DNA of 64,000 bases, taken from an uncultured Bdellovibrionales bacterium. GTDB lineage: Bacteria; Bdellovibrionota; UBA1018; CAIPTA01. This document shows positions 1-64,000 of this stretch, piece by piece. How positions within the stretch are numbered: position 1 is the first letter of the stretch; each line of letters starts with the position of its first letter. The stretch covers positions 9,229 to 73,228 of the forward strand of contig CAYQES010000010.1 of the NCBI GenBank assembly GCA_964416595.1. The letters run 5' to 3'. Made by a program: the position numbers and the translations under genes. Below the pieces are notes generated by a model. The model made no database searches, was not told the DNA's origin, and saw nothing but the letters and a program-made list of their open reading frames with translations.

Positions 1-1
1 A

Positions 2-490
2 TTATTTGGTTTCTAGCAAACTACGGAGCATCCATGCGGTTTTTTCATGGGTCTGCATCCGCTGGGTAAGTAGATCCGCGGTGGCTTCGTCGTTCGCTTT
101 TTCCACCGAAGGAAAGAGCGAGCGGGCAGTGCGGGAAACGGTTTCGTTCCCGTCCACCAACTGCTGGATCATTTGCTGCGCAGTGGGAGTTCCTTCGGCC
201 TCCGAGATCGCGCTCAGCTTTCCAAACTCCCGGTAGGAGCCAGGAGCGTAGTGACCCAAAGCCCGGATCCGTTCAGCGATCAAATCCACAGCAGCGGACA
301 GTTCCGTATACTGGGTTTCGAACATCAAGTGTAGTGAGTTGAACATGGGTCCCGTCACGTTCCAGTGGAAGTTATGAGTTTTGAGATAGAGAGTATAAGA
401 ATCGGCCAAGAGACGGGAAAGCCCTTCCACGATCGCTTTGCGGTCACTCTCGGAAATACCAATATTCAATTTTTCTTGGGGATTCTGCAT
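2..490 (-). CDS. dps: Dps family protein (DNA protection during starvation, ferritin-like)
   Basis: 162-aa ORF with Dps hallmark [20 protein letters not shown] and a C-terminal [12 protein letters not shown] segment. It lies 16 nt downstream of ahpD on the same strand. Confidence 0.9.
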
Positions 491-506
491 ATATGTAGCT
501 CCTTTT

Positions 507-1049
507 TTACGCTTTTACTTCGCTCAATGTTTTTAATGCTTTTACCACGGAAGCCATACGAGCTAGATCATGAATTTTCTCCACATCCACTCCGGCCTCC
601 CGCAGCACAGCCTCGTGGGAGGTAACACAAGTTTCACAACCGTTTACTACACTCACCGCAAAAGCCAACATCTCGAACGTTACCTTGCCCAAAGCGGGTT
701 TTCCCAAGGAAGTCATCCTAAGGCCTGCCAGGCGGTAGTCGTTCCCTTTTTCTTCTCCCGCCTTGCCAATAAAGGTGCGGAATTTATAGTAGGTGTTTAG
801 CATACCCATTATCGCTGCGCTCTCTTCTGCCTCCAACACTTCTGCCGCACTTAACTGATGGGCATTTAAATGCGCCTTAGCCAACTGCACCAACTCGTCA
901 TAGCCCACAGAACGAGCCGTAGCTATGAGCGCAAGATAGGCTTCCCTGGGTTCAAGGCTCACGCCCGACATAATCTTCTGCAGGTTTAAGTTGAGATCCC
1001 GGGAGATGGTTGTCTCCCGGGAGGCTAGAGGGGATTTAAATTCGTCCAT
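507..1049 (-). CDS. ahpD: AhpD-like alkylhydroperoxidase (carboxymuconolactone decarboxylase family)
   Basis: 180 aa with a CxxC-xxH active-site pattern in [11 protein letters not shown]. It lies 9 nt downstream of ahpC. Confidence 0.8.
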
Positions 1050-1058
1050 ATTTTCTCC

Positions 1059-1622
1059 TTAGGCTTTCAAAGTGTTTTGACCTTTTTCCCAGTTACAGGG
1101 GCAAAGCTCGTCGGTTTGCAGGGCATCCAGGGTGCGCAATACTTCTTTCACGCTGCGGCCAACGTTCAAGTCATACACACTCACGTGGCGGATCACGCCC
1201 TCAGGATCCACAATGAAAGTGGCCCGCAAGGGAACTTTGTCTGTTTTATGGAGAATACCCAAAGCTTCAGACAATTCTTTTTTATTGTCCGCGAGCATGG
1301 GGAAACGAAGACCCTTTAGATCCGCATGATTGTTTCGCCAAGCCAAGTGCACAAATTGCGAATCCGTGCTCACGCCAAATACTTCCGCTTCCCGATCCCT
1401 AAAATGATTGTACTCTTTATTGAACTCAGCGATTTCCGTAGGACATACAAACGTAAAGTCTAGGGGCCAAAAGAAAACTACGCTCCATTTACCCTTCATG
1501 TCGTTGTGAGAAATCTCTTTAAACTCTTTTCCTTTTTCTAAAGAAACCACAGCAGGCATTTTGAATTCAGGGAATATTTCACCAATGTTTGCAATTCGAT
1601 TGTTATTTGTGTTTGTGCTCAT
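1059..1622 (-). CDS. ahpC: 2-Cys peroxiredoxin / alkyl hydroperoxide reductase subunit C
   Basis: 187 aa with peroxidatic Cys motif FFWPLDFTFVCPTE and C-terminal Cys pair ELCPCNW. An AAGGAG SD lies 9 nt upstream of the ATG. Confidence 0.92.
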   Translation of the reverse strand: MSTNTNNNRIANIGEIFPEFKMPAVVSLEKGKEFKEISHNDMKGKWSVVFFWPLDFTFVCPTEIAEFNKEYNHFRDREAEVFGVSTDSQFVHLAWRNNHADLKGLRFPMLADNKKELSEALGILHKTDKVPLRATFIVDPEGVIRHVSVYDLNVGRSVKEVLRTLDALQTDELCPCNWEKGQNTLKA

Positions 1623-1656
1623 ACTTCATTTCTCCTTTATTTAGATTTATTCCGTA

Positions 1657-1673
1657 TTTAGAACCATTCTAAA
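1657..1673. promoter_or_regulatory. Candidate PerR/Fur-type operator in the ahpC promoter
   Basis: Inverted repeat TTTAGAA-CCA-TTCTAAA lies 35-51 nt upstream of the ahpC ATG. It overlaps a minus-strand TAGAAT -10-like hexamer (1666-1671). The same half-sites recur upstream of the Fur-family gene. Confidence 0.55.
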
Positions 1674-1690
1674 TGCGGAGGTAAAAAAAA

Positions 1691-2119
1691 TTAAACCTTC
1701 ACGGATCCCTTCAACAAAACTTGCACTTCTTTTACTTGAAACATGCGCTTCAATTTCGACGAAACCTCCACTTCCTCGGGCTCCAAATCATACAGCTCCC
1801 CGCTCTTCTCATCGAGGAAGTGATGGTGGGGCGTAAGATTGTTATCGTAAATCACTTTGTCGGAATGTGGGAAACGGAGCTCTTGCAGCAAACCCGCCTT
1901 CACTAAAATATTTAAAGTATTGTAGACTGTCGCCAAACTCATTTTGGGAAAGTTTTTATCGGCCCAGTCCTTCACTTGTTCTGCAGTGGGGTGATCCGCC
2001 TGGCAGAGCACAAAACGACAGATCGCGATCCGCTGGGCGGTGGGATGCACACCAGCCGCCTCCAAACGACTCTCGATCTCCGAGGGACTTAAACAATGTT
2101 TTCTGTTCATCTCGCCCAT
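1691..2119 (-). CDS. Fur-family metalloregulator, PerR-like by genomic context
   Basis: 142 aa with a winged-helix N-domain (PTAQRIAI.., ATVYNTLNILVKAGL) and an HHHF metal-site motif. It is adjacent to ahpC-ahpD-dps. No C-terminal CxxC pairs are present. Confidence 0.75.
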   Translation of the reverse strand: MGEMNRKHCLSPSEIESRLEAAGVHPTAQRIAICRFVLCQADHPTAEQVKDWADKNFPKMSLATVYNTLNILVKAGLLQELRFPHSDKVIYDNNLTPHHHFLDEKSGELYDLEPEEVEVSSKLKRMFQVKEVQVLLKGSVKV

Positions 2120-2122
2120 ACG

Positions 2123-2139
2123 TTTAGAATAATTCTAAA
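2123..2139. promoter_or_regulatory. Candidate autoregulatory PerR/Fur-type operator
   Basis: Perfect 8-1-8 palindrome TTTAGAAT-A-ATTCTAAA (7-1-7 core TTAGAAT A ATTCTAA) begins 4 nt upstream of the regulator ATG. Confidence 0.6.
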
Positions 2140-2154
2140 TTAAGAATAAGTCAA
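2126..2154 (-). promoter_or_regulatory. Candidate sigma70-type promoter of the Fur-family gene
   Basis: The minus strand reads TTGACT-17 nt-TATTCT, with the palindrome filling the spacer and -10. Only 6 nt separate the -10 from the ATG at 2119, so the mRNA may be leaderless. Confidence 0.4.
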
Positions 2155-2356
2155 CCCCCTTAAAGCCGCCCCACTTAATTGTGGATGAATTCATGTAACC
2201 ATTTGAAATTTATTGGGAAAATAAATTTATTGTGTGATTTTTTAAGCGATTCAGAATGCTCTTCTAAGTGCCTGAGCTAAGAGCTTATTTTCTCTATTTT
2301 AAATTTCCATCAACAATTAAAGGGGCCAGCTTGTATCCTTGTAAGAAGGAGGCCCC

Positions 2357-2965
2357 ATGATCCGCATTGCCTTACTATTTATTCTTCTTTTCACCCTCCC
2401 CACATCCAGCTGGGCCATGCGCCTCTCGGTAGTGGCGGCCGGCATTCACTCCCAGCCCGAAGTGAGCCCCAGCACTTTTTCCTACACTCCTAATACGGAG
2501 TACGGAGGTGGTGCACTCCTGGAGTTTGGCATTGTCCCCTTCGTGGGCCTAGAACTTGGCGCACTCTATTTACCGCGCTCCTTTCAATACACACCGCTCT
2601 ATTACACGAACATCACTGTCACTTTAAAAACCATACAGTACCCCGTGCTCTTACGAGCCTATCTCTTTGACATGCTCTCCATCGGCGCCGGCGGCTACTA
2701 CGCAAAATATATTAGCGGCGTAAAATACGAAACGTCCACGCCCGCCGGGATCCAAAACACCTCCAACACCTTGGCTTTATCCAATCTAGAAGAAAGCGAT
2801 TACGGACTCGTGGGAAGCGTAGCGATCTATATCCCCTTCTCGAAACTCTCTCGGCTCATGTTGGATGGCCGCTATACGGTGGGCTTGAAAGATAATAGCC
2901 TCGCCACTAACGAAATTAAATACAACGACATTCAGGTGCTAGCCGGCTTGCAAGTAGGATTCTAA
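2357..2965 (+). CDS. Outer-membrane beta-barrel protein (small porin/OmpA-like barrel family)
   Basis: Signal peptide MIRIALLFILLFTLPTSSWA, alternating hydrophobic strand pattern, and C-terminal LAGLQVGF ending in an aromatic residue. A strong AGGAGG SD is present. Confidence 0.65.
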   Translation: MIRIALLFILLFTLPTSSWAMRLSVVAAGIHSQPEVSPSTFSYTPNTEYGGGALLEFGIVPFVGLELGALYLPRSFQYTPLYYTNITVTLKTIQYPVLLRAYLFDMLSIGAGGYYAKYISGVKYETSTPAGIQNTSNTLALSNLEESDYGLVGSVAIYIPFSKLSRLMLDGRYTVGLKDNSLATNEIKYNDIQVLAGLQVGF

Positions 2966-2978
2966 ACAGGAGGGGGAA

Positions 2979-3710
2979 ATGCGAACGCAGCACAGCCCCT
3001 TACTCCTGATCAGCGATCTCGACGATACAATCAAGATTTCTCACACCCAATCTAAGCTCGTTACTCTCTACCGCGGACTCTTCCGCAAATCTGCTTTTGT
3101 GGGCATGTCGGTGCTATACCAGGAGATCCTTAGTAGCCACCCCAACTCGCGCTTTGCGATCGTTTCTTCTTCACCCCCCACCATCCGCGGTAAGATCGAA
3201 TCTTTTTTGAAAATAAATGATTTCCCCGCGGCCCATTTAGTGTTGCGGGATTGGATCCGGCAAACGTCGATCCCGGAATATAAACAAAGAGCCATTTTCA
3301 CGTTGGTAGAAGAATCGAAATATCCCGCGCTCTTAATTGGCGACGATACAGAGCATGATCCAGAAGTATTCAGCCGGGTGAGCGAAAAATATCCCGATAA
3401 AGTGCTTTGCCGCTATATCCGCATCATAAAAGGGCGGGAGCTCCCGAAAGGTTGCCGGGGATTTTTTACGGCATTTGACATCGCTTGTTCGGAGCTCGCC
3501 ATGGGGCGCCTTACCAGCGAACAGGTGCTGCGAGTAGGCGAAGCAGTTTTAAAGACAGAAAAAAATTCGCGCCTAATTCCCTGGTTCTCCTTAAAGCCAC
3601 CGCTGCATTTTGTGCCTTTTCTCACCCACCCCGATGAGGCTATCCTAGATCTCTGGCAGCGGATCCATAAAAAGCTGCAAGCGATTCCCCGGAGAAAAAC
3701 GAAACCATGA
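2979..3710 (+). CDS. App1-like phosphatidate phosphatase family protein (DUF2183-like)
   Basis: 243 aa with a HAD-like DxDxT motif in LISDLDDTIK and a later GDDTEHDPEVF motif. It starts 13 nt after the OMP gene. Confidence 0.55.
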   Translation: MRTQHSPLLLISDLDDTIKISHTQSKLVTLYRGLFRKSAFVGMSVLYQEILSSHPNSRFAIVSSSPPTIRGKIESFLKINDFPAAHLVLRDWIRQTSIPEYKQRAIFTLVEESKYPALLIGDDTEHDPEVFSRVSEKYPDKVLCRYIRIIKGRELPKGCRGFFTAFDIACSELAMGRLTSEQVLRVGEAVLKTEKNSRLIPWFSLKPPLHFVPFLTHPDEAILDLWQRIHKKLQAIPRRKTKP

Positions 3711-4804
3711 GCGTGAAAATCAAAAAAGGTAGCGTGCTAGTCTACCGCATCTTCGACATCGCCGAGGAGATCCATATTCCTCAAGCGGAAATGAACCTAA
3801 AAGATCTGCGAGGTCGGGATACTTTCAAGGTTCCTAAATTCATCGACCGCGGTATCGTGGTAAAAGATCCACCTCTCACTTTCGGCTTGGGAGAAACGAA
3901 ACTCGATCTAAAGTGCGGCACCCACCAAGCGGAAGTGCTAGGAAAAATCCGTAACTATGGTGTGCTTTCCCTGATTTACCAAATCCCCATTCAGCCCGGC
4001 ACTTCTTGGGCAGAACTCGTGGAACTCGCTGCGGATTTGGAAGAAGGTTCTGAGATCGACCAAGTGGCCCGTTTCCAGGCTAAAGAAGTAGCAGCCTTGA
4101 TTGCGCCATCTTTAAAACAGCCCAATGAATCCAGCATTTTCGAAGATTATATTATTTATTTCCTCGAAGAATTTGAAAATGGTGTAACGGCCAAGAATCT
4201 AAAAGAGCAAGCTGATATTCCAGCTCTGCTTTTGGCTGAAGACGATACCGAAATCTCCAAAACACAAAGAGATATCGTGTTGGAAAAATTCTACCAATAT
4301 GGCGCGGGTGATCTAGCCTTCGTAGAGTGGAACAGCGCGCTTGTGGTGGAACCGGGGGGCGGCCGGGAAGTACCTGACATTTTGGAATTCGCCGTAACCC
4401 ACCTTTTGGAAATGCGTTATTATGATGATTTGTTGGACCATCGCCTCGCCGCCCTTTACGACGATATCGAACGCAGCAAGGGCCAAATGCTGAAAGGTAA
4501 ATTCGCCCAAATCTACCAGGATGCAAGCTCCCGTTATATCGAGTTCTCTGAATTCATCGAGCGCGTGGAAAACTCCCTAAAAGTGGTTGGGGATTTTTAT
4601 CTAGCTACCGTGTACCGCGCAGCTACGAAGCGCTTCCGCTTGCTCGACTGGCAACAAAACATCACGAGAAAAATGAATCTTTTGGCCCAGGTTTCAAGCC
4701 TCCTGCAAGGAGAAGTGAATATCCGCCGCAGCCACTGGCTCGAGATCACGATTATCCTCCTCATTGCTTTTGAAATTGTGTCCGCGGTTTTCCGCTGGTA
4801 TTAA
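3707..4804 (+). CDS. DUF155/RMD1-YagE-like protein with a single C-terminal TM helix
   Basis: 365 aa, a soluble body followed by the terminal helix WLEITIILLIAFEIVSAVF. It has a 4-nt ATGA overlap with the upstream gene. The family assignment is from overall pattern only. Confidence 0.4.
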   Translation: MSVKIKKGSVLVYRIFDIAEEIHIPQAEMNLKDLRGRDTFKVPKFIDRGIVVKDPPLTFGLGETKLDLKCGTHQAEVLGKIRNYGVLSLIYQIPIQPGTSWAELVELAADLEEGSEIDQVARFQAKEVAALIAPSLKQPNESSIFEDYIIYFLEEFENGVTAKNLKEQADIPALLLAEDDTEISKTQRDIVLEKFYQYGAGDLAFVEWNSALVVEPGGGREVPDILEFAVTHLLEMRYYDDLLDHRLAALYDDIERSKGQMLKGKFAQIYQDASSRYIEFSEFIERVENSLKVVGDFYLATVYRAATKRFRLLDWQQNITRKMNLLAQVSSLLQGEVNIRRSHWLEITIILLIAFEIVSAVFRWY

Positions 4805-4811
4805 AGTGCTC

Positions 4812-5363
4812 ATGAGCAAAGCCTTTGTGAAAGAAGACCAAGAGCCCGAAGAGGAAGAGAGCGAAATCGCGAGCCCCGTGCCCGGAGGCAAAAACTACAT
4901 CACGCCCCATGGTCTAAAAAAAATGCGGGATGAACTGAACACTTTGCTCGACGTAACCCGCCCCGAAATAGTGCGCACTGTGAGTTGGGCGGCGTCCAAT
5001 GGCGATCGCTCGGAAAATGGTGATTATATTTATGGCAAACGCCGCCTACGGGAAATCGACAAGCGCATTCGATTTCTCAATAAACGCATGGAAATCGCGG
5101 AAGTGGTGGATCCCACGGAAAAGCGCGGCGACCTTGTGCTCTTTGGCGCCACCGTGGTGGTGGAAGACGAAGAAGGAAAAAAGCGAAAATATTCCATCGT
5201 AGGTATCGATGAAACCGACGTTGCCCGGGGTCGCGTTAGTTGGATTTCCCCTATCGGCAAAGCCCTCCTGCAAGCGCGAAAAGGCGATACGGTGATTCTG
5301 CGCACGCCCAAGGGCGAAGAAGACCTCCACATTCTCGAGGTGCGCTATGAAGAGCTCCCCTAA
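4812..5363 (+). CDS. greB: Transcription elongation factor GreB
   Basis: Gre coiled-coil and acidic tip (WAASNGDRSENGDYIYGKRRLREIDKRIRFL) plus a C-terminal FKBP-like domain. The start is taken at MSKAFV (ATG 4812) rather than the ORF-track start at 4764. Confidence 0.85.
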   Translation: MSKAFVKEDQEPEEEESEIASPVPGGKNYITPHGLKKMRDELNTLLDVTRPEIVRTVSWAASNGDRSENGDYIYGKRRLREIDKRIRFLNKRMEIAEVVDPTEKRGDLVLFGATVVVEDEEGKKRKYSIVGIDETDVARGRVSWISPIGKALLQARKGDTVILRTPKGEEDLHILEVRYEELP

Positions 5364-6633
5364 AGCAATCCGGGAAAGCGAACTCCTAGATTTTCAACTG
5401 CTCTACGCGAAACACTACCTCGCGAGTGGTGGCCCCACCTCCCGTTTGGAAGACAGCCTCACCAAGGTAGGCGAAATCTACGGCAAACACACAGAAATTT
5501 TTGCCACCCCCACGGGCGTGTTCGTGACTCTCATGGATCCTGAACGCAACGTGGACCCAAAAACTGCGCTCATGCGCCTAAAAGAAACGGGCACAGATCT
5601 CGGCAGGCTTTCAAAACTAGAACAAATTTTTACCGATCTTGTGACTCAAAAAATCACTTTGCACGCAGGCCTTGAAATCTTGAAAAGCAGCCACCTCTTG
5701 CGGAATCTCTACGCGCCCTGGCAATCGGCCATGGCTGCCTTCTTAGCAGGATTTACTATCAGCTTTTCTTCTTACCAAAGGCTCTCCGCGGCTCTGGGGA
5801 GCGGTGTGATCACTTCGCTCATGTGGCTGCTTTCTACATTTTTTCTAAAGCGACATTTATCGAACCCGATCTTCACGGATTTTATCAGCGCCTTTCTTAC
5901 ACTCACATTAGCAGCTGTGGCCCACGGTTTATGGGCACCAATTTCTATTGAAGCCTATGCCCTAGGCGGTATCATGCTACTCGTGCCGGGATTGGCACTC
6001 ACCACCGCCATCTCTGAACTGGCGGAGCAAAATCTCGTTTCCGGAACAGCCAAATTCATGCAGGCCACGATGGCCTCTTTGGCTTTAGGTTTGGCTTATC
6101 TTTTATTCCAACAAATTTCTTTTTCTCTACATTTACGAGGCGTGCTCCAACCCGTAGCTCCGCAAACTCAAGTGTGGTGGATTTCATCGATCGCAATTCT
6201 AGTAAATATAAGTTGTTTTTGCGTGATCTTTAAGGTGCCGCCCAGAGCGTTGATATGGTCCACGCTTACGGGTTGCGCGGGTTGGTCTGCCCTACTTTTT
6301 GTTTCTTCTACCCGGGTTGCTGCCGCTGGGCCATTTTTAGCTTCCGTGATTGTGGGCATGGTGAGTTTAAGTTTCGGGCGAATTTTTAGCCAACCTTCCC
6401 AAGTGTTTTCCGTGCCGGGAATCGTGGCTATGCTGCCCGGCATGCTCGCGCTTTCGAGTTTCCGTTATTTTGCGTCGGGCGACCAAGACAGCGGACTCAA
6501 TACAAGCTTTAAAGTGGCGATCACGGCGGTGAGTTTGGTGTTTGGTTTGATGACCGCCCGGATTCCCTTCCAGGTGGGAGGCCGCTATCGCAAAAAAGTG
6601 GTGGAGCGCTGGCAACGAGTGTGGCGAAGCTAA
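5347..6633 (+). CDS. Threonine/serine exporter (ThrE) family membrane protein
   Basis: 428 aa with an N-terminal soluble-plus-TM half (GGPTSRLEDSL) and about 10 TM helices, consistent with a fused DUF1212/DUF3815 architecture. Confidence 0.7.
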   Translation: MKSSPKAIRESELLDFQLLYAKHYLASGGPTSRLEDSLTKVGEIYGKHTEIFATPTGVFVTLMDPERNVDPKTALMRLKETGTDLGRLSKLEQIFTDLVTQKITLHAGLEILKSSHLLRNLYAPWQSAMAAFLAGFTISFSSYQRLSAALGSGVITSLMWLLSTFFLKRHLSNPIFTDFISAFLTLTLAAVAHGLWAPISIEAYALGGIMLLVPGLALTTAISELAEQNLVSGTAKFMQATMASLALGLAYLLFQQISFSLHLRGVLQPVAPQTQVWWISSIAILVNISCFCVIFKVPPRALIWSTLTGCAGWSALLFVSSTRVAAAGPFLASVIVGMVSLSFGRIFSQPSQVFSVPGIVAMLPGMLALSSFRYFASGDQDSGLNTSFKVAITAVSLVFGLMTARIPFQVGGRYRKKVVERWQRVWRS

Positions 6634-7829
6634 ATGCTATCCCCTGCGGCTACAGCTGATGCCCAGGCCCACTGAAAATTATAGCCACCAAGCCAGCCTG
6701 TTACATCCACAACTTCCCCGATGAAATATAGTCCAGGCACTTTTTTCGCCTCCATGGTGCGGGAAGATAATTCATCGGTGGAAACGCCCCCTCGGGTAAC
6801 TTCCGCTTTTCCGTAGCCCCCATCCCGTTCTGGATAAAGCATCCAGTGATGCATTTTTTCCGCCAGGCGCTTTAGCTCTAGATCTGCCACTTGCACCACA
6901 GGCTGCGCTGGCACTTGAAACTCCTCGGATAATTTTTCTCCCAAACGCTCCGTGAACTTTTCCGCGATCAGAGTTCTTACTTCTTTTCGGCTCCCCGCCC
7001 GTTTTTTCTCTAAAAAATATTCTTCCAAAGAAGAATTGGGCGATAGATCTATTTGCAATGCATCCCCAGGAAACCAATACAAAGAGGCCTGCAAAATCGC
7101 TGGCCCCGAAAGCCCCGTGTGGGTGAAGAGAATATTTTCCCGGAAAGTTTTCTCGTTCACAGTAACATTCACATCCACACTCACGCCAGAAATGCCGCCA
7201 AATCTTCCAAGAAAGGCGTTGGGCATCACGAGTCCTACCAGAGCTGCATCAAGCCGGGTTACGCTTAAGCCAAATTTCTTCGCCAACTGATAGCCAAAAT
7301 CCGTAGCTCCAATTTTAGGAATCGATAAACCACCGGTGGCTACCACGAGGGCGGCGGCGGAAAAATCTCCCTTATTGGTTTGCAGGACAAAAGCTCCTTC
7401 GGAATTTTTCTCTACATCTATAATTTTTGTTTGCAAACGAATCTCCGCTCCATACTCATCACATTCAGCGCGGAGTAAATCCACAATATCTTGAGCTGAA
7501 TCCCGGCAGAAAAGCTGCCCCAGTTTTTTTTCGTAATAAGCGATGCCATGTTTTTCCACGAGGGCGAGAAAATCTTGTGGTGTGAAGCGGGCAAAGGCGG
7601 ATTTGGCAAAATGCTCATTTTCAGAAAAATAATTTTTTGGGCCTGCGCCGATATTGGTGAAATTGCAGCGTCCACCGCCGGAGATAAGGATCTTGCGGCC
7701 GAGCTTATCCCCGTGGTCGAGCACGAGCACGCGCTTGCCCCGGCTTGCCGCCCTGGCAGCACACATGAGGCCCGCACCGCCGGCCCCGAGCACGATAAGA
7801 TCCCAATTTTCCATGGCTTTTATATACAC
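6630..7829 (-). CDS. NAD(P)/FAD-dependent oxidoreductase, HI0933/YhiN (BaiN-like) family
   Basis: N-terminal Rossmann motif DLIVLGAGGAGLMCA and C-terminal GLYFIGEVVDVTGWLGGYNFQWAWASA signature. Confidence 0.85.
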   Translation of the reverse strand: MYIKAMENWDLIVLGAGGAGLMCAARAASRGKRVLVLDHGDKLGRKILISGGGRCNFTNIGAGPKNYFSENEHFAKSAFARFTPQDFLALVEKHGIAYYEKKLGQLFCRDSAQDIVDLLRAECDEYGAEIRLQTKIIDVEKNSEGAFVLQTNKGDFSAAALVVATGGLSIPKIGATDFGYQLAKKFGLSVTRLDAALVGLVMPNAFLGRFGGISGVSVDVNVTVNEKTFRENILFTHTGLSGPAILQASLYWFPGDALQIDLSPNSSLEEYFLEKKRAGSRKEVRTLIAEKFTERLGEKLSEEFQVPAQPVVQVADLELKRLAEKMHHWMLYPERDGGYGKAEVTRGGVSTDELSSRTMEAKKVPGLYFIGEVVDVTGWLGGYNFQWAWASAVAAGDSI

Positions 7830-7901
7830 TAAAGTTTTTTGGTCGGGAATCCGAAAAGATCAAAGATCCTTGAGGGCAGAATATTTCACCTGGAGATCCA
7901 C

Positions 7902-8339
7902 ATGAAGTTTCAAAGTAAAATCAAACAATTAGCCATTATCTCGGGATTCCTTGTTAGCGCTTTATCCTTCAAACCCGATGCAGCCACGGCGGCCGAAGGC
8001 CTTTGTAAAACCTGCAAGGCCATTTGCACCAACTACAACGCTTCTCTTATGGACGGCGATGGAAATGAAAAGCGAGATTGCCAACTGGATTGCAAAGAGG
8101 AGTGCGCCACCGCTGCATTACACGGCCAACCAACTCGCACCGCTAAACCCCCTACAATTCCTTGCGTAGTGATTTCGGAAAACGCAGTGGAATGCAAAGG
8201 AGAAGCTTACGTAAAAGCCTCCGCTAATAGAGGCGTGCTGGAAAACCGTAACTTCTTAGAGAATCTAAAAAAATTCTTTGCGGCTCCTAAACAAGAGGCC
8301 GACGAAGAAAAGGGTGGCCCCGCCCTCCGCGGCTACTAA
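7902..8339 (+). CDS. Hypothetical secreted Cys-rich protein
   Basis: Start at ATG 7902 with a TGGAG SD 6 nt upstream. It has a signal-like N-terminus and nine Cys, including CKTCKAIC and CQLDCKEEC. Confidence 0.5.
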   Translation: MKFQSKIKQLAIISGFLVSALSFKPDAATAAEGLCKTCKAICTNYNASLMDGDGNEKRDCQLDCKEECATAALHGQPTRTAKPPTIPCVVISENAVECKGEAYVKASANRGVLENRNFLENLKKFFAAPKQEADEEKGGPALRGY

Positions 8340-9190
8340 ACCCTTCCTAAACTTTTTGGTGGTCGGGATTTACCTAAGAATCCCGCCAGCACCAAGATCG
8401 TAGCCAAATAGGGGATCATCACGATGAACTGGGGAGGAATGCCTCCCTGGCCCCCTAGATCCACCGCTTGCAATCTGATCTGCACCACTTCCATCAAACC
8501 AAAAAACAAACAGGCCACGAGCGTGGGCACAGGTTTCCATTTTCCTAAAATCAAAGCCGCCAACGCCATGAAGCCTCGACCCGCCACCATATTGCGGGAA
8601 TAACCAGAGGATAAGCAAATCGAAAGCGTGGCACCGCCCCAGGCGGCGAGTAACCCTGAAATCGCCACAGCACTGTAACGAACCTTGTGTAAAGAAATTC
8701 CCGCCGCCTCCAAAGCCGCTGGATTTTCGCCCGCAAAACTAATCCAAAGTCCTAGCGGGCTTTTATAAAATAATACCCACACAGCAAGGGCTAATCCCCA
8801 CGCAAACCATAAAGGAAAATAAACAAAACGCTCTTCCATGGAAATCGCGGGCGTGCCTCCCGCAGAATCGTAGAGTAGTTTTAAGATGAGCGGAATCAAT
8901 CCCATCACTAGCACATTCATGGCCGTACCAGCTACCACTTGGTTCGCGCGCCCATGAATCACCGCAGCCCCATATCCTAACGCCGCCACAGCACCAGCGC
9001 CGCCTGCCGCGAGAAACCCGAGCTCAGGAGATCCGGTTTGTAATGTAACCAGTGCGCCCACAAATGCCCCCACTAACATGAAGGCTTCCAAGGCTATATT
9101 GATGATCCCAGAGCGCTCACTAAAGAGCCCACCAAGGGCCGCAAAAAGAAGAGGAGTAGCCACGCGGAGTAAACTTAAGAAATCCATCAT
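8336..9190 (-). CDS. ABC transporter permease (BMP/nucleoside-type importer)
   Basis: Polytopic membrane protein. Its start MMDFLSL overlaps the stop of the upstream permease (ATGA). It is the last gene of a four-gene ABC operon. Confidence 0.85.
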   Translation of the reverse strand: MMDFLSLLRVATPLLFAALGGLFSERSGIINIALEAFMLVGAFVGALVTLQTGSPELGFLAAGGAGAVAALGYGAAVIHGRANQVVAGTAMNVLVMGLIPLILKLLYDSAGGTPAISMEERFVYFPLWFAWGLALAVWVLFYKSPLGLWISFAGENPAALEAAGISLHKVRYSAVAISGLLAAWGGATLSICLSSGYSRNMVAGRGFMALAALILGKWKPVPTLVACLFFGLMEVVQIRLQAVDLGGQGGIPPQFIVMIPYLATILVLAGFLGKSRPPKSLGRV

Positions 9191-10215
9191 TTCCCTCTCT
9201 TTCGCACGGCCACCGCGATCGACACGCAAAAAATCACGAGCGCTTGGATCACGGAAGAAAGATCCCTGGTCACAAATTCCGTTTCGATATCCAAATCCGC
9301 AGCTCCCTTATGAAGAGCTCCAAACAAAAATCCCGTGAGCAAAATTCCTAAAGGATGGTTGCGTGCAAGGAGCGCCACGGCAATGCCGATGAAACCAAAG
9401 TCTGGGGAAAAACCTAAACGCATTTTTCCCACGCCCCCCAACACTTCCCCTACCACCACGAGCCCAGCCAAAGCTCCCGCCAACCCCATGGCCAATTGGC
9501 GGCTCCGATCCACATCAATGCCAGCGGTACGAGCTGCATCTTCATTTTCGCCAACGGCCCGGATCTTAAAACCCCATGGCGTGCGCCACAAAAAAATCCA
9601 GAGCGCTATTGATACCAACACCACAAAAGGAAAAGCCGCACTCGCGGGCGCATCATCGAACCAATGCTTCATGGGATCCCAAGCACGGAAAAAATAAGCG
9701 GGCGCCACAGGAGGCGTTTCCGGGCTTTGGCTACCTGGGTTTTGGAAATGAGAAGTAACGAGCCAACTGGAAATGGCTGCGGCCACAAAATTCAACATGA
9801 TCGTATTGATCACTTCGTGGCTTCCCCGGCTGGTGCGTAGCCACCCAGGAATCCAACCCCAAAGCCCTCCCACCAAAATAGCCGCGAGAATCGCCAGTGG
9901 CACCGCCACATAAGATGGCAAATCTGGCAACACCACGCCAACCAGCGCTCCCGCCAACGTGCCCATCACCAACTGGCCCTCGGCGCCGATATTGAAAAGC
10001 CCAGCGTGAAAAGCCACACTCACGGATAAACCAGTGCAGATCAAAGCGGTGGCATAATAGAGCGTAACTCCTAAATCATAGCGGGAGCCAAAAGCGCTTT
10101 TCACGATCACGTTCAACACATTCAGCGGATTCTCTCCCGCAAAATAGGTGAGACCTAAACCGATACTCAATCCCACTAGTAGACCTAAAAAAGAAAGCAG
10201 CAGGGTGCGCTTCAT
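9187..10215 (-). CDS. ABC transporter permease (BMP/nucleoside-type importer)
   Basis: 342 aa, about 9-10 TM helices, with a 4-nt overlap with the ATPase gene. Confidence 0.85.
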   Translation of the reverse strand: MKRTLLLSFLGLLVGLSIGLGLTYFAGENPLNVLNVIVKSAFGSRYDLGVTLYYATALICTGLSVSVAFHAGLFNIGAEGQLVMGTLAGALVGVVLPDLPSYVAVPLAILAAILVGGLWGWIPGWLRTSRGSHEVINTIMLNFVAAAISSWLVTSHFQNPGSQSPETPPVAPAYFFRAWDPMKHWFDDAPASAAFPFVVLVSIALWIFLWRTPWGFKIRAVGENEDAARTAGIDVDRSRQLAMGLAGALAGLVVVGEVLGGVGKMRLGFSPDFGFIGIAVALLARNHPLGILLTGFLFGALHKGAADLDIETEFVTRDLSSVIQALVIFCVSIAVAVRKRGK

Positions 10216-11717
10216 AGTGCAGCCCCTGCCATCAAGGCACCTACGGTTTTTTCGTTAAACTCTTCTCGCAAGAAAGATCCCACCACTTGGCCTCGGTACA
10301 AAACCAAAAGTCGATCCGCCAGAGTAAATAATTCTTCGAGCTCCGAAGAAATCAACAATACAGCCGTGCCCTGCTCCCGTAGATCCAAGATTTTTTTATG
10401 AATGAATGCGATGGCGCCAATATCTACACCGCGGGTGGGCTTGGAAGCGAGGAGTAATTTTGGTTGCTGCCATAATTCCCGAGCTACCACTAATTTTTGC
10501 TGGTTACCGCCGCTTAAATCTGAGGCCTTAGCCTCCACTAAGGGCGGACGCACATCATAGGTATGTAGCGCTCCTTGGGTGACATTGCGGATTTTTTTGC
10601 GTAATAAAAATGGACCCCAACGAAATTCTTTTTTTTGCTCATGGCCTAAGAGAAAATTCTCCGCTAAGGAAAAGTCTAATAACAATCCTTCTTTCAAACG
10701 ATCTTCCGGAAAAACGGCCGTGCCAAGTTCCCGGATTTTAGCGGCAGAAAAACGTTCAACACTTTTTTCCTGAAAGCGTAAGGAGCCTTCCTTTAAATTC
10801 CGTTTCGGATCTAAGAGAAGCCGCAACAATTCCGACTGTCCGTTTCCCTCCACGCCCGCAATACCTAAAATCTCTCCGGCACGTATGCGAAAGCTCACAG
10901 GACCAAGATTTTTTCCCGCCTTCACGGCTTTGGCTTCCAACACCAAATCATGGCGAGCCGGGCTTCGCTCTTTTTCTGTCGGCGCTTGCACTTCCTGACC
11001 CATCATCAAACCGCTAATTTCCCCAATAGAAGTGTGCTGCACTTCCCGCTCTCCCACCACCCGGCCCGCCCGGAATATGGTAACTTTCTCGGCCAGGGCC
11101 ATCACTTCTTTTAATTTGTGGGTGATGATGAGAATGGTTTTTCCTTTGGCGCTAAGAGCACGCAAAATGCGAAATAAACCTTCAATCTCCGCGGGCGCGA
11201 GCACAGCGGTTGGTTCATCTAAAATCAAAACTTTAGAATCCCGGTACAAAAGTTTTAAAATCTCGATCTTCTGCTGCATGCCCACGGGCAATTCTTCCAC
11301 GGGAGTGTCGAGGGGAATCTCTAGGCCGAACTCCTGCATCAAGGCTTGGATTTTTTTTCTCGCGGCCCCACTATGGCGGCGTAAATAAGGGAAGTGATGG
11401 GTGCCAAGCAAAATATTTTCTAAAGCCGTATGGGTTTCCGCCAGCATAAAATGCTGGTGAACCATGCCGAAGCCTGCAGCGATGGCATCTGCCGAGGAGC
11501 TCCAGTGGCAACGCTTGCCCGCCAATAGAATTTCTCCGCCATCGGGCATGTATTGGCCGTACAAGATTTTCATGGCCGTGCTTTTGCCCGCGCCGTTTTC
11601 CCCCACGATGGCGTGGATGGAACTTTCGGCTACTTGAAAAGAAACCTGGGCATTGGCCTGCACGGGGCCAAAGGATTTTTGAATGTTCCTCAGTTCCAGG
11701 TAACTACTTTTTTGCAT
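10212..11717 (-). CDS. ABC transporter ATP-binding protein (duplicated ATPase)
   Basis: Walker [10 protein letters not shown], degenerate second P-loop GVEGNGQSE, signature LSGGNQQK, Walker B LILDEPT. Confidence 0.9.
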
Positions 11718-12684
11718 TCTTGTAGTAATCCGGTACTTTGATTTTCCCTTGGATCATCTGTGTTTTTAATTGTTCGAGCCTGGCGCGAATTTCAGGGTTA
11801 AGGATTTTTTCATTGTGGGCATCCAGGGCATAATCCACGCCTTTATTTTCGAGGCCAAAGCGGGCGGTACCTCCGGAAAATTTTCCGTCTTTTACAGATT
11901 GAATGAGATCAAAAACAGCAACGTCCACCCGCTTTAGCATGCTCGTGAGCACAAAACCGGGTTTCACCCAGTTTTGGTTAGAGTCCACACCGATGGCGAA
12001 CTTTTTCTTTTCCTCGGCGGCGTCAAACAAGCCATAGTTTGAGGCACCTGCAGCCCCATAGATCACATCCACGCCCTGATTGTATTGAGATAATGCCAAT
12101 TCTTTGGCTTTAGCAGGATTGTTCCAAGAGTCGCTCGTGACACCCACATAATTATTCACGATCACGGCTTTCGGATTCACATGCTTTACACCAGCCTCAT
12201 AGCCCATTTGAAACCGGCGGATCAAGGGCACATCCATACCGCCCAAAAATCCCACCTTGCCCGTTTTACTCACAAGAGCCGCAGCAGCCCCCATCAAAAA
12301 GCTTCCTTGGTGCTCTTCAAACAATAAATTGCGCACATTGGGCTGCACCACTTCTGCGTCCACCAAACCGAATTTTAAATGGGGAAATTGCGGGGCCACG
12401 CGCTTGATTGCATCGCTCATGGAAAAGCCCACTCCGATGATCAAATCGAATTTTTTTTGCGCGAAACTGCGCATGGTGGATTCCACGGCCGCGTCGTCCA
12501 TGGTTTCCACGTATTTTAATTGGATGCCTAAATCTTTTTTGGCTTTTTCTGCTCCCGCATAGGCCGCAGCGTTGAAGGATTTATCGTCCCGCCCCCCCTT
12601 ATCTAAAACCAAAGCCACCCGAATTGGCTCGGCCAAGGCAGTAGAAAAAAGCGTAGAAAATAAAAACAAAAAAAGAAGTCTCAT
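11704..12684 (-). CDS. BMP-family ABC transporter substrate-binding protein (PnrA/Med-like)
   Basis: Start taken at MRLLFLFLFSTLFSTALA (signal peptide). Motifs: ALVLDKGGRDDKSFN, IGVGF, AIGVDSNQ. Confidence 0.85.
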   Translation of the reverse strand: MRLLFLFLFSTLFSTALAEPIRVALVLDKGGRDDKSFNAAAYAGAEKAKKDLGIQLKYVETMDDAAVESTMRSFAQKKFDLIIGVGFSMSDAIKRVAPQFPHLKFGLVDAEVVQPNVRNLLFEEHQGSFLMGAAAALVSKTGKVGFLGGMDVPLIRRFQMGYEAGVKHVNPKAVIVNNYVGVTSDSWNNPAKAKELALSQYNQGVDVIYGAAGASNYGLFDAAEEKKKFAIGVDSNQNWVKPGFVLTSMLKRVDVAVFDLIQSVKDGKFSGGTARFGLENKGVDYALDAHNEKILNPEIRARLEQLKTQMIQGKIKVPDYYKNAKK

Positions 12685-12859
12685 AGGCTTTTGGTTTCCT
12701 TTGCGGCGACTATAATGCATCTCCTCTCTAGAGCAAGCTTCTTTCACGTTTCCGGCAGCAAAAAATCTGACAAAAATTCACTGCGATATCAAGCATGTAT
12801 GCCACATAGCTGGCATTCTTTCGCGCTTAGCGCTATCCTAAATAGCAGGAGGAGTTTTC

Positions 12860-13210
12860 ATGCGTATTTTTTTAGTATTTGCCCTCTTACTTCAAGTTTC
12901 ATCCGTAGCCATGGCTAGCGGGCTTTTTGGCAATAACAAAGCGGATGATAGTTTCGCCGTAAAATCCATTGAAGGGCGCCAAGCCATTCTTGAAGGCAAA
13001 CCAAAAGATTTGAAAGTAGGCGACTCCCTTTATTTTATGCGTAGTCCATTTAAGTTCACCGTAAGCTCAGTCAAAGGAAACACCGTCACTGTAACGCTAC
13101 CGGAAAGTCATACGTTGGCCGAAGGCAATGCTTTACTTCGTTTCCCGAACGATGCCATTAAAAAGAACATACAGACCGAGAGCCGCCTAAAACAGGCCCT
13201 GGAAGAATAG
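12860..13210 (+). CDS. Hypothetical secreted protein
   Basis: 116 aa with signal peptide MRIFLVFALLLQVSSVAMA and an AGGAGG SD 8 nt upstream. Confidence 0.55.
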   Translation: MRIFLVFALLLQVSSVAMASGLFGNNKADDSFAVKSIEGRQAILEGKPKDLKVGDSLYFMRSPFKFTVSSVKGNTVTVTLPESHTLAEGNALLRFPNDAIKKNIQTESRLKQALEE

Positions 13211-13211
13211 A

Positions 13212-15503
13212 TCAGGAATTAGCTCGCACTCGCTCCCCTCGATACACTGGCCAAATCACCATGCACACCAAGTACATGGAAACTTGGCCCAATACCGAAA
13301 CCCAAGCGATGCCTTTTAGCATCCCAGCTTCCGCAAAAAACAAAGAACCAAAACCAGCCATAGTGGTAAACACTGAAAGATGCACCGCTTGAGCCACGAA
13401 ACGTGCCGCTGGTAAAGCGCCATACCTCTCCCGCTCCCTGTGGCGCACATGCACTCCCATATCAATACCGGCAGCCAGCACAGCGGGCACCATAGCCACG
13501 TTCAAAATAGAAAAGCGCACACCCACTAGTCCCATCAAAGCAATCAACACAAAAATCCCGGCGATCAACTGGAACTCAAGATCTAAAGCATCCAAGAAAT
13601 TACGAAAATCCAATCCCATCACCACGAAGGCACCAGCCAAAAAAACTAGCAAAATGATTAAACCGTCGTGGGTGATGTGATCCAAAATCTCCGTGAAAAT
13701 TGTCACGTCGCTACCCACTTTAATTCCCGGAAAAACCTGTCGCGCTTCTTGTAATACATTGGAAAAAGCTCTGAGAGCGGGCGCTTGATCTAAATCCTGG
13801 GCCGGATACGCCAATACAATGTTTCCACTTTGGCCAAAAGCATCGGCTAATTGAGGGGGCAGATCTTTGCGCTGATTGGGCTTAGCTTCTAAGAGCCTTC
13901 GCACATCATTTGCGTCCATCCCAGATTTTGCGCCAAGTTCACTATCGGAAAGGCGCGTGAGACGGCTCGACAAACGCTCAATTTCTGCAAAACGATCTTC
14001 TGCATCTTCTGGAATCAAGCGATAGAGGGAAATCGCATCTTGTACCAACTCCTTGCGGGAAGAATCTTTTAGCCAAGCCTCGAGCGCTTTTGCCTGCTTA
14101 GCATCGGTGGCTAAAAGCGCCGCTGGCGTAAAGCTGCGGCCGAAAAGATCATTCACAAACTGATTTCTTTCCCTAGTTTCCTGGGAAAGATTGTGCATGC
14201 GTTTAAAGTCGTACTCAAACTCCGCTTGCCATGCACCCCAACAAGCGAGGAGCACAAAAGGCGGAATCACCCAACGCATTTTTCGACCAAAAGGATACAA
14301 ACCAAAAGCTTCCCGCAATTTGGTGAAATGGGGCTTTTCCCGCAGAACAAGCGCCATCACGGGAAACATACACACATAAACAATATATATAGATAAAATC
14401 CCTACGCCAGCAATCTTACCCAATTCCGAGAAGCCGCGAAAATCACTAAAAGAAAGAATAAGAAACGCAGCAGCGGAAGTGATCGCCGCTGATCCTAAAG
14501 CTCGGCCCGTATACAAATAGGATCGTTCAAGCGCCCTGGTAGGAGAATGGCCAGAAGCCAGCTCTTGCTGAAAGCGCCTCACCAAATGCACGCCATACTC
14601 CACACCCATGCCGCCTAAAATCGCGAGCAAAAAACCCGTAAGGATATTGATCTGGCCCACGAGCAAATGCGCGGCCCCGAGAGTCCAAGCCATGGCCACA
14701 CTCACAGCCAACACCATAAGTGCGGAACCCCGAAAAGAACCCAAACCAAAAATCAGAATAAAAGCCACCCCCGCTAAAGAAAGAACGGAGGTGAATTGGA
14801 TGTCTTTTTCAATTTGGTAGGTGTCGTTTACTTTATCCACATAACGACCCACTAAAGTGAAGGGCGTTGTGCCCAAGGCGGACTTTAAAGAACTATCTAC
14901 TTCGGCCACAAGCTCCCTAGATTTCCCCAAATCCTCGGAGTCAAAAGCAGGTTTCGCCAAAACCATGGCAAAGCGCTTATCGGCAGAGATAAAGTAGCGG
15001 TCTTTTTTGCCTATGTCCAAGCGCTTCAGCCTAGATTTCGCACGCCGTAAATTTTGTTTTTGGTCCGCATCGGACTCTAAACCAAGATCAATCAAGCCAC
15101 TTTTGCCGTTATTGGCGATGATCCGCCCGGCTTCCAGCACTTCTTCAAAATCTTTTTCCGGCAAAAGATAAAGCGCCTGATCGCGCAAGCTATATTCTTC
15201 TCTCTCATGGAACGTGTAGCGGATCTTAGGTTGGGATTTTAACAGTTCCGCTACTTTTGTGAGTTGAGCCTCGGGTTTTTCCATGGGACCCAAGAGCACG
15301 ATCAAATAACCCACGCCGCCCACTTCTTTGGAAACCGCTTGCAGGTCTAAAACACTTTGCCGGTTTTCCGGCAAAAGATCCGCTAAGGATAAACGAATGG
15401 GCAAATCCAAGCCGCGGCTAAGGCCCAAACCCGCCACGAGCAAAGCGAACACAAAACCCACCCAACGGTGGCGCAAATTCCAAAGGAGTACTTTTCCTAA
15501 CAC
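13212..15503 (-). CDS. MMPL/RND-superfamily transporter
   Basis: 763 aa with two clusters of about 5-6 TM helices, each preceded by a large soluble loop. This is typical MMPL (HpnN-like) topology. Confidence 0.75.
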   Translation of the reverse strand: MLGKVLLWNLRHRWVGFVFALLVAGLGLSRGLDLPIRLSLADLLPENRQSVLDLQAVSKEVGGVGYLIVLLGPMEKPEAQLTKVAELLKSQPKIRYTFHEREEYSLRDQALYLLPEKDFEEVLEAGRIIANNGKSGLIDLGLESDADQKQNLRRAKSRLKRLDIGKKDRYFISADKRFAMVLAKPAFDSEDLGKSRELVAEVDSSLKSALGTTPFTLVGRYVDKVNDTYQIEKDIQFTSVLSLAGVAFILIFGLGSFRGSALMVLAVSVAMAWTLGAAHLLVGQINILTGFLLAILGGMGVEYGVHLVRRFQQELASGHSPTRALERSYLYTGRALGSAAITSAAAFLILSFSDFRGFSELGKIAGVGILSIYIVYVCMFPVMALVLREKPHFTKLREAFGLYPFGRKMRWVIPPFVLLACWGAWQAEFEYDFKRMHNLSQETRERNQFVNDLFGRSFTPAALLATDAKQAKALEAWLKDSSRKELVQDAISLYRLIPEDAEDRFAEIERLSSRLTRLSDSELGAKSGMDANDVRRLLEAKPNQRKDLPPQLADAFGQSGNIVLAYPAQDLDQAPALRAFSNVLQEARQVFPGIKVGSDVTIFTEILDHITHDGLIILLVFLAGAFVVMGLDFRNFLDALDLEFQLIAGIFVLIALMGLVGVRFSILNVAMVPAVLAAGIDMGVHVRHRERERYGALPAARFVAQAVHLSVFTTMAGFGSLFFAEAGMLKGIAWVSVLGQVSMYLVCMVIWPVYRGERVRANS

Positions 15504-15530
15504 GCCCCTAATCTACCACTTCTGTTGAGC

Positions 15531-16439
15531 CTAGCGAAACAAAAGTGGCAGAGTGATACGAGTGCGACCATGGGCGGCAGGAAAGCGTAGACCAGAAAAA
15601 TATTTGCGCACCAGGGTTTGGGGTTTGCTTTTGTTATTACCCTCAAGGGAAACCAAACTATCGGCCAAAATTTCAGGAGAAGACGCAACTCCCGAAGGCG
15701 AAACCCCAACGCGTACACTCAGTACTCCATGGCAACGGCCCTCTTGGGCCAAGGCATCCACCAAACCTTGCACCGCTTCGTCTAAAACCGGCGCCACTTG
15801 CTTGGCCCGTAAAGCTCCTTGCAAAAAAGGCTTTGGCTCCGTGAACCAACCATGCACCACGAGCCGAGCCTCCCTTGGATCCCGCGTTCCCGTGACGGGC
15901 GTTACCCCGTGGGGTAAACGGGGATCGAACACCACCAAGCGATTGAACTTAGGTGCCACACGCTCCACGAAACTCGAAAGCTCTCGATCCTTAGCATCTT
16001 GAAAATTTTGCCAGTACTGGAGCACTTGCGGTCGGAGCAATAGAGTTTCCCCGCCCTTAAAGCCCAAGCGCTTCGGACTCAAAGAAAACACAAAAGCCCA
16101 GGGACCATGGGGAACATCGGAATGGAGTTGCTGCTGGCAACCTTCCACATAGTAGCTCAGCCAGGGCGGCGTGATGCCCCAGCAGCCCAAATTCTCCTGA
16201 CCCCAACGCACCAAATGCTGCAAAAATGCGCCATAGATTTTTTGCGGGAAAAAATGATCTGCTGGCGTGCGCACCAGGGTGTATTGATCTGGCACATGCC
16301 AATAATCCCACACAAACCGTTGGCTCGTGGTGGCTTTAGGATCCCGGAAGCGCTCGTCAAACACCGAACGTAAGGCCGGAGCGCCAGGAAAAAACCGATC
16401 TTGCAACCAGAGATGCTTAGGCATGCTCCCTTCTACCAC
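15531..16439 (-). CDS. 2OG-Fe(II) oxygenase superfamily protein
   Basis: Candidate HxD...H iron triad (LHSDVPHG; RLPHGV) and the basic residue in RLVVHGWF. Confidence 0.6.
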
Positions 16440-16475
16440 TTGCCTTTAAATCGTAAAAATTTTAGTTTTGGACCC

Positions 16476-16895
16476 ATGAAATCTTTCCGCAAAGAACTTG
16501 TTTTCGAGATCCCCAAACGCCTGGCCTTCATCAACATCACCGAAGAAGTGGAGGCCTGCCTGGAAAAGAGCGGCATCCAAGAGGGCTTATGCCTCGTGAA
16601 CTCCATGCATATTTCTTCCTCGGTCTTTATCAATGATGACGAACGGGGCCTACACCAAGATTTTGAAACCTTCCTAGAAAATCTCGTGCCCCACGGCCCC
16701 ATCGAGCAATACCGCCACAATGATACGGGGGAGGACAACGCGGACGCCCACATCAAACGGCAGGTGATGGGCCGGGAGGTGGTGGTGGCCATTACGGATG
16801 GACGCCTGGATTTTGGCCCTTGGGAACAAATTTTCTACGGAGAGTTCGACGGTAAACGGAAAAAACGGGTGCTCGTGAAAATCATCGGTCAGTAA
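16476..16895 (+). CDS. yjbQ: YjbQ/UPF0047 family protein (secondary thiamine-phosphate synthase-like)
   Basis: Start at MKSFRKEL. Family pattern: [55 protein letters not shown]. Confidence 0.85.
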
Positions 16896-16899
16896 CCAG

Positions 16900-17613
16900 T
16901 TACTGCATCTCGTACTCCACGGAAACCCGGGAGCTAATATTGATCTCCCCCGGAGCCACGGACGTGGAATCCGCCATTTCCGCCCCCCCCTTCATCATCG
17001 CCATGGGTGCGTGAGCATATACGGGCGGTTGGTGCTGCACGGAACTATCCGAAATCCTCAAAACTCCTTTTAAACTACGCTTACTGGATTTTGCCAAAGC
17101 TTCCGCCCGGCTTAAGGCATTCTTCATGGCCAAATCCAGGGCCTGCAATTCCACTTCTTGGCGCTTTTCTGTGGCAAAATTTACTCCCTGTAGAAGCACG
17201 GCCACATCTTCGGTGCCCTTGCCCACTAAAGCATCCAATAAAGTTCCCACGCTCTCGAGTTTCCGCACCGTAACGCTAAGACCATGCTCCAATTGATACC
17301 CTAAGAAAACCTGTTTGCCGTTCTGTTCGTAGCGATATTCGGGCTGCAGGGAGAAATTGGTGGTTTGGATATCTTTGGCTTCGATCCGAAACTCGTCTTT
17401 CAGCACCTTTTCCACCCGGGTCATTTCTTTGGCATTCTTCGTTTGTGCCAATTTGGCTTCTTTCCCCTTGGTGCGCACCTGCAAATTCAAGGTGGCTTTA
17501 TCGGGCCTCACGGACATTTCCCCCTCCCCCCGCACAGCGATGGTGCGGGGAAATTCTGGAGCGGCAAAAGTGGAAAGAGGGAGGGCAAGTAGTAGAAAAG
17601 AAAGTGCTTTCAT
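16900..17613 (-). CDS. SIMPL (DUF541) domain periplasmic protein
   Basis: Start taken at MKALSFLLLALPLSTFA (signal peptide). Also TIAVRGEGEMSVRPDKATLNLQV and the C-terminal GEINISSRVSVEYEM. Confidence 0.75.
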   Translation of the reverse strand: MKALSFLLLALPLSTFAAPEFPRTIAVRGEGEMSVRPDKATLNLQVRTKGKEAKLAQTKNAKEMTRVEKVLKDEFRIEAKDIQTTNFSLQPEYRYEQNGKQVFLGYQLEHGLSVTVRKLESVGTLLDALVGKGTEDVAVLLQGVNFATEKRQEVELQALDLAMKNALSRAEALAKSSKRSLKGVLRISDSSVQHQPPVYAHAPMAMMKGGAEMADSTSVAPGEINISSRVSVEYEMQ

Positions 17614-17874
17614 AGCTTCAGGAAAGCAGGAAGCGGGCAAGCCGTCAAGGGCTTCTGCGCTAGCGAGCCAGGGCCCGGGAGCTATTTTTGGCAGACTTCG
17701 CCAACCGGCGACGCATAAGCAGCACCACCGCACAGGCAAAAGTTTCAACTAATAAAGAAAAACTCTGTTGCATACTGGCTAAACAAATATCTCTATAGTT
17801 TTGGGCTGTCAACTTATTGTGAGGAGAGGAGGAAGTTTATCCCTGGCTAATCCAGTTCCACTAAAAACCAAAAA

Positions 17875-19509
17875 CTAAGGCGAACTCAAACTATCGAGCA
17901 AAATTTTGCGATCTTCGGGACTAAGAGCGTGAGACGCATTTTTCGGTGGCATCTTGGGTTGGCCTTGAGGATCACGCAAATATTTCAGCACCAGGCTTTC
18001 CCCATTTAGGTCTTTTTTATAATTCTTCATAGCTTCAAAGTCCGTGAGGGGCAGTTCGTAATCGGAGAGCACTGCGCCTACGCCCTGGTGGCATTCGCTG
18101 CAGCTCTGGAGAAAAATCTGGGTGGGGCGTCCAAGGTTTTCCACCAGGGCCCGGTTGATATCCGCGATGACTTTTTCCTCGGGGAAGGCCGGGATTTTTT
18201 GTTTTTTGCAATCTTCCAGGATTTTATCTTTACGGTTGAAAATTACGTTTTGGATTAAGTTTTCATCCGGCAGCCAGGAGCTCGTGAGGACAGAAGACAA
18301 AGAATTATCCTTTAACGCCCGGAATAGATCCTTTTGATTTTTCGCCCAATCGAGCAAAGGCTTATTTTCCGTTGAAAGGCCAAAACAAATATTACCCATG
18401 GTTACCAAAAATCCGAGGGGGTTCTCCTTATCGAGCGTTACCGTCGGGCGGGGATAGGTGGGATCGGCTTTGCCCTGGATACCGAGGATCTCCTCCCACT
18501 TTAAGCTTGGATTTTTGCTGTTTTCGTTAGCCACTAGCAGAGGATCCACGATTGCGAGCTTGGCCGAATAAAAAAACTCTTCTCCCGTCATGGCGTGAGC
18601 CGTTTTTTCTAAGGGGTGCGCTACGAGCAGGTTTTCCCCGCTAAAAATTTTTGTGAGCCCACCTTTTTCCTTCGCGGCCAAAGGATCCCGATCGGGCAAC
18701 ACAGGAGAAGAGACCGCGAATTTACCGGCCACTACGGCGGGCCATAGGGATTCATAAAAATAGGTTAATTCAGGGCTGTTCTCTTTTGGGCCGAAGCCTT
18801 GCATTTGTTGCCCGCGCATAGCGACAGCTAATAATTTTAATTTACAATCGGAATCTTCTTCGGCGCAAATCTCCGAGCAAACCTTGCGGGTTAAGATTTT
18901 TTCATTCGCGATTGTCACCCGGATGTCGTAGTTAATCACGTCGTTGCCTGTACCGAGAGGGATAGTTGATTGAAAATTACTTTCTTGCTGAATTTTCTCC
19001 AGCAACTCATTTTTTTTCATAAAATTCCCATCACCCGCGTGGGTTTCGGACCAAGGCGCGCGGCTAAAAATGGGCCCGCCGTTTTGGTGGCAGCCTAAGC
19101 AGAGGGTGCGGTTCGCTTTTTTTAGGATTGGGGTTTTGCCGGGTTCCAGCTGATCCAAGAGATAAAATTCGTAGCGGCCCTTGGCTTGATTCCAAGCGAT
19201 GATTTCGGCCTGCTTGGTCTTGGGGGCATAACCCATGAAAAGGTCTGGATTTTTGAAAACAGGCAGAATGCGGGGGTCCTGGAAATCTGCTTTATTTTTT
19301 ACCAATGAGCGGCCATCGGGAATGGCGAGAAGCACCGTGGGGAACATAGCACTTTTCTCTCCCTCAAGAAGCCGCACTAAGCTGTCAAAATCCGTAGGGA
19401 TTCCGGCTGCGAGCTTCCTCTCCACTTCCGTTTCGTACAATGGTTCGGGGCCGGCTAAAGCAAGGCTAGCCAGACAAAAGTAAAATAAGAAAAATAGATT
19501 CTTTTTCAC
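17875..19509 (-). CDS. Secreted protein with two c-type heme-binding motifs (di-heme cytochrome c-like)
   Basis: 544 aa with a signal peptide and two CxxCH motifs: LCLGCHQ (about residue 146) and SCSECHQ (about residue 470). Confidence 0.5.
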   Translation of the reverse strand: MKKNLFFLFYFCLASLALAGPEPLYETEVERKLAAGIPTDFDSLVRLLEGEKSAMFPTVLLAIPDGRSLVKNKADFQDPRILPVFKNPDLFMGYAPKTKQAEIIAWNQAKGRYEFYLLDQLEPGKTPILKKANRTLCLGCHQNGGPIFSRAPWSETHAGDGNFMKKNELLEKIQQESNFQSTIPLGTGNDVINYDIRVTIANEKILTRKVCSEICAEEDSDCKLKLLAVAMRGQQMQGFGPKENSPELTYFYESLWPAVVAGKFAVSSPVLPDRDPLAAKEKGGLTKIFSGENLLVAHPLEKTAHAMTGEEFFYSAKLAIVDPLLVANENSKNPSLKWEEILGIQGKADPTYPRPTVTLDKENPLGFLVTMGNICFGLSTENKPLLDWAKNQKDLFRALKDNSLSSVLTSSWLPDENLIQNVIFNRKDKILEDCKKQKIPAFPEEKVIADINRALVENLGRPTQIFLQSCSECHQGVGAVLSDYELPLTDFEAMKNYKKDLNGESLVLKYLRDPQGQPKMPPKNASHALSPEDRKILLDSLSSP

Positions 19510-19573
19510 CTCTTCCTATCGGCAAATTTCTTCTATTTTTATATTTTCTCAGTGATTTTGCGGGAAATACGAA

Positions 19574-19623
19574 ATACCGTGACCTCTTAAGCCGACGGTA
19601 CCCAACCCCGTCACACGGTATTC
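19574..19623 (-). other. Imperfect nested hairpin between two minus-strand genes (possible terminator/attenuator or small structured RNA)
   Basis: AATACCGTGAC (19574-19584) pairs with GTCAC[AC]GGTATT (19611-19623). A competing inner stem is GACGG (19595-19599)/CCGTC (19609-19613). The minus-strand downstream sequence is moderately U-rich. Confidence 0.3.
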
Positions 19624-19687
19624 GCAGGGGATCGTTTAAGGCAAGTTTAACACACGCCTATATTAAAAAGTAACCTGACACCACTTC

Positions 19688-19942
19688 CTATTTTTTCTTA
19701 AGCAAAGTCGCCGCGAAGATTCCAAATACTGAGCCCATCAAGCAAGAGCATAGACCAAGCGATAAAATGATAGTCCAAAAACCAAATTCGTCTCTAATGG
19801 TCAATGCAGAGACAAAAAACAAAACAATGGGGACTACGATCGAAATCGCATGGGTTCGATATCCTTTCTCGAACACAAAAGTAATGGCGCCACTTATAAG
19901 GCAGGCCACAGCGAAGACAGCAATGATTAAAGATAATTCCAT
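19688..19942 (-). CDS. Small integral membrane protein (3 predicted TM helices)
   Basis: ATG start at 19942 (MELSLIIAVF) is preferred over the TTG at 19981. The product is entirely hydrophobic helices, and I see no recognisable SD. Confidence 0.4.
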   Translation of the reverse strand: MELSLIIAVFAVACLISGAITFVFEKGYRTHAISIVVPIVLFFVSALTIRDEFGFWTIILSLGLCSCLMGSVFGIFAATLLKKK

Positions 19943-20131
19943 GGGGATCGAATATTTCAGCGACCCATGCGCGGTCAACAAGCCAATCTTTCACATATTT
20001 TATAAAGGCAGATTAGCAACCCTCACCAATCCCTAGACTTTACCCACCGCCCGTTCGATTTTCGAACTCGCCTTGGCCGATTTTCAAACATCCACCTTGC
20101 ACCCTCATCTCCTCACAATATAAAAATAAGC

Positions 20132-20587
20132 ATGCGCCCCAATTCCACCACCCTCACCCTCCTCGCCCTAGTCATCTTGGCCGCAGGCCTTGGTTTGTTC
20201 ACCACCGCCTATATGGGCTGCGCCGCTTTGGCCTACTTCCTAATGGTCTGGGGAATCTGTGCGCGCAAAGGCCAGCGCGTTTTGCATCGCCGCCTCATGT
20301 TCTCGGCCATGGGAATTGATCTATCTTTGGTTTTGCTACTCGAGCTCCAGCGGGATGCGATCGGCACCGTGATTTCCTTAGAGATGAATACTCTCCCCCT
20401 ATTGCACGTGCTATTTTCCGCCTTAGCCGTGGTCTGCTATGTTCCCATGATCCTGATGGGGCGAAAACTTTGGGCAGCGGAAAACGTAAAACTTCGCACT
20501 TGGCACCGGCGCATCGGCTGGACCACTTTCCTCCTGCGCTCTTTAGGTTTTTTGCTGATGTTTAGTTTGTTGGAGAAGGCCCCTTGA
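20132..20587 (+). CDS. DUF420-like integral membrane protein
   Basis: 151 aa, 4 TM helices. HVLFSALAVVCYVPMIL and HRRIGWTTFLLRSLGFLLMF resemble the two conserved His-helix motifs of DUF420. Confidence 0.45.
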   Translation: MRPNSTTLTLLALVILAAGLGLFTTAYMGCAALAYFLMVWGICARKGQRVLHRRLMFSAMGIDLSLVLLLELQRDAIGTVISLEMNTLPLLHVLFSALAVVCYVPMILMGRKLWAAENVKLRTWHRRIGWTTFLLRSLGFLLMFSLLEKAP

Positions 20588-20934
20588 GAGCGCTGTATGT
20601 GGGCATCGGGGTTTTAAGTTTAGCTTTAGGCATCGCCGGAATTTTCCTGCCCATTTTGCCCACCACCCCTTTTCTCCTGTTGACCGCCTTTTGTTTTTCC
20701 AAGGGATCGCCCCGTCTCCACGCCTGGCTCCTGAACCACAAACAATTTGGGCCCGTGATTGTGGATTGGCAAACGAGGCACGTGATCCGCCTACCCGTGA
20801 AGATCCTGGCCACGTTTCTTCTTTTACCCACGGTTTTGTTGGCTTTTTCCGATCGTCCCCTGGCTCTCAAAGTGGCTCTCCTAGCACTAGTAGTGGGTGT
20901 GCTCACATTCATTTGGACAAAAAAATCCCAATAA
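20584..20934 (+). CDS. ybaN: YbaN (DUF454) family inner-membrane protein
   Basis: LPTTPFLLLTAFCFSKGSPRLHAWLLNHKQFGP pattern. TTG start overlaps the previous stop by 4 nt. Confidence 0.7.
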   Translation: MRALYVGIGVLSLALGIAGIFLPILPTTPFLLLTAFCFSKGSPRLHAWLLNHKQFGPVIVDWQTRHVIRLPVKILATFLLLPTVLLAFSDRPLALKVALLALVVGVLTFIWTKKSQ

Positions 20935-21016
20935 CAGTCGGTATTTGCGCCAGTTACCGCGTCGTGTTATACGTAAGCCCCGTACCCATAACCGCCCCTC
21001 TAGGCCGAAAGCACCC

Positions 21017-22339
21017 ATGTTCCAAAAGTCTGCCACAAAAAATAAAAACTCGAAGCGTCCTTCGCAACCTAGCTTCTCCGATCGCCGCCCCAAGGGTGGA
21101 AGAGATTATTTCAAACGCCGCAATACGGTTTCCGCCACGGGACCGAAACCCCATCAGCTCACGCAAACCAAGGAAGCCAAAGATCCGGTGCGCACTCTTT
21201 TGCCCGGCCAAGTGAAAGCGGCCGCACCCGTTCTCGAATCTTCCCTCACTTTTGCGGACTTTGATTTGCCCGAAGAATTAGAAAAAGCCTTAGGGGAATC
21301 GGGCTACGAGCGCCCCACTCCCATCCAAGAACAAAGCCTTCCCCATACCCTCGGTGGATTTGATCTCATCGGTTGCGCTCAAACGGGCACGGGAAAAACC
21401 GCGGCCTTTGTGTTGCCGATGCTCACCCGTCTCCTGGAAGACGAAGACGCCCAGGCCCTCGTGCTTGCACCCACCCGGGAACTCGCCGCCCAGATCCTCG
21501 ACACTTTTAAAAAACTCGCGAACCACGCCCGGCACCTGCGGCCCCAGCTCATCATCGGTGGCGCTAGTTTCCACGAGCAAAATCGCATGCTCCGCCAAGG
21601 TCCCCGGATTTTGGTGGCCACCCCCGGACGCCTCGTGGATCACTTACAGCAAAAAACCATCCAGCTCTCCCGCGTGAAATTCCTCGTGCTCGACGAAGCG
21701 GACCGCATGTTCGATATGGGATTTGCCCCGCAAATCGACAAAATCCTGCGGCAAATTCCTAAAGAACGGCAAACCCTTCTTTTCTCCGCCACCTTTAGCC
21801 CTGAGATTAGAAAACTCGCGCTGCGGTCTCTCCGGGAGCCGAAAGAAGTTTTTATCGGCGCTCCTTCCCGGGCCGCCGAAGGCGTGGAACAAGAAATTTT
21901 GGAAATTTCTACGCAACAAAAATTCCCGATGTTGCTCGATGAACTCAATAAACGGGAAGGCACCGTGCTGCTCTTTACGGGCATGAAACACCGGGCCGAT
22001 AAACTCGCCCGCTCTCTCCAGGATTACGGCCATTCCGTGGCCCGCATCCACGGCGGCCGCACCATGGGTCAGAGAAATAGCGCTATCAAAGATTTCCGTA
22101 GCCAAAAAGTGCGGATCCTCGTGGCCACCGATATCGCGGCTCGGGGTCTCGACATTTCCCACGTGGCCCACGTGATCAACTATGATCTACCCCAGGATCC
22201 TGAAGATTATATCCACCGCATTGGCCGCACAGCGCGAGCTGGAGCCCTAGGCAAAGCCCTTTCCTTCGTGACCCACGAAGATAAAGATTCCTGGCGAAAA
22301 ATTTCCCGGCTCTTGGCCAAATCCGGCGCCAAGGCGTAA
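21017..22339 (+). CDS. DEAD-box ATP-dependent RNA helicase
   Basis: Q motif FADFDL..PTPIQ, then AQTGTGKT, PTRELA, DEAD (LDEADRM), SAT, ARGLD, HRIGRTAR. It has a basic disordered N-terminal region. The start is taken at MFQKS (ATG 21017). Confidence 0.92.
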   Translation: MFQKSATKNKNSKRPSQPSFSDRRPKGGRDYFKRRNTVSATGPKPHQLTQTKEAKDPVRTLLPGQVKAAAPVLESSLTFADFDLPEELEKALGESGYERPTPIQEQSLPHTLGGFDLIGCAQTGTGKTAAFVLPMLTRLLEDEDAQALVLAPTRELAAQILDTFKKLANHARHLRPQLIIGGASFHEQNRMLRQGPRILVATPGRLVDHLQQKTIQLSRVKFLVLDEADRMFDMGFAPQIDKILRQIPKERQTLLFSATFSPEIRKLALRSLREPKEVFIGAPSRAAEGVEQEILEISTQQKFPMLLDELNKREGTVLLFTGMKHRADKLARSLQDYGHSVARIHGGRTMGQRNSAIKDFRSQKVRILVATDIAARGLDISHVAHVINYDLPQDPEDYIHRIGRTARAGALGKALSFVTHEDKDSWRKISRLLAKSGAKA

Positions 22340-22349
22340 ACTGCCTTTC

Positions 22350-23510
22350 ATGCAGAAAAAACTTCTTCTCTTAGGCGCAGGCGAACTCGGAAAAGAATTC
22401 GTGATCTCCGCCCAACGGTTGGGCCTCCACGTGGTGGCCGTGGATCGCTATGCCGATGCTCCCGCCATGCAAGTGGCCGATGAGTTTGCCGTGGTGGATA
22501 TGCTGGACGGCGAAGCTTTGGAAAAAGCAATCGCTCAGCACCAACCACAAATCATCATCCCCGAAATCGAAGCCATCCGCACCACGAAGCTCCAGGAGTT
22601 TGAAGCCCGTGGTATCCAAGTGGTGCCCACGGCTAAAGCCGCCCACCTCACCATGAATCGGGATGCCATTCGTGATGTGGCGAGCAGAGATTTAAAATTA
22701 AAAACCGCCCGCTTTGCCTATGCGGAAAGCCAGGCGGAGCTTGAGTCCGCGGCCAAGGAAATTGGTTTTCCTTGCGTGATTAAACCGGTGATGTCTTCTT
22801 CCGGAAAAGGCCAATCGGTGGCGAAAAAACCAGCGGACATCGCCACTTCCTGGAAATATGCCGTGGCCGGCATGCGGGGCGATCAAGCTAAGGTGATCGT
22901 GGAAGAGTTTATCCGTTTTGAGTCGGAAATCACTCTCCTTACGGTGAAACAAAAAAAAGGCCCTACCCTTTTTGTGAAACCCATCGGTCATCGACAAGAG
23001 CGGGGCGACTACCAAGAATCCTGGCTGCCCGCTAAACTTTCTCCCTCCCAATTAAAAGCCGCGCAAAACATGGCCAAAAAAGTGACCGATTATTTAGGCG
23101 GCGCTGGCCTCTTCGGCGTGGAATTTTTTGTGACCAAAAACTCTATCTATTTTTCCGAGCTCTCCCCCCGACCCCACGACACGGGCATGGTGACCCTCAT
23201 TTCCCAAGACTTAACGGAATTTGATTTGCACTTACGGGCTGTGCTGGGATTACCGATTCCAGAAATTTCCTACTGGGGGCCAAGCGCTTCCGCCGTGGTG
23301 CTCGCGGATCGGGAATCGGAGCACTTTCATTTTGAAGGCGTGGAAAACGCTCTAAAGGCCAAACAAACCGAAATCCGCCTCTTCGGAAAACCCGCCACCC
23401 GCCCCTTTAGGCGCATGGGTGTGGCCCTGGCCCGGGGTAAAAACACGAACGAGGCTCGGCGAAAAGCCCGGGCCGCCGCGGGAAAAATTAAAATCATTTA
23501 CGAAAGCTGA
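22350..23510 (+). CDS. purT: Formate-dependent phosphoribosylglycinamide formyltransferase (GAR transformylase 2)
   Basis: 386-aa ATG-initiated ORF with an ATP-grasp pattern: LLLLGAGELGKEFVISAQRLG, VIKPVMSSSGKGQS, ELSPRPHDTGM. Confidence 0.92.
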   Translation: MQKKLLLLGAGELGKEFVISAQRLGLHVVAVDRYADAPAMQVADEFAVVDMLDGEALEKAIAQHQPQIIIPEIEAIRTTKLQEFEARGIQVVPTAKAAHLTMNRDAIRDVASRDLKLKTARFAYAESQAELESAAKEIGFPCVIKPVMSSSGKGQSVAKKPADIATSWKYAVAGMRGDQAKVIVEEFIRFESEITLLTVKQKKGPTLFVKPIGHRQERGDYQESWLPAKLSPSQLKAAQNMAKKVTDYLGGAGLFGVEFFVTKNSIYFSELSPRPHDTGMVTLISQDLTEFDLHLRAVLGLPIPEISYWGPSASAVVLADRESEHFHFEGVENALKAKQTEIRLFGKPATRPFRRMGVALARGKNTNEARRKARAAAGKIKIIYES

Positions 23511-24331
23511 AACTGGGGCTGCTGCTCAAGCTGCGCATAATCCTCGGCGTTAATCGGCTGGATGGAATAATTTTTATCCCGCATGGGAGCGCCGTTACGG
23601 GAAATTTTCACTCGTTCCAGCCAATCTTTTCCTAGTGGCTTTTCGATTAAGCTTAAACAGTTGGAAGCTACTGTTGTTTCCGCTTTTTCCCCAATCACGC
23701 AACCCACCCCCACGTGGAAACCCGCCAAGAGTAGCGTTACTCTCACGGCGGTGGAGCGGGTGTAGTTGGTGAAGAGACAAGGAGTGCTCGGATCCAGACG
23801 TTGGTAGAGATTTGTGAAGTGGGGCAAAGTCCACATCTCCTGATTCCCTACGGGAGAATAGGGATCGTAAAAAATACTATGGGGTGCAGGTAGTTTTGGA
23901 TCTTGCACGAGCTCTTGGAAATCCCCTAAATGTAAGTGCCAAAAAAAGCCTGGCCGAATTTCTACGGACTTTTTTTCTAACAAAGCATGCAGAATTTCTC
24001 GGTGCTTGGTTGGGTAACCCAAAGCACTCGCATTTTCCAAGGCGAAGGTAAGCGGCGCCAAGGTAAGATCAAAGCTATGGATCTCGGCCCTTGCAGAAGA
24101 ATTTTGCAAGTCTTCTACCGCCGCCAAAGCATTGGCCGCGGCTCCTAAGCCCACATCCCAGAGAATAAAATTTTCGCTTTGCTCGGCCCGCTCCCGGATT
24201 CGTTGCTGTTGCACGTGCAAGATATTGGCTTCTATTACGGGGCCCGTGCCCGGATGGAAGGTTTCTTTATGTTCCCGGCAGCGGAGGCTCGTGACCCCGG
24301 ATTTCGTGGTGATGAGCTCGAACTGGCTCAC
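23498..24331 (-). CDS. MnmC-like SAM-dependent methyltransferase family protein
   Basis: FILWDVGLGAAANALA resembles the MnmC-type methyltransferase N-motif, and IFYDPYSP resembles the DxF(S/D)P motif. Confidence 0.5.
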   Translation of the reverse strand: MSQFELITTKSGVTSLRCREHKETFHPGTGPVIEANILHVQQQRIRERAEQSENFILWDVGLGAAANALAAVEDLQNSSARAEIHSFDLTLAPLTFALENASALGYPTKHREILHALLEKKSVEIRPGFFWHLHLGDFQELVQDPKLPAPHSIFYDPYSPVGNQEMWTLPHFTNLYQRLDPSTPCLFTNYTRSTAVRVTLLLAGFHVGVGCVIGEKAETTVASNCLSLIEKPLGKDWLERVKISRNGAPMRDKNYSIQPINAEDYAQLEQQPQFQLS

Positions 24332-24603
24332 CCCTCATACCCCAAAATATCCACGTAGGTGATGCCTTTAGCTAAAGAAGAGGAGGGCTTGGCGGCCTGG
24401 CCCTTGATCAGGATTTTCTTTTCGTAAAAGAGATCTTTAAAGGCCGTGCGGGAAATGCGCTTCAATTCGAGATTGGTCTCTTGGGCCCGAATGGCCTCCA
24501 AAAGGATCGTATCTAAACGGGGCTGTTTGTTGTTCAGCGTGAGGGTGATACGAAAAGAATTTTCCGGGCGCTCGGGTACGTTTTCCATAGCCCTTGATCG
24601 CAT
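24328..24603 (-). CDS. Small S4-like RNA-binding domain protein (hypothetical)
   Basis: RLDTILLEAI...RTAFKDLFYEKKILIKGQAAKPS resembles an S4 fold. It has a 4-nt overlap with the downstream methyltransferase. An alternative start exists at 24588. Confidence 0.35.
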   Translation of the reverse strand: MRSRAMENVPERPENSFRITLTLNNKQPRLDTILLEAIRAQETNLELKRISRTAFKDLFYEKKILIKGQAAKPSSSLAKGITYVDILGYEG

Positions 24604-24719
24604 TGACGGAGGGATTTGTCGAGGAACAAGGCTCGGTTATTTAATCTGAACATAATTAAGAGGCGGTAAAGCCGCGCTGCCTTCCTTGCACCTGGCCTAA
24701 TCCTGCTATACAAACTCCC

Positions 24720-26246
24720 GTGCCCAAAATCCTCGATCTTAAACTCCCCTTAGATGATGATCTAGCCGAGCGCCTGGAATGGCTCATGCCCGGCCACGGG
24801 CCCTACCGCATCCTCCGGCAAAGCGTGGATGCCCGCCAGCGCCACTCCCCCCATTTTGTGTACGCCATCGAAGTGGCCGCCTCCGGAGAAAAACTCACGG
24901 TGCCGGAATTTCATTTTGAAAAAATTTCGAATCCGAAAGAGCGGCCCATCATCGTGGGCTCCGGGCCCGCAGGGTTATTTGCGGCTTTACGTTTCGTGGA
25001 GCGAGGCGTGCCCTGTATTCTTCTTGAGCGCGGTTCCGATTCCGTGGAGCGGATCAAAGGCATTAGCCAATTTTGGCGCCACGGAAAACTCGATCCCCGC
25101 AATAATGTTTGTTATGGCGAAGGCGGAGCGGGCCTTTATTCCGACGGTAAACTCATCACTCGTATTAAATCCCCCCACATCCCCTACGTGCTGAACCGCC
25201 TCGTGCAATTTGGGGCCCCAGAAGAAATCCAATGGCTCGCAAATCCCCACGTGGGAAGCGATCGCATCCGCCGGGTAATCCCAAAAATGCGGGAATTTTT
25301 GCGCTCCCAGGGTTGTGAAATCCGTTTCAATACGCAAGTCACAGAATTATTAGTAGAAGGCAAAGAAGTGGTGGGAGTAAAAACAGAAAAAGGAGAGAAA
25401 ATCTTTTCTCCTTACACCATTCTCGCCACTGGCCACTCCGCAGAAGATATGCTTTTGCACTTACAAGATTTAGGAGTGCAGCTCGAAGGAAAATCTTTTG
25501 CCATGGGCTTAAGAATCGAACATCCCCAAAAGCTCATCAATGAAATCCAATACCGGGATGCGGCCGAGCACCCAAAGCTTGGTAGCGCCAATTACCGCCT
25601 GGCCCACCACGATTCGCAATCGAATATTGGCGTTTACAGTTTTTGCATGTGCCCGGGAGGCTATGTGCTCTCGAGTGGCACCGAAGCTGACGGCATCGTG
25701 AGCAACGGCATGAGCAACTACCACCGAAATTCTCCTTTTGCCAATGCGGCGATCGTGGTTTCTGTGGATCACGAAAGGAATTTTGGCTCCGATCTGTTCG
25801 GTGGCTTGAAACTGCGAAAAAAATTAGAACAGCGGGCCTTCCAGGCGGTGCAAGAGCGGGGCGGCACCAAAGAATTACCGGCGCAAAGATTAGAAGATTT
25901 TATGGCCGGCAGATTGGGAGATGTAATCAAAGGTTCATCGCCCTCCGGCGCCCAAGCGGTGCGTCTCGATGAAATTTTACCCAAAGAACTAAAAAACAAA
26001 ATGCTCGAAGGCCTAAAAAAGTTCGACCGGCAAATGCAAGGCTTCCTCCACCCGGAAGCCCAGCTCTACGGCGTGGAATCCCGCACGAGCTGCCCCTTGC
26101 GGGTTAGCCGAGGTGAAGACGGCCAAAGCCTTTCACACCCCGGCCTCTACCCTGCGGGAGAAGGCGCGGGCTATGCGGGGGGAATCACGAGTGCTGCTTG
26201 TGACGGAATAAAGCTTGCGGAAAAAATTATGGAGCGGATGCTTTAG
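24720..26246 (+). CDS. FAD-dependent oxidoreductase (COG2509-type NAD(FAD)-utilising dehydrogenase)
   Basis: GTG start, Rossmann motif PIIVGSGPAGLFAAL, C-terminal LYPAGEGAGYAGGITSAA. Confidence 0.75.
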   Translation: MPKILDLKLPLDDDLAERLEWLMPGHGPYRILRQSVDARQRHSPHFVYAIEVAASGEKLTVPEFHFEKISNPKERPIIVGSGPAGLFAALRFVERGVPCILLERGSDSVERIKGISQFWRHGKLDPRNNVCYGEGGAGLYSDGKLITRIKSPHIPYVLNRLVQFGAPEEIQWLANPHVGSDRIRRVIPKMREFLRSQGCEIRFNTQVTELLVEGKEVVGVKTEKGEKIFSPYTILATGHSAEDMLLHLQDLGVQLEGKSFAMGLRIEHPQKLINEIQYRDAAEHPKLGSANYRLAHHDSQSNIGVYSFCMCPGGYVLSSGTEADGIVSNGMSNYHRNSPFANAAIVVSVDHERNFGSDLFGGLKLRKKLEQRAFQAVQERGGTKELPAQRLEDFMAGRLGDVIKGSSPSGAQAVRLDEILPKELKNKMLEGLKKFDRQMQGFLHPEAQLYGVESRTSCPLRVSRGEDGQSLSHPGLYPAGEGAGYAGGITSAACDGIKLAEKIMERML

Positions 26247-26817
26247 CCTGTAAACGCCGGCGCAAGACCAAAATTTCCACGGCCATATACACTAGCAAAC
26301 TTCCCGTAAAGCCCACGCCCTTCAGCAAAGCCCAAGCGGAAGTGGACCAAGAAAAAGCAGCCCAGGTGGCAAGGGCCGCATGCAAGCCAAAAAAAATCGC
26401 CATGCGCACCGTGAGGCCCGGCAGTTTTTCTTTTAAAACCACCGGCACATTCTGATTTTGTTTTTCCATCACAGCCAAGAGAAAGGGTTTTTCCAACAAA
26501 AAAGAAGCAAATAAAAATATTGCTAGCCCGCCCTCCATCAATGCCGGCTGTAATTTGAACCAAATTCCATCTTTAGCAAATAAAGAAACAGCGCCGAGAC
26601 CTAAGATCAAAAAACTTGTGACTAAGGTAACAAAGGAAATCCGCCGGGAGCGTATCCATTCCCAGGTCATTTCCCCTACACTAAACACCATGCCAGCCAC
26701 CACGCCCCAAATGATGCCAAATTTTTCTTCGATCACCGTGAAAGCAATCACGGGTAAAAGGCCACCAAAAAGGAATTGCAGCAGTGCCTGCCTTTTAGGG
26801 TCCCGGGCCAAGATCAC
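26227..26817 (-). CDS. YciB/IspZ-like intracellular septation family membrane protein
   Basis: 196 aa, 5 TM helices. The spacing and N-terminal LLQFLFGGLLPVIAF resemble YciB. Confidence 0.55.
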   Translation of the reverse strand: MILARDPKRQALLQFLFGGLLPVIAFTVIEEKFGIIWGVVAGMVFSVGEMTWEWIRSRRISFVTLVTSFLILGLGAVSLFAKDGIWFKLQPALMEGGLAIFLFASFLLEKPFLLAVMEKQNQNVPVVLKEKLPGLTVRMAIFFGLHAALATWAAFSWSTSAWALLKGVGFTGSLLVYMAVEILVLRRRLQAKASAP

Positions 26818-27323
26818 TCCACGCTCTTGATCGCCTTCTGAACGGCGGCCGAAAGTTTTTTGGGATCGTGCCCTTTAGAAACTTTTGTATTTTTTTCCAA
26901 GGGCGCCGTATTGATAAAAGTGGCCTTGGAATTTTTAGGGTTGATCACGGCCAATAGGGGCACGCCGTCCCGCTTTACGGGAGATTTAGAAAGAGCCGCA
27001 ACCCTATCTAACACGCTTAAACCAGAGGCCAATTTTTCTCGCTCTTGGTACAAACCGATTTCTTCCACCACCACATTGGCACCCGGTAAACCTTCTTCCC
27101 CTAACGAAAGCAAACGGTGAATGGAAACGCACCAGGGGCACCAGTCGGCGCCGAACACCACCAAGAGATGTTTATTTTCGGCTTTGGCTTTTTCCCAGGC
27201 AGAATCAAAAATTTTTGCTTGGTCCGTGCACACCCGGTAGATTTTGCCTTTGTCGTCACAGGATTTATTATCGGCCGCAAAAGCGAAATTTCCTAAAAGG
27301 GCTAAAAGTAGAATGAATTTCAT
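26814..27323 (-). CDS. Secreted thioredoxin-fold protein
   Basis: Signal peptide MKFILLLALLGNFAFA and a CxxC redox motif in FGADWCPWC. Confidence 0.65.
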   Translation of the reverse strand: MKFILLLALLGNFAFAADNKSCDDKGKIYRVCTDQAKIFDSAWEKAKAENKHLLVVFGADWCPWCVSIHRLLSLGEEGLPGANVVVEEIGLYQEREKLASGLSVLDRVAALSKSPVKRDGVPLLAVINPKNSKATFINTAPLEKNTKVSKGHDPKKLSAAVQKAIKSVE

Positions 27324-27365
27324 ATGAACTCCTCTTTTTGTAACCCCTTAGTTGTAGCGTAATCA

Positions 27366-27397
27366 TAAAAAAAGGGCGAGCCTTACAAGCTCTCCCT
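27366..27397 (-). terminator. Rho-independent terminator after the 27418-27792 gene
   Basis: The minus strand reads GGGAGAGC-ttgtaag-GCTCGCCC followed by TTTTTTTAT. The stem is 8 bp with one mismatch. Confidence 0.55.
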
Positions 27398-27417
27398 TTC
27401 TTAAAATCAGATTTTTT

Positions 27418-27792
27418 TTATTCTTCTTTTCGCTTCAACACTTGGGATTCACAGCCACCCATTTGGTTGTTCAAGTGCTCGGCCGTTAGCCATTGCACGT
27501 CATATGGATACACTTGATCGCTCATGCCATCGCTGCCTTGGAAATTAAGATTTAATTTCTGCAATACTTGGCCTTTTCTGGTTACGATTTCAAATTGCCC
27601 CGGGCCTTTCACTACAAAAGCAACTCTTCTCGTTTTAGAAACCAACTTCTTTTCTGCATTATCAAACACAGTAAAAGTGTGTTTTTCCATATTGTATGTG
27701 GTGGTGAGGAAAGGCTCCGTGAAGCGGCAGGTGATCACGTCAGCTTGGGCAGAAAGAGAAACAAAAAACAAAATAGCAAAAACAAATTTCAT
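27418..27792 (-). CDS. Hypothetical secreted protein
   Basis: 124 aa with signal peptide MKFVFAILFFVSLSAQA. No recognised motif. Confidence 0.45.
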   Translation of the reverse strand: MKFVFAILFFVSLSAQADVITCRFTEPFLTTTYNMEKHTFTVFDNAEKKLVSKTRRVAFVVKGPGQFEIVTRKGQVLQKLNLNFQGSDGMSDQVYPYDVQWLTAEHLNNQMGGCESQVLKRKEE

Positions 27793-27860
27793 ATATGCTC
27801 CTTAAGAAAATAACAGAGTCGTTTAGATAGAACAAAATGATGCATAACGTCAAATGATTT

Positions 27861-28319
27861 TTACGCAATCCTCCTGCGTCTTTGCATCTCAAATTTTCTC
27901 TGCTGCTGGCTCACCTCTACTAAGGCGGAAAGCTCCGCCGTGAGGAGGGCGATGATATCCCCCACGGCCACAATACCCACCAATTCTTGCTCCGGGCCCA
28001 CGATCGGTAAACGCTTCACACCCCGCTCCCGCATGGTTTGGATCACGTGGGTGACGCTGTCATTTTCATTCACGGTAACCAAACCCGTGGTCATAATATC
28101 TTCTACGGCCAGAGCAGAAGTAGAAGCACCTAAGGCCACCGTTGCCACCACGATGTCCCGATCTGTTAAAATTCCCAGCGGAATCTCACGGCCTAGCTCA
28201 TAATCCACCACAACCACATCACCCACGTGATTTTCTCGCATCACTTTTGCGGCAGCCTCCACGGAACTTTCTTTGGAAATGCTCACCACATTACGCCGAC
28301 CAATTTTCTTTAGATCCAT
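27861..28319 (-). CDS. CBS-pair domain protein
   Basis: 152 aa with two CBS repeats (HVGDVVVVD...GILTDRDIV; VKRLPIVG..LVGIVAVGDI). Confidence 0.8.
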   Translation of the reverse strand: MDLKKIGRRNVVSISKESSVEAAAKVMRENHVGDVVVVDYELGREIPLGILTDRDIVVATVALGASTSALAVEDIMTTGLVTVNENDSVTHVIQTMRERGVKRLPIVGPEQELVGIVAVGDIIALLTAELSALVEVSQQQRKFEMQRRRRIA

Positions 28320-28333
28320 CTTTGCCCCCTAAC

Positions 28334-28759
28334 TCATGCCGCTAAAGCAATTTGCCGCTTTTGTAAAAGACCCTGCACTTCCCCAGTGGAAATTGGACTC
28401 ACGTCGTGGGGAATCTCGTCCCGCACGGTGGCCAAAACCGCCGCAGAAAAACTTTTTCGCAGTTTTCCCAAGAATTTAGGCTCAGCGATCAACACCAATT
28501 CGTCATATAGATGATGGCTCCTGCCATCTTCCACCTTCTGCGCCACAAGCTTAGCGAATTTTGTTGGTGTGTAGGCACGCTTCAATGGCATCTCTACTTT
28601 TTTTTCTTTGCCCCTCCTAGGAGTGCTGAGATTCTCTAAACGCAAAAAATATCCTAGTAGGCCCTTCCGATTGCCACGAAAGATCACCGCCTCCTGGCGA
28701 TTCGCCACAACATACCAGCGCAAAATAGGTAACTGCATATGATAAACAGCTTGTGACAT
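28334..28759 (-). CDS. Host-attachment (Host_attach) family protein
   Basis: Start at ATG 28759 with a GGGAGG SD 5 nt upstream. The pattern WYVVANRQEAVIF ... LVLIAEPKFLGKLR is typical of this family. Confidence 0.55.
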   Translation of the reverse strand: MSQAVYHMQLPILRWYVVANRQEAVIFRGNRKGLLGYFLRLENLSTPRRGKEKKVEMPLKRAYTPTKFAKLVAQKVEDGRSHHLYDELVLIAEPKFLGKLRKSFSAAVLATVRDEIPHDVSPISTGEVQGLLQKRQIALAA

Positions 28760-29002
28760 GTTTACCTCCCACCAAATGAGAGCAAGGAAAATGCCATGGC
28801 AATAGCGGCAAATTGCTCTATTGCCGTTCAATAAATTTTCTCGATGTTTTTATTTTAACAACTACAACTAGAATATATTTATAAAAAACATAAAAATCGA
28901 CGAGTTTATGACTATAAAATAAGCTCACTGTCAAACCTCCAAAGCAAAAAAATATACAATTTTGCACTGTAGAAATGGTGGCCAAACGCTATACTTAGGG
29001 TG

Positions 29003-30349
29003 ATGGATATTCTGCTCATTCACTCTAAAGCTGAAATCCGGGAACTGGTATCGTTTCCCCTGGAAGGGGCCCTTTCTGCCATTACCCACGGGGTTCCAGG
29101 CGGTAAAGAGGCGCAAGAACTCATCGCAGCCAAAAAGCTTGTGACACCCGTAATCGTGGCGGAAAACTCTCCCGATAACCTGCAATTCCTTAACGCTTTC
29201 AAACAAGACTCCAAACTCATCCTTTGCGCTGACGCCAAACCCGCCACAGCACCTCCAGCCATGGAGGGTATACAGTTTTTAGGCTATGCTCTTTACGCTA
29301 ACCTGGTAAACGATCTCATTCAGTTGTTGAAGCCTAGTGCTCCCGCCGCGGCCCCAGCGCCCGAGGGCGAAGCGAAAATTGAGGATAAATACTGCCGCAT
29401 CAATACGGCCCTTCTCTTAAAAGTGAACCCCCTGGCGGCTGATATCTATATCCGTTTGTCGCCCACCCATTATGTAAAACTTTTTCAGAAAAACGATGAA
29501 TTCGATGTGAACGATCTCCAGCGCTACCGGGATAAAAAAAAGGTGGATTACCTTTACCTGTTAAAAGAAGACTCGCCCCAGCTGATGACCAAACTTCTTG
29601 AAGAGCTGGAAAAAATGCTTTCGGCCAATCCACCACCCTCGCCGCAAACAGCTACGGAAACCGTGGAAAATATGGTGGATACCATCCACGAATTGATCGA
29701 TAAAATTGGTGTTACCGAAGAAGTGCAAAAAGCCGTGAGCAATAGCGTAAAAGTTACCTTGAAAGCCATGGGCGACTTCCCCCAGCTTTCCGAGATTATG
29801 AAGATCGTGAATGATCCTAACGGCAAATACATTGGCCGCCATACCATGCTGCTCACCAATATCGCGTGCTCTATGGCGGTGTGCATGGATTGGTATTCGG
29901 AATCCACTTTCGAAAAACTCACCATGGCAGCCTTCCTACACGATTCCGCCTTGCGTGATCATGATCTGTGCGCCGTAAAAGATCTTACAGAATTTGAAAA
30001 AGTCTATAAGGGAAAATTCAATCTAAGCCAAATCCAGGCGTATAAAGCTCACCCAGAAAAGGCCGTATTGTTGCTTGGTCACTTCAAGGAAGTTCCCGCA
30101 GAAGTGGATAAAATCATCCTTCAGCACCACGAGCACCCCATGGGATCAGGTTTCCCCGCCCAGCTTTCCAGTAACTATATTACGCCCCTCTCGAGCTTAT
30201 TTATTGTTTCCCACGATCTAACGGATTATATCCTCGACAGGCAGGGAAAATTCGATATCGATGAATTCCTGCAAGCCTTTGACAAAAAATATGCCTCTGG
30301 AAACTTTAAAAAGATTGCCAAGCAGCTCTCAGAAGTAGAATTATTCTAG
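29003..30349 (+). CDS. HD-GYP-type phosphohydrolase domain protein with receiver-like N-terminus (GYP replaced by GFP)
   Basis: HD motif in AAFLHDSALRD and HHEHPMGSGFP in place of HHExxDGxGYP. The N-terminal ~80 aa look receiver-shaped but lack the acidic pocket (LLIHSKAE). Confidence 0.7.
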   Translation: MDILLIHSKAEIRELVSFPLEGALSAITHGVPGGKEAQELIAAKKLVTPVIVAENSPDNLQFLNAFKQDSKLILCADAKPATAPPAMEGIQFLGYALYANLVNDLIQLLKPSAPAAAPAPEGEAKIEDKYCRINTALLLKVNPLAADIYIRLSPTHYVKLFQKNDEFDVNDLQRYRDKKKVDYLYLLKEDSPQLMTKLLEELEKMLSANPPPSPQTATETVENMVDTIHELIDKIGVTEEVQKAVSNSVKVTLKAMGDFPQLSEIMKIVNDPNGKYIGRHTMLLTNIACSMAVCMDWYSESTFEKLTMAAFLHDSALRDHDLCAVKDLTEFEKVYKGKFNLSQIQAYKAHPEKAVLLLGHFKEVPAEVDKIILQHHEHPMGSGFPAQLSSNYITPLSSLFIVSHDLTDYILDRQGKFDIDEFLQAFDKKYASGNFKKIAKQLSEVELF

Positions 30350-30356
30350 CGCACCC

Positions 30357-31724
30357 ATGATCCATAAACCTTTTGCTCGGCTCTGGCTCACCACACTCCT
30401 CGCCTTTGTGCTTGTTCTATTGGCACTGCCGCCCTTTTACGGCTTCATGGATGACCTCACCAATCTACAAACCGCAAAAGATATGACAGAGCGGGGAGCG
30501 CTCAATTACCTAAAAGATTGGCTGCCCTATGATTATGCCGCCAGCGGTCGCATCCGGCCTTTTTTGCCATTCATGGCCTGGGGAATTTATACACCAGCCC
30601 TAGGCTCTCCCCTTGGGTTGCATCTTTGGAACGGTTTTCTCACTTTGGGAACACTAGGACTCTTGGCTTTAGGTTTTGCTCGGCTGTGGCGCCTAGTGTA
30701 CGGCGAAAAAGAAGACATCAGCGCCATCTTCTTCGCTTTGATGCTGCTCTTTCCTTGGACTCACCTTGTGGTGATCTTGCCCGCCATGCAAGAGAAAATG
30801 ATTTTGCTGGCAGCAGCCCTTACCCTCTTGGCTTTTACGTCTCCCGCCGTAATTTCTTGGCCAGTATGGATACGCATGCCCTCGCTCATTTTCCTCTTGG
30901 CTTGCGGAACTTTTGTGCGGGAACAATATATTTTATTTTATCCGGCCTTTTTTGCGGCCAGCTGGTGCCAAGATAAAAAACCTTTCCGTTGGGAAACTTG
31001 GCTTTATTTCTGCGCCATGCTGGGTTTGATTGTGCTTGTCTGGTGGCTCGGCCGCGGCAACCCCTACAAAAGTAGGTACGGGCTTGAGGCCGCTTTTGTT
31101 ACTCTGCAAAACTCCCGCTCCCTCTGGCTTTTTCTAGCGTTAGCTTTAACTAGTTTTGTGTGCCTATTTTCCAAAAAAGATTTTCTCGCCCGCACCTTTC
31201 CCGCCACTTCGCTCCTAGGGTTTTTACTGCTAATGATCCCTTGGGGCCTTGGCGGTTATTTAAATAGCATAGCCGCTCCCCTATTTGCGGCGGCAGTGTT
31301 AGCTATTTTTTCTGGTTTCTTGAAACGAAAACCCTTCATTGTTTTTGCTGCAGGATTATTACTTTTTACTGGTGAAATTATTTTGGATGCATCCGTAAAG
31401 CGAGATTTACGCTTGGCCCTTGAAAGCCAAGAGTTAAAAGTCCTCGCCCAAACGCACACTCTCTATGCTCCTTGTGATGAAGGTTCCGGTTACATCAAAC
31501 GTTACGCTAAAGAATATTTTGGCTATGAATTAGACGTAAAAGTGCCACCTGCCCTGGCGGATTTACGCGCACAACACTCGGGTCCCACCTATTGGTTTGT
31601 GGGCAAGCACTTAAGTTGCTGGCCAGGAAGTTTTGATCCAGAAGCCTTAGTGAAGAGCGGCGAAGCCAAAGTGCTGTGGCAAGGTTCCCACGCCTGGAGC
31701 CACCGAATTTTAGAAATCCATTAA
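30357..31724 (+). CDS. Polytopic integral membrane protein, possibly a GT-C-fold glycosyltransferase
   Basis: 455 aa, about 10 TM helices then a soluble C-terminal domain. An acidic pair sits in the first loop (GFMDDLTN). The fold assignment is tentative. Confidence 0.45.
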   Translation: MIHKPFARLWLTTLLAFVLVLLALPPFYGFMDDLTNLQTAKDMTERGALNYLKDWLPYDYAASGRIRPFLPFMAWGIYTPALGSPLGLHLWNGFLTLGTLGLLALGFARLWRLVYGEKEDISAIFFALMLLFPWTHLVVILPAMQEKMILLAAALTLLAFTSPAVISWPVWIRMPSLIFLLACGTFVREQYILFYPAFFAASWCQDKKPFRWETWLYFCAMLGLIVLVWWLGRGNPYKSRYGLEAAFVTLQNSRSLWLFLALALTSFVCLFSKKDFLARTFPATSLLGFLLLMIPWGLGGYLNSIAAPLFAAAVLAIFSGFLKRKPFIVFAAGLLLFTGEIILDASVKRDLRLALESQELKVLAQTHTLYAPCDEGSGYIKRYAKEYFGYELDVKVPPALADLRAQHSGPTYWFVGKHLSCWPGSFDPEALVKSGEAKVLWQGSHAWSHRILEIH

Positions 31725-31764
31725 ACCCCGGCATAGCTGGTATATTTAATGCAATTTCTTAAAC

Positions 31765-31974
31765 ATGAACTTACCAGATCCACTTACAATAGGCTTAGGT
31801 TTAGGAGCGCTTCTCTTTCTAACCGCCGTGGCCTATAGAAGGAAAAAGCCACCGGAAGAAAGTTTCGGCCCCCACGAACTCTACCCTAAAGATAGCGGCG
31901 AGCATGGTGGCCTCTATGGCCATCACTCCAAGCACCTCTATCCAGAAGCCTCAGACCATAAAATCGCCAGCTAA
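31765..31974 (+). CDS. Small single-TM protein (hypothetical)
   Basis: 69 aa with one TM helix (IGLGLGALLFLTAVAY), then RRKK and a His/Gly/Tyr-rich tail. No clear SD. Confidence 0.3.
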   Translation: MNLPDPLTIGLGLGALLFLTAVAYRRKKPPEESFGPHELYPKDSGEHGGLYGHHSKHLYPEASDHKIAS

Positions 31975-32120
31975 TTTCTTAGAACGCGTAAAAATGCCTC
32001 ATGCCTAGGAGTGATTAGTGGATTTTTCCCCCAAACATACCCTCTAATCGAAAGTTTTTTGCTTTTACTATTGGTCTAAGTCTTGCTCATAAGCCGGCGA
32101 GTTTTTGGGGAAAGGAAAGT

Positions 32121-32480
32121 ATGGCCTGCAATGGAGTTCTCGTAGTTGAAGATGAAAAAGATATCCGCGATTGCCTACAAGAGGTTTTAGAAAGGGAAGG
32201 TTACCAAGTGGCTACCGCCGCTAATGGCAAGGAAGGCATGGAACTTCTGCCTAAGGTGGACCCTTGTGTGATCCTCCTAGATTTGATGATGCCCGTGATG
32301 AACGGCTGGGAATTTGCGGAGAAAATCGACAAGAATAAAGAATTATCCGAGGCGGCATTAGTAGTAGTATCCGCTGGTGGGGAACACACTTTCGATATCA
32401 AAGCGAAAAAAATTCTCAGAAAACCTGTGGATCTAGATGTGCTACTAGCCACAGTGAAAAAATACTGTCAAGAACATTAA
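32121..32480 (+). CDS. Single-domain response regulator (CheY-like receiver)
   Basis: VLVVEDEKD, phospho-acceptor context ILLDLMMPVMNG, VVVSAGG, LRKP. Confidence 0.85.
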   Translation: MACNGVLVVEDEKDIRDCLQEVLEREGYQVATAANGKEGMELLPKVDPCVILLDLMMPVMNGWEFAEKIDKNKELSEAALVVVSAGGEHTFDIKAKKILRKPVDLDVLLATVKKYCQEH

Positions 32481-33163
32481 TTCAGCCGATAGACCTCAAA
32501 ATAATTGCCCCATATATCCCGCTCGTGGAACTTTGCGCGCGCGCGCAATTTCTTTAAAGAAGGGATCTGGCGTAAAGCATTATTTTTGTACACAAGCGTG
32601 ATCGGCTTGGATGCATAAAAGTTTTGTAAGCGATCCAAAAACGGCCGAAACACTTCTTCGGAAAAAGGATCATTCATCAGAAAAAATCCGTCGTTGGGGT
32701 GAAAGGCGAATTCAAGCGCGTCCCCATGCTCCAGCTGAAATTCCGTTTGTGGATACTGAGTGCGAAAACGCTGAATATTACCTTTGGCAATTTCACAAAG
32801 CTCCCCCACAAGCTCCACGCCCCGGGCTTTACGAAATCCATATTCCGCTGCCAAAATCATGCCCTTCCCGGCGCCGGCACCAATATCCACAAAATGCTGT
32901 TCTTTGTCTGGTTTAAGCTCTGCGAGCAATTGGCGGAAAGGAACTGAACGAATCGGTTGGTAGTAGTTAGCGTATTTACCGCTAGGGCCTTTTTCGGTTT
33001 TTTTGGGATCCAGAAAAGTATCCGAGATCAATCCTAGGCGTTTATCTTCTCGTTCGTCTTTCAGGGCCACCCAGATTAGGATAAAGGCGGTTCCGAGGCC
33101 TCGGATGCGAATCGCATCGTAAATAGAAATCCAAATAATCTTGAGGCGCTCAAAGGTGTGCAT
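32477..33163 (-). CDS. Class I SAM-dependent methyltransferase with N-terminal hydrophobic segment
   Basis: Motif I FVDIGAGAGKG, acidic motif II GVELV, post-I HGDALEF. Confidence 0.7.
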   Translation of the reverse strand: MHTFERLKIIWISIYDAIRIRGLGTAFILIWVALKDEREDKRLGLISDTFLDPKKTEKGPSGKYANYYQPIRSVPFRQLLAELKPDKEQHFVDIGAGAGKGMILAAEYGFRKARGVELVGELCEIAKGNIQRFRTQYPQTEFQLEHGDALEFAFHPNDGFFLMNDPFSEEVFRPFLDRLQNFYASKPITLVYKNNALRQIPSLKKLRARAKFHERDIWGNYFEVYRLN

Positions 33164-33169
33164 GGTTTC

Positions 33170-34297
33170 TTAAGCGAAGGGCACACGCTTAAACAATAGA
33201 TTCACTTCCGACTGGCAATTCCAATAACAATCCCGGCACTCTTTGGCCTGCTGGCGCATGGGCTTGATGCCTTCTCCGTTCCAATATTCTTTTAGCGGAG
33301 ACTTGCGAATATTGCCGTAGCTCTTGCGGTTCTCAAAATGCGGAAAACACGCAAAATAATCCCCGAAACCATCGATCGTTAAAGAAGCGTGGCCCGCAAC
33401 ACAAGGAGCGGGAAAAGGTTTGCCCATAAAAAAATCTTTTAAGAGGCGAAAATAGGCTTCCGAGTTTGTTTGCAAGTTGGAGCTGCGTTTTTTGGCGATC
33501 AAGAAATCGATGAGATCGTCGAGCTTTTTGTGGGCCTTCACTGGATCTGGATCCAAGTTTTGTAATAGTTCAGGGTGCTCTAACACATCCACTTGGTGCA
33601 CGGGATTGAAAGTAACTTGCCGAACGCCTAAATCTTCGGCGATTTGGAAAATGGACGGAATATCCGCAAAATTTCCTTCATGCACCACGGAGTTAATAGA
33701 AATATTGATGGTTTTTTTCTGCGCTTTTGCAGCCTCTTGGAGATACTTAATTCCATTCACCAAGCGCTCATAGGCCCCGGGCCGGCCCACCACCGCATCA
33801 TGCACTTCTGGATTGGAACCGTGGAGAGAAAGTGTAATTCCGTCCAAGCCCGCTTCCACCAAATCCTTGGCCATGGTTTCCGAAAGGTACCAACCACTGC
33901 TGGTGATATGGCTCACTAGCTTCGCTTGCTGGATCGCGCGGATAAAAGTGCGGATATGGGGGTGCGTGAGTGGCTCACCACCTGTGATGGTTACGGATCC
34001 CGAGCCGATTTCCTTGGCTTGCCGAATCAGACCCAAAATATCCTCTTGGCTGAGCACGGCCTTTTGCGGATCATTCCGGAATTCCCGATCCCGTTCGGGC
34101 AAATTGCAAAAACCACACTTCAAATTGCAGGCGTAGGTGAGGGCGAGGTTCACGCTGAGCGGAGCCGCAATCGGCATCTGCAGGGCGTGGCCGGCTTTTA
34201 CGAGGAGAAAATTTCGGCCATAGGCGAAGATTTTTTTCACGCCAAATTTTTTGGCGCCCTGGATGGCGTAATTTAGGTAAGGCAGGCGTTTAGGCAT
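33170..34297 (-). CDS. Radical SAM protein with SPASM/twitch-type C-terminal Cys cluster
   Basis: CxxxCxxC in YACNLKCGFCN, GGEP motif TITGGEPL. C-terminal C-x12-G-x4-C (CVAGHASLTIDGFGDYFAC) and CRDCYWNC. Confidence 0.85.
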   Translation of the reverse strand: MPKRLPYLNYAIQGAKKFGVKKIFAYGRNFLLVKAGHALQMPIAAPLSVNLALTYACNLKCGFCNLPERDREFRNDPQKAVLSQEDILGLIRQAKEIGSGSVTITGGEPLTHPHIRTFIRAIQQAKLVSHITSSGWYLSETMAKDLVEAGLDGITLSLHGSNPEVHDAVVGRPGAYERLVNGIKYLQEAAKAQKKTINISINSVVHEGNFADIPSIFQIAEDLGVRQVTFNPVHQVDVLEHPELLQNLDPDPVKAHKKLDDLIDFLIAKKRSSNLQTNSEAYFRLLKDFFMGKPFPAPCVAGHASLTIDGFGDYFACFPHFENRKSYGNIRKSPLKEYWNGEGIKPMRQQAKECRDCYWNCQSEVNLLFKRVPFA

Positions 34298-34424
34298 CTT
34301 AAGATTAAAGTATTACAGAGAAAGGGATTTAGTAAAGGCGGGTAGTAACATAGGCATGCAACGTAGTGGGCGCACCAAGTAGAAGCTTGCCCAAACCCCC
34401 ACTCCCGATTATCTTCTGCCACCC

Positions 34425-35069
34425 ATGAGCCCCAAAAAAATCCTCGCCGCCCTCGCCCTCTGCCTTGCCCTAGCAGGAGCCGCTTTTCTCTGGCGCAGCA
34501 AGCTCAACCCACAAAACCAAGATTCCCCCGCGAACACCGCAACCACCAACACAACCACCCCCGCCGCCCCCGCTGGCCGGCCCACCGCTGCTCCTCCGCC
34601 CCCGGGCGTGAGCGCTAGCTTTGTTACCTTCCTGCTTGCGGAAGCCCCTCTGCTGGAGAAAAAAACCGATGCGGAGGAAGCGCAAAAGCGCATGGAGCAA
34701 CAGGCCCAAATCATGAGTGAGGCGGATCTTAATTTTGCCAAAGATGTGGCGCTCTCGGATAAAAGCTCCGCCGCCGAACGCATCATCGCTGTTTATTTAC
34801 TCAGCCTCGCGGGGCCTAGGGCGTACAAAATTCTTTTGGAGCATGCCTCCGCCCCCTTCACCGCGCCCCCCAACCCTGAGCCCCATTCGGCGGATGAAAT
34901 AAAAAATTCCCAGGAAAAAGCCCTACGAGCCATTGCTATAGATGCTCTTTTGGAACAGGCCACTACCCAAGAAAAGCGGGATGATCTCAGTAAGTTAGCT
35001 ACAGAAACCCGTGAACCTTGGCTGCGCAGCTATATAGAAAAAGGCTTGAAAGCCCTGTCGCCACTGTAA
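34425..35069 (+). CDS. Hypothetical membrane-anchored/secreted protein with Thr/Pro-rich linker
   Basis: 214 aa, N-terminal hydrophobic helix, TATTNTTTPAAPAGRPTAAPPPP linker, then a helical repeat-like C-terminal part. Confidence 0.5.
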   Translation: MSPKKILAALALCLALAGAAFLWRSKLNPQNQDSPANTATTNTTTPAAPAGRPTAAPPPPGVSASFVTFLLAEAPLLEKKTDAEEAQKRMEQQAQIMSEADLNFAKDVALSDKSSAAERIIAVYLLSLAGPRAYKILLEHASAPFTAPPNPEPHSADEIKNSQEKALRAIAIDALLEQATTQEKRDDLSKLATETREPWLRSYIEKGLKALSPL

Positions 35070-35155
35070 GAATCTGTAAGAATTTACTCGCTTTCGTTAG
35101 CAGAAATTTCATGACCCTCCATGGTCATATCTTCCACCTTCTTGGAGGGGGGATT

Positions 35156-36508
35156 ATGAAATTATTTCTATCTATTTTTTTAGTTCTTTTCACACAAACC
35201 ACACAAGCAGCCACAGAGTGTATTTCCAAAGTAGAGATGCAGGAGATCACGCAACACTTCACCCAGTTTAGGGATTTAGCCAATCAGGACTATTGCTACG
35301 ATGGTTCCGAAACCTCCCACCTCTTGGCAGGCCTCATGTTCATGCGTAAAACCCAATTTGCCAATCCCATGGATCCCTCGAAGGATGAGTTCTTCTCCGG
35401 AAAATTCGCCAATGAGTGGTACAATTATTTCATCGGGCGCATTGAGGATTTCGAAGTAGATCCTAACTGCCCAAAAGGCGCTCTGGCTTATGTATACGCT
35501 TACGGTGGTCGCACCATGTTTGCTTGCACCGCGATGCTCACGGATAGCTACACAGCCTTGGATCGCGCCAGCGTGTTCATGCATGAAGCCCGTCACATCG
35601 ATGGCTACCCCCACATCACTTGCAGCAAGGGCGCAAGAGCCGGCCTCCGTGGCGCATGCGATAGACGCATCTCCGATGGCGGATCCTATGCAGTTACGGT
35701 GGAAACCTATGCGCAGCTAGCCCGCTACGCCACTGATATTCACCCCGCTCTTAAAGCCTACGCCCGCACTTCCGCGGCTGTGTATGCGGAGGAAACTTTT
35801 GAAAATCCTGCGATCATCAACCGCACCAAGCAATTCTTGGTGTTAGCTAACGACAAACGTTTCCACGCAGTAAAAACCGACGGCACCACAAAAGCCTTGG
35901 GGAGCACTCCAGCCCTTGGAAAAATCGTGATGCGTGGTTTGCACATGATCCTCTTCCCCGAGGATAAAACCCTTCCTGCGCGTTTTGTGTTTGCCAAAGA
36001 TGAAGGAGAAATTCCTCAGCAAGCGGGCAGCCAGGCCACCGAATACAATAGCCTAACTCCCGATCAACGGGCCCAATGGGTGGATGTGCATATAGCCGCC
36101 CAGTGGAATGCTATTGTGCTCAAAGATAAGGTGCGCTTCTCTTGCGATCCAAGAGCCAACACCACCACAGAAATTTCTCTCACCGATGAAACTCCTGTGA
36201 GCCTCTTGTACTTGAATGGCTATGATCGTTCAGCGCCTCTGGTTCAAGTAATGATGGAATCAGGAAAACTTTTTGATCTCGGTTGCTCTGAGCAGAAAGC
36301 TTCTCTCAAACCATCTACTATAGTTCTCGACCAAAAATACAAGAGCGTGCATAAAGTAGGAGATTTAACCTTAGGCCTCACGCAGGATGGAAACTTGCGG
36401 GAAATCCAGGGCACGGGCACTTCTCGCCCTTACTCCTTGGGAACATTAGACGGAACAATTTCCGCCCTAGTGCCAAACCAATCCTTAGAGTTTTTCCAAG
36501 AGAACTGA
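35156..36508 (+). CDS. Secreted protein with HExxH motif (putative zinc metallopeptidase-like)
   Basis: Start at MKLFLSIFLVLFTQTTQA (ATG 35156). It has a single HEARH motif in SVFMHEARHIDGYPH and several Cys pairs. Confidence 0.5.
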   Translation: MKLFLSIFLVLFTQTTQAATECISKVEMQEITQHFTQFRDLANQDYCYDGSETSHLLAGLMFMRKTQFANPMDPSKDEFFSGKFANEWYNYFIGRIEDFEVDPNCPKGALAYVYAYGGRTMFACTAMLTDSYTALDRASVFMHEARHIDGYPHITCSKGARAGLRGACDRRISDGGSYAVTVETYAQLARYATDIHPALKAYARTSAAVYAEETFENPAIINRTKQFLVLANDKRFHAVKTDGTTKALGSTPALGKIVMRGLHMILFPEDKTLPARFVFAKDEGEIPQQAGSQATEYNSLTPDQRAQWVDVHIAAQWNAIVLKDKVRFSCDPRANTTTEISLTDETPVSLLYLNGYDRSAPLVQVMMESGKLFDLGCSEQKASLKPSTIVLDQKYKSVHKVGDLTLGLTQDGNLREIQGTGTSRPYSLGTLDGTISALVPNQSLEFFQEN

Positions 36509-37681
36509 GGTCTCTTTTTGCTCTAAGAGTAAATCCGTTTCGGGAGCCAGGTGAATCCCACCTGGCTCTTTTTTTGCGCGCTCTTTTAGATGAGCTTGCA
36601 CTTGCGGGAGCAACAGCCCAAATAATTTCTTCGCTACAATCTCTATTCCCTCTTGGGAAATATGCATTGGGTCACGGAAAACCTCTTTGTTCACGCCCTT
36701 ATAAATTCCAGAAAAATCAGTAAAAGAAAATTCATTCCGAAACTGGCTCACGTGAACCAATAGATCTTTTATCCTATGTACGGCGATCTCCACATTGGCG
36801 GAATCTTGCATGATACTTAACTCACTCCCCAATTTCGGCTCCTTAAAATAAACGGTTGGCTGCAAAATCGCCTGAAACTTTGCATCTAAGCTTGCCGAAA
36901 CGAGGGCCGCAAGGCGCAGATTTTGCGCATAAGCCAATCTGCGTTTACGCTCTAACTCCGCTTCCAATTCGCTTCCAGAGTTCTTATAAGTGGCTCGCAA
37001 ATCTTTCGACTTTTGCTCAAAAAGATCTTGCACCAAGTTCTCCTGAAAATGATTGCGCAAAAACTGGCTATTCAAAGCCAGCATTGGCCAGAAAGGAGTT
37101 TCCGCCGCCGTGAGTTTCATGGCAGGGTTCATTTCGTACAAAATATAGCGATGGGGATAATTGGGGCGCTCATCGAAAGAAGGAGAAATGTCGCCATAGC
37201 CCCCATAAAACACCACCATGTCTGGCTGAAAAGTAGAAGCTTCTAGAAATAAGCGCACAAGATCTTGCCGAGAAATAGAAGAAACCGCGCCAAAATTAAA
37301 AACATGAACATTGCTCAAACCTTTTTTGTGAAAAAATCCTTCTAGCAAAAAAGAAAAGGGCGGGTTGCCGTTATACACAACGGAGCTGCCAAAAATAAAA
37401 ATCCGGTATTCGTCTTTAGTTTTCGTAGCTGCTGGCAGAGGGCCCCGATACCCTAAGGCGTTCTGGCCATCCACCAAAGGTTTACCCGCGGACATCACAT
37501 ACGGCCGAGGCATATGAGTAACATCGTTCACATTATCCATTATAGCGTGACTGCGGGGCAACTCCACCCAACGCGCGTACAGCTCTAGCACTGTGGCGAT
37601 GGCGCCCAAGAATAACAAAAATAAAAATAGACGGCCGAGCTCGCGCTCAACTCTGGCCCACTTTTGCTTGGGCTTAGCCAT
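36485..37681 (-). CDS. Membrane-anchored SGNH/GDSL-like hydrolase family protein (tentative)
   Basis: N-terminal TM helix, block I-like IFIFGSSVVYNG, block V-like DPMHISQEG (DxxH). The start overlaps the upstream stop by 1 nt (TAATG). Confidence 0.4.
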   Translation of the reverse strand: MAKPKQKWARVERELGRLFLFLLFLGAIATVLELYARWVELPRSHAIMDNVNDVTHMPRPYVMSAGKPLVDGQNALGYRGPLPAATKTKDEYRIFIFGSSVVYNGNPPFSFLLEGFFHKKGLSNVHVFNFGAVSSISRQDLVRLFLEASTFQPDMVVFYGGYGDISPSFDERPNYPHRYILYEMNPAMKLTAAETPFWPMLALNSQFLRNHFQENLVQDLFEQKSKDLRATYKNSGSELEAELERKRRLAYAQNLRLAALVSASLDAKFQAILQPTVYFKEPKLGSELSIMQDSANVEIAVHRIKDLLVHVSQFRNEFSFTDFSGIYKGVNKEVFRDPMHISQEGIEIVAKKLFGLLLPQVQAHLKERAKKEPGGIHLAPETDLLLEQKETSVLLEKL

Positions 37682-38655
37682 TATAACTCTCCGGCATACT
37701 CTCGATACAACCCACCCATGAGTAAGGCCGCGGATTCATCGCTTCCAGAATCGGCCAGAACCGCCAATCCCAATTCTCTTCCGTTCACATGAAAGGCCAA
37801 GGTGTGGTGATGCACGCTTACTGTATAAGGAGAGCCATCCGGATGACTGGGGCTACCCGTTTCTGGATCCACGGTGGGTCCGCTATAGGTTCCTGTTTTG
37901 CCGCCCACAAATACATTTCTGGGCAAATATTTTTTCCCCCTACTCGCGCCGGTGCGATGGGTATGCATGAGTTTCCACACCACTTCCGCACCAGGGTATC
38001 TTCCTTGGTAGGTATCATGGAGGAAGGCCACCAATTCATCGGCCGTCAATTCATTGCCATGGATGGATCCCCAATAACCTTGAAAGCCCCGCGTGCGGGC
38101 ATAGCCCATCCGCTGCGTGAAGCGATGGATCGTTTCACGGCCCCGATCAGAATCCCCGTCTCCCGCCTGGTTCTGCAATTTTGTCCAAGCTGTATTGGAA
38201 GAAACCACCAACATTTCCGCCATGAGCTGTAGCTGCTCTTGGGAAAAAGCGCCGTTTTGTTTGTCCACCAGGGCGGCGCCCACAAAGATTTTAGAAACCG
38301 AAGCACCAAATTGTTTACGGGAAGGATTGGCGCTGGAATCTAGCAGGCGACCCGAATCCAAATCCATCAAGGCCCATTGCACGCCATGGTTAGGTTGGGT
38401 TTTTGTGGCCTGTAGCAGCGCTAAATAGGCCTGTTTTTCTTGCTCCCGAAAGGGCACACCACTGCCCGTGGTTAACACCAAGGGAGAACCCGAAACCACC
38501 ACCCGCCGCAAATCTTGGCCGGTGGAAAGCCGTAAAAAATGGGGGTCCGTTACTGGACTACTAGAATTTACCGCCCCCCTTCCTGGTTCCGCTCCCACAG
38601 GAGCCGCCGGGGCACAAGCAGACAATACAAGGCACAAAAGCAAAATACGACTCAT
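37681..38655 (-). CDS. Secreted penicillin-binding-fold serine hydrolase (class A beta-lactamase / DD-peptidase-like)
   Basis: Signal/lipoprotein-like N-terminus MSRILLLCLVLSAC. All three fold motifs are present: SxxK (ASVSKIF), SxN (VVSSNTA), KTG (GGKTGT). Confidence 0.72.
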   Translation of the reverse strand: MSRILLLCLVLSACAPAAPVGAEPGRGAVNSSSPVTDPHFLRLSTGQDLRRVVVSGSPLVLTTGSGVPFREQEKQAYLALLQATKTQPNHGVQWALMDLDSGRLLDSSANPSRKQFGASVSKIFVGAALVDKQNGAFSQEQLQLMAEMLVVSSNTAWTKLQNQAGDGDSDRGRETIHRFTQRMGYARTRGFQGYWGSIHGNELTADELVAFLHDTYQGRYPGAEVVWKLMHTHRTGASRGKKYLPRNVFVGGKTGTYSGPTVDPETGSPSHPDGSPYTVSVHHHTLAFHVNGRELGLAVLADSGSDESAALLMGGLYREYAGEL

Positions 38656-38747
38656 AGCAGCTCCTCCTTGAGCGTCTGGAATCTATAAAAGGCGTGATTT
38701 ATTTATGGTAGCTTGTCATCTAGCTGCATTAAAGCCGTTATCTCTGA

Positions 38748-38781
38748 AATTCCTTAATTCATAGCAAATTAATCAGGAATT
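38748..38781. promoter_or_regulatory. Inverted repeat in the divergent promoter region (candidate operator)
   Basis: AATTCCT (38748-38754) and AGGAATT (38775-38781) flank an inner TAATT/AATTA pair. The repeat lies in the 212-bp AT-rich gap between divergent operons. Confidence 0.3.
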
Positions 38782-38798
38782 ATTTCCCGATAATATTC

Positions 38799-38826
38799 TT
38801 GACCAAAACAATCAAATCGATATAGA
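38799..38826 (+). promoter_or_regulatory. Candidate sigma70-type promoter for the 38868-43639 operon
   Basis: TTGACC-16 nt-TATAGA, with the -10 ending 41 nt upstream of the ATG at 38868. Confidence 0.35.
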
Positions 38827-38867
38827 CATGATGCGTTATTTTAATAACTCTCCCATGGGGCTCACGT

Positions 38868-40682
38868 ATGAAAATCATTTTCGCTCTTCTCTCTGTAACT
38901 CTCGTTTCCTTGGCCGCGGCGTTCGCTGCAGGATTCAACATCTCGGACTACAATCAGGCGCTTCCCTCCTGGGGAACCTCTTGGCGGCCCGGCGCTGATG
39001 CCCTGAACGGCTATTACCCCAGCTTCTACACGGGCTTTGCCATGAGAAGCAGCTTCCCCGACCGCATCCACGTGCGCTTAGCCCGCGGGAACCAAACCAG
39101 AGTATCAGTTATCCTCGATGAGCAAACCATCAGCGACTACCTCTTTGATCTCGCCAAACGCCATGAGTTCTACCAAGCCGCCAATGCTGCCCAACTCATC
39201 CGACCCGTAAGTAGCGAAAAGGCCAGCGTTACCCCCCAACTCCAATACTTCAACCAAATCTTAGAAGCCGAAGGCATCCTCTCCTTCGTGGACAGCGCCA
39301 AACGCGGCAACCAATCTGCCGAAACCATTTATCGTAAAAGCCTCGAAACCCTCACCGCCCTAAATCCGGGCCGGGTGTTCTCTCTGCGGATCAATCTGCA
39401 AACAGAATTCTTAAAGTGGAAATCGCAAATGCGCGCCCTCTTGGCTAACGAAAACGATGCCCAAACTTTTTTCAGCAGCAAGCCTGACCAAGCGGTGATC
39501 GCCCTCAACAGTTTATTGTGGGGAAGAATCAACCTAGTAGATGCGCCCTCCAAAGAAATGCTCACGCTATTAGCGAACACTGCCACTCTCGCCAAAAGCG
39601 ATAACAACAACGAGCAATTTATTCTTTCGGCTCTAGCTCTTTTCCAAATGACCACGGGAAATAAATATAAATTCCGCGTATTGGAAAATGGCCAATGGCA
39701 AAATGCCATCCAATGCCAAAACGTAAACCAGTGCTTTCTAGTGTATCCAGAATTCACCACGATTTACCCCACTGGCTCTGTAAAATCTTCCACTAAAGAT
39801 CAGTTCGGAAACACAATTCCCACCTTCGCCACTCCCGGTCTCTGGCGCTTTCTCTCCCGCGGCAGCAGGCACGACGTGGATAATATCCGCGACGAAAGCT
39901 ACTACGGCTGGGCACCGAAAATGGATTACGAAGAAATCGGTAACGGCTTCCACAATCCCGCTGTGCGTTTTGCCGGGATCGGTAGCGAAGTAAAATCTGC
40001 TCTCGGCATCAACGAAACCCACAGCACTTTGTGGAGCGTGATGCGCGGCGGAGTTTCTCACGGTTGCTCTCGCCTATCCTTGGGCCATGTTTGGGAAATG
40101 CGCCATATCTTCCCTGTGGAAAACGAAAAAATGACCCAAGTGTACTTCTTCGGCAATAACCCTCAGGATTTCGACGTTTACGACGTGGACGGTAACGGTA
40201 GCCCTGAAGTGATGGGCGTGGAATATATGATTTCCTACAATGTGAAAGGCTCTAGCGGCCTAGCTCGCCGAGAAGGCGCTGATCTAAAGATTAGCAAAGA
40301 GGATAAACTGAATTTCTACAGTGATCTCTACGGCGCCGAGAACGTGTTCACCCAAGATAGCAGCGGAAATTTCATATTCCACAATCCCTCTGCTTCGATC
40401 CTCTCCTATTTGAATTTCCAGAAAAAGAAAATCACCACCCGCTTGCAAGTGAATGGTGAAATTCCCCTCTGGGAGCAAGCCTACGAGCGGGATAAGGTAC
40501 AGTTCTATCTACCTTTCACCACACAAGGCCTCACTACCGCAGGCAGCTCCCCATTGAGTAAACGTATCGTGCGTTTATTGGGTCGGGTTCGTGGTTGCGC
40601 TCCTACCACCAACAAAAATCTTTGCGGCGAAGCAGCTTTCGATGCGGAAGCACAAAAAATATTGGCTGAAATTGCTCAATAA
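38868..40682 (+). CDS. Secreted protein with C-terminal L,D-transpeptidase (YkuD)-like catalytic motif
   Basis: Signal peptide MKIIFALLSVTLVSLAAAFA. THSTLWSVMRGGVSHGCSRL matches the His...SHGC-R signature. The N-terminal ~380 aa are unrecognised. Confidence 0.45.
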   Translation: MKIIFALLSVTLVSLAAAFAAGFNISDYNQALPSWGTSWRPGADALNGYYPSFYTGFAMRSSFPDRIHVRLARGNQTRVSVILDEQTISDYLFDLAKRHEFYQAANAAQLIRPVSSEKASVTPQLQYFNQILEAEGILSFVDSAKRGNQSAETIYRKSLETLTALNPGRVFSLRINLQTEFLKWKSQMRALLANENDAQTFFSSKPDQAVIALNSLLWGRINLVDAPSKEMLTLLANTATLAKSDNNNEQFILSALALFQMTTGNKYKFRVLENGQWQNAIQCQNVNQCFLVYPEFTTIYPTGSVKSSTKDQFGNTIPTFATPGLWRFLSRGSRHDVDNIRDESYYGWAPKMDYEEIGNGFHNPAVRFAGIGSEVKSALGINETHSTLWSVMRGGVSHGCSRLSLGHVWEMRHIFPVENEKMTQVYFFGNNPQDFDVYDVDGNGSPEVMGVEYMISYNVKGSSGLARREGADLKISKEDKLNFYSDLYGAENVFTQDSSGNFIFHNPSASILSYLNFQKKKITTRLQVNGEIPLWEQAYERDKVQFYLPFTTQGLTTAGSSPLSKRIVRLLGRVRGCAPTTNKNLCGEAAFDAEAQKILAEIAQ

Positions 40683-40691
40683 GAGGATCTT

Positions 40692-42062
40692 ATGAAATAT
40701 TTTCTACTTTTAACCCTACTCTTTAGCACCGCGGCCAAAGCGGATCTAAAAGAAGATTTCGAAGCCGTAAATAAAGAATCCAAGGGCGCCTTTGGCCAAA
40801 ATTATTTGCAAGGCACCTCTTCTCGTACCACCGTGAGCTCCGGAAAATCGCCAAAAAATTTTCTGTTCCAAGCGGCGTATCGCAATGAAAAAGCGCAAAT
40901 CTTGGTGGACACGCACCAGTTTTACTTAGGCAACCTTTTCACCACCAACTACTACCAGTTGATGGGTGAGTATGTGTATGGCGACGTGAATTCCGATCAC
41001 GAAATCGATCACTCAGCGCTTCTAGCCAACAGCCAAGAAGCCATGAAAAAAGCCAGTCTCATCATCAAACACTGGGTGTTGGAAAAGCATTATATCTTCC
41101 ACTTCCCGAACACAAACTTAGCCAAAGGCTTCGCTTACCGCGGAATCGGAGGCTCGGAATTTGAGCGCCCCTATGCGGAACATTTTTTCAATTTCTATTT
41201 ATCTTCCATGAATGATGACTTCCAATATTTACCGGCCTTCCTCTTAGTGAACCAAAGCCCCATCGTGGATTCTTCTTCTTTGGATAAAGCCCGGCTCTTG
41301 ATCTCCGATTCCTACGAATATTTCAAAGCCCGCTTTGGGGCCAACGATGATCGCGTGAAGGCACTATTCAAATTGCGCAACGCCATCCACAATCAGCTCT
41401 CAAAAGCTGTAATTGCCCAAATCGACCAATACTATGTGGATTATCCCTTCTATCTAGAAGAAGGTCACACGTACCTGGGAGTGATCCGCGAGATCTTGGT
41501 GGATTATTTTAGCTTCAGCGCCGATAAAATCAGTAAAGATGCCGCCGCCATTGGCTTAAGCGATCTCCAAGCTGCTGCGGATCAAATCACCACCGAGGGA
41601 GCTATTACGCCCGAAAACCTCCTGGCTCTTTCGCGGGTGGCCGCCCAATGGAAAACGGATATCGGCAGCGATAAAATCGATTTCAAAAATCGCGCCCGCA
41701 CTTTGGCTGTGCTCACGAAAGTTAGCCGCTTCCTCAATAAAGAGTTGGCAGCTTTAGAAAACGCCAAAAATCCTGCAGCTATCGAAGCCGTAGTGAACAC
41801 CATTTACTTGGAAGGTTTTCTGATCAAAGACAACTGGCAGTACTTCAAAGACGAAGTTCCGCTTACCTCTGATTATGCCAGTTTACTTTCTGACATTTTA
41901 GAAATCGCCGGCGGCGGCACTGGCAGCACTCTGCAAGAAGCCTTCAAGGGGGCCTATGAGCAATGGCTCATCGTGGAACCCAAAATGGAGTACTTCCTCG
42001 ATAACACAATTAAATCTTCGTCTCTTAACATGGCCGCGCTAGTGGCAGAAAAAGTTCGTTAA
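40692..42062 (+). CDS. Hypothetical secreted protein
   Basis: 456 aa with signal peptide MKYFLLLTLLFSTAAKA. No recognised motif. It starts 9 nt after the upstream gene. Confidence 0.5.
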   Translation: MKYFLLLTLLFSTAAKADLKEDFEAVNKESKGAFGQNYLQGTSSRTTVSSGKSPKNFLFQAAYRNEKAQILVDTHQFYLGNLFTTNYYQLMGEYVYGDVNSDHEIDHSALLANSQEAMKKASLIIKHWVLEKHYIFHFPNTNLAKGFAYRGIGGSEFERPYAEHFFNFYLSSMNDDFQYLPAFLLVNQSPIVDSSSLDKARLLISDSYEYFKARFGANDDRVKALFKLRNAIHNQLSKAVIAQIDQYYVDYPFYLEEGHTYLGVIREILVDYFSFSADKISKDAAAIGLSDLQAAADQITTEGAITPENLLALSRVAAQWKTDIGSDKIDFKNRARTLAVLTKVSRFLNKELAALENAKNPAAIEAVVNTIYLEGFLIKDNWQYFKDEVPLTSDYASLLSDILEIAGGGTGSTLQEAFKGAYEQWLIVEPKMEYFLDNTIKSSSLNMAALVAEKVR

Positions 42063-42079
42063 CAAAAAAGGTGAATATA

Positions 42080-43639
42080 ATGAAAAAATATCTCTTAGCA
42101 CTGGCACTTTTAGTTTCTTCCTTAGGCGCAAAACAAGCTCTTGCGGGAGCCAAAGTAATGAACCCCGGCGAGGCAAAAGGCCAATTGGTTTTCATTTCCG
42201 ATGAAGATGTGCGCATGGGTTCAGAAAAGTTCAAAAGCCTTTCACCGCTTTCGATTCCCGCATTTGCTGAATTGCCGATGGATATGTCGGTAGTAGCTGG
42301 GGCGATCACGCTAAAACAGCAGAACTTAAACTCCCACGTGCAATTAAAATCCCGCGCCCGCAAAACCCCAAACCTCGATATCTCTGATCTTGAAGGCGGG
42401 ATGCAAAACGAGCTTTTGAAAAACTTTAAGGATGGGGATTGGATCCACCTACTATTGGGTACCGATGGTAGCGTGCAAATCACCGCTTCCAGCGAACAAG
42501 AAGCTTTAAAATTCTACCAAGATAGAAAAACCGTGGAAGTTAAAATCCGCGCTGATTTACAAGCCAATAAAATCTACGAACACGCAGAATTATCTTCCAA
42601 GGATTCTGATAAAGTAGGATCCAAAGCCGCCAACTATGCGGAACTTGCGAAAGCCCTCAACACCCCCGAGCGCACCGTGGTTCGCCCAGGTTACGCCTTG
42701 CCTTTCTATTACTACCAACAGTTCATCGACTCTAATCCAGAGATCAAAGCAGCCATCGAAAAGATGCTCCGGGATCCGCTCATGACCAAAATTTCCAAAG
42801 TGAGCTACCGGGAACAAAAACTCCAAATGATCCAAGCGATGATTTTGAGCGAAGCCAGCGTGATCAGCCAAGAACTAGTGGATAATATGTTAGCCATTTT
42901 GGACACAAAACTCACCAAAGATGGCCACAAGCGGAAAATGAAACTCCGTAGCTCTACCAACGCTGAAGATCTACCAAACTTCAATGGTGCTGGTCTCTAT
43001 ACTTCCGAATCCTATAAGCCAGAAAAAGACGGAGTAGAAAAACCCCACGAGAAAAAAGTAAAAAGCTTAAAAGAAGCTTTGCGCGTGGTATGGGCTTCCG
43101 TTTGGAACGTTCGTGCCTACGAAGAGCGTAATTACTTCCGCATTCCCCATGAAGACGTAAAAATGGGCGTGCAGATCAATCCCTCCTTCAGTAATGAGGG
43201 GGTGGATGGAGTAGTAGTTACAAAAAATATTGCTAATGCCAACGGGCTAGAGGGTGCTGCTGTTTATATCGAGGCCCAGCGCGGAGATAAATATAGCGTG
43301 GCCAATCCTGAGAGCGGAACCCGCCCAGAGCGCATACTCGTGATGGTAGATGCTGCAGATAAACTAAACACTGCCGCTTACCAAATCCATGTATTGCAAA
43401 AATCCAACGTGGCTGACGATATGATCACCGTATTGGATCACGACAATCCCAATCCGATTATGAGTGACGAAAACATCAAAGATCTTGTGTACCAAAGCCT
43501 AAAGGCGGAAGCGCACTTCAAGCCGATCTTCGGCCAGAATAATAATGCTTTTGCTTTGGACATCGAATTCAAGGTGGACAGCGAAGACACGGGCTCGCCG
43601 CAAATATACTTAAAACAAGCTCGCCCCTATATCGACTAA
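42080..43639 (+). CDS. Signal-peptide-bearing PEP-utilising-type enzyme: phosphohistidine swivel domain followed by PPDK_N ATP-grasp domain
   Basis: Start at ATG 42080 (AAGGTG SD 7 nt upstream). Signal peptide MKKYLLALALLVSSLGAKQALA. Swivel pattern VVAGAITLKQQNLNSHVQLKSRARKTPNL. ATP-grasp patterns VGSKAANYAELAK, LRSSTNAEDLPNFNGAGLYTSE, VWASVWNVRAYEER. Confidence 0.7.
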   Translation: MKKYLLALALLVSSLGAKQALAGAKVMNPGEAKGQLVFISDEDVRMGSEKFKSLSPLSIPAFAELPMDMSVVAGAITLKQQNLNSHVQLKSRARKTPNLDISDLEGGMQNELLKNFKDGDWIHLLLGTDGSVQITASSEQEALKFYQDRKTVEVKIRADLQANKIYEHAELSSKDSDKVGSKAANYAELAKALNTPERTVVRPGYALPFYYYQQFIDSNPEIKAAIEKMLRDPLMTKISKVSYREQKLQMIQAMILSEASVISQELVDNMLAILDTKLTKDGHKRKMKLRSSTNAEDLPNFNGAGLYTSESYKPEKDGVEKPHEKKVKSLKEALRVVWASVWNVRAYEERNYFRIPHEDVKMGVQINPSFSNEGVDGVVVTKNIANANGLEGAAVYIEAQRGDKYSVANPESGTRPERILVMVDAADKLNTAAYQIHVLQKSNVADDMITVLDHDNPNPIMSDENIKDLVYQSLKAEAHFKPIFGQNNNAFALDIEFKVDSEDTGSPQIYLKQARPYID

Positions 43640-45561
43640 GGCTCAAAGGAATAAATTCCTTCCACTTGCAGCCGATTTTTTAGGTGGCCGGCGGAAAAGC
43701 CCTGATCGTGCACGATTTCCTGGCTATAAGCCCTGGCCCGCTCCTTCTTACCCAAGTAGTGATTTCCCAGGGTTAAAACGGGAAGTAAACCAAAACGCCC
43801 TGGGCTACCCTTGGGCACTCTTTTAGCTAAAGACTCAAAAAAATCCACAATCGCCTGGCGGGCGGGTTTTCCTTGGAGCGGAAAAAGGAAAAGCTGAATG
43901 CCTTCGAATTCCCGCAGTAAATACCCCTCAGGAAGCATTGCGGCCTTAAGTTTTTGCCCATCCCAAGAATTATACAACACAATTGCGAGCCACTCCGGCT
44001 CCCAATCAGACTGAAAAAATCGCGGAAGCCACGTGAGCATATCGGAATTTTCAAATTCTTCGGAAGGAAAGTCCGCTTGCCCGCCCGCTTTCACGTGCTT
44101 TAGTTTCATATAAAATTGCTCGCCAATCAGCCAAGGGCAAAACTTATTGCCTGAGGCTAAGCAGAAATTTAAAATCGCAACTTTTTTCCCGTCAAATTCA
44201 TTAATGGCTGAAAAGAACGCACGCGTATTGTCCCGCGAGGGCGGATTAGGAATATAGTTTTTGTAAGCATTTGGGTAAACTAAAGATAAAATAGCGGTCA
44301 CAGAAAAAAGCGGAACCCACACCGGCCAGCGCCCCAAGCCACTCATTTTCCAACGCTCTTCCACAAATTGAATCCCATGGGCCAAAAAGAAAAATGATAG
44401 GGGCCAAACGGCCAGGAGATAATAAGCTTGGAGCGGCCACTCAATATAACCTTTGAAATAAGGAATCAAAAAAGCCAGAAAAAGAAAGGCAGTGAGACCA
44501 AACAGCAATAGTCCATAAAAAGAGTGAGATAAGGTAGGTTTTTCTTTTTTCTTAAAAAAACAGGAAAAAAGAAAACAAAGTAGAAGCGCCAGTAACAATG
44601 GCAAAAGTGGCGTGATGTAAACAGAAAGATAATAAGAAAAATTAGCCGAGGTTACTTCCGCCCATAAAAATTCCAATGTGAACGGTTTTGTGCGCGAGAT
44701 CCGCGGTGTGGAAATGCGCAAAATGTAAAGCTGAACCGGAGTAAAGGCGAGCACTCCTATGCTTACGGCAAACACAATCCGCAACCGATTTTTCCATAGA
44801 GAAACAGGCGCCACAGCCAAAGCCACACAAGCGCCACCGATCACCACTACCGGTTGCATGCCAATGGCCAACAGCGAACACAAACAAATGGCCGCTAGAT
44901 ACACTCCCTCTCCCCAACTCATGGCTCGTTTTAGAAGTGGCACAAGAAAACTGCAGAAAATAATGATGGTGAACATGCCGATGGAAAGGGGGCGTGCTTC
45001 ATAGCCATATTGGGTAACAATTCCATGCAGTGAATAAAACAACACACCCAAAACCGCTATTACCCAGTGGCCCGTGATTCTACGCAACTGCACAGCCAAG
45101 AGGCCCGCTGCTGCGCTAGAAAAAAGGCAGGCACTGAAACGGCCCGTGAGTTCCGTAAGACCAAACAGCCGAACGATACTGTTTATTAAAATAAATTCAA
45201 ACGGAGGCTGGTGCTGGCTCGCGGCAGCGGCCACAGGCATTTGCCGAATGGCAGTGGATACTTGGTAATCCTCATCAAGCCAAATGGGAATCTGGTGCAC
45301 TAGAGAAATGCGAAACACTAACATCAGGAAGAAAAAAAACAGGAACGCTTGGATCTCATTCCACTCCTTGGTGCTAAGTTTCCAGCGGAAATATTTAGTT
45401 TCAGTGAAAAGAAGAGCTAAAAAAAATACGAAAATAATTCCGGAAAAATAAATTTCTATTTCGGGAGAAAAAAGCTCTTTGCCATTAAAAAAAGAAAAAA
45501 TCGCCCCGGCTGATCCCCAACCAAACAAAAAGAGGGTCAAAAAACGCTCTAAAGCTGCCAT
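43636..45561 (-). CDS. Large polytopic membrane protein, GT-C-fold (ArnT/PMT-like) glycosyltransferase candidate
   Basis: Start taken at MAALERFL (45561). It has more than 12 TM helices, an acidic first-loop motif IWLDEDYQ, and a soluble C-terminal domain. Confidence 0.5.
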   Translation of the reverse strand: MAALERFLTLFLFGWGSAGAIFSFFNGKELFSPEIEIYFSGIIFVFFLALLFTETKYFRWKLSTKEWNEIQAFLFFFFLMLVFRISLVHQIPIWLDEDYQVSTAIRQMPVAAAASQHQPPFEFILINSIVRLFGLTELTGRFSACLFSSAAAGLLAVQLRRITGHWVIAVLGVLFYSLHGIVTQYGYEARPLSIGMFTIIIFCSFLVPLLKRAMSWGEGVYLAAICLCSLLAIGMQPVVVIGGACVALAVAPVSLWKNRLRIVFAVSIGVLAFTPVQLYILRISTPRISRTKPFTLEFLWAEVTSANFSYYLSVYITPLLPLLLALLLCFLFSCFFKKKEKPTLSHSFYGLLLFGLTAFLFLAFLIPYFKGYIEWPLQAYYLLAVWPLSFFFLAHGIQFVEERWKMSGLGRWPVWVPLFSVTAILSLVYPNAYKNYIPNPPSRDNTRAFFSAINEFDGKKVAILNFCLASGNKFCPWLIGEQFYMKLKHVKAGGQADFPSEEFENSDMLTWLPRFFQSDWEPEWLAIVLYNSWDGQKLKAAMLPEGYLLREFEGIQLFLFPLQGKPARQAIVDFFESLAKRVPKGSPGRFGLLPVLTLGNHYLGKKERARAYSQEIVHDQGFSAGHLKNRLQVEGIYSFEP

Positions 45562-45565
45562 AGCT

Positions 45566-47386
45566 CTACTTCCCCTTAAATTTCGCGATGGAATCCAAGT
45601 GCTGCTCTTTAGCTTCGGAAAGTTGCAGCCAACGCTCTTCCAATTCCTGCATATGCACACCCAAGGAACTTAAACGCAGCACCCAATCACTAACGGGAGA
45701 TTCAGCCTCCACAATTTTCTGGTTCAAAGTTTCACTTTCCTCTTGCACGCGCTGCATCTCTTGTTCACATTCCAAAAGTTGTTTTTCACAGAGGCGATAT
45801 TCGCGCTCTAGCTTTTTTTTAGCGTCCTTCCAGTTTTCTGGCTTTTCAAGCACAATCTCTGGGGAGCATTTTTCTTTTGTTACCACTGGTAACTCTTCCG
45901 CAACCAGTTGCTGCACACTCCATACATATTCTTCATAGGTGCCCGGGTAGAGCCGCACTTGCCCGCGAGCCACCTCCAGGATTTTTGTGCCCACTCGTTT
46001 GATAAAACCCCGGTCGTGGCTCACCACCACAACAGTGCCTTCATAGGCGGCCAGAGCATTCGTGAGGGCCTCAACGGTTTGAAAATCTAAGTGGTTGGTG
46101 GGCTCATCGAGCACCAAACAAGGCGCCTTTTGTAATAGCACCCGGCCGAGAGCCACCCGGGATTTTTCCCCCCCGGAAAGAACAGAAATGAGCTTTTTTA
46201 CGTCGTCTCCCGAAAATAAAAGAGAACCGGCCAAATCCAGGATTTCTTGGGGCCTCACATCCCTATGGGCCGCCCGCTCTAGGGATCTTAGTACAGTATC
46301 CGTTGGCTCCAAGGCTTCCACCACATGTTGAGCAAAAAATGCCAACTCCACGCTCAAGCCAAATTCTACTTTGCCATGCAGCGGAGCCAAGGCGCCCGAG
46401 AGGCCTTTTAGCAAAGTAGATTTACCCGCTCCATTCATTCCTACCACGGCCACATGATCGCCCCGCTGCACTTGCAGATTCACATTACGCAAAATGATAT
46501 TTTCGCCGTAACCAAACTGGGCTTGGTCCATGGCTAAGGTAAGTTTTCCAGTTTTGGCGGGAGCCGGAATAGCGATCCGCGTAGTCACAGGCAATGGTTT
46601 GATTTCAATTTCTTCCATGCGTGCCAAGCTTTTTAAACGGGATTGGGCCTGGCGAGCTTTAGTGGCCGAAGCGCCAAAGCGGGCCACAAAATCCAAGATA
46701 TCTTTTCGCTTAGCAGCTTGGCCGGCAGCTCGGGCTTGCAATTGAGCGCGGAGCAAAGTTTTTTGCTCGAAGTAATCGTCAATATTTCCGTTGAACTTCG
46801 TGACCTCTTGATTCTCCACCTCCAAGATGTGATCAGTGGTGCGCCTCAAGAATTCTCGATCATGGGAGATCAGCAAAAAGGCCCCCTCAAAACCTTGAAG
46901 AAAGCGCTCCAACACTAGAGTGGTTTCCAAGTCCAAATAGTTTGTGGGCTCATCCAAAAGCATAAGATTGGGCGCTTGCCCAAGTAAACCCAATAACTTA
47001 AGGCGCATGCGATAGCCGCCGCTCAAAGAGAGCACGGGTTTTTCCAAAATTTCTTCGTTGAGCTGCAAAATTCTTCCTTGGGATTTTAATTCCCAGAGTG
47101 GAATTTTTGTTACCCTAGCCAAATAACTATTACCGCTTTCTCCCGGCTCCCAAATCTCATGCTGGGAAAGATAGCCTAAAGATAATTTCCGAGAGCGCAC
47201 CACGACGCCTTCATCCAAAGATTCTTCTTCCGTAAGAATGCGAAAGAGCGTGGATTTGCCAGCACCATTGGGGCCTATTACGCCCACATGTTCCCCCGCA
47301 TTGAGGGAAAAAGTGGCGTCCGTAAAAAGCGTGCGGGAGCCATAGGATTTTGTGCCGTTTTGGAGTTGTAAGAGATTTTCGGCCAT
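45566..47386 (-). CDS. ABC-F family ATPase (two ABC domains, no TM domain, C-terminal coiled coil)
   Basis: Walker A GPNGAGKST and GMNGAGKST, signatures LSGGYRMR and LSGGEKSR. Start taken at MAENLLQL. Confidence 0.9.
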   Translation of the reverse strand: MAENLLQLQNGTKSYGSRTLFTDATFSLNAGEHVGVIGPNGAGKSTLFRILTEEESLDEGVVVRSRKLSLGYLSQHEIWEPGESGNSYLARVTKIPLWELKSQGRILQLNEEILEKPVLSLSGGYRMRLKLLGLLGQAPNLMLLDEPTNYLDLETTLVLERFLQGFEGAFLLISHDREFLRRTTDHILEVENQEVTKFNGNIDDYFEQKTLLRAQLQARAAGQAAKRKDILDFVARFGASATKARQAQSRLKSLARMEEIEIKPLPVTTRIAIPAPAKTGKLTLAMDQAQFGYGENIILRNVNLQVQRGDHVAVVGMNGAGKSTLLKGLSGALAPLHGKVEFGLSVELAFFAQHVVEALEPTDTVLRSLERAAHRDVRPQEILDLAGSLLFSGDDVKKLISVLSGGEKSRVALGRVLLQKAPCLVLDEPTNHLDFQTVEALTNALAAYEGTVVVVSHDRGFIKRVGTKILEVARGQVRLYPGTYEEYVWSVQQLVAEELPVVTKEKCSPEIVLEKPENWKDAKKKLEREYRLCEKQLLECEQEMQRVQEESETLNQKIVEAESPVSDWVLRLSSLGVHMQELEERWLQLSEAKEQHLDSIAKFKGK

Positions 47387-47391
47387 GGGTT

Positions 47392-48027
47392 TTAAGATTC
47401 CCGTAAACGCGTGCAATATTCCTGTAACACACTTGGGAATTCGCCAGTGTCTTTTATCACCCGGTGGGCAAAGTGTTTGCTGGGCTCCACGAATTTATCG
47501 TGCATAGGTTTTACTTGAGCAAGGAATTGCTGCTTTACTCCCTCTGCTGTTCGGCCCCGATCCTTCACATCCCGCTCGAGGCGTCGTTGGAAGCGCAAGG
47601 CTTCCGGAGTGTCGAAAAATACCAGTTCATCAAAGAGAGCCCGTAAAGGTGCCCAGTGGAAAATCAAAATGCCATCTACTACAATTACAGGTTTAGGTTC
47701 CATCTTTAGCACTTTTGCCAAACGAGAATGGGTCACAAAATCATAAATGGGTATATCTGTAGCTCGGCCATTTTTCAGCTGAAACAAACGTTCCGTGAGC
47801 AAAGGAAAATCGATCGCGTCCGGATGGTCAAAGTTCACGGAGCCCCCGTCAAAATCAAAACGCTTGGATTGATCGATATAGAAATTATCCTGGTATAGAA
47901 TTTCACAACGGGCAACGCCCAACTCCGCATGCAAAGCACGGGCGAAAAAAGTTTTGCCTGAGCCACTGCCGCCGGCTACGCCGAGGATAAAAGGTTTATT
48001 TTGTTTGGTAGAGCCGGTCACCGGCAT
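47392..48027 (-). CDS. udk: Uridine kinase
   Basis: P-loop ILGVAGGSGSGKTFFA, then YQDNFY, FDHPDAIDF, IPIYDF. The annotated start overlaps upp by 32 nt. Confidence 0.88.
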   Translation of the reverse strand: MPVTGSTKQNKPFILGVAGGSGSGKTFFARALHAELGVARCEILYQDNFYIDQSKRFDFDGGSVNFDHPDAIDFPLLTERLFQLKNGRATDIPIYDFVTHSRLAKVLKMEPKPVIVVDGILIFHWAPLRALFDELVFFDTPEALRFQRRLERDVKDRGRTAEGVKQQFLAQVKPMHDKFVEPSKHFAHRVIKDTGEFPSVLQEYCTRLRES

Positions 48028-48628
48028 CTCCCAAACCGGGGATAAGATAACCGGCTTCGGTCATTTCTTTTTCCACCTGCAGCGTGAAAATTTCCACATC
48101 GGGGTGAAAATGATGAATCCGTTCCACGGCCAATTGGCTCACTAAAATCGTGAGCACCTTAATCTCTTTCACTTCGTAGCTCTTTAAACGATCAATTGCG
48201 GCGATCATAGTATCAGCAGTGGCTACGAGCGGATCACAAAGGATCGCAAGCTTGCCTTTAATATCCGCGGGCATTTTAAAATAATATTCTACCGTATTGT
48301 GGATGAAGCGATCCCGATAGATGCCGATGAAACCGGCGGACGCAAATGGAATCATGGAGAGCACTGGATCCAACATGCCGTTGCCTGCGCGCATGATGGA
48401 AACGATTACGGGGGGATTTTTAATCCTTTCCACAGTGGTAGGCGCAATCGGCGTTTCGATAGCAACGGAGCTCATCTCTTTCCAATCCCGCATCACTTCG
48501 TGGGCCAAAATACGGCTGATTTCTTTGGTGAGCTCGCGAAATTCCGAGGAAGAAGTGTTTTTATCCCGCAAATAGCCAAGCTTATGCCGTAGCAGAGGAT
48601 GATCGAGGACAATGACTTTACCTTTCAT
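47996..48628 (-). CDS. upp: Uracil phosphoribosyltransferase
   Basis: HPLLRHKLGYLRD, PRPP-binding LCDPLVATADTM, C-terminal YLIPGLGDAGDRLYQTK. Confidence 0.92.
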   Translation of the reverse strand: MKGKVIVLDHPLLRHKLGYLRDKNTSSSEFRELTKEISRILAHEVMRDWKEMSSVAIETPIAPTTVERIKNPPVIVSIMRAGNGMLDPVLSMIPFASAGFIGIYRDRFIHNTVEYYFKMPADIKGKLAILCDPLVATADTMIAAIDRLKSYEVKEIKVLTILVSQLAVERIHHFHPDVEIFTLQVEKEMTEAGYLIPGLGDAGDRLYQTK

Positions 48629-48637
48629 ACCGCTCCT

Positions 48638-49855
48638 TTAAAAAACTGTTCCATCGCTTTGTATGCGTAAGGGGGGGGCTCCATCCGCCCGTTTTTTCTG
48701 GGCTAAAAAACGCCCAGCCCACCAGGTGCCACCTTCTAGCACTTTAGCGAGAGGCAATTGCGCAGGGCTCATACCTAATTTTTTTTGCACACCCATTCCG
48801 ATTTGATCTAGTAAATGCACCGTGAGTGCTCGCCACTCGATAATGAGTTCCGATCCAGGCTCCCAACTTTTTTGCGCATTGGCCGGATCTTGCAAGGAAA
48901 TAAGACCAGAATCCAGCAGCAAACCACCATTACGATATTCCGCCAAGCCCGTGAGTTCTTCCACTCCTACCACCCGGCAACCCGCTTCTTGAATTGGCTC
49001 GATCAGAGAATAGGTGAGCCACTGGGAGAGTTTATGGAACGGAACAAAGGATTCAAAGGTGCCTGGGGATCCAAGCTTAGAATGGACCCACAGATCGCCC
49101 ATATTTTTCCCCTCAAACACCACTCGACCCGGCCAAATAGAACCTAAGCCATCGAGCACGGCCCGCAAAATTCCTGGGGCAGGGATTTGCGTGCCATATT
49201 TTTCCATGAGGTAATCCAAAATATTGCCCGGGCGCCCGTTTTTAAAAATTGTTTTGTTTTCTAAAGCTCGAGCCAAATTATTCAACAGCCCCAAACGGCC
49301 CTCTAAACCCACAAGAGGATTTTTTTCGCTCACCTGAAAGGCCGAAGAAAGTTTGGATAAAGAAAGGTTTCGTAAACCTTCTTTATCCGCACGGAGCGAA
49401 CGGCCATCGCCAGCCAGGGCCCCGGATAAAAAAAGATACAAACTTGCTACACCTAAACCCTCAGATCGCCCGTAAGAGCTTTGCGTTTCTTTTTCAAAAA
49501 ATTTCCACTGAGTGCCAGCGCCTGCGTCCAATAGCACTGAAGGAATCACGAGGTCTAATTTTGCCCGGGCACTCTCTTTGGCTTCCAAAGATTGTAAGCG
49601 AGAATCCAATTCCCGCACCCGATCCACGCCCCCCACCCGAAAATGCCCCCAACGGGAATGAAAGGGGATCTTTAAATCTGGGTAATTCTGGTGAATTACC
49701 TCGATCACATAAGTGATCGTGGGAGCCAATTGCTCCGGATGAAATACAAAAAAACCTTTCTCATCTTCCGTGAATTGAAAAACTTTCTCGGCCCGTTGCC
49801 GGATGGCCGCGGGTGAAAAAAGATAATCAACGGAACTTTCTGGTTTATTCGTCAA
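48638..49855 (-). CDS. DUF1688 family protein (URC4-like, uracil catabolism)
   Basis: 405 aa with an N-terminal AIRQRAEKVF.. segment and the characteristic IPFHSRWGHFRVGG motif. It sits between the URC1-like gene and upp. Confidence 0.7.
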   Translation of the reverse strand: MTNKPESSVDYLFSPAAIRQRAEKVFQFTEDEKGFFVFHPEQLAPTITYVIEVIHQNYPDLKIPFHSRWGHFRVGGVDRVRELDSRLQSLEAKESARAKLDLVIPSVLLDAGAGTQWKFFEKETQSSYGRSEGLGVASLYLFLSGALAGDGRSLRADKEGLRNLSLSKLSSAFQVSEKNPLVGLEGRLGLLNNLARALENKTIFKNGRPGNILDYLMEKYGTQIPAPGILRAVLDGLGSIWPGRVVFEGKNMGDLWVHSKLGSPGTFESFVPFHKLSQWLTYSLIEPIQEAGCRVVGVEELTGLAEYRNGGLLLDSGLISLQDPANAQKSWEPGSELIIEWRALTVHLLDQIGMGVQKKLGMSPAQLPLAKVLEGGTWWAGRFLAQKKRADGAPPLRIQSDGTVF

Positions 49856-51113
49856 TTTTTCGCCCCTTCACCTTTTTCAAGTCAGCCTTTGTTTTCTTAG
49901 GCTCCTTGTTGAAATAACCCGCAGCTTTTTTTGCCTCCATTTCCACGTGGGCATCCTTCGGAATCAACTCATCGGGAATGGAAATCCGATTTTCCACTTG
50001 GATCCCGCTATTCACGATCGCATCGTATTTCATATTGCTCATGGAATGGAGATTGTGGATTTTCTTGATGCCAAAAAAGTGCAAACAATCGGGCATGAAT
50101 TCTTGGAAGCGGGCGTCTTCCGTGCCAGCCACGCATTCCGTGCGATGGAAATAGGTGGCCGCAGTATCACCACCCTCTTGGCGTTTGCGAGCATTGTACA
50201 CCAGGAATTTTGTTACCTCCCCTAGAGCACGGCCTTCTTTTCGGTAATAAGCAATGATTCCTACACCACCCCGTTGGGCCGTACGGGCCGCATCTTCAAT
50301 GCCGTACACAAGGTAAGGCCGGCAAGTGCAAATATCGGATCCAAACACATCAGAACCATTGCATTCATCATGCACCCTGCAGGTGAGCTCTACTTTTGGA
50401 TTAGCTAGAGCTTGAGGATCTCCGAAAATATAAACCGTGGTACTACCGATAGGTGGAAGCCAAACTTTTAAATCGGGGCGCGTGATGAATTCGGGATACA
50501 TACCCCCCGTTTCTTGAAAGATAATCCGGCGCAACTCCCCCTCTTCCACTTGCAGGCGCTCGGCAATGCCGGGCAAATACCAAACGGGCTCGATCGCCAC
50601 TTTGGTTACACGAATGTCTTTATTTTCCCGGATAATTTTTTTGTCTATTTTTAAACGGCCCGCATCGATGGCTTGGGAAATTTCTGGGATCTGCAAATGG
50701 GCCTGGGTAACAGCCACCGTGGGGCGGATATCGTAACCTTTTTCAAAGAGGGGTTTAAAATGAATCTGAGGATCTAAACCCCAAGGATCCATGGAAACTA
50801 TTTTTGTTTTATCAAACCATTGATCGTGGGGACCAATCTTCGTAGGGCTCTGGGTGTTATGCAAATCTGGCTTATGCAGTGAGGGAAATTTTCCGCTCGC
50901 AATCGAGAGCGCCCGATACACCGTATAACTTCCGCTATGGGCGCCGATCGCATTACGAGCCTTGGAGTTTGTGAGCGAAGCCACCACTGGCCCCCGCTTC
51001 AACGGATCCCGGGCTCCCCATTGGATAGGGAGAGTCTCCTTATATTTTAAATTGGAGTGAGTGGCTAAGATCACATGATTGGATCGTTTCATTTCCTGCT
51101 TTTCCTGAGGCAT
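49845..51113 (-). CDS. GTP cyclohydrolase II-family protein with long N-terminal extension (URC1-like)
   Basis: RVHDECNGSDVFGSDICTCRPYL (C-x10-C-x-C zinc site) and YYRKEGRALGEVTKFLVYN. A ~230-aa N-domain (NAIGAHSGSYTVYRAL) lacks the RibB RENEGD motif. Confidence 0.75.
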   Translation of the reverse strand: MPQEKQEMKRSNHVILATHSNLKYKETLPIQWGARDPLKRGPVVASLTNSKARNAIGAHSGSYTVYRALSIASGKFPSLHKPDLHNTQSPTKIGPHDQWFDKTKIVSMDPWGLDPQIHFKPLFEKGYDIRPTVAVTQAHLQIPEISQAIDAGRLKIDKKIIRENKDIRVTKVAIEPVWYLPGIAERLQVEEGELRRIIFQETGGMYPEFITRPDLKVWLPPIGSTTVYIFGDPQALANPKVELTCRVHDECNGSDVFGSDICTCRPYLVYGIEDAARTAQRGGVGIIAYYRKEGRALGEVTKFLVYNARKRQEGGDTAATYFHRTECVAGTEDARFQEFMPDCLHFFGIKKIHNLHSMSNMKYDAIVNSGIQVENRISIPDELIPKDAHVEMEAKKAAGYFNKEPKKTKADLKKVKGRKIDE

Positions 51114-51126
51114 AGAACTCTAAACT

Positions 51127-52587
51127 TTACGACATCCAATTGGAGTCGTTTTGTTTCTCCCATTTTACAGTCACTTTTTTTACATCTGACCAAAAATCCA
51201 AACTGTGGTGACCCGTAATATCACCATGGCCAAACTTGGAAGCATTGATACCACCAAAAGAAAAGGGCTCTCGGGGCACCGGTACACCTACATTCACGCC
51301 CACCATGCCTGCGGTAGCTTCTTTTGCCACTCTCTCAGCCAATGGGCCGCTGGAAGTAAAAACGCTGCAAGCATTGCCATAATCCACACTCCGCTCAATC
51401 TCGAGGGCTTCCGAAAGATCCTTACAGCGCACAATGCTGAGGATCGGGCCAAATAATTCCACAATGGCAGCCTCAGATCCTGGTTGCACTTGATCTAAAA
51501 TCGTGGGGCCTAACCAATTGCCATTTTCCATCCCCTTAGGCGCCTGGGCTTTACGGCCATCGAGCAAAATTTTCGCACCCGCTTTTTCCGCGCGGCCAAT
51601 GGCTTCACATAAAAAATCCCGTTGGGTTTTGGTGATGAGCGCGCCCATTTCCGAGCCGAGTTTTAAAGAAGAGGCCCGCTCCACAATTTTCTGGATGTGC
51701 TCGTCTACTTTTCCCACAGCCAAAAGCACAGAAGCGGCCATACAACGCTGGCCCGCGCAACCCGTGAAGGAATCGGAAATGCCTGCGCCACTTAAATCCT
51801 GATTGGCATCAGGCAAGAGGATAATATGATTTTTTGCGCCCCCTAGTGCCAGCACTCTTTTTCCCAGCTGCGTGCCACGCTGGTACACAAGCTTTGCTAC
51901 TTTAGTAGAACCAACAAAACCAATAGCCTTTACAAGTGGGTGATCGATGATTGCATTTACGGTGGTAGAATCACCGTGCAGCACCGTGAAAACCCCAGCA
52001 GGTAAACCCGCTTCTTGAAGCGCATCGGCGATTTTCCGGGCCGTGAGCGGAGTTTTATCCGAAGGTTTCCACACATACGAATTGCCTAGCACTAATGCGA
52101 TCGGGATTGTCCAGAGCGGCACCATAGCAGGAAAATTAAACGGCGTGATATTGGCTACCACACCCAACGGCTCTCGCCGAAACTCACAACTGACCCCCCG
52201 GGAAACTTCGAGCTTACCGCCAAGATCCAGGTTCTGTATGGAGAGCGCAAACTCCAAAACTTCGATTCCTTTTCGTAAACCGCCTCTAGCTTCCTCGAGA
52301 GATTTTCCACATTCAGAGCTCTTTAAGGCAGCGATGGTTTCGAATTCCCTTAGTAAAATTTGGCGAAATTGGTAGAGCACTTGGCTACGCTCTTTCACAG
52401 GTGCTTGACCCCAAGATTTTTGAGCAACGGCAGCGGCGCGAATGGCTTTGTCGATTTGCTCTAGGGAAGGAAAAGAAAAAGTACCAAGCACGCGGCCATC
52501 ATAGGGTGAGCGCACCTCATGGGAAGAGCGGCTGCCCTTTTCCCATTTACCTTGGATAAAATTGTCGCAAACAATCGCTTGATTCAT
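51127..52587 (-). CDS. mmsA: CoA-acylating (methyl)malonate-semialdehyde dehydrogenase
   Basis: 486-aa ALDH fold with catalytic Cys context FTGCAGQRCMA and NITPFNFPAMVPLW. There is no conserved general-base Glu motif, as is typical of MSDH. Confidence 0.85.
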   Translation of the reverse strand: MNQAIVCDNFIQGKWEKGSRSSHEVRSPYDGRVLGTFSFPSLEQIDKAIRAAAVAQKSWGQAPVKERSQVLYQFRQILLREFETIAALKSSECGKSLEEARGGLRKGIEVLEFALSIQNLDLGGKLEVSRGVSCEFRREPLGVVANITPFNFPAMVPLWTIPIALVLGNSYVWKPSDKTPLTARKIADALQEAGLPAGVFTVLHGDSTTVNAIIDHPLVKAIGFVGSTKVAKLVYQRGTQLGKRVLALGGAKNHIILLPDANQDLSGAGISDSFTGCAGQRCMAASVLLAVGKVDEHIQKIVERASSLKLGSEMGALITKTQRDFLCEAIGRAEKAGAKILLDGRKAQAPKGMENGNWLGPTILDQVQPGSEAAIVELFGPILSIVRCKDLSEALEIERSVDYGNACSVFTSSGPLAERVAKEATAGMVGVNVGVPVPREPFSFGGINASKFGHGDITGHHSLDFWSDVKKVTVKWEKQNDSNWMS

Positions 52588-52636
52588 GTTTTAACCTCGA
52601 AGAGTAAACGGTAAAACACTTAAGAGTGCTTTACAA

Positions 52637-53209
52637 TCAGCGGTATTGGTCCAAAATTTTTTGCTTTTCTTTTTCAAATTCCTGCTGGGATAGCGTTCCC
52701 CGATCATAGAGCGCTTGTAAACGCTCTAGATCTGCAAATTTGCCTGCAGGACCAGCAGAAAATACCTGCTTCACCATTTCTACCCATGCGTCCACCACGG
52801 GCACATTTTCTCGCCCGTACACCACCACAGTTTCTGCCACCAAATCATGGAAAGCTTGTTTCTTTGCTGTAAACAGCGCTAACAAATGGGGCACACAGCC
52901 TAAAGCTGAGGAAATCAATTTCATCACCGCTCGCACCAAGGCCGCACGGAAAGTAATCCGTTCCCCAGCTTCGTTCCTCACCTGTATTCCCAGGAGCTTT
53001 TTACCAATGGTAGCCTGCAACCTGGAAGATTCCAGAAAAGGCACATAAAAAAACCAAATCAAAAGGCCCCCAACCACAGGAAATACACCGCCAAAAAAAC
53101 AAGCCGGTACTAATAAAATCAACATATCTAGTAGCACTGCAAAGAAGCGGGAAGAAAACGAAGCGTATTGAGTGTTGTTCAAAATAACCTCCCTAAAGAT
53201 TGGAGGCAA
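52637..53209 (-). CDS. RDD family membrane protein with C-terminal SHOCT-like motif
   Basis: ASFSSRFFAVLLDMLIL.. RDD-type TM core. The C-terminus DLERLQALYDRGTLSQQEFEKEKQKIL resembles SHOCT. Confidence 0.65.
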   Translation of the reverse strand: MPPIFREVILNNTQYASFSSRFFAVLLDMLILLVPACFFGGVFPVVGGLLIWFFYVPFLESSRLQATIGKKLLGIQVRNEAGERITFRAALVRAVMKLISSALGCVPHLLALFTAKKQAFHDLVAETVVVYGRENVPVVDAWVEMVKQVFSAGPAGKFADLERLQALYDRGTLSQQEFEKEKQKILDQYR

Positions 53210-53276
53210 AATACTATACTAAACCATAAAAAATAGCAGGCGTAGCAACCCAGTAGCGCATGGCATTATGGTGAAC

Positions 53277-54533
53277 TTAAGCGGTTTTTTCTGAATTTAA
53301 GGTACAAAGAGACACTTGACCCTTATTGGCAGTCGCGCCTTTGTGGGCACATTTGGGCAATAAAATGGTAAATGTGCTGCCCTTGCCGCTTTCGCTGGCA
53401 ACAGAAATTTTTCCCCGATGGGCCTCTACAATGGCGCGGCTGATGAACAAGCCGAGCCCTGTACCATCTTTGGAATTTTTAGGGGACTGCCAAAACTTAT
53501 CAAACACATACGGTAGCTCTATTTTCGAAATGCCTAAACCTGTATCGATTACTTGAATCACCAACCATTTGCCTTGGTCCATGAGTTTGATTTGCACAGA
53601 ATCCCGGGGCTCCGTGAATTTAAATGCATTTAAAATAAGATTGGCCAGCACTTGACCTAGCAAAACTTTGTCACAACTTACATAAAAAGCAGTGTCTTTT
53701 GGGCAATCTAGAGAATATCGGATTCCCTTTTCTTCGGCTAGCAAGCGATGTTCCGCAAATACTTCACTCACAATATCACCCAGATTTTGCCACTGTGGCG
53801 CCAAGGCAATACCGCCAGATTTGATTTTCGAGGCATCTAATAGATTTTGGATAAGTTGGGTCATACGACCACAAAAGAAAAGCCCATTGGCGGCCACTCG
53901 CTGGATTTCCGCTTCCTTGCCACCTACTTCTAAATACCGCTGTATCAATTGAAAACTTAAAGAGGCGCTGCTGAGTGGGCCTTTAAGATCATGGGATAAA
54001 AAGCCAATCACCGCATCTTTTTCTTGATTGCTCTTATCAGACTGCACTCTGGCCTCTTCTGTTCTAGCAAACGCGGATCTTAGAGAGGAAATCAATATAC
54101 TCACCAGAATAGAAATAAAAGCAAACACCACTACACGCAAAACTCCACCATATGTAACGCGCAAATCATAAAAGGAACTCACGAAATAAAAATCCACACT
54201 TAGGGCGCTGATCACAGAAGCCAAAATTCCAGGACCAAAACCCCCAAAGATGGCCGCTATCACTGTGGCTAAAATAGCAAAAGGGACTCCCACCATTCCT
54301 GTTATTTCGGTGAAAGAAAAACCCAAAATAATTCCCAAACACCCAATACCAGCGGCTCCCGTATATCGAACGAACGAACTCAAGCGCGCTTGCACCATCT
54401 TTTCCATGAGTCTAGTTAGCCAGAAACAACTGGTTTCTGACGAAGCGCGGACCATACACAATTTCCTCGTTAACTGCTCTAAAGAGCCGACATTGCTATC
54501 AAAGACTAGGGAAGGCAAGTTGAAAAAAGCCAC
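53277..54533 (-). CDS. Sensor histidine kinase (membrane-embedded sensor, no adjacent response regulator)
   Basis: H-box FLSHDLKGPL, N-box LILNAFKFT, G1 VIDTGLGI, G2 GTGLGLFISR. The N-terminal half has about 4-5 TM helices. The true start may lie downstream of 54533. Confidence 0.8.
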   Translation of the reverse strand: MAFFNLPSLVFDSNVGSLEQLTRKLCMVRASSETSCFWLTRLMEKMVQARLSSFVRYTGAAGIGCLGIILGFSFTEITGMVGVPFAILATVIAAIFGGFGPGILASVISALSVDFYFVSSFYDLRVTYGGVLRVVVFAFISILVSILISSLRSAFARTEEARVQSDKSNQEKDAVIGFLSHDLKGPLSSASLSFQLIQRYLEVGGKEAEIQRVAANGLFFCGRMTQLIQNLLDASKIKSGGIALAPQWQNLGDIVSEVFAEHRLLAEEKGIRYSLDCPKDTAFYVSCDKVLLGQVLANLILNAFKFTEPRDSVQIKLMDQGKWLVIQVIDTGLGISKIELPYVFDKFWQSPKNSKDGTGLGLFISRAIVEAHRGKISVASESGKGSTFTILLPKCAHKGATANKGQVSLCTLNSEKTA

Positions 54534-54783
54534 GCTAGAACATAAAAACCCAATAAAACTTAAATAGTTTAATTTATTGTATTTAAAAGTTAGTTTAGTT
54601 CTTGAAATTTTTATGGAAACTCTATTTCAATACTATTTGTGAGGAAATATGCCTCTATTAAGTCATACACTCCCACCCCACTGCCCAAGAAATAGACACT
54701 GACTACTAGCTCAACAATTTCACCTCACCTCATCCTCCACATTCCAAGTACTTAGCCCATGGATCCGCTCTTGCAGCGATTCT

Positions 54784-55749
54784 ATGGGGGACTCCATGGG
54801 TCAGGGCATACTATTTAGAATTACCGTAGCAGCCCTTATGGCTGCATTCCCCTTAAGGGTTGCAGCCAACCTCAATCAGGCCGACGCCCAAAAAACCGCC
54901 GCCATTATAAATAATCAAGGCTCTAACGACAGCCTCCAAGAGGCCACCACTTCCGCTATGGTAGCCATAATGAATTTAGCAGCACTAAATATTCCTGGTG
55001 CGTTTTCAAATGGCTACAAAGCCTATGGACAGTACATTAATTCAGAAAAACTTGATGATTTGGAGGCCCGTACGCTCCAAAGAAAAAATAAATTAACTAG
55101 CGTTGGTAGCCCAGGTGCGAGTAGCGCTGGGAACAATCCTTCCGCCATCAGCAAAACTACTTCTTTCAGCCAATTGAATCCCTCTTTTCTCTATGAAGGA
55201 AATGCGGCAGAAATAGCCGCAGAATTTGAACGCCAATCAGGCATGAAGCGGGAGGATTTCCTCAAGCACCTAGGCAACGCCCTAGATAGCGATCTCTCCT
55301 TTAGCGATCCTGATCTCCTAAAAAAACTGGAAGGCCATTTTAATTCTTTTGCTTCTGCGATTCCCAATAAGGATTTTCGGCAAGGGTTAGATAAAGCCAC
55401 AGGACTCGTGCCCGGTATTGCCCGCAATGAGGCCTTAACAAAATTAGCCAATTTCTATGCGGATGCCTGGGGCGCTTGGGATTCTGCTCCCGCCATTTTA
55501 ACTGCAGAAAACTCTGTCGCCGCGCCTATCATTTCAGAAATTTCACCCGCCGCAGCTCGCGCTCCCGCAGCCCAAGGAACTCCCAACCCCGTTGCCACCA
55601 CAAAATCCCCACTTTCCTCTTCCTTCTTAGGAGTAGGCGAAAATTCCCAGGAAACCCTGCAGGAGTTGCTGAACAATTCCGAAGAAACCCTTTTCCAAAA
55701 AGTTTCCCGGCGGTATCGAACCCTTGCTCCGCTTCTTGGCAAGCCCTAA
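54784..55749 (+). CDS. Hypothetical secreted protein
   Basis: 321 aa with a hydrophobic N-terminus and an Ala/Ser/Pro-rich low-complexity stretch. It lies 9 nt upstream of lgt. Confidence 0.45.
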   Translation: MGDSMGQGILFRITVAALMAAFPLRVAANLNQADAQKTAAIINNQGSNDSLQEATTSAMVAIMNLAALNIPGAFSNGYKAYGQYINSEKLDDLEARTLQRKNKLTSVGSPGASSAGNNPSAISKTTSFSQLNPSFLYEGNAAEIAAEFERQSGMKREDFLKHLGNALDSDLSFSDPDLLKKLEGHFNSFASAIPNKDFRQGLDKATGLVPGIARNEALTKLANFYADAWGAWDSAPAILTAENSVAAPIISEISPAAARAPAAQGTPNPVATTKSPLSSSFLGVGENSQETLQELLNNSEETLFQKVSRRYRTLAPLLGKP

Positions 55750-55758
55750 GCTACTAAC

Positions 55759-56475
55759 ATGGTTTTTTCCTATGGCTTGTTCTTAGCTGCAGCTTTGCTT
55801 GTAGGCGTAGCCATCACTCTATATCGAATCAAAAAGGAGAAGCTCCCTGTAGAGCCCTACGTGGATCTGCTGCTATTGATAATCGGAACAGCCGCTTTGG
55901 GGGCACGCTTAGGATATATTCTCGAGTTCCCCCAAGAGTTTCCCTCCTGGAAAACTTGGGGCAATCCGCTGTACGGAGGATTTTCTTTTTTCGCCGGATT
56001 GTTTTTTGTGGCTCCGGTTTACTATTTTTTCTTGCGTTGGCGAAAAATTCCTTTTTGGCAAACATCCGATTTTTTAGTGCCTACGCTGCCCCTAGCTTTA
56101 GCCCTCATGCGGATCGGTTGTTTTAGTGCCGGCTGCTGTTATGGAACTCCCACTCAACTGTTCTGGGGCGCTTCTTCGCCTCTCGCTCCAAACTCGCAAC
56201 TGCCCCTCCACCCTATCCAAATCTACGAAAGCATTTTCCTCCTGGGATTGACAGCTTTTCTTTTTTTCAAAAGATTCAGCATGGCTGGAGAAAAAACGCT
56301 TCTATTCCTAGGCGCATATAGCCTATTTCGTTGGCTTAGTTATCCCTTACGGGGAGATTTTATCTATTGGGAAAAACGAGTAGACCCTTCGCTCCTAGCC
56401 GCAATCCTACTATTCTGGCTATCTTTAGGCATTTGGATTTGGAAAAAAAAGCTATTGAACCGCCGCCAACAATAG
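55759..56475 (+). CDS. lgt: Prolipoprotein diacylglyceryl transferase
   Basis: 238 aa, 7 TM helices, with GGFSFFAGL, MRIGCFSAGCCYG and LHPIQIYES (compare the RHPSQLYE motif of Lgt). Confidence 0.7.
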   Translation: MVFSYGLFLAAALLVGVAITLYRIKKEKLPVEPYVDLLLLIIGTAALGARLGYILEFPQEFPSWKTWGNPLYGGFSFFAGLFFVAPVYYFFLRWRKIPFWQTSDFLVPTLPLALALMRIGCFSAGCCYGTPTQLFWGASSPLAPNSQLPLHPIQIYESIFLLGLTAFLFFKRFSMAGEKTLLFLGAYSLFRWLSYPLRGDFIYWEKRVDPSLLAAILLFWLSLGIWIWKKKLLNRRQQ

Positions 56476-56844
56476 CATCAAAGTAGCGGCATCTTTATTT
56501 CCACAATCGGTGCCTGCGCTAGAAATCAATACACCCAAGTATTCTTTCACTTGTTCCGTAGGAAATGCCTCATTTGTATCAAAAATAACTGGCGTGTAGA
56601 TTTGGAAGAGTTGCAAAAGTTTTTTTACTTTTTCTGCCGGCAACTTATTCACTTCTTCTGTGATGAAGTTAATCATGGCTATTTCTTCCGCAGGCATCCG
56701 CAGCCCAGGGCCAGAAGGCTTACAGGGCATAATATAGCTCTCCATATAATGCTTTACAGAGCTAGATACGGAAGGCGACTGCGCCGCTACAGCCCAAGTA
56801 TGCAAGGGGAAAAAGCCGATAGTGAGAAGGATTATCATTTTCAT
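56452..56844 (-). CDS. Hypothetical secreted protein
   Basis: 130 aa with signal peptide MKMIILLTIGFFPLHTWA. Its 3' end overlaps lgt convergently by 24 nt. Confidence 0.4.
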   Translation of the reverse strand: MKMIILLTIGFFPLHTWAVAAQSPSVSSSVKHYMESYIMPCKPSGPGLRMPAEEIAMINFITEEVNKLPAEKVKKLLQLFQIYTPVIFDTNEAFPTEQVKEYLGVLISSAGTDCGNKDAATLMLLLAAVQ

Positions 56845-57054
56845 GAAATGTCTCTACCCTTCACTACTAAAAATAGCCACATAAATTATGTATGCCAGGA
56901 AGCCCCGGCTTGCGCCACGCAACAACACTCTCCATCATGTATATAAAAAAAAGTTTAGTTTAGGTTTTTGTTTGGACTTAATTTTTCTTCCCAAATTAGA
57001 ACTCTCTAGGGTACACATCAAAAGATCCATCCTTTAAATCTCTCTAGAGGAATA

Positions 57055-57627
57055 ATGCCAACCCGTGCCCTTGTGCCAAAATTAATGGAACTTAGCCCCG
57101 GACGGGTTTCAGGAGAGTTTTGGTCTTTCACCTGCGGATTGCTTTTGCTCGTTTGTCTTTCCCAAGTAGTCATTCCTTTACCCTGGACTCCCGTTCCACT
57201 CACAGGCCAAACCCTAGGCTGCACACTCATTGCCCTTTCCTGGGGTGGAAGAAGAGCTACTTTGGTGTTTCTCGTGTATTTACTCCTCGGAACCGTGGGC
57301 GTGCCTGTTTTTGCGGAAGGCAAATCCGGTTTATTTGGCGCAACTTCCGGCTATTTGCTGGGAATGTTAGCCACATCCTGGTTGGTGGGTGCTTTAGCTG
57401 ATCGTGGCTGGGCATCCTCTTTTGCCAAAGCTCTTGGCGCCAGCCTCATCGGCATGATCATTGTTTATATTTTTGGTTTATTTGTGCTCTCTTACTATGT
57501 GCCAACTCAATATTTGCTTATGGCGGGCTTGTGGCCATTCATTCCCGGAGATTTCCTCAAATGTTTGGTAGCGTCTTATGTTGCCTATCGTGCCCAGGAT
57601 GTTTTGGAAGAAAAAAATCTCCACTAA
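57055..57627 (+). CDS. bioY: Biotin transporter BioY (ECF S-component-like)
   Basis: TPVPLTGQTLGCTLIALSWG, LLGTVGVPVFAEGKSG, GYLLGM. GAGGA SD 5 nt upstream. Confidence 0.8.
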   Translation: MPTRALVPKLMELSPGRVSGEFWSFTCGLLLLVCLSQVVIPLPWTPVPLTGQTLGCTLIALSWGGRRATLVFLVYLLLGTVGVPVFAEGKSGLFGATSGYLLGMLATSWLVGALADRGWASSFAKALGASLIGMIIVYIFGLFVLSYYVPTQYLLMAGLWPFIPGDFLKCLVASYVAYRAQDVLEEKNLH

Positions 57628-58616
57628 AGACCACCAAATAAATAAGAAAAATTTTCGCTTACAACCGCTTTCTGCCAAGGGTACGCTCTATCCATCAGCT
57701 CCCAATGTTTGTTAGTTACCCTACCACTTTCCGAATTCGACATTAAATCTCCCAGGCGAGATTCTTGGGTGTAATAACAATTTTGCCCATTCCAAACGCT
57801 ATAATAGTGATCATCAAAACCCAATACATGCCCTAACTCATGGGCCACAGTATCCACAGATGAAAAATTAGCAATTACCATAACTTTTTGTTTATGATCC
57901 ACGTAGGAACGACCAAAAGTGAAATAAGCCCGCACCTTATACGCCGCGGGATCATTTGTTACCCAGCGGATCTTGAGCGTATAACCCTCCGTGCTCCATT
58001 TTCGCTCCAAAAAATCACTTAAGTTTTTTTCATAGCCTAGAAAATCTCCAGGATCTAAGCGCAATTCAAATTTTTTCGGGCCCGTCCGCGTAACCGCTAA
58101 GCTCGGGCGAAATATATGCTGGGTTTCTTGGGGTGGTAGAAATCTTTTTCCATTTACGATCCGTCCAGCATCTCGCTCCATGAGAAAACGAAAGGCTGTG
58201 TCCAAATCCCGCCAGCGTTTTTTGGTTTCCGGATGATGCATATCCCTTTGTGTGCGCAAATAAGTGCCATACGCATCTTCCCAGCTCCAATGAGTCACAG
58301 AAAAGCCCTTCTTTGCTTCTTTTTTCTCCGGAAGCCGCAAAAAAAGTGGTCCCACTTGCGCCATTTTAAGACGAGGAAAATCCTCCGCCGTGCGAGTTTT
58401 CCAAAGAGAAGAAAGCTTGTCGCCCACTTTATCCATTACCCGCGCTAGTAATACGCGCTTTTCTTGGGCTTGTTGGTCACAAAAATCTTGGCTGCTCTTA
58501 TTTAAACGCCAGGCGATTTTTTCATACACTCCCGCTTGCGGAGATCTTTTAAAAAACCACCAGCCCGTGAGGGCCAATAAAAAAAGCGCCGTGAAGAAAA
58601 AAGTGTTTTTTTTCAA
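57624..58616 (-). CDS. Membrane-anchored zinc metallopeptidase (metzincin-like HExxHxxGxxD)
   Basis: N-terminal TM helix and the motif VAHELGHVLGFDDHY. Confidence 0.6.
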   Translation of the reverse strand: MKKNTFFFTALFLLALTGWWFFKRSPQAGVYEKIAWRLNKSSQDFCDQQAQEKRVLLARVMDKVGDKLSSLWKTRTAEDFPRLKMAQVGPLFLRLPEKKEAKKGFSVTHWSWEDAYGTYLRTQRDMHHPETKKRWRDLDTAFRFLMERDAGRIVNGKRFLPPQETQHIFRPSLAVTRTGPKKFELRLDPGDFLGYEKNLSDFLERKWSTEGYTLKIRWVTNDPAAYKVRAYFTFGRSYVDHKQKVMVIANFSSVDTVAHELGHVLGFDDHYYSVWNGQNCYYTQESRLGDLMSNSESGRVTNKHWELMDRAYPWQKAVVSENFSYLFGGL

Positions 58617-58626
58617 AACTTACGCC

Positions 58627-59286
58627 TTAAGCCAATGCACAAAGTTCCCGCACCATGCCATCGATGCCCACAAAGATTTCGTGAAGGGGCGCTGATTCGT
58701 GCATATAGGCCGGCGTGGTTATAATTTTGTGACGGGTATCCACATGCCACTCGTTCGCTTGTTTCGGAATGTGGCGGTGGCCCAATTTTTCCATTTCCAA
58801 AGCGGCTTCTCCTGGAGCACCCAAAGTGAGTTCTAATTTTTGGCCCTTTAAAGCTAACGCCAAAATCGCCGGAGCAATGCAAACAGCCCCTAGCGGTTTT
58901 TTCTGGGCAAAAAATTCTTTTACAACTTTTTCTAAAACCCCATGCACTTTCCCGCCGGAGCCTTCACTGGCAAAGCTACAAAGATTTTTTGCGGCTCCAA
59001 AACCGCCGGGCAATACAAGAAAATCGTGGTTTTGAACCCGCAGCTCTGTGAGCGGCTGTACGGCCCCCCGGGCGATGCGGGCGGCTTCCACCAATTGGTT
59101 ACGGCTCTCGCCAACAACGGTTTTTCCCGTGAAGCAATTGACCACATCCAACTGCGGTTCATCGGGTGCAAAAATCCTCACCTCTGCTGTATGCTTGGAA
59201 AGTGCCCACAACACACCCACGGCTTCCCGGATTTCACTGCCGTCTTTAAACCCCGAGCCACAAAGAACCACCGCTGCCTTTTTCAT
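58627..59286 (-). CDS. elbB: DJ-1/PfpI-family isoprenoid biosynthesis glyoxalase ElbB
   Basis: KKAAVVLCGSGFKDGSEIRE, LVLPGGFGAAKNLC, GAVCIAPA. Confidence 0.85.
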   Translation of the reverse strand: MKKAAVVLCGSGFKDGSEIREAVGVLWALSKHTAEVRIFAPDEPQLDVVNCFTGKTVVGESRNQLVEAARIARGAVQPLTELRVQNHDFLVLPGGFGAAKNLCSFASEGSGGKVHGVLEKVVKEFFAQKKPLGAVCIAPAILALALKGQKLELTLGAPGEAALEMEKLGHRHIPKQANEWHVDTRHKIITTPAYMHESAPLHEIFVGIDGMVRELCALA

Positions 59287-59322
59287 TTATTCGTCCTTTC
59301 CAAAAGAAATTGCCCTATCAAG

Positions 59323-59802
59323 ATGACCGAGTGGGCCCTCTTCTGCTACATTTTTGTGATGATATTTTCTCTCTTTTTACCCCTTCTGATCGGCGCCACC
59401 GGTGTACTGCAAAACACCTTAAACCGCAAAATTGCCGCTGGCATTGGCTTGCCCTTAGCACTACTCGTAAATAGCTTCACCTTAGTGCTCTTAAGTGTGG
59501 CGCTGTTTTTTTGTCTACGGCTTGTGCCCAACGAAAACCTACCGGAAATTTTCCGCTCTCGCACGGAGTGGAGTTTGGGTTGGAAAAACCTTCTGCCAGG
59601 CTTTTTTGGTTTTTTCATCATTGCCACCGCTCCTTTAGCCATTGGTCGGGTAGGGGCCACAAAAGTTTTTATCGGTGTGATTGTGGCACAAATCATCGCG
59701 AGTATTTTATGGGATTTTTATGCGGAAGCCCTGCCCATTAGTTCCACTCGTCTCATTGGTGCGGCCCTGGCCCTAGCGGGAGCGCTCTTGGCTGTGCGAT
59801 GA
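59323..59802 (+). CDS. DUF606/YdcZ-like (DMT superfamily) membrane protein
   Basis: 159 aa from ATG 59323, 5 TM helices. The ORF-track start at 58942 would run antisense through elbB. Confidence 0.55.
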   Translation: MTEWALFCYIFVMIFSLFLPLLIGATGVLQNTLNRKIAAGIGLPLALLVNSFTLVLLSVALFFCLRLVPNENLPEIFRSRTEWSLGWKNLLPGFFGFFIIATAPLAIGRVGATKVFIGVIVAQIIASILWDFYAEALPISSTRLIGAALALAGALLAVR

Positions 59803-60296
59803 AATTCTCGGATCCCGCAGCCCAGGAACTTCTGTTGCGGTCTTTGCCTCCAAACCTTGGCCACATAGCGGAACTGGAACCGGATAAGCCGTGGACGGAA
59901 CAACTCCGGGCCCGCACACCGGCCCATTATACTGGCGTTCCCCTTCAAGACCATGGCCGTTTACCCCTCCCAGACCAAAGCCAAGATCTCTTCCTCACCT
60001 GCTATGTTTTAGAGCGCTTGCCCATGGACCATTTATATATGGTGTGTTCAGAAGCTCGACGCATTGTGAAAACCGAAGGCCACTGGGCGCTTTTAGCCCT
60101 TGGTCCCCAAAGCCATTTTCTGGCTCCTTTCGTGGCTCTGTTTTGGGGAAAATGGAAGGGCATTCGCCCCCTGGAACTTAGTCACTATATTTCCCCTGAA
60201 GATTGGAGGATCATCCAGGAATATCGCCAACCTCGCTGGGGCCTGTGTTCCCAGCTCCTGTTGCTACAGAGGGAAAAAGAGCCCTCAACGCCTTGA
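59799..60296 (+). CDS. Methyltransferase-fold-like protein lacking an evident SAM-binding glycine motif
   Basis: DLFLTCYVLERLPMDHLYMVCSEARRIVKTEGHWAL resembles the motif II-III region of class I methyltransferases. No GxGxG is seen. It has a 4-nt overlap with the upstream gene. Confidence 0.35.
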   Translation: MKFSDPAAQELLLRSLPPNLGHIAELEPDKPWTEQLRARTPAHYTGVPLQDHGRLPLPDQSQDLFLTCYVLERLPMDHLYMVCSEARRIVKTEGHWALLALGPQSHFLAPFVALFWGKWKGIRPLELSHYISPEDWRIIQEYRQPRWGLCSQLLLLQREKEPSTP

Positions 60297-60490
60297 AATC
60301 CCGTAACAATCTGCCTCTCTTTGGATGCCACGAATTAGCTATTTAGCCCTCTAGCGCGCACGCAAAAAATTCCCTGTAGAATCACCGAAACGGGTGTTAT
60401 ATCATCGACCTTGCACGTCAAAAGCGTGCGTTAACTGGAAACTGGATACCGATCGCAATGAGATTGAAGAGACCCGAGTTCGTCCTGAGA

Positions 60491-60515
60491 CTCCTGCGAG
60501 GATCCTTCGTAGGAG
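60491..60515 (+). promoter_or_regulatory. SD-sequestering hairpin in the leader of the RRM protein gene
   Basis: CTCCTGCGA (60491-60499), loop GGATCCT, TCGTAGGAG (60507-60515). The stem is 9 bp including one G-U pair. The 3' arm contains the AGGAG SD, 12 nt from the ATG. Confidence 0.4.
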
Positions 60516-60527
60516 ACTGAATAAATC

Positions 60528-60896
60528 ATGGGCAAGAAACTATATGTAGGTAACCTTCCTTACTCGGCGACGGACAGCAAACTCGCAGAGCATTTCTCTC
60601 AAGCCGGAAATGTGGAATCCGCAAAAGTAATCATGGACCGGGACTCGGGCCGCAGCAAAGGCTTCGGTTTCGTAGAAATGTCTTCGGACCAAGAAGCTAC
60701 GGCTGCGATCGAAAAACTCAACGGACAAGTGATGGACGGACGTCCCTTGAACGTTTCTGAAGCTCGTCCTCAAGCGCCCCGTGAAGGCGGCGGACGTGGA
60801 TTCGGTGGCGGTGGCGGCGGTTACGGAGGCGGTGGTGGCGGTGGACGCGACCGTGGCGGACGTGGCGGCGGCGGCGGCGGACGCGATCGCTGGTAA
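60528..60896 (+). CDS. RRM-type RNA-binding protein with Gly/Arg-rich tail
   Basis: RNP2 KLYVGNL, RNP1 KGFGFVEM, and a C-terminal GGGRGFGGGGGGYGGGGGGGRDRGGRGGGGGGRDRW tail. Confidence 0.92.
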   Translation: MGKKLYVGNLPYSATDSKLAEHFSQAGNVESAKVIMDRDSGRSKGFGFVEMSSDQEATAAIEKLNGQVMDGRPLNVSEARPQAPREGGGRGFGGGGGGYGGGGGGGRDRGGRGGGGGGRDRW

Positions 60897-60919
60897 TCCC
60901 TGTTACGCTAAAGAAAAAA

Positions 60920-60956
60920 GGGCTAATCCATCACGGATTGGCCCTTTTTGTTTTTT
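60920..60956. terminator. Bidirectional rho-independent terminator between convergent genes
   Basis: AAAAAA-GGGCTAATCC-atcac-GGATTGGCCC-TTTTTGTTTTTT. The stem is 10 bp with one G-U pair, and A and T tracts lie on either side. Confidence 0.75.
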
Positions 60957-60972
60957 AGGAAATGCGGAAAAC

Positions 60973-61392
60973 TTACGGCTTATCGCAGCCAAAAAATAAA
61001 TACGGCGGCTCTCCATTGCAGGAAAATTGACCAAATCCTCCATTTTCATTCACATAAAACTGGCCAGACTGATTAGCCTTCTCGCATACAAAAGTAAACT
61101 CATAGCCATCCTTAGGGCTTTTGCGCTCCGTAAATTTGCAATCCTCTGCAAAGTTTAGGGTCGTATTGCAAGCCTGTTCTGGCGCAAAGAAAATTTGTTT
61201 TTTCTCGGAAGCCACAGAGCCATCAGAATTATATTTCGTGGTGATGGATTCTAAACTCGGCACGGAAGAATCAAAGTTCGTGTCCACCTTTATGCCTTTA
61301 TTGTAATCATCCAGGCAGTTCAAGGTTTGCGCTGAAGCGCTGTGGGTGGAAATAAGTAAACAAATCGTAAATAGGAAAAATATTTTTTTCAC
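60973..61392 (-). CDS. Hypothetical small secreted Cys-containing protein
   Basis: GTG start at 61392 with a GGAGG SD upstream and signal peptide VKKIFFLFTICLLISTHSASA. It lies 15 nt (ORF-track start) to 87 nt (preferred start) downstream of the papain-like gene. Confidence 0.5.
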   Translation of the reverse strand: MKKIFFLFTICLLISTHSASAQTLNCLDDYNKGIKVDTNFDSSVPSLESITTKYNSDGSVASEKKQIFFAPEQACNTTLNFAEDCKFTERKSPKDGYEFTFVCEKANQSGQFYVNENGGFGQFSCNGEPPYLFFGCDKP

Positions 61393-61479
61393 ACAACCTC
61401 CGACTAGTAAGTGTACAGACCCTCTTAGATGAGGCAAGAGCTTTGTTGACACCCAATTTTTCATAAAGCGGAAGGATTC

Positions 61480-62577
61480 TTACTTCTTCTCAATCCAGAA
61501 AAAGGGAGCTAGGTGCTCCCTGGCGCTATTGGGCCCCCACAAACCCACATTAGCTCCGTGATCGAATGACTCTTTACTTATTTTGCGGAAAGAATCCTGC
61601 ATTGAAAACACAGCGGAAAAATCTGTCCACGGTTGGCCTTCGGGCACAGAATAGCTGAAGCCATTTGAATCGTGAAATTTTAATTGCAGAACATCCGGCT
61701 GCCCCGGGCAATGCTTCTTACGATACCCTGAGATCGTTGTGGCATGCCAGCCGAATACACAACCACTATGATGGCAAATATTCACCCCTACTGGTGTTCC
61801 CTTTTTTATTAGCTGTAAAAATTTAGTTTGCACTTCGGATTCAAGGAAAGAAGCGTCCTCTAAATCACCACCCAGAGTTTTTACTTCGTACGAAGGAATT
61901 TTCACTGAACTAGCTGCGCAAGTAGAAGGAGCTGTCAGCTCCGCAATTATCTTCATGGCAGATCGATCAAAAAGATCCTCTTCTATCTCCCCCACCTTCA
62001 GCAAAGTTTCTAGTATATCTTCCAAATTTCCCGGCAATTCCATGGAAGTTTTGAGTTCGTGGGCTAAGTCACAGGCCGATTTCACGCTGAACTCTTTACG
62101 TAAAGCATACAAAATATTTCGCATAGCCCACGGCCAATTCTCCGAACTATATTTCTTTCTTGCACCAGCAACATAAGTATCAAAAGGAGCACAGTATTCC
62201 TTAGCCAGTGCTCCACGCTTTTCAATATCTTGTAAAACCTGAAAGGCAGTTCCATTGTCTTGAGAAAAATATTCCCGTTGGCTGCCAGCCAGTGCATCTA
62301 GAACAGAAAGTTGGTCGCCAGGATCTTTCTTATTCGTGGAATAGTTACAGCCACCCACTTTTTCTTCGCAATAAAGTTCTTGCACTAAAGTTAAAGCGGT
62401 AAAACCATAACAAAATTGTGTATCCGCCTGATCTAGTAAGGGCGGCATAGGAATTTCTTGGATATCTGAATAAGTACAAGCTGATTCGTTGGGAGAAGAA
62501 AGACCATTATTTGCAAGAACCTGGGGCCCAGCCAATAAAAATATCCCGACGCTTAAAATGCCTGGCCAAACCTTCAT
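61480..62577 (-). CDS. Secreted papain-like (C1-type fold) cysteine peptidase candidate
   Basis: Signal peptide present. Q-x5-C in DQADTQFCYGF (compare papain Q19..C25), His motif GWHATTISGY (compare DHAVAAVGY), and a downstream HDSNG. Confidence 0.5.
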   Translation of the reverse strand: MKVWPGILSVGIFLLAGPQVLANNGLSSPNESACTYSDIQEIPMPPLLDQADTQFCYGFTALTLVQELYCEEKVGGCNYSTNKKDPGDQLSVLDALAGSQREYFSQDNGTAFQVLQDIEKRGALAKEYCAPFDTYVAGARKKYSSENWPWAMRNILYALRKEFSVKSACDLAHELKTSMELPGNLEDILETLLKVGEIEEDLFDRSAMKIIAELTAPSTCAASSVKIPSYEVKTLGGDLEDASFLESEVQTKFLQLIKKGTPVGVNICHHSGCVFGWHATTISGYRKKHCPGQPDVLQLKFHDSNGFSYSVPEGQPWTDFSAVFSMQDSFRKISKESFDHGANVGLWGPNSAREHLAPFFWIEKK

Positions 62578-62621
62578 TATCCATCTCCCTAGATTAGTTT
62601 AGATCATAACCTCTAGGTTTA

Positions 62622-63566
62622 CTATCCCCTCACCCTTACCCTCTGCACTCCCAAATCAATTTCCCCGTCCGGAGAACGGATACTGGATTCAATCTGATCC
62701 CCATCTCGTAAATACCGCGGGCTTCGAGCCTGCTCTTCCACAAAGGCCGCGAATTTTTCCTTATCGCTCTTGTTAATATCCAGCATTTCCTGCCACCAGG
62801 ATTTCGGCTTCACCTTCATGGCCACGCCACCGGGCGTGCCTGTGAGCACAAGATCCCCGGGCCGGAGATCAAAAATTTTCGAAATTTCCGCCAGCGTTTC
62901 CGCCGGCCGGTGTAGGAGTTGCTTTGTGTTTGCCTGCTGGCGCTTTTCTCCATTCACGGTGAGCTGCAATTCTAGATTAAATAAATGGGAAAAATCCTTA
63001 GGCTCTAGCAAATATAAAATTGGTCCCACGGGGCAGAAGCCACGAAAACTTTTGCCCTTAAACCACTGGCGCTCGGGGATTTGCACATCCCGGGCGGAAA
63101 TATCGTTCGCCATCACGAGGCCCGCCACAAAATCTGACAAGTTATCATCCTTGATCTCTGTGGGCTTGGTGAGTGCGCGTCCGATCACTAATCCTAATTC
63201 CAATTCGTAATCTAAAAGTTTTACTCCTTGCGGGCGTTGTACTTCGCCTATCGGAGGCGCTAAAGCGGAGGCGGCCTTCGTAAAGAGAAGATTAAAATCT
63301 TTGTTCTTTGGATTCACCCCGGTTTCCAGGATGTGATCCAAATAATTTTTTCCCTGACAGATGATCTGGCAAGGGGCTGTAACGGGCGAAAGAAGTAGCA
63401 CGTCTTTACTGTCTACATTTTCTATTGGCTGTTCTTGCCAGCCTTTTCTCTCTAGAAAATCTTTTAAGCCCGTGGCAGCGCTAGGTAAAATAGCAATATT
63501 TCCTTTTTGCCAAATGCCCCAGTGAGTTTTATTTTTTTGCTCGAAACATACAATCGATATACCCAT
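62622..63566 (-). CDS. Fumarylacetoacetate hydrolase (FAH) family protein
   Basis: LDYELELGLVIG, FCPVGP, RPGDLVLTGTPGGV. Confidence 0.85.
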   Translation of the reverse strand: MGISIVCFEQKNKTHWGIWQKGNIAILPSAATGLKDFLERKGWQEQPIENVDSKDVLLLSPVTAPCQIICQGKNYLDHILETGVNPKNKDFNLLFTKAASALAPPIGEVQRPQGVKLLDYELELGLVIGRALTKPTEIKDDNLSDFVAGLVMANDISARDVQIPERQWFKGKSFRGFCPVGPILYLLEPKDFSHLFNLELQLTVNGEKRQQANTKQLLHRPAETLAEISKIFDLRPGDLVLTGTPGGVAMKVKPKSWWQEMLDINKSDKEKFAAFVEEQARSPRYLRDGDQIESSIRSPDGEIDLGVQRVRVRG

Positions 63567-63574
63567 GGTTCACC

Positions 63575-64000
63575 TTACGGAAAAGTTTTCTTCACCCAAG
63601 CCGCATTCACGCCCATGAAATCTTGGATATGAGCTTGGGCAGCGCTTTGATCATGCTGGAAATGATTGGTGGATGTAATGGCCACAACTTTAAGATTGGC
63701 AGCCCTTGCAGAAGAAATGCCCGCCAAAGAATCCTCGAACACCAACACTTCTTCGGGCTTCGCTTGCATGATTTGCAAGGCTTTCAAAAAACCATCGGGT
63801 GCGGGCTTACTGTTAGGATAATCTTCGGAACCTAAGATTGGCTGGAAGTAGGAATCAATTTTTAAGGTGCGTAAAGCCCAGAGCACATCTTCCCGCACGG
63901 ATCCAGAAACGAGAGCCAGTTTAAAATGCTTAGCAAAATCTTTAATTGTATCTATTACACCAGGCACCACTTTGAGATTTGTGCGCACGATTTCTTGGTA
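63575..64000 (-). CDS. HAD-superfamily hydrolase (subfamily IA, PGMB-like), 5' end outside the window
   Basis: SKPAPDGFL and FEDSLAGISSA motifs. The frame stays open to position 64000 and the N-terminal DxD motif is not yet reached, so the gene is partial. Confidence 0.75.
   Translation of the reverse strand, partial: YQEIVRTNLKVVPGVIDTIKDFAKHFKLALVSGSVREDVLWALRTLKIDSYFQPILGSEDYPNSKPAPDGFLKALQIMQAKPEEVLVFEDSLAGISSARAANLKVVAITSTNHFQHDQSAAQAHIQDFMGVNAAWVKKTFP

What the first reader, a model, noticed from the sequence alone, without database searches (positions are those of the whole stretch)
38868..43639. Tightly coupled operon of three signal-peptide proteins: YkuD-like, unknown, dikinase-like
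Seen in sequence: three plus-strand ORFs are separated by 9 nt and 8-17 nt, and a TTGACC-16-TATAGA promoter-like element lies upstream. Each starts with a basic n-region, a hydrophobic core and an AxA-type site (AAFA|AG, AAKA|D, QALA|G). The first (604 aa) has THSTLWSVMRGGVSHGCSRL, which matches the L,D-transpeptidase/YkuD catalytic His...SHGC-R signature, after ~380 aa of sequence I cannot assign. The second (456 aa) has no motif I recognise. The third is the permuted His-swivel/ATP-grasp enzyme. Inference: this looks like one functional cassette of exported proteins combining a peptidoglycan-stem-peptide-directed cysteine enzyme fold with a phosphotransferase. The middle protein could be the substrate-binding module that the two-domain dikinase lacks, giving a split rifampicin-phosphotransferase-like logic. 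This is the best candidate in the window for an undescribed system.
Basis: partly seen in the sequence, partly recalled or inferred. Interest (0 to 1): 0.75.

Follow-up and report, generated by a model that had tools for sequence, protein, structure and literature searches.

The report
Exported split dikinase with unknown partners
Three tightly packed genes encode exported proteins that stay together across several bacterial phyla: a phosphate-transferring, ATP-using enzyme split into two genes, plus a conserved cysteine-containing protein of unknown fold. This suggests an undescribed ATP-dependent reaction outside the cytoplasm, where ATP is generally thought to be scarce or absent.

Summary
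The three ORFs, their 9-nt and 17-nt junctions and their signal-peptide-like N-termini are real.

- **Conservation.** The trio is conserved. Of 49 related loci with enough flank, 44 carry all three genes, across Bdellovibrionota, Gammaproteobacteria, Alphaproteobacteria, Desulfobacterota, Binatia and Myxococcota.
- **Fusion.** In 37 of 64 loci, genes 2 and 3 are one ~1000-aa protein: gene-2 domain, then phosphohistidine swivel, then ATP-grasp. The window therefore carries a split form. The domain order is that of plant glucan, water dikinases, not a permuted PpsA or rifampicin phosphotransferase (RPH).
- **Genes 1 and 2.** Both have no Pfam or NCBIfam family, confident AlphaFold models (pLDDT 93–94) and no match in the PDB.
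- **YkuD reading.** It holds only for a ~29-residue motif, SHGCxR plus the following helix. PF03734 fails for the window protein, fold and PDB profile searches find nothing, and the upstream histidine is not conserved.
- **Neighbours.** A class-A beta-lactamase-like lipoprotein gene is a fourth recurrent member (21 loci). In 15 distant loci, NTT/TLC nucleotide transporter genes lie beside the system, and seven also have a UshA-like 5'-nucleotidase. That hints at a supply of ATP to the periplasm.

The substrate is unknown. This is a new variant of the dikinase kind and is worth experiments.

The parts
37681..38655 (-). Class-A beta-lactamase-like (penicillin-binding fold) lipoprotein, transcribed divergently from gene 1. 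It is a recurrent fourth member of the neighbourhood.
   Evidence: PF13354 at E 3e-10. The motifs SVSK (119), SSN (152) and KTG (253) are present and conserved in 22 orthologues. The N-terminus has the lipobox LSAC. A homologue lies next to the trio in 21 of 80 loci, on either side, including Chromatiales and Hyphomicrobiales.
38799..38826 (+). TTGACC-16-TATAGA, a promoter-like site in the 212-nt divergent intergenic region. Weak evidence only.
   Evidence: Read and verified. The consensus scan did not report it, and matches of this quality are common by chance.
38868..40682 (+). Gene 1: a 604-aa exported protein of a small uncharacterised family. The lone family-wide invariant cysteine (Cys400) is the candidate nucleophile.
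   Evidence: No Pfam or NCBIfam hit. More than 270 full-length homologues at 50-65% identity, all named 'hypothetical' where named. Only 201 representatives in 1.84 billion. AF2 pLDDT 93.8 with no PDB fold match.
38868..38927 (+). Gene 1 signal-peptide-like segment, MKIIFALLSVTLVSLAAAFA|AG.
   Evidence: Hydrophobic N-termini are also present in orthologues.
40044..40076 (+). Gene 1 motif RGGVSHGCSRL. R393, G394, S397, G399 and C400 are invariant across phyla. It resembles the YkuD cysteine loop locally.
40167..40208 (+). Gene 1 DxDxDG-type loop (DFDVYDVDGNGSPE), a likely Ca2+ site.
   Evidence: D436, D439 and G442 are invariant. Homologues give sub-threshold EF-hand and FG-GAP hits at this position.
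40692..42062 (+). Gene 2: a 456-aa exported, mainly alpha-helical protein. It is the detached N-terminal domain of the dikinase and is inferred to be the acceptor-binding or second-site domain.
   Evidence: No Pfam or NCBIfam hit. AF2 pLDDT 92.9 with no PDB fold match. It is fused in frame to the gene-3 homologue in 37 of 64 loci. Polar residues invariant across phyla: K31, N37, E131, R201, H233, N234, D437, S443.
42080..43639 (+). Gene 3: a 519-aa exported protein with a phosphohistidine swivel domain followed by an ATP-grasp (PPDK_N) domain.
   Evidence: PPDK_N at E 3e-24. Profile hits to PEP synthase structures 9dae, 2ols and 8a8e. Orthologues are annotated as PEP/pyruvate-binding domain protein.
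42080..42145 (+). Gene 3 signal-peptide-like segment, MKKYLLALALLVSSLGAKQALA|GA. It occupies the position of the inter-domain linker in the fused orthologues.
42146..42529 (+). Swivel (PEP-utilisers-type) domain. The candidate phosphohistidine is His86 (codon 42335-42337) within NSHVQLKSRARKTPN.
   Evidence: S85 and H86 are invariant, and H86 is invariant in fused orthologues. PF00391 scores E 0.13 in one close orthologue. At the homologous position in fused orthologues it scores 2e-4 to 8e-3, just below the gathering score.
42608..43627 (+). ATP-grasp nucleotide-binding domain with the family's catalytic motifs intact: GSKAAN, RSSTNxEDLPxFNGAG, LDxEFK and KQARP.
   Evidence: K182, R290, S291, T293, E296, D297, D494, E496, Q513 and R515 are invariant across phyla.

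Best explanation
Genes 2 and 3 are the two halves of one Sec-exported enzyme of the PEP-utilising dikinase kind.

Proposed steps:
1. The ATP-grasp domain of gene 3 uses ATP to phosphorylate His86 on the swivel domain, releasing AMP and phosphate.
2. The swivel domain carries the phosphoryl group to an acceptor held by the gene-2 protein. In most other lineages that protein is the enzyme's own N-terminal domain.
3. Gene 1 is an obligate partner outside the cytoplasm. It is rich in invariant arginines, has a Ca2+-type loop and has one invariant cysteine (Cys400). I infer that it acts on the phosphorylated, activated product, or prepares the substrate, through a covalent cysteine intermediate.
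4. The divergent beta-lactamase-like lipoprotein is an accessory serine enzyme of the same pathway.

My best guess for the target is a cell-envelope component, most likely a peptidoglycan-derived peptide or carboxylate.

In many non-Bdellovibrionota lineages, the ATP would be supplied by NTT-type nucleotide transporters encoded in the same cluster. The AMP would be removed by a periplasmic UshA-like 5'-nucleotidase.

Shown: gene linkage, the fusion, domain identities, intact catalytic motifs and conserved export signals.
Inferred: localisation, the phosphoryl relay, the roles of genes 1 and 2, the target and the direction of nucleotide transport.
For: - **Linkage.** 44 of 49 loci with more than 3.3 kb on both sides of the gene-1 homologue carry homologues of genes 2 and 3. 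Two gene orders occur (g1-g2-g3 and g2-g3-g1), across at least six major lineages.
- **Fusion.** 37 of 64 loci have a single 960-1080-aa ORF. The split form is confined to the window's own clade, and the break lies at the linker.
- **Domains.** PPDK_N scores 3e-24 in the window protein and 1e-22 to 7e-28 in fusions. PF00391 scores 2e-4 to 8e-3 in fusions. The swivel His and the ATP-grasp motifs are invariant.
- **Export.** Signal-peptide-like N-termini occur on gene 1, on the fusions and on the 5'-nucleotidase in distant phyla. In the split form, gene 3 has acquired its own.
- **ATP supply.** NTT/TLC transporter genes (PF03219 at 2e-21; TIGR00769 down to 5e-17) lie within 10 kb in 15 loci. These come from Desulfobacterota, Binatia, Polyangiaceae and Alphaproteobacteria, in four different arrangements. 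One arrangement is a tightly packed fusion-NTT-g1-(NTT-HEAT-cNBD) operon.
- **AMP removal.** A UshA-like 5'-nucleotidase (1e-107) lies divergent upstream in 7 loci.
- **Peptidoglycan theme.** A beta-lactamase-like gene with intact SxxK, SxN and KTG motifs occurs in 21 loci. Gene 1 has a local YkuD-type cysteine-loop match.
Against: - No experiment exists and no signal-peptide predictor was run.
- The periplasm is not known to hold ATP.
- The window and the other Bdellovibrionota loci have no NTT gene within reach. The ATP-supply argument therefore does not come from this lineage.
- NTTs characterised so far import nucleotides (PMC5381601).
- The folds of genes 1 and 2 match nothing, so their roles are guesses.
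- The choice of peptidoglycan as target rests on a 29-column motif and a neighbouring gene.
- About half of the NTT-positive loci are close relatives (Desulfatiglandales) and are not independent observations.
Confidence: 0.55

Rival explanations
1. Peptidoglycan remodelling by a true, very divergent L,D-transpeptidase. Gene 1 would form a thioester with stem peptides. The dikinase would activate or mark the peptide or glycan so that cross-linking or attachment can proceed without the usual D-Ala-D-Ala energy source.
For: - Local hhalign match of the SHGCxR-plus-helix segment to YkuD: probability 78-90%, P about 1e-5 to 2e-6, against <=0.4% for shuffled controls.
- Sub-threshold PF03734 hits at the homologous position in 5 of 20 distant members.
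- A penicillin-binding-fold neighbour in 21 loci.
- The system occurs only in diderm lineages.
Against: - PF03734 gives no hit for the window protein.
- Foldseek against the PDB finds no hit despite a pLDDT of 93.8. The PDB holds solved L,D-transpeptidase structures.
- The family profile finds no PDB chain at E<=10.
- The profile finds only 201 proteins in 1.84 billion.
- The histidine 15 residues before the cysteine is not conserved.
- The match covers 29 of about 140 domain positions.
Confidence: 0.2
2. A bacterial counterpart of reversible starch phosphorylation. The fused enzyme would be a 'polymer, water dikinase' that phosphorylates an insoluble envelope or extracellular polysaccharide to loosen it. 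Gene 1 would be a cysteine-dependent phosphatase or transferase that removes or moves the phosphate.
For: - The domain order acceptor domain, then phosphohistidine domain, then C-terminal ATP-grasp is that of GWD/PWD. This is established knowledge; His992 of potato GWD is cited in PMC12892837.
- A weak hit to PF22973 GWD1_pHisD (E 0.26).
- Many invariant arginines in gene 1.
- A GH39-like neighbour in two Binatia loci.
- GWD works together with the cysteine phosphatases SEX4 and LSF2 (PMC12892837).
Against: - No carbohydrate-binding module or glycoside-hydrolase family is detected in any of the three proteins.
- Gene 1 has no CX5R phosphatase signature.
- The GWD1_pHisD hit is far below threshold.
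- Glycan-related neighbours are not consistently present.
Confidence: 0.15
3. A periplasmic detoxification cassette. An RPH-like phosphotransferase would inactivate an antibiotic or xenobiotic, aided by a beta-lactamase-like hydrolase and, in some lineages, RND efflux.
For: - The ATP-grasp domain hits the rifamycin phosphotransferase model (2e-7 for the window protein, 1e-18 for a fusion).
- A beta-lactamase-like neighbour is frequent.
- OEP, HlyD and a ~1090-aa gene taken to be an RND pump (not itself scanned) lie downstream in Desulfatiglandales.
Against: - Scores are 30-67 bits against a cut-off of 999. The domain order differs from RPH, and gene 2 shows no match to the RPH rifampicin-binding domain.
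- The set is syntenic within lineages and its composition matches its surroundings; no transposase or integrase genes were looked for. This fits a housekeeping function better than a resistance island.
- This reading gives gene 1 no role.
Confidence: 0.1

Closest known systems
Alpha-glucan, water dikinase and phosphoglucan, water dikinase (GWD/PWD; EC 2.7.9.4 and 2.7.9.5) of plastids
   Same: Both belong to the dikinase superfamily. Both have the order substrate-binding N-terminal part, then phosphohistidine domain, then C-terminal PPDK_N ATP-grasp. Both act in a compartment that imports ATP through NTT-type carriers (plastid NTTs, PMC5381601).
   Different: There is no CBM45 or CBM20, and the N-terminal part is a helical domain of unknown fold. 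The protein is Sec-exported in bacteria and split into two genes here. The acceptor is unknown. There is no significant sequence match beyond the shared domains.
PEP synthase (PpsA) and pyruvate, phosphate dikinase
   Same: The closest sequence relatives of the ATP-grasp domain (PRK06464 at 1e-23; PDB 9dae, 2ols and 8a8e). The swivel His motif SH...(A/S)R....P is shared.
   Different: The order in PpsA is ATP-grasp, then swivel, then TIM barrel. Here there is no PEP/pyruvate TIM-barrel domain (PF02896 is absent). PpsA is cytoplasmic. Scores fall far below the equivalog cut-offs (83 bits against 598).
Rifampicin phosphotransferase (RPH) and the prodigiosin ligases PigC/RedH
   Same: Both are three-part enzymes in which a dikinase core phosphorylates or activates a non-pyruvate substrate held by a family-specific domain.
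   Different: The order is ATP-grasp, then substrate domain, then swivel. Those enzymes are cytoplasmic. Gene 2 is unrelated to their substrate domains as far as fold and profile searches can tell.
YkuD-type L,D-transpeptidases (PF03734)
   Same: Extracytoplasmic cysteine enzymes with the motif S-(H/x)-G-C-x-R-(L/M) followed by a helix.
   Different: The match is local only. The catalytic histidine upstream is not conserved. There is no fold or family-level match. Gene 1 is about 600 aa with a large helical insert and an N-terminal beta region that have no counterpart.
NTT-HEAT-cNBD nucleotide-transporter fusions of free-living bacteria (Major, Embley and Williams 2017, PMC5381601)
   Same: Proteins with this three-part architecture (an NTT-like N-terminal half by BLAST clustering, plus HEAT and cNMP-binding domains by Pfam) are encoded next to the system in Desulfobacterota, Binatia and Polyangiaceae.
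   Different: They are absent from the window. Their function and transport direction are unknown. The link to an exported ATP-using enzyme was not found in the papers searched.

Membership tests
PEP-utilising dikinase superfamily (PpsA/PPDK/GWD/RPH) | ATP-grasp nucleotide-binding domain (PF01326 PPDK_N) above the gathering score | tested here: met
   86.2 bits against a cut-off of 27, E 3e-24, residues 180-519. The motifs align to PpsA structures.
PEP-utilising dikinase superfamily (PpsA/PPDK/GWD/RPH) | Mobile phosphohistidine domain (PF00391) with the conserved Ser/Thr-His | tested here: inconclusive
   S85-H86 is invariant. PF00391 gives no hit for the window sequence and E 0.13 for one close orthologue. 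Fused orthologues score 16-21 bits against a cut-off of 23.1 at the homologous position.
PEP-utilising dikinase superfamily (PpsA/PPDK/GWD/RPH) | ATP-dependent autophosphorylation on the histidine, with release of AMP | not testable with these tools
   This needs a biochemical assay.
PEP synthase / PPDK proper | C-terminal PEP/pyruvate-binding TIM barrel (PF02896) and equivalog-level score | tested here: not met
   PF02896 gives no hit. PRK06464 scores 83 bits against 598, and TIGR01418 scores 69 against 740.
Rifampicin phosphotransferase | Order ATP-grasp, then RIF-binding domain, then swivel; NF041857 score | tested here: not met
   29.7 bits against a cut-off of 999. The order here is reversed. 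Gene 2 does not match RPH structures.
Glucan, water dikinase (GWD/PWD) | Order N-terminal substrate-binding part, then phosphohistidine domain, then C-terminal ATP-grasp | tested here: met
   Seen in the fused orthologues and in the gene order g2-g3.
Glucan, water dikinase (GWD/PWD) | Starch-binding modules (CBM45 or CBM20) and the GWD-type phosphohistidine domain (PF22973) | tested here: not met
   No CBM hit. PF22973 appears only at E 0.26 in one orthologue.
YkuD L,D-transpeptidase (PF03734) | Profile match above the gathering score (23.4 bits) | tested here: not met
   The window protein has no hit at E<=0.1. The best score among 20 distant members is 15.6 bits.
YkuD L,D-transpeptidase (PF03734) | YkuD beta-sandwich fold | tested here: not met
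   Foldseek of the pLDDT-93.8 model against the PDB gave no hit with E<0.9 and no L,D-transpeptidase among the 50 listed. The domain could not be searched on its own.
YkuD L,D-transpeptidase (PF03734) | Catalytic His ~15-17 residues before the Cys of the S-x-G-C-x-R motif | tested here: inconclusive
   The cysteine motif is invariant and matches locally. His385 is present in the window's clade but is Tyr, Asn, Phe or Leu elsewhere.
Class A beta-lactamase / penicillin-binding fold (neighbour at 37681-38655) | PF13354 match and the SxxK, SxN and KTG motifs | tested here: met
   40.3 bits against a cut-off of 22. The motifs are conserved in 22 orthologues. The true beta-lactamase equivalog scores 24 bits against 200, so it is not a canonical beta-lactamase.
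NTT/TLC nucleotide transporters (neighbours in distant loci only) | PF03219 or TIGR00769 match | tested here: met
   L048 scores 76.7 bits against a cut-off of 21 for PF03219. Other loci are weaker or sub-threshold. There is none in the window.

The most novel reading that the evidence does not exclude
Diderm bacteria of several phyla run an ATP-powered phosphotransfer pathway in the periplasm. Dedicated NTT-type carriers export ATP, including the long-unexplained NTT-HEAT-cNBD fusions. An exported dikinase uses that ATP to phosphorylate or activate an envelope substrate. A new-fold cysteine enzyme (gene 1) then processes the substrate, and UshA-like nucleotidases recycle the AMP. This would be a first dedicated ATP economy outside the bacterial cytoplasm, and it would give free-living bacterial NTTs a function.
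Probability: 0.3. Interest if true: 0.9.

Novelty: new variant of a known kind. Interest (0 to 1): 0.72.

Why it matters
The periplasm is generally treated as free of ATP. Envelope chemistry there is explained by pre-activated donors such as lipid-linked precursors or D-Ala-D-Ala bonds. From my own knowledge, exported ATP-dependent enzymes are rare exceptions, the periplasmic DNA ligase LigE being one.

An exported enzyme with an intact ATP-grasp and phosphohistidine relay is therefore notable. It is conserved together with two families of unknown fold, and in several phyla it is encoded in one operon with nucleotide transporters.

Two open questions become directly testable:
- Do bacteria deliver ATP to the periplasm on purpose?
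- What do NTT-HEAT-cNBD proteins do in free-living bacteria?

The finding also defines two new protein families with confident models. It provides a natural split/fused pair that is well suited to biochemistry.

Tried and rejected
- **Family scans.** Pfam and NCBIfam on genes 1 and 2 gave nothing.
- **Fold searches.** Foldseek against the PDB gave only noise for both models (TM <=0.18).
- **Gene 1 against the PDB.** A family profile found nothing at E<=10.
- **Gene 2 against the PDB.** A profile gave only a weak helical match to an LXG-domain protein (1.7e-4). I read this as compositional similarity.
- **Full-length hhalign of gene 1 against YkuD.** Probability was 20% with a meaningless alignment. 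Only the domain-restricted run gave a clean local match.
- **Harvesting YkuD structures.** A divergent YkuD from locus L035 found no PDB chains.
- **Beta-lactamase-like protein against the PDB.** phmmer found nothing.
- **Source contig.** The exact-sequence look-up for the window's gene 1 found no record.
- **NTT and 5'-nucleotidase in the window.** tblastn found none.
- **Spurious NTT hits.** Apparent NTT matches in L047, L054 and L065 cover only the cNMP-binding domain, so I discarded them.
- **Promoter-like site.** I rejected it as evidence.
- **Literature.** Five searches found no description of this system.
- **Reverse reaction.** I considered a periplasmic ATP-making reaction with NTT import. 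I judged it unlikely because no extracellular high-energy phosphodonor is known and the adjacent 5'-nucleotidase would destroy AMP.
- **Long ORFs in high-GC loci.** Stop-to-stop ORFs that seemed to fuse gene 1 to other genes (for example L062 and L078) look like frame-overlap artefacts. I did not use them.

Full report
**1. The observation**

The three + strand ORFs are at the stated coordinates. The spacer between genes 1 and 2 is 9 nt and contains GAGGA. Gene 2 is followed by 8 nt to a GTG or 17 nt to an ATG, and AAGGTG precedes that ATG. Orthologues of gene 3 begin MK.., which favours ATG 42080.

All three N-termini have a short basic start, a hydrophobic core and an A-x-A site. Gene 3's stop codon overlaps, by bases, the stop codon of a convergent membrane-protein gene.

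The promoter-like TTGACC-16-TATAGA exists at 38799-38826. It is a weak match of a kind the scan finds about six times per 5.6 kb in shuffled sequence. I give it no weight.

**2. Family assignments in the window**

Gene 3 has a clear PPDK_N ATP-grasp domain (E 3e-24). Genes 1 and 2 match nothing in Pfam or NCBIfam, including PF03734. The divergent upstream gene (37681-38655, minus strand) is a class-A beta-lactamase-like protein. It has a lipoprotein signal and intact SxxK, SxN and KTG motifs.

Each of the three proteins has more than 100 full-length homologues in metagenomes. These are almost all from Bdellovibrionota. Those of genes 1 and 2 are named 'hypothetical' where named. Those of gene 3 are called 'hypothetical', 'PEP/pyruvate-binding domain-containing protein' or 'pyruvate, water dikinase'.

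**3. Neighbourhood conservation**

A scan of one genome per species found 95 matching stretches and kept 80 loci with a gene-1 relative. Local tblastn showed homologues of genes 2 and 3 beside it in 64 of these. Among the 49 loci with more than 3.3 kb on both sides, 44 have both.

The lineages include:
- Bdellovibrionota
- Chromatiales and other Gammaproteobacteria
- Hyphomicrobiales and other Alphaproteobacteria
- Desulfobacterota
- Binatia
- Myxococcota

Two gene orders occur, g1-g2-g3 (40 loci) and g2-g3-g1 (24 loci). A few loci hold a lone gene-1 paralogue (L014, L016). About a dozen distant loci hold two gene-1 paralogues in tandem. The beta-lactamase-like gene is adjacent in 21 loci, on either side, in three lineages.

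**4. The fusion**

In 37 of the 64 loci, the gene-2 and gene-3 homologues form one ORF of 960-1080 aa. This holds in Bdellovibrio sp., Bacteriovoracaceae and Chromatiales (order g1, then fusion). It also holds in the distant phyla (order fusion, then g1). The split form is confined to the clade that contains the window.

An alignment shows gene 2 ending where the fused proteins have a 20-30-residue linker. Gene 3's signal peptide sits at that linker, and the mature gene-3 protein (GAKVMNPGEAKGQLVF...) aligns with the next domain.

The fused proteins hit PF00391 (PEP-utilisers mobile domain) at 2e-4 to 8e-3, at the position homologous to gene 3's N-terminal domain. They hit PPDK_N at 1e-22 to 7e-28. 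Their histidine motif, GNVVSHVQLLARALGVPNAV, is close to canonical.

The architecture is therefore gene-2 domain, then phosphohistidine swivel, then ATP-grasp. This is the domain order of plant GWD/PWD. That is established knowledge; the catalytic His992 of potato GWD is cited in PMC12892837. It is not the order of PpsA, PPDK or RPH.

Residues invariant across phyla:
- Swivel domain: His86.
- ATP-grasp: Lys182, the RSSxxxED motif, D494, E496, Q513 and R515.
- Gene 2: a polar set of K31, N37, E131, R201, H233, N234, D437 and S443, which looks like a binding or catalytic site.

**5. Structures**

AlphaFold2 models are confident: gene 1 has pLDDT 93.8 and pTM 0.92, and gene 2 has pLDDT 92.9 and pTM 0.88. 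Gene 2 is a small beta-sheet followed by about 20 helices. Gene 1 has an N-terminal beta region, a helical insert and a beta-rich C-terminal half.

Foldseek against the PDB gave no hit better than E 0.2 and TM 0.18 for either model. Profile searches of PDB sequences gave nothing for gene 1 and only a weak helical match for gene 2. Both look like undescribed folds, within the limits of a whole-chain Foldseek search.

**6. The YkuD question**

Against:
- PF03734 gives no hit for the window protein.
- Neither the fold search nor the PDB profile search finds a match.
- A profile of 53 family members finds only 201 proteins with E<=1e-3 among 1.84 billion representatives, many of them fragments. 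That is far too few for it to be reaching the large YkuD superfamily, although the hits were not individually checked.

For:
- R393, G394, S397, G399 and C400 are invariant across phyla.
- Five of 20 distant members give sub-threshold PF03734 hits (E 0.02-0.18), always at the cysteine region.
- A domain-restricted profile-profile comparison aligns SHGCxR and the following helix (28-29 columns) with probability 78-90%. Twenty column-shuffled controls stayed at or below 0.4%.

I conclude that gene 1 is not a demonstrable YkuD member. It shares a YkuD-type cysteine loop, through either very remote homology or convergence. Gene 1 also carries a DxDxDG-type loop, several invariant arginines and clade-specific cysteine pairs. 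These features fit an extracytoplasmic enzyme that binds an anionic substrate.

**7. Export and the ATP problem**

Signal-peptide-like N-termini are present on the fusions and on gene 1 in distant phyla. When the enzyme split, the C-terminal half acquired its own signal peptide. That is hard to explain unless both halves must leave the cytoplasm.

An ATP-grasp enzyme in the periplasm needs ATP. In Desulfatiglandales the genes are packed as fusion, NTT, g1, then NTT-HEAT-cNBD, with 4-140-nt gaps. A UshA-like 5'-nucleotidase (1e-107) lies divergent upstream, and OEP/HlyD efflux genes plus a ~1090-aa gene that I take to be an RND pump (not scanned) lie downstream.

NTT-type genes (PF03219 at 2e-21; TIGR00769 down to 5e-17) occur within 10 kb in 15 loci. 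These come from Desulfobacterota, Binatia, Polyangiaceae and an alphaproteobacterium, in four different arrangements.

NTT-HEAT-cNBD fusions are known to be widespread in free-living bacteria and have no known function (PMC5381601). A dikinase releases AMP, which a periplasmic 5'-nucleotidase would remove.

The window and the other Bdellovibrionota loci have no NTT nearby. For this lineage the ATP source is therefore open.

**8. Interpretation**

The best-supported reading is a Sec-exported dikinase system, split in this lineage. ATP phosphorylates His86. The phosphoryl group then passes to an acceptor on the gene-2 domain. Gene 1 is an obligate cysteine-dependent partner, and the beta-lactamase-like lipoprotein is an accessory.

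The target is unknown. A peptidoglycan-derived substrate is my first guess, because of the penicillin-binding-fold neighbour and the YkuD-type cysteine loop. A polysaccharide (GWD analogy) and a xenobiotic (RPH analogy) are rivals. Relatives such as PigC and RedH, which the fusion's ATP-grasp also hits, use the same core to activate a substrate for condensation. That makes activation followed by transfer to Cys400 a plausible chemistry, but this is inference.

**9. Novelty**

Five literature searches found no description of this system. The enzyme core belongs to a known superfamily, so I class the finding as a new variant of a known kind. What is new:
- the exported location
- the acceptor domain
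- the obligate partner family
- the link to nucleotide transporters

Interest is high. The finding makes deliberate ATP supply to the periplasm, and the function of bacterial NTT fusions, directly testable.

Noticed in passing
L048:5313-14761 (also L051, L052, L056, L058, L060, L067, L073): In Desulfatiglandales the system is one tightly packed operon: g2-g3 fusion, NTT (434 aa), g1, then NTT-HEAT-cNBD (1091 aa). A UshA-like 5'-nucleotidase lies divergent upstream. OEP and HlyD efflux genes and a ~1090-aa gene that I take to be an RND pump (not scanned) lie downstream.
   Followed up: partly
L053:9779-13201, L061, L063, L068, L069, L071, L078, L079: Two gene-1 paralogues lie in tandem. One type starts WDGSKPAPGIYFYWYEP and the other is a second type. 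This suggests a heteromeric partner in distant lineages.
   Followed up: no
L037:9588-11828, L053, L059, L064, L069: A transporter that fuses a sodium:dicarboxylate symporter (PF00375) to a family-3 solute-binding domain (PF00497) recurs next to the system in five loci. It may import a product.
   Followed up: no
window 35018-36508 (+): A 496-aa protein with an internal signal-peptide-like start (MKLFLSIFLVLFTQTTQA) and an HExxH motif (HEARH), with no Pfam family. Homologues at 50% identity lie upstream of the trio in L027 and L047 only.
   Followed up: partly
window 36485-37681 (-): A 398-aa protein of unknown family. Its start overlaps the stop of the beta-lactamase-like gene by one base, so it is probably co-transcribed with that gene. 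It is not conserved next to the trio elsewhere.
   Followed up: partly
window 43636-45660 (-): A 674-aa polytopic membrane protein with only a faint match to a mannosyltransferase model (E 0.01). It is convergent with gene 3 and the two stop codons overlap.
   Followed up: no
window 33170-34297 (-): A radical SAM protein with a SPASM domain (PF04055 at 1e-24, PF13186 at 1e-8), of the kind found in peptide-maturation clusters. No link to the trio was seen.
   Followed up: no
P0437 (257 aa): A metagenomic protein that joins the first ~100 residues of a starch/glycogen-synthase catalytic domain (PF08323 at 5e-17) to residues ~391-500 of the gene-1 family. It could be a chimeric assembly or a real fusion.
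   Followed up: no
L014:9992-11794, L016:9917-11686: Lone gene-1 paralogues (54-58% identity) with no gene 2 or 3 within 10 kb. L016 is in the same MAG as a complete locus (L011).
   Followed up: no

Follow-up and report, generated by a model that had tools for sequence, protein, structure and literature searches.

A probable URC-type pyrimidine catabolic operon with a linked malonate-semialdehyde dehydrogenase gene in a Bdellovibrionota-like bacterium

In the URC pathway of yeast, URC1 acts with URC6 to give ribosylurea and a C3 product, and URC4 acts in the step that gives urea (PMC7530994). The related genes of S. pombe, urg1-urg2-urg3, encode a GTP cyclohydrolase II-like (GCH II-like) protein, a uracil phosphoribosyltransferase (UPRT) and a DUF1688 protein, and are both clustered and uracil-induced (PMC2174524). 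Bacterial conservation of URC1 and URC4 has been on record since 2008 (PMC3869809). Structures named "UTP cyclohydrolase" stand in the PDB as 7EEV (2021) and 7EJ3 (2022), and their publication is that of Zhang et al. (ACS Catal 2021;11:8895). A URC-type operon of five genes is of a kind known in outline before; the one described here has a layout specific to its lineage.

The window, by which we mean the whole 64-kb stretch of DNA analyzed, carries a block of five consecutive minus-strand genes at 47392-52587 by ORF coordinates. The first is mmsA (51127-52587, 486 aa), with a GAGG Shine-Dalgarno sequence 9 nt 5' of its ATG, followed by the gene for a URC1-type cyclohydrolase, urcA (49845-51113, 422 aa), a DUF1688 gene of the URC4/urg3 type (48638-49855, 405 aa, TTG start), upp (47996-48628, 210 aa), which has a strong AAGGAG Shine-Dalgarno sequence, and udk (47392-48027, 211 aa). 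Intergenic spacings from mmsA to udk are +13, -11, +9 and -32 nt, with 11 nt shared between the start (TTG) of the DUF1688 gene and the end of the URC1 gene. Translation of udk may instead begin at a GTG at 48021, which would reduce the 32-nt upp/udk overlap to 26 nt. The public gene call of the URC1-like protein is 415 aa, starting at Met8 (51092); this start has a better-placed AGGA upstream and leaves a gap to mmsA of 34 nt rather than 13. An earlier reading of this DNA, made without database searches and called here the sequence-only reading, had described the same five ORFs. Its coordinates and spacings are reproduced, its two quoted peptides are located at URC1 residues 246-268 (RVHDECNGSDVFGSDICTCRPYL) and URC4 residues 63-76 (IPFHSRWGHFRVGG), and profile searches agree with its family assignments for all five genes. 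The runs that carry the locus sequence are DNA metagenomes only.

Downstream of the block, a minus-strand gene for an ABC-F family ATPase (45566-47416; two ABC_tran domains and ABC_tran_Xtn; NF000355, 389.8 bits) directly abuts udk, with a likely ATG at 47386, 5 nt past the udk stop. Co-transcription with the block is possible, and the gene probably lies outside the pathway; no such gene was found adjoining the block in related loci. At the other end, the 49-nt spacer between an RDD-family gene (52637-53209) and mmsA holds a weak minus-strand hairpin (52611-52634), which may be the terminator of that upstream gene and is one of 15 terminator-like matches in the region, against 14.2 expected by shuffle. 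No promoter, terminator or RNA element rose above chance at the locus, and no shared motif was obvious by eye in the last 120 nt upstream among related loci.

The cyclohydrolase consists of a GTP_CH_N domain (PF12471, 1.5e-80, residues 12-201) and a GTP_cyclohydro2 domain (PF00925, 7.3e-13, residues 229-377). A Pfam profile search found no DHBP-synthase (RibB) domain, in line with the missing RibB motif of the sequence-only reading, and profile scores set this protein apart from RibA and RibBA: 715 bits for NF005536, as compared with 55 bits for the RibA model (cutoff 148) and 42 bits for the RibBA model (cutoff 206). The match to PDB entries 7EJ3/7EEV covers both domains with an E-value of about 1e-161 and 59.5% identity over 410 aligned residues, while E. 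coli RibA in the PDB matches at 6e-7. Relative to E. coli RibA (2BZ0), the zinc ligands Cys251/Cys262/Cys264 and the EGR motif are conserved. With a RibA score far below cutoff and a far stronger match to UTP cyclohydrolase, identity as a riboflavin RibA was rejected. The structure model of the window protein is poor (pLDDT 56), and the equivalence is at the level of sequence only; at that level the protein is a probable UTP cyclohydrolase. Given about 60% identity to the crystallized enzyme, the ring-opening substrate is probably UTP, not UMP. No second GTP cyclohydrolase II was found within the 64-kb window.

Profile matches for the last two genes support a predicted uracil phosphoribosyltransferase with the URC6 function for upp (PF14681, UPRTase, 9.8e-62; NF001097, 231 bits, and TIGR01091, 214 bits, both over cutoff), and a predicted uridine/cytidine kinase with the URK1 function for udk (PF00485, 1.8e-36; NF004018, 211.9 bits, cutoff 180).

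A core triad of URC1, URC4 and upp is widespread across several phyla. URC1 is adjacent in 55 of the 64 assessable metagenome loci, upp lies directly downstream of URC4 in 50 of 62, and the order URC1-URC4-upp is kept in Bdellovibrionota, Cyanobacteria, Alpha- and Betaproteobacteria and Actinomycetota. Elsewhere among bacteria, the triad adjoins cytosine deaminase (10 loci), RutR-like regulators and BMP-type nucleoside ABC transporters, neighbors whose predicted functions form a pyrimidine-catabolic context. Two genes are additions found mainly in Bdellovibrionota-type loci: mmsA, which immediately precedes URC1 in 9 of 47 assessable metagenome loci and in Bdellovibrionota MAG loci, and udk, which follows upp in 11 of 55 (close relatives 8 of 8, others 3 of 47). 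Only the linkage of mmsA and udk is the lineage-specific part of the cluster. Many independent Bdellovibrionota-type contigs with different flanks carry all five genes in this same order at similar spacing, and the arrangement is therefore not a chance run.

In our view, the genes mmsA-urcA-urc4-upp-udk of this Bdellovibrionota-like bacterium likely make up a self-contained operon for URC-type pyrimidine catabolism, working as follows. Judging by their families, Udk would phosphorylate uridine (and cytidine) and Upp would convert uracil and PRPP to UMP. UTP as the substrate of ring opening calls for a UMP kinase and a nucleoside-diphosphate kinase, which are absent from the cluster; housekeeping enzymes encoded outside it would take UMP to UTP. 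The URC1-type enzyme, by homology, would use its zinc site for hydrolytic opening of the uracil ring and removal of the C4-C5-C6 part, with pyrophosphate also released by analogy with GTP cyclohydrolase II. Its products would be ribosylurea 5'-phosphate and the C3 aldehyde malonate semialdehyde, as suggested by yeast genetics and by the 2021 UTP cyclohydrolase work of Zhang and colleagues, which reportedly supports this pair of products. MmsA, whose substrate is suggested by conserved linkage, would decarboxylate malonate semialdehyde oxidatively to acetyl-CoA and CO2, using CoA and NAD+. URC4, a remote homolog of the helix-hairpin-helix nucleotide N-glycosylase Qng1, would cleave the N-glycosidic bond of ribosylurea(-5'-P), yielding urea and ribose(-5-P), the latter able to re-enter PRPP synthesis. 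On balance, pyrimidine ring carbon would pass to acetyl-CoA, ribose phosphate would act as a recycled carrier, and urea would be excreted or degraded by genes elsewhere. The operon gives a concrete, testable route from uridine or uracil to acetyl-CoA, urea and ribose-5-phosphate.

This pathway keeps the center of the sequence-only reading: family profiles, PDB matches and the loci of relatives all bear out a cluster for pyrimidine catabolism and, linked to it, a CoA-acylating malonate-semialdehyde dehydrogenase. UMP, which that reading made the substrate of ring opening, gives way to UTP as the likelier one from the match to 7EEV/7EJ3. The description of URC1 chemistry as unresolved is outdated, a full-length bacterial homolog about 60% identical having been crystallized as "UTP cyclohydrolase". 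Nor is the cluster unusual as a source of soluble orthologs, since homologs number in the thousands and NCBI has a named family for those of URC4.

A somewhat unlikely alternative is that the pathway, like that of yeast, serves mainly to supply nitrogen, the urea being broken down by a urease or urea amidolyase from another part of the genome, and is not a carbon and energy route. The URC pathway of L. kluyveri gives growth on uracil as sole nitrogen source by way of the URC3,5 urea amidolyase, and the visible part of the present genome is 64 kb. Against this, and as the sequence-only reading had it, no urea-degrading gene occurs among the non-overlapped ORFs of at least 150 aa in the 64-kb window (five overlapped or shadow ORFs were left out), and in two relatives represented by long contigs neither urease nor urea amidolyase was found in the 10-kb flanks of the block. 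A role in nitrogen assimilation is thus unsupported locally, and the link to acetyl-CoA formation points toward carbon use. Speculatively, in a predator flooded with prey nucleotides, the pathway could serve for carbon and energy no less than for nitrogen.

The assignment of the URC4 protein to DUF1688, made in the sequence-only reading, is confirmed by PF07958 at 3.3e-142; NCBI names its bacterial homologs "URC4/urg3 family protein". Among PDB structures, significant fold matches of its AF2 model (pLDDT 89.8, pTM 0.88) are to Qng1/DUF2419 chains only (E 2.5e-9, probability 1.0, TM 0.62-0.79), with no other match below E 0.29. This resemblance is newly seen here. Qng1 is a monophosphate-nucleotide N-glycosylase with invariant Lys and Asp residues and a catalytically required C-terminal carboxylate (PMC9881137). 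The Pfam model Q_salvage weakly matches 35 of 60 diverse DUF1688 proteins, at best 6.9e-8, and the window protein at 0.027 (residues 294-361). Within DUF1688, D315 is invariant, K275 is nearly invariant (at least 90% of diverse members), and D254 and the SDGTVF at the extreme C-terminus show little or no variation. D315 and K275 are at most candidate counterparts of Qng1 D231 and K199, since the URC4 score of 14.5 bits lies below the Q_salvage gathering score of 25 and profile-to-PDB sequence searches with DUF1688 found no Qng1 match. It is unlikely, in our estimate, that URC4 is something other than a urea-releasing N-glycosidase and acts at another step, such as the processing of a ring-opened ureido-acrylate-type intermediate, or takes the nucleoside in place of the nucleotide. 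That alternative draws on the remoteness of the Qng1 similarity, at 14-17% identity, and on the searchable literature, which yielded no biochemical assay for any member of DUF1688. Opposed to it are the yeast pathway description, which puts URC4 at the step from ribosylurea to urea, and the sole significant fold match, to an N-glycosylase family and backed by the Q_salvage matches, which together support URC4 as a predicted N-glycosidase freeing urea from ribosylurea(-5'-phosphate).

The product of mmsA matches Pfam Aldedh at 1.1e-124 and TIGR01722 (MMSDH) at 456.8 bits, only just above the cutoff of 448.5, and its ten best PDB matches are all (methyl)malonate-semialdehyde dehydrogenases (E 2.5e-105 to 1.8e-95). 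It carries sequence signatures of that family, with Arg281 preceding the catalytic Cys282 (QRCMA) and Arg138 preceding PLGVV, and is classed by these matches as a CoA-acylating (methyl)malonate-semialdehyde dehydrogenase. Enzymes of the MMSDH family have several physiological roles, and mmsA might be a mere neighbor of a URC core (urcA-urc4-upp with or without udk), serving valine, beta-alanine or inositol catabolism while the C3 product is handled elsewhere, for example by conversion to 3-hydroxypropionate as in yeast. The marginal TIGR01722 score and the absence of mmsA beside URC1 in 38 of 47 assessable loci favor such a reading, and because most URC clusters lack mmsA, the case for linking it to the pathway comes from one broad lineage. 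We nevertheless find it improbable: mmsA adjoins URC1 in all five assessable close relatives, on the same strand and 13-34 nt away, the adjacency persists in more distant Bdellovibrionales loci with URC4 identity of 46-49% and different flanks, and the scanned window ORFs of 150 aa or longer include no SDR-type reductase.

That the block is instead a salvage operon, its upp and udk being classical salvage genes, set beside a riboflavin-type GTP cyclohydrolase II (as public annotation still labels the URC1-like protein), an aldehyde dehydrogenase of no relevance to it and an uncharacterized protein, with the pyrimidine ring left intact, is extremely improbable in view of the RibA, RibBA and NF005536 scores, the URC1-specific GTP_CH_N domain, the identity to crystallized UTP cyclohydrolase, and an order with DUF1688 and upp that is conserved across phyla.

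Compared with the URC system of L. kluyveri (URC1, URC4, URC6, URK1, URC3,5 and URC8) and with urg1-urg2-urg3 of S. pombe, the block has the same three core families, GCH II-like with GTP_CH_N, DUF1688 and UPRT, plus uridine kinase, and its core genes are physically clustered as in S. pombe. It differs from yeast in being a bacterial operon with overlapping genes, in having a predicted CoA-acylating malonate-semialdehyde dehydrogenase in place of the URC8 reductase that leads to 3-hydroxypropionate, and in that neither a urea amidolyase nor a URC2-type regulator was found nearby among the scanned ORFs of the window. With UTP cyclohydrolase UrcA, the bacterial URC1 homolog, the window protein shares its two-domain layout and zinc-binding Cys triad along its full length; the crystallized enzyme is from another organism, and the activity of the window protein is predicted. 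With RibA and RibBA of riboflavin synthesis, the URC1-like protein has in common the C-terminal fold, the three zinc-binding cysteines and the EGR motif, but it has an extra N-terminal domain of 200 residues and lacks the RibB domain.

DUF1688 resembles Qng1/QNG1 (DUF2419, Q_salvage), a queuosine-5'-monophosphate N-glycosylase of helix-hairpin-helix glycosylase fold, in having an Asp that is invariant, a Lys that is nearly so and a C-terminal end under strict conservation; it is about 80 residues longer, and its predicted leaving group is urea where that of Qng1 is queuine. The reductive Pyd pathway employs a beta-alanine transaminase and MmsA/IolA, and the same dehydrogenase family makes acetyl-CoA there; in the Rut pathway, the reductases RutE/YdfG handle malonate semialdehyde. 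The dehydrogenase gene of the window lies not with dihydropyrimidinase, beta-ureidopropionase or Rut genes but in an operon with URC1 and URC4, and malonate semialdehyde would be the C3 intermediate common to the Pyd and Rut pathways and the route proposed here.

The block consists of five minus-strand genes: mmsA, for a CoA-acylating (methyl)malonate-semialdehyde dehydrogenase (51127-52587); a URC1-like, two-domain cyclohydrolase (UrcA, 49845-51113); the DUF1688 protein URC4 (48638-49855, with a TTG start); upp, for the uracil phosphoribosyltransferase equivalent to URC6 (47996-48628); and udk, for the uridine kinase equivalent to URK1 (47392-48027). Distances between neighbors, computed from coordinates, are +13, -11, +9 and -32 nt, the start of URC4 overlapping URC1 by 11 nt, and Shine-Dalgarno-like elements precede mmsA, URC4 and upp in the junction sequences. 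The sequence-only reading had placed five genes at exactly these positions with these spacings, and had quoted two peptide motifs, both of which were found in the window; Pfam and NCBIfam models support all five of its gene identities, including DUF1688 for URC4 (PF07958, 3.3e-142), with upp and udk both above their own equivalog cutoffs. The start codon is ambiguous in two of the genes. In public annotation the URC1-like protein is 415 residues long and begins at Met8 (position 51092) behind a better-placed AGGA, a choice that would widen the mmsA-URC1 gap to 34 nt, and udk has an alternative GTG start at 48021.

The five genes are presumably co-transcribed. Their G+C content, 0.48-0.49, is the same as that of the surroundings. 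Scans of the block region for promoters and terminators stayed at chance level, an Rfam search of the whole window returned no match, and no motif common to the upstream sequences of nine related loci was evident. The sequencing runs that hold the locus are DNA metagenomes only, with no RNA runs among them. An ABC-F family ATPase of the ribosome-associated type (45566-47416, minus strand) abuts udk, starting either at ATG 47386, 5 nt past the udk stop, or at TTG 47416, with a 25-nt overlap. This downstream gene and an RDD-family gene upstream lie on the same strand as the block and could be co-transcribed with it; neither is conserved beside the block in related loci.

A contig scan with a single protein found seven close loci, the closest being Bdellovibrionales and Bdellovibrio metagenome-assembled genomes, and homologs carry the labels Bdellovibrionota, Pseudobdellovibrio and Bacteriovoracia. 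The order mmsA-URC1-URC4-upp(-udk) is retained in the Bdellovibrionales and Bdellovibrio assemblies, and is retained also on long contigs with wholly different flanking genes, a persistence that speaks for the block as a functional unit. The triad URC1-URC4-upp occurs in the same order much more widely, in Leptolyngbya, Pseudoroseomonas, Azospirillum, Gordonia and Cupriavidus; NCBI records for Pseudoroseomonas, Azospirillum and Gordonia already use the label "URC4/urg3 family protein", and four Cupriavidus records have no annotated feature under the match. The putative orthology of the bacterial URC1 and URC4 proteins with their fungal counterparts is based on Pfam architecture common to both, on the names given by NCBI and on the literature.

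The wider survey covered plasmid records and a metagenome scan in which a diverse DUF1688 alignment retrieved 80 metagenome loci, and adjacency was counted wherever it could be assessed among those 80. URC1 lies directly upstream of URC4 in 55 of 64 loci (7 of 7 close relatives, 48 of 57 others), and upp directly downstream of URC4 in 50 of 62 (10/10 and 40/52). By contrast, mmsA lies upstream of URC1 in 9 of 47 loci, made up of all 5 close relatives and 4 of 42 others, and udk follows upp in 11 of 55, made up of 8 of 8 close relatives and 3 of 47 others. The triad is therefore the widely conserved core, and mmsA and udk are lineage-specific extensions of it. Its neighbors elsewhere place the triad independently in pyrimidine catabolism: a cytosine deaminase (NF005759 or NF005748, far above cutoff) stands beside it in ten of the loci compared (L009, L011, L035, L036, L038, L056, L060, L077, L079 and L084), upp is followed by a TetR regulator resembling RutR in Cupriavidus and at two further loci, and nucleoside-type ABC transporters recur nearby.

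Several loci depart from the common arrangement. In L034, L035, L036 and L038, the gene directly upstream of URC4 (for example L035:2908-3987) encodes a 360-residue product that carries a class III adenylate/guanylate cyclase domain (PF00211, 2.7e-19), and in L035, L036 and L038, where the upstream flank is present, this gene lies between URC1 and URC4; a nucleotide cyclase beside a UTP-consuming enzyme is curious. In L037 the triad is rearranged: upp precedes URC4, and URC1 is encoded on the other strand. In the Bdellovibrionales assembly L007 (10001-10939), the URC4 match is split into query residues 4-181 and 322-405 with the middle absent, perhaps through deletion, sequence masking or faulty assembly.

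In the URC1-like protein, GTP_CH_N (PF12471, 1.5e-80) spans residues 12-201 and a GTP cyclohydrolase II domain (PF00925, 7.3e-13) spans residues 229-377, and the domain scan detected no RibB. Its score to NF005536 is 715 bits. Grouping with true RibA, an outcome that would have spoken against the sequence-only reading, did not occur, a result that favors the URC interpretation: scores fall far below cutoff for the RibA models (55 vs 148 bits for NF001591; 42.3 vs 205.85 bits for TIGR00505) and for the RibBA models (35-44 bits vs 486-764), and the window yields no further sequence resembling cyclohydrolase II. A sequence search of the PDB aligned residues 12-421 to residues 15-422 of 7EJ3/7EEV across both domains (E 8.6e-162); 59.5% of the 410 aligned residues are identical, and identity reaches 69% in the catalytic domain as against 51% in the N-terminal one. 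Entry 7EEV, released 2021-07-28, is titled "Structure of UTP cyclohydrolase", and 7EJ3, released 2022-09-21, "UTP cyclohydrolase". The structure model of the URC1-like protein was poor (pLDDT 55.9), probably because its alignment was shallow, at 81-89% identity, and served only to retrieve PDB entry titles through Foldseek. E. coli RibA has aligned counterparts of the zinc-binding residues C251, C262 and C264 and of the EGR motif, and cysteines and motif alike are invariant among 28 homologs. The name of the structural relatives indicates that UTP would be the substrate here as well. The UTP cyclohydrolase of Zhang et al. in 2021 is said to produce ribosylurea 5'-phosphate and a C3 aldehyde, in keeping with the analogy to GTP cyclohydrolase II, and by the same analogy pyrophosphate is presumably released.

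The claim that URC1 chemistry is still obscure must accordingly be given up, a bacterial UTP cyclohydrolase of this degree of identity having already been characterized structurally. The functional reading proposed from sequence was correct in kind, but its novelty was overstated: the bacterial URC core is known, publicly annotated and abundant, and its cyclohydrolase has a structure. Public annotation presents a separate problem. NCBI and JGI uniformly label the URC1/UTP cyclohydrolase family "GTP cyclohydrolase II", the name also borne by the "equivalog" model NF005536, and on thousands of public URC1-type proteins this label is likely a systematic misannotation, and metabolic reconstructions relying on it could wrongly assign a riboflavin step to genomes.

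For URC4, an AlphaFold2 model built from 30 homologs is of good quality (mean pLDDT 89.8, pTM 0.88). Searched with Foldseek against the PDB, it gave significant matches only to 11 chains of DUF2419/Qng1/QNG1, the queuosine-5'-monophosphate N-glycosylase, with E values from 2.5e-9 to 1.8e-7, probability 1.0, and TM scores of 0.54-0.64 normalized to the query and 0.67-0.79 normalized to the target; the best fold outside Qng1 had an E value of 0.29. The protein is thus predicted to have the two-lobe, helix-hairpin-helix fold of glycosylase type. Pfam profiles point the same way. The Q_salvage model that describes Qng1 (PF10343) was matched, weakly, by 35 of 60 diverse DUF1688 proteins (best 6.9e-8), and no other Pfam family recurred more than twice among them. 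The window protein itself scores 14.5 bits against a gathering threshold of 25 (E 0.027, residues 294-361), and such scores mark URC4 as a remote relative of Q_salvage rather than a member. DUF1688 profiles built from full-length and C-terminal alignments found no Qng1 match among PDB sequences, so the catalytic residues of URC4 are not alignable to those of Qng1; a single-sequence PDB search with URC4 found no match either.

Qng1 is a metal-independent N-glycosylase of helix-hairpin-helix fold that splits queuosine-5'-monophosphate, yielding ribose-5-phosphate and queuine. Its K199 and D231 are invariant, and its free C-terminal carboxylate sits in the active site, such that a C-terminal tag inactivates the enzyme (PMC9881137); activity is lost in the D231N variant as well. 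DUF1688 proteins show comparable features: D254 and D315 are invariant and K275 nearly so, a glycine-rich segment, LTGLxEYRNGG, lies between K275 and D315, and the extreme C-terminus, SDGTVF, is invariant, with almost all of the best 150 representatives aligning to the very last residue. Clustered at 50% identity, the family comprises approximately 2,500 groups of sequences; of ten longer or lower-identity representatives looked up, the five that were named had bacterial names. Since no residue-level alignment to Qng1 was obtained, we infer catalytic residues from the conserved features, and hypothesize that K275, D315 and the free C-terminus are the candidates. A nucleotide N-glycosylase, if the predicted fold is right, would be exactly what the genetically inferred step from ribosylurea to urea needs, and a cyclohydrolase II-type reaction on UTP would naturally supply it with a 5'-phosphorylated substrate. 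The searchable literature holds no published biochemistry of any DUF1688 protein. The N-glycosidase hypothesis for URC4 is specific and cheaply testable, and the structural evidence for it is new from the present analysis.

The product of mmsA matches the Aldedh family (1.1e-124, Pfam) and passes TIGR01722, the model for CoA-acylating methylmalonate-semialdehyde dehydrogenase, narrowly (456.8 bits vs a cutoff of 448.5); its best ten PDB relatives are all (methyl)malonate-semialdehyde dehydrogenases. R281-C282 (QRCMA) and R138 (RREPLGVV) align with identical residues in PDB 9Q0D, so that catalytic Cys282 keeps the preceding arginine of the Arg-Cys pair typical of the family. The significance of the two arginines we take to be as in the B. 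subtilis enzyme, with R138, ahead of the PxGVV motif, as a second, predicted carboxylate-binding arginine.

In the pathway that these assignments suggest, Udk would convert uridine or cytidine, and Upp would convert uracil, to UMP, which housekeeping kinases would raise to UTP. UrcA would open the ring, freeing the C3 unit as malonate semialdehyde and leaving ribosylurea-5'-phosphate. MmsA would convert malonate semialdehyde to acetyl-CoA and CO2, and URC4 would free urea and ribose-5-phosphate, the latter recyclable to PRPP. The tentative proposal, for which we claim no firm confidence, is that DUF1688/URC4 is a Qng1-like ribosylurea-5'-phosphate N-glycosylase, wired in Bdellovibrionota with UTP cyclohydrolase, Upp, Udk and MmsA to turn pyrimidine rings into acetyl-CoA while ribose phosphate is recycled and urea discarded. 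As the sequence-only reading had held, no urea-degrading genes occur in the window among ORFs of at least 150 residues, and neither urease, urea carboxylase nor allophanate hydrolase is found there or in the 10-kb flanks of relatives. Because such genes are not found nearby and the C3 unit appears coupled to acetyl-CoA, a role in carbon and energy supply should be considered. Such a role, plausible for a predator with abundant prey nucleotides, is, speculatively, at least as likely as nitrogen scavenging. If the proposal is true, a pathway regarded until now as a means of nitrogen scavenging would here take a form directed to carbon and energy, one suited to predators that digest prey nucleic acids.

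Elsewhere in the window, four minus-strand genes (8336-12747) encode a nucleoside ABC uptake system of the BMP/PnrA type: a Bmp binding protein (11704-12747), a double ABC ATPase (10212-11717) and two permeases (9187-10215 and 8336-9229). In Azospirillum the same type of transporter directly adjoins the URC triad, and the window system may supply substrates to the pathway. The gene at 28334-28831 (minus strand) encodes a Host_attach / baeRF family 12 domain (PF10116, PF18856); the Host_attach domain is associated with Bdellovibrio host-interaction loci, and its presence fits a Bdellovibrionota-type origin. An oxidative-stress trio, Dps/ferritin-like, CMD (AhpD-like) and AhpC/TSA peroxiredoxin, occupies 2-1622 (minus strand). 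The stretch at 32477-45660 is rich in ORFs without a Pfam match (32477-33163, 34425-37681, 38868-42062, and a 674-residue hydrophobic protein at 43636-45660), adjoined by a radical SAM/SPASM enzyme (33170-34297) and by beta-lactamase-family and PPDK_N-domain proteins; its function could lie in peptide modification or in the cell envelope.

Four routes of pyrimidine breakdown are known, and least is understood about URC, whose ring-opening enzyme was reportedly solved only in 2021. The searchable literature contains no description of a bacterial URC operon with mmsA. A 2025 paper cites Andersen et al. for the URC pathway. In Schizosaccharomyces pombe, urg1 (GCH II-like), urg2 (UPRT-like) and urg3 (DUF1688) are clustered and uracil-induced (PMC2174524). 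In Lachancea kluyveri, URC1 and URC6 take uracil to ribosylurea and a C3 product that ends as 3-hydroxypropionate, URC4 takes ribosylurea to urea, and URC3,5 then degrades the urea (PMC7530994). Equivalents of URC1, URC4, URC6 (upp) and URK1 (udk) are all in the window. Neither a URC3,5 urea amidolyase nor a urease was found among window ORFs of at least 150 residues or in the relatives' 10-kb flanks, and no scanned window ORF matched an SDR family, as a short-chain reductase of the URC8 type would. The window cyclohydrolase shares zinc cysteines and the EGR motif with RibA/RibBA of riboflavin synthesis while scoring below their cutoffs, whereas its homology to UTP cyclohydrolase 7EEV/7EJ3 is full-length, takes in both domains, and retains the zinc cysteine triad. 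What is distinctive is the Bdellovibrionota-type five-gene version, without urea-degrading partners, in which a malonate-semialdehyde dehydrogenase and a uridine kinase of its own join the core. Where L. kluyveri uses the URC8 reductase to convert malonate semialdehyde to 3-hydroxypropionate, this operon has a CoA-acylating dehydrogenase, and the conserved linkage gives genetic support to the view that the C3 product is malonate semialdehyde, channelled in some bacteria to acetyl-CoA rather than to 3-hydroxypropionate.
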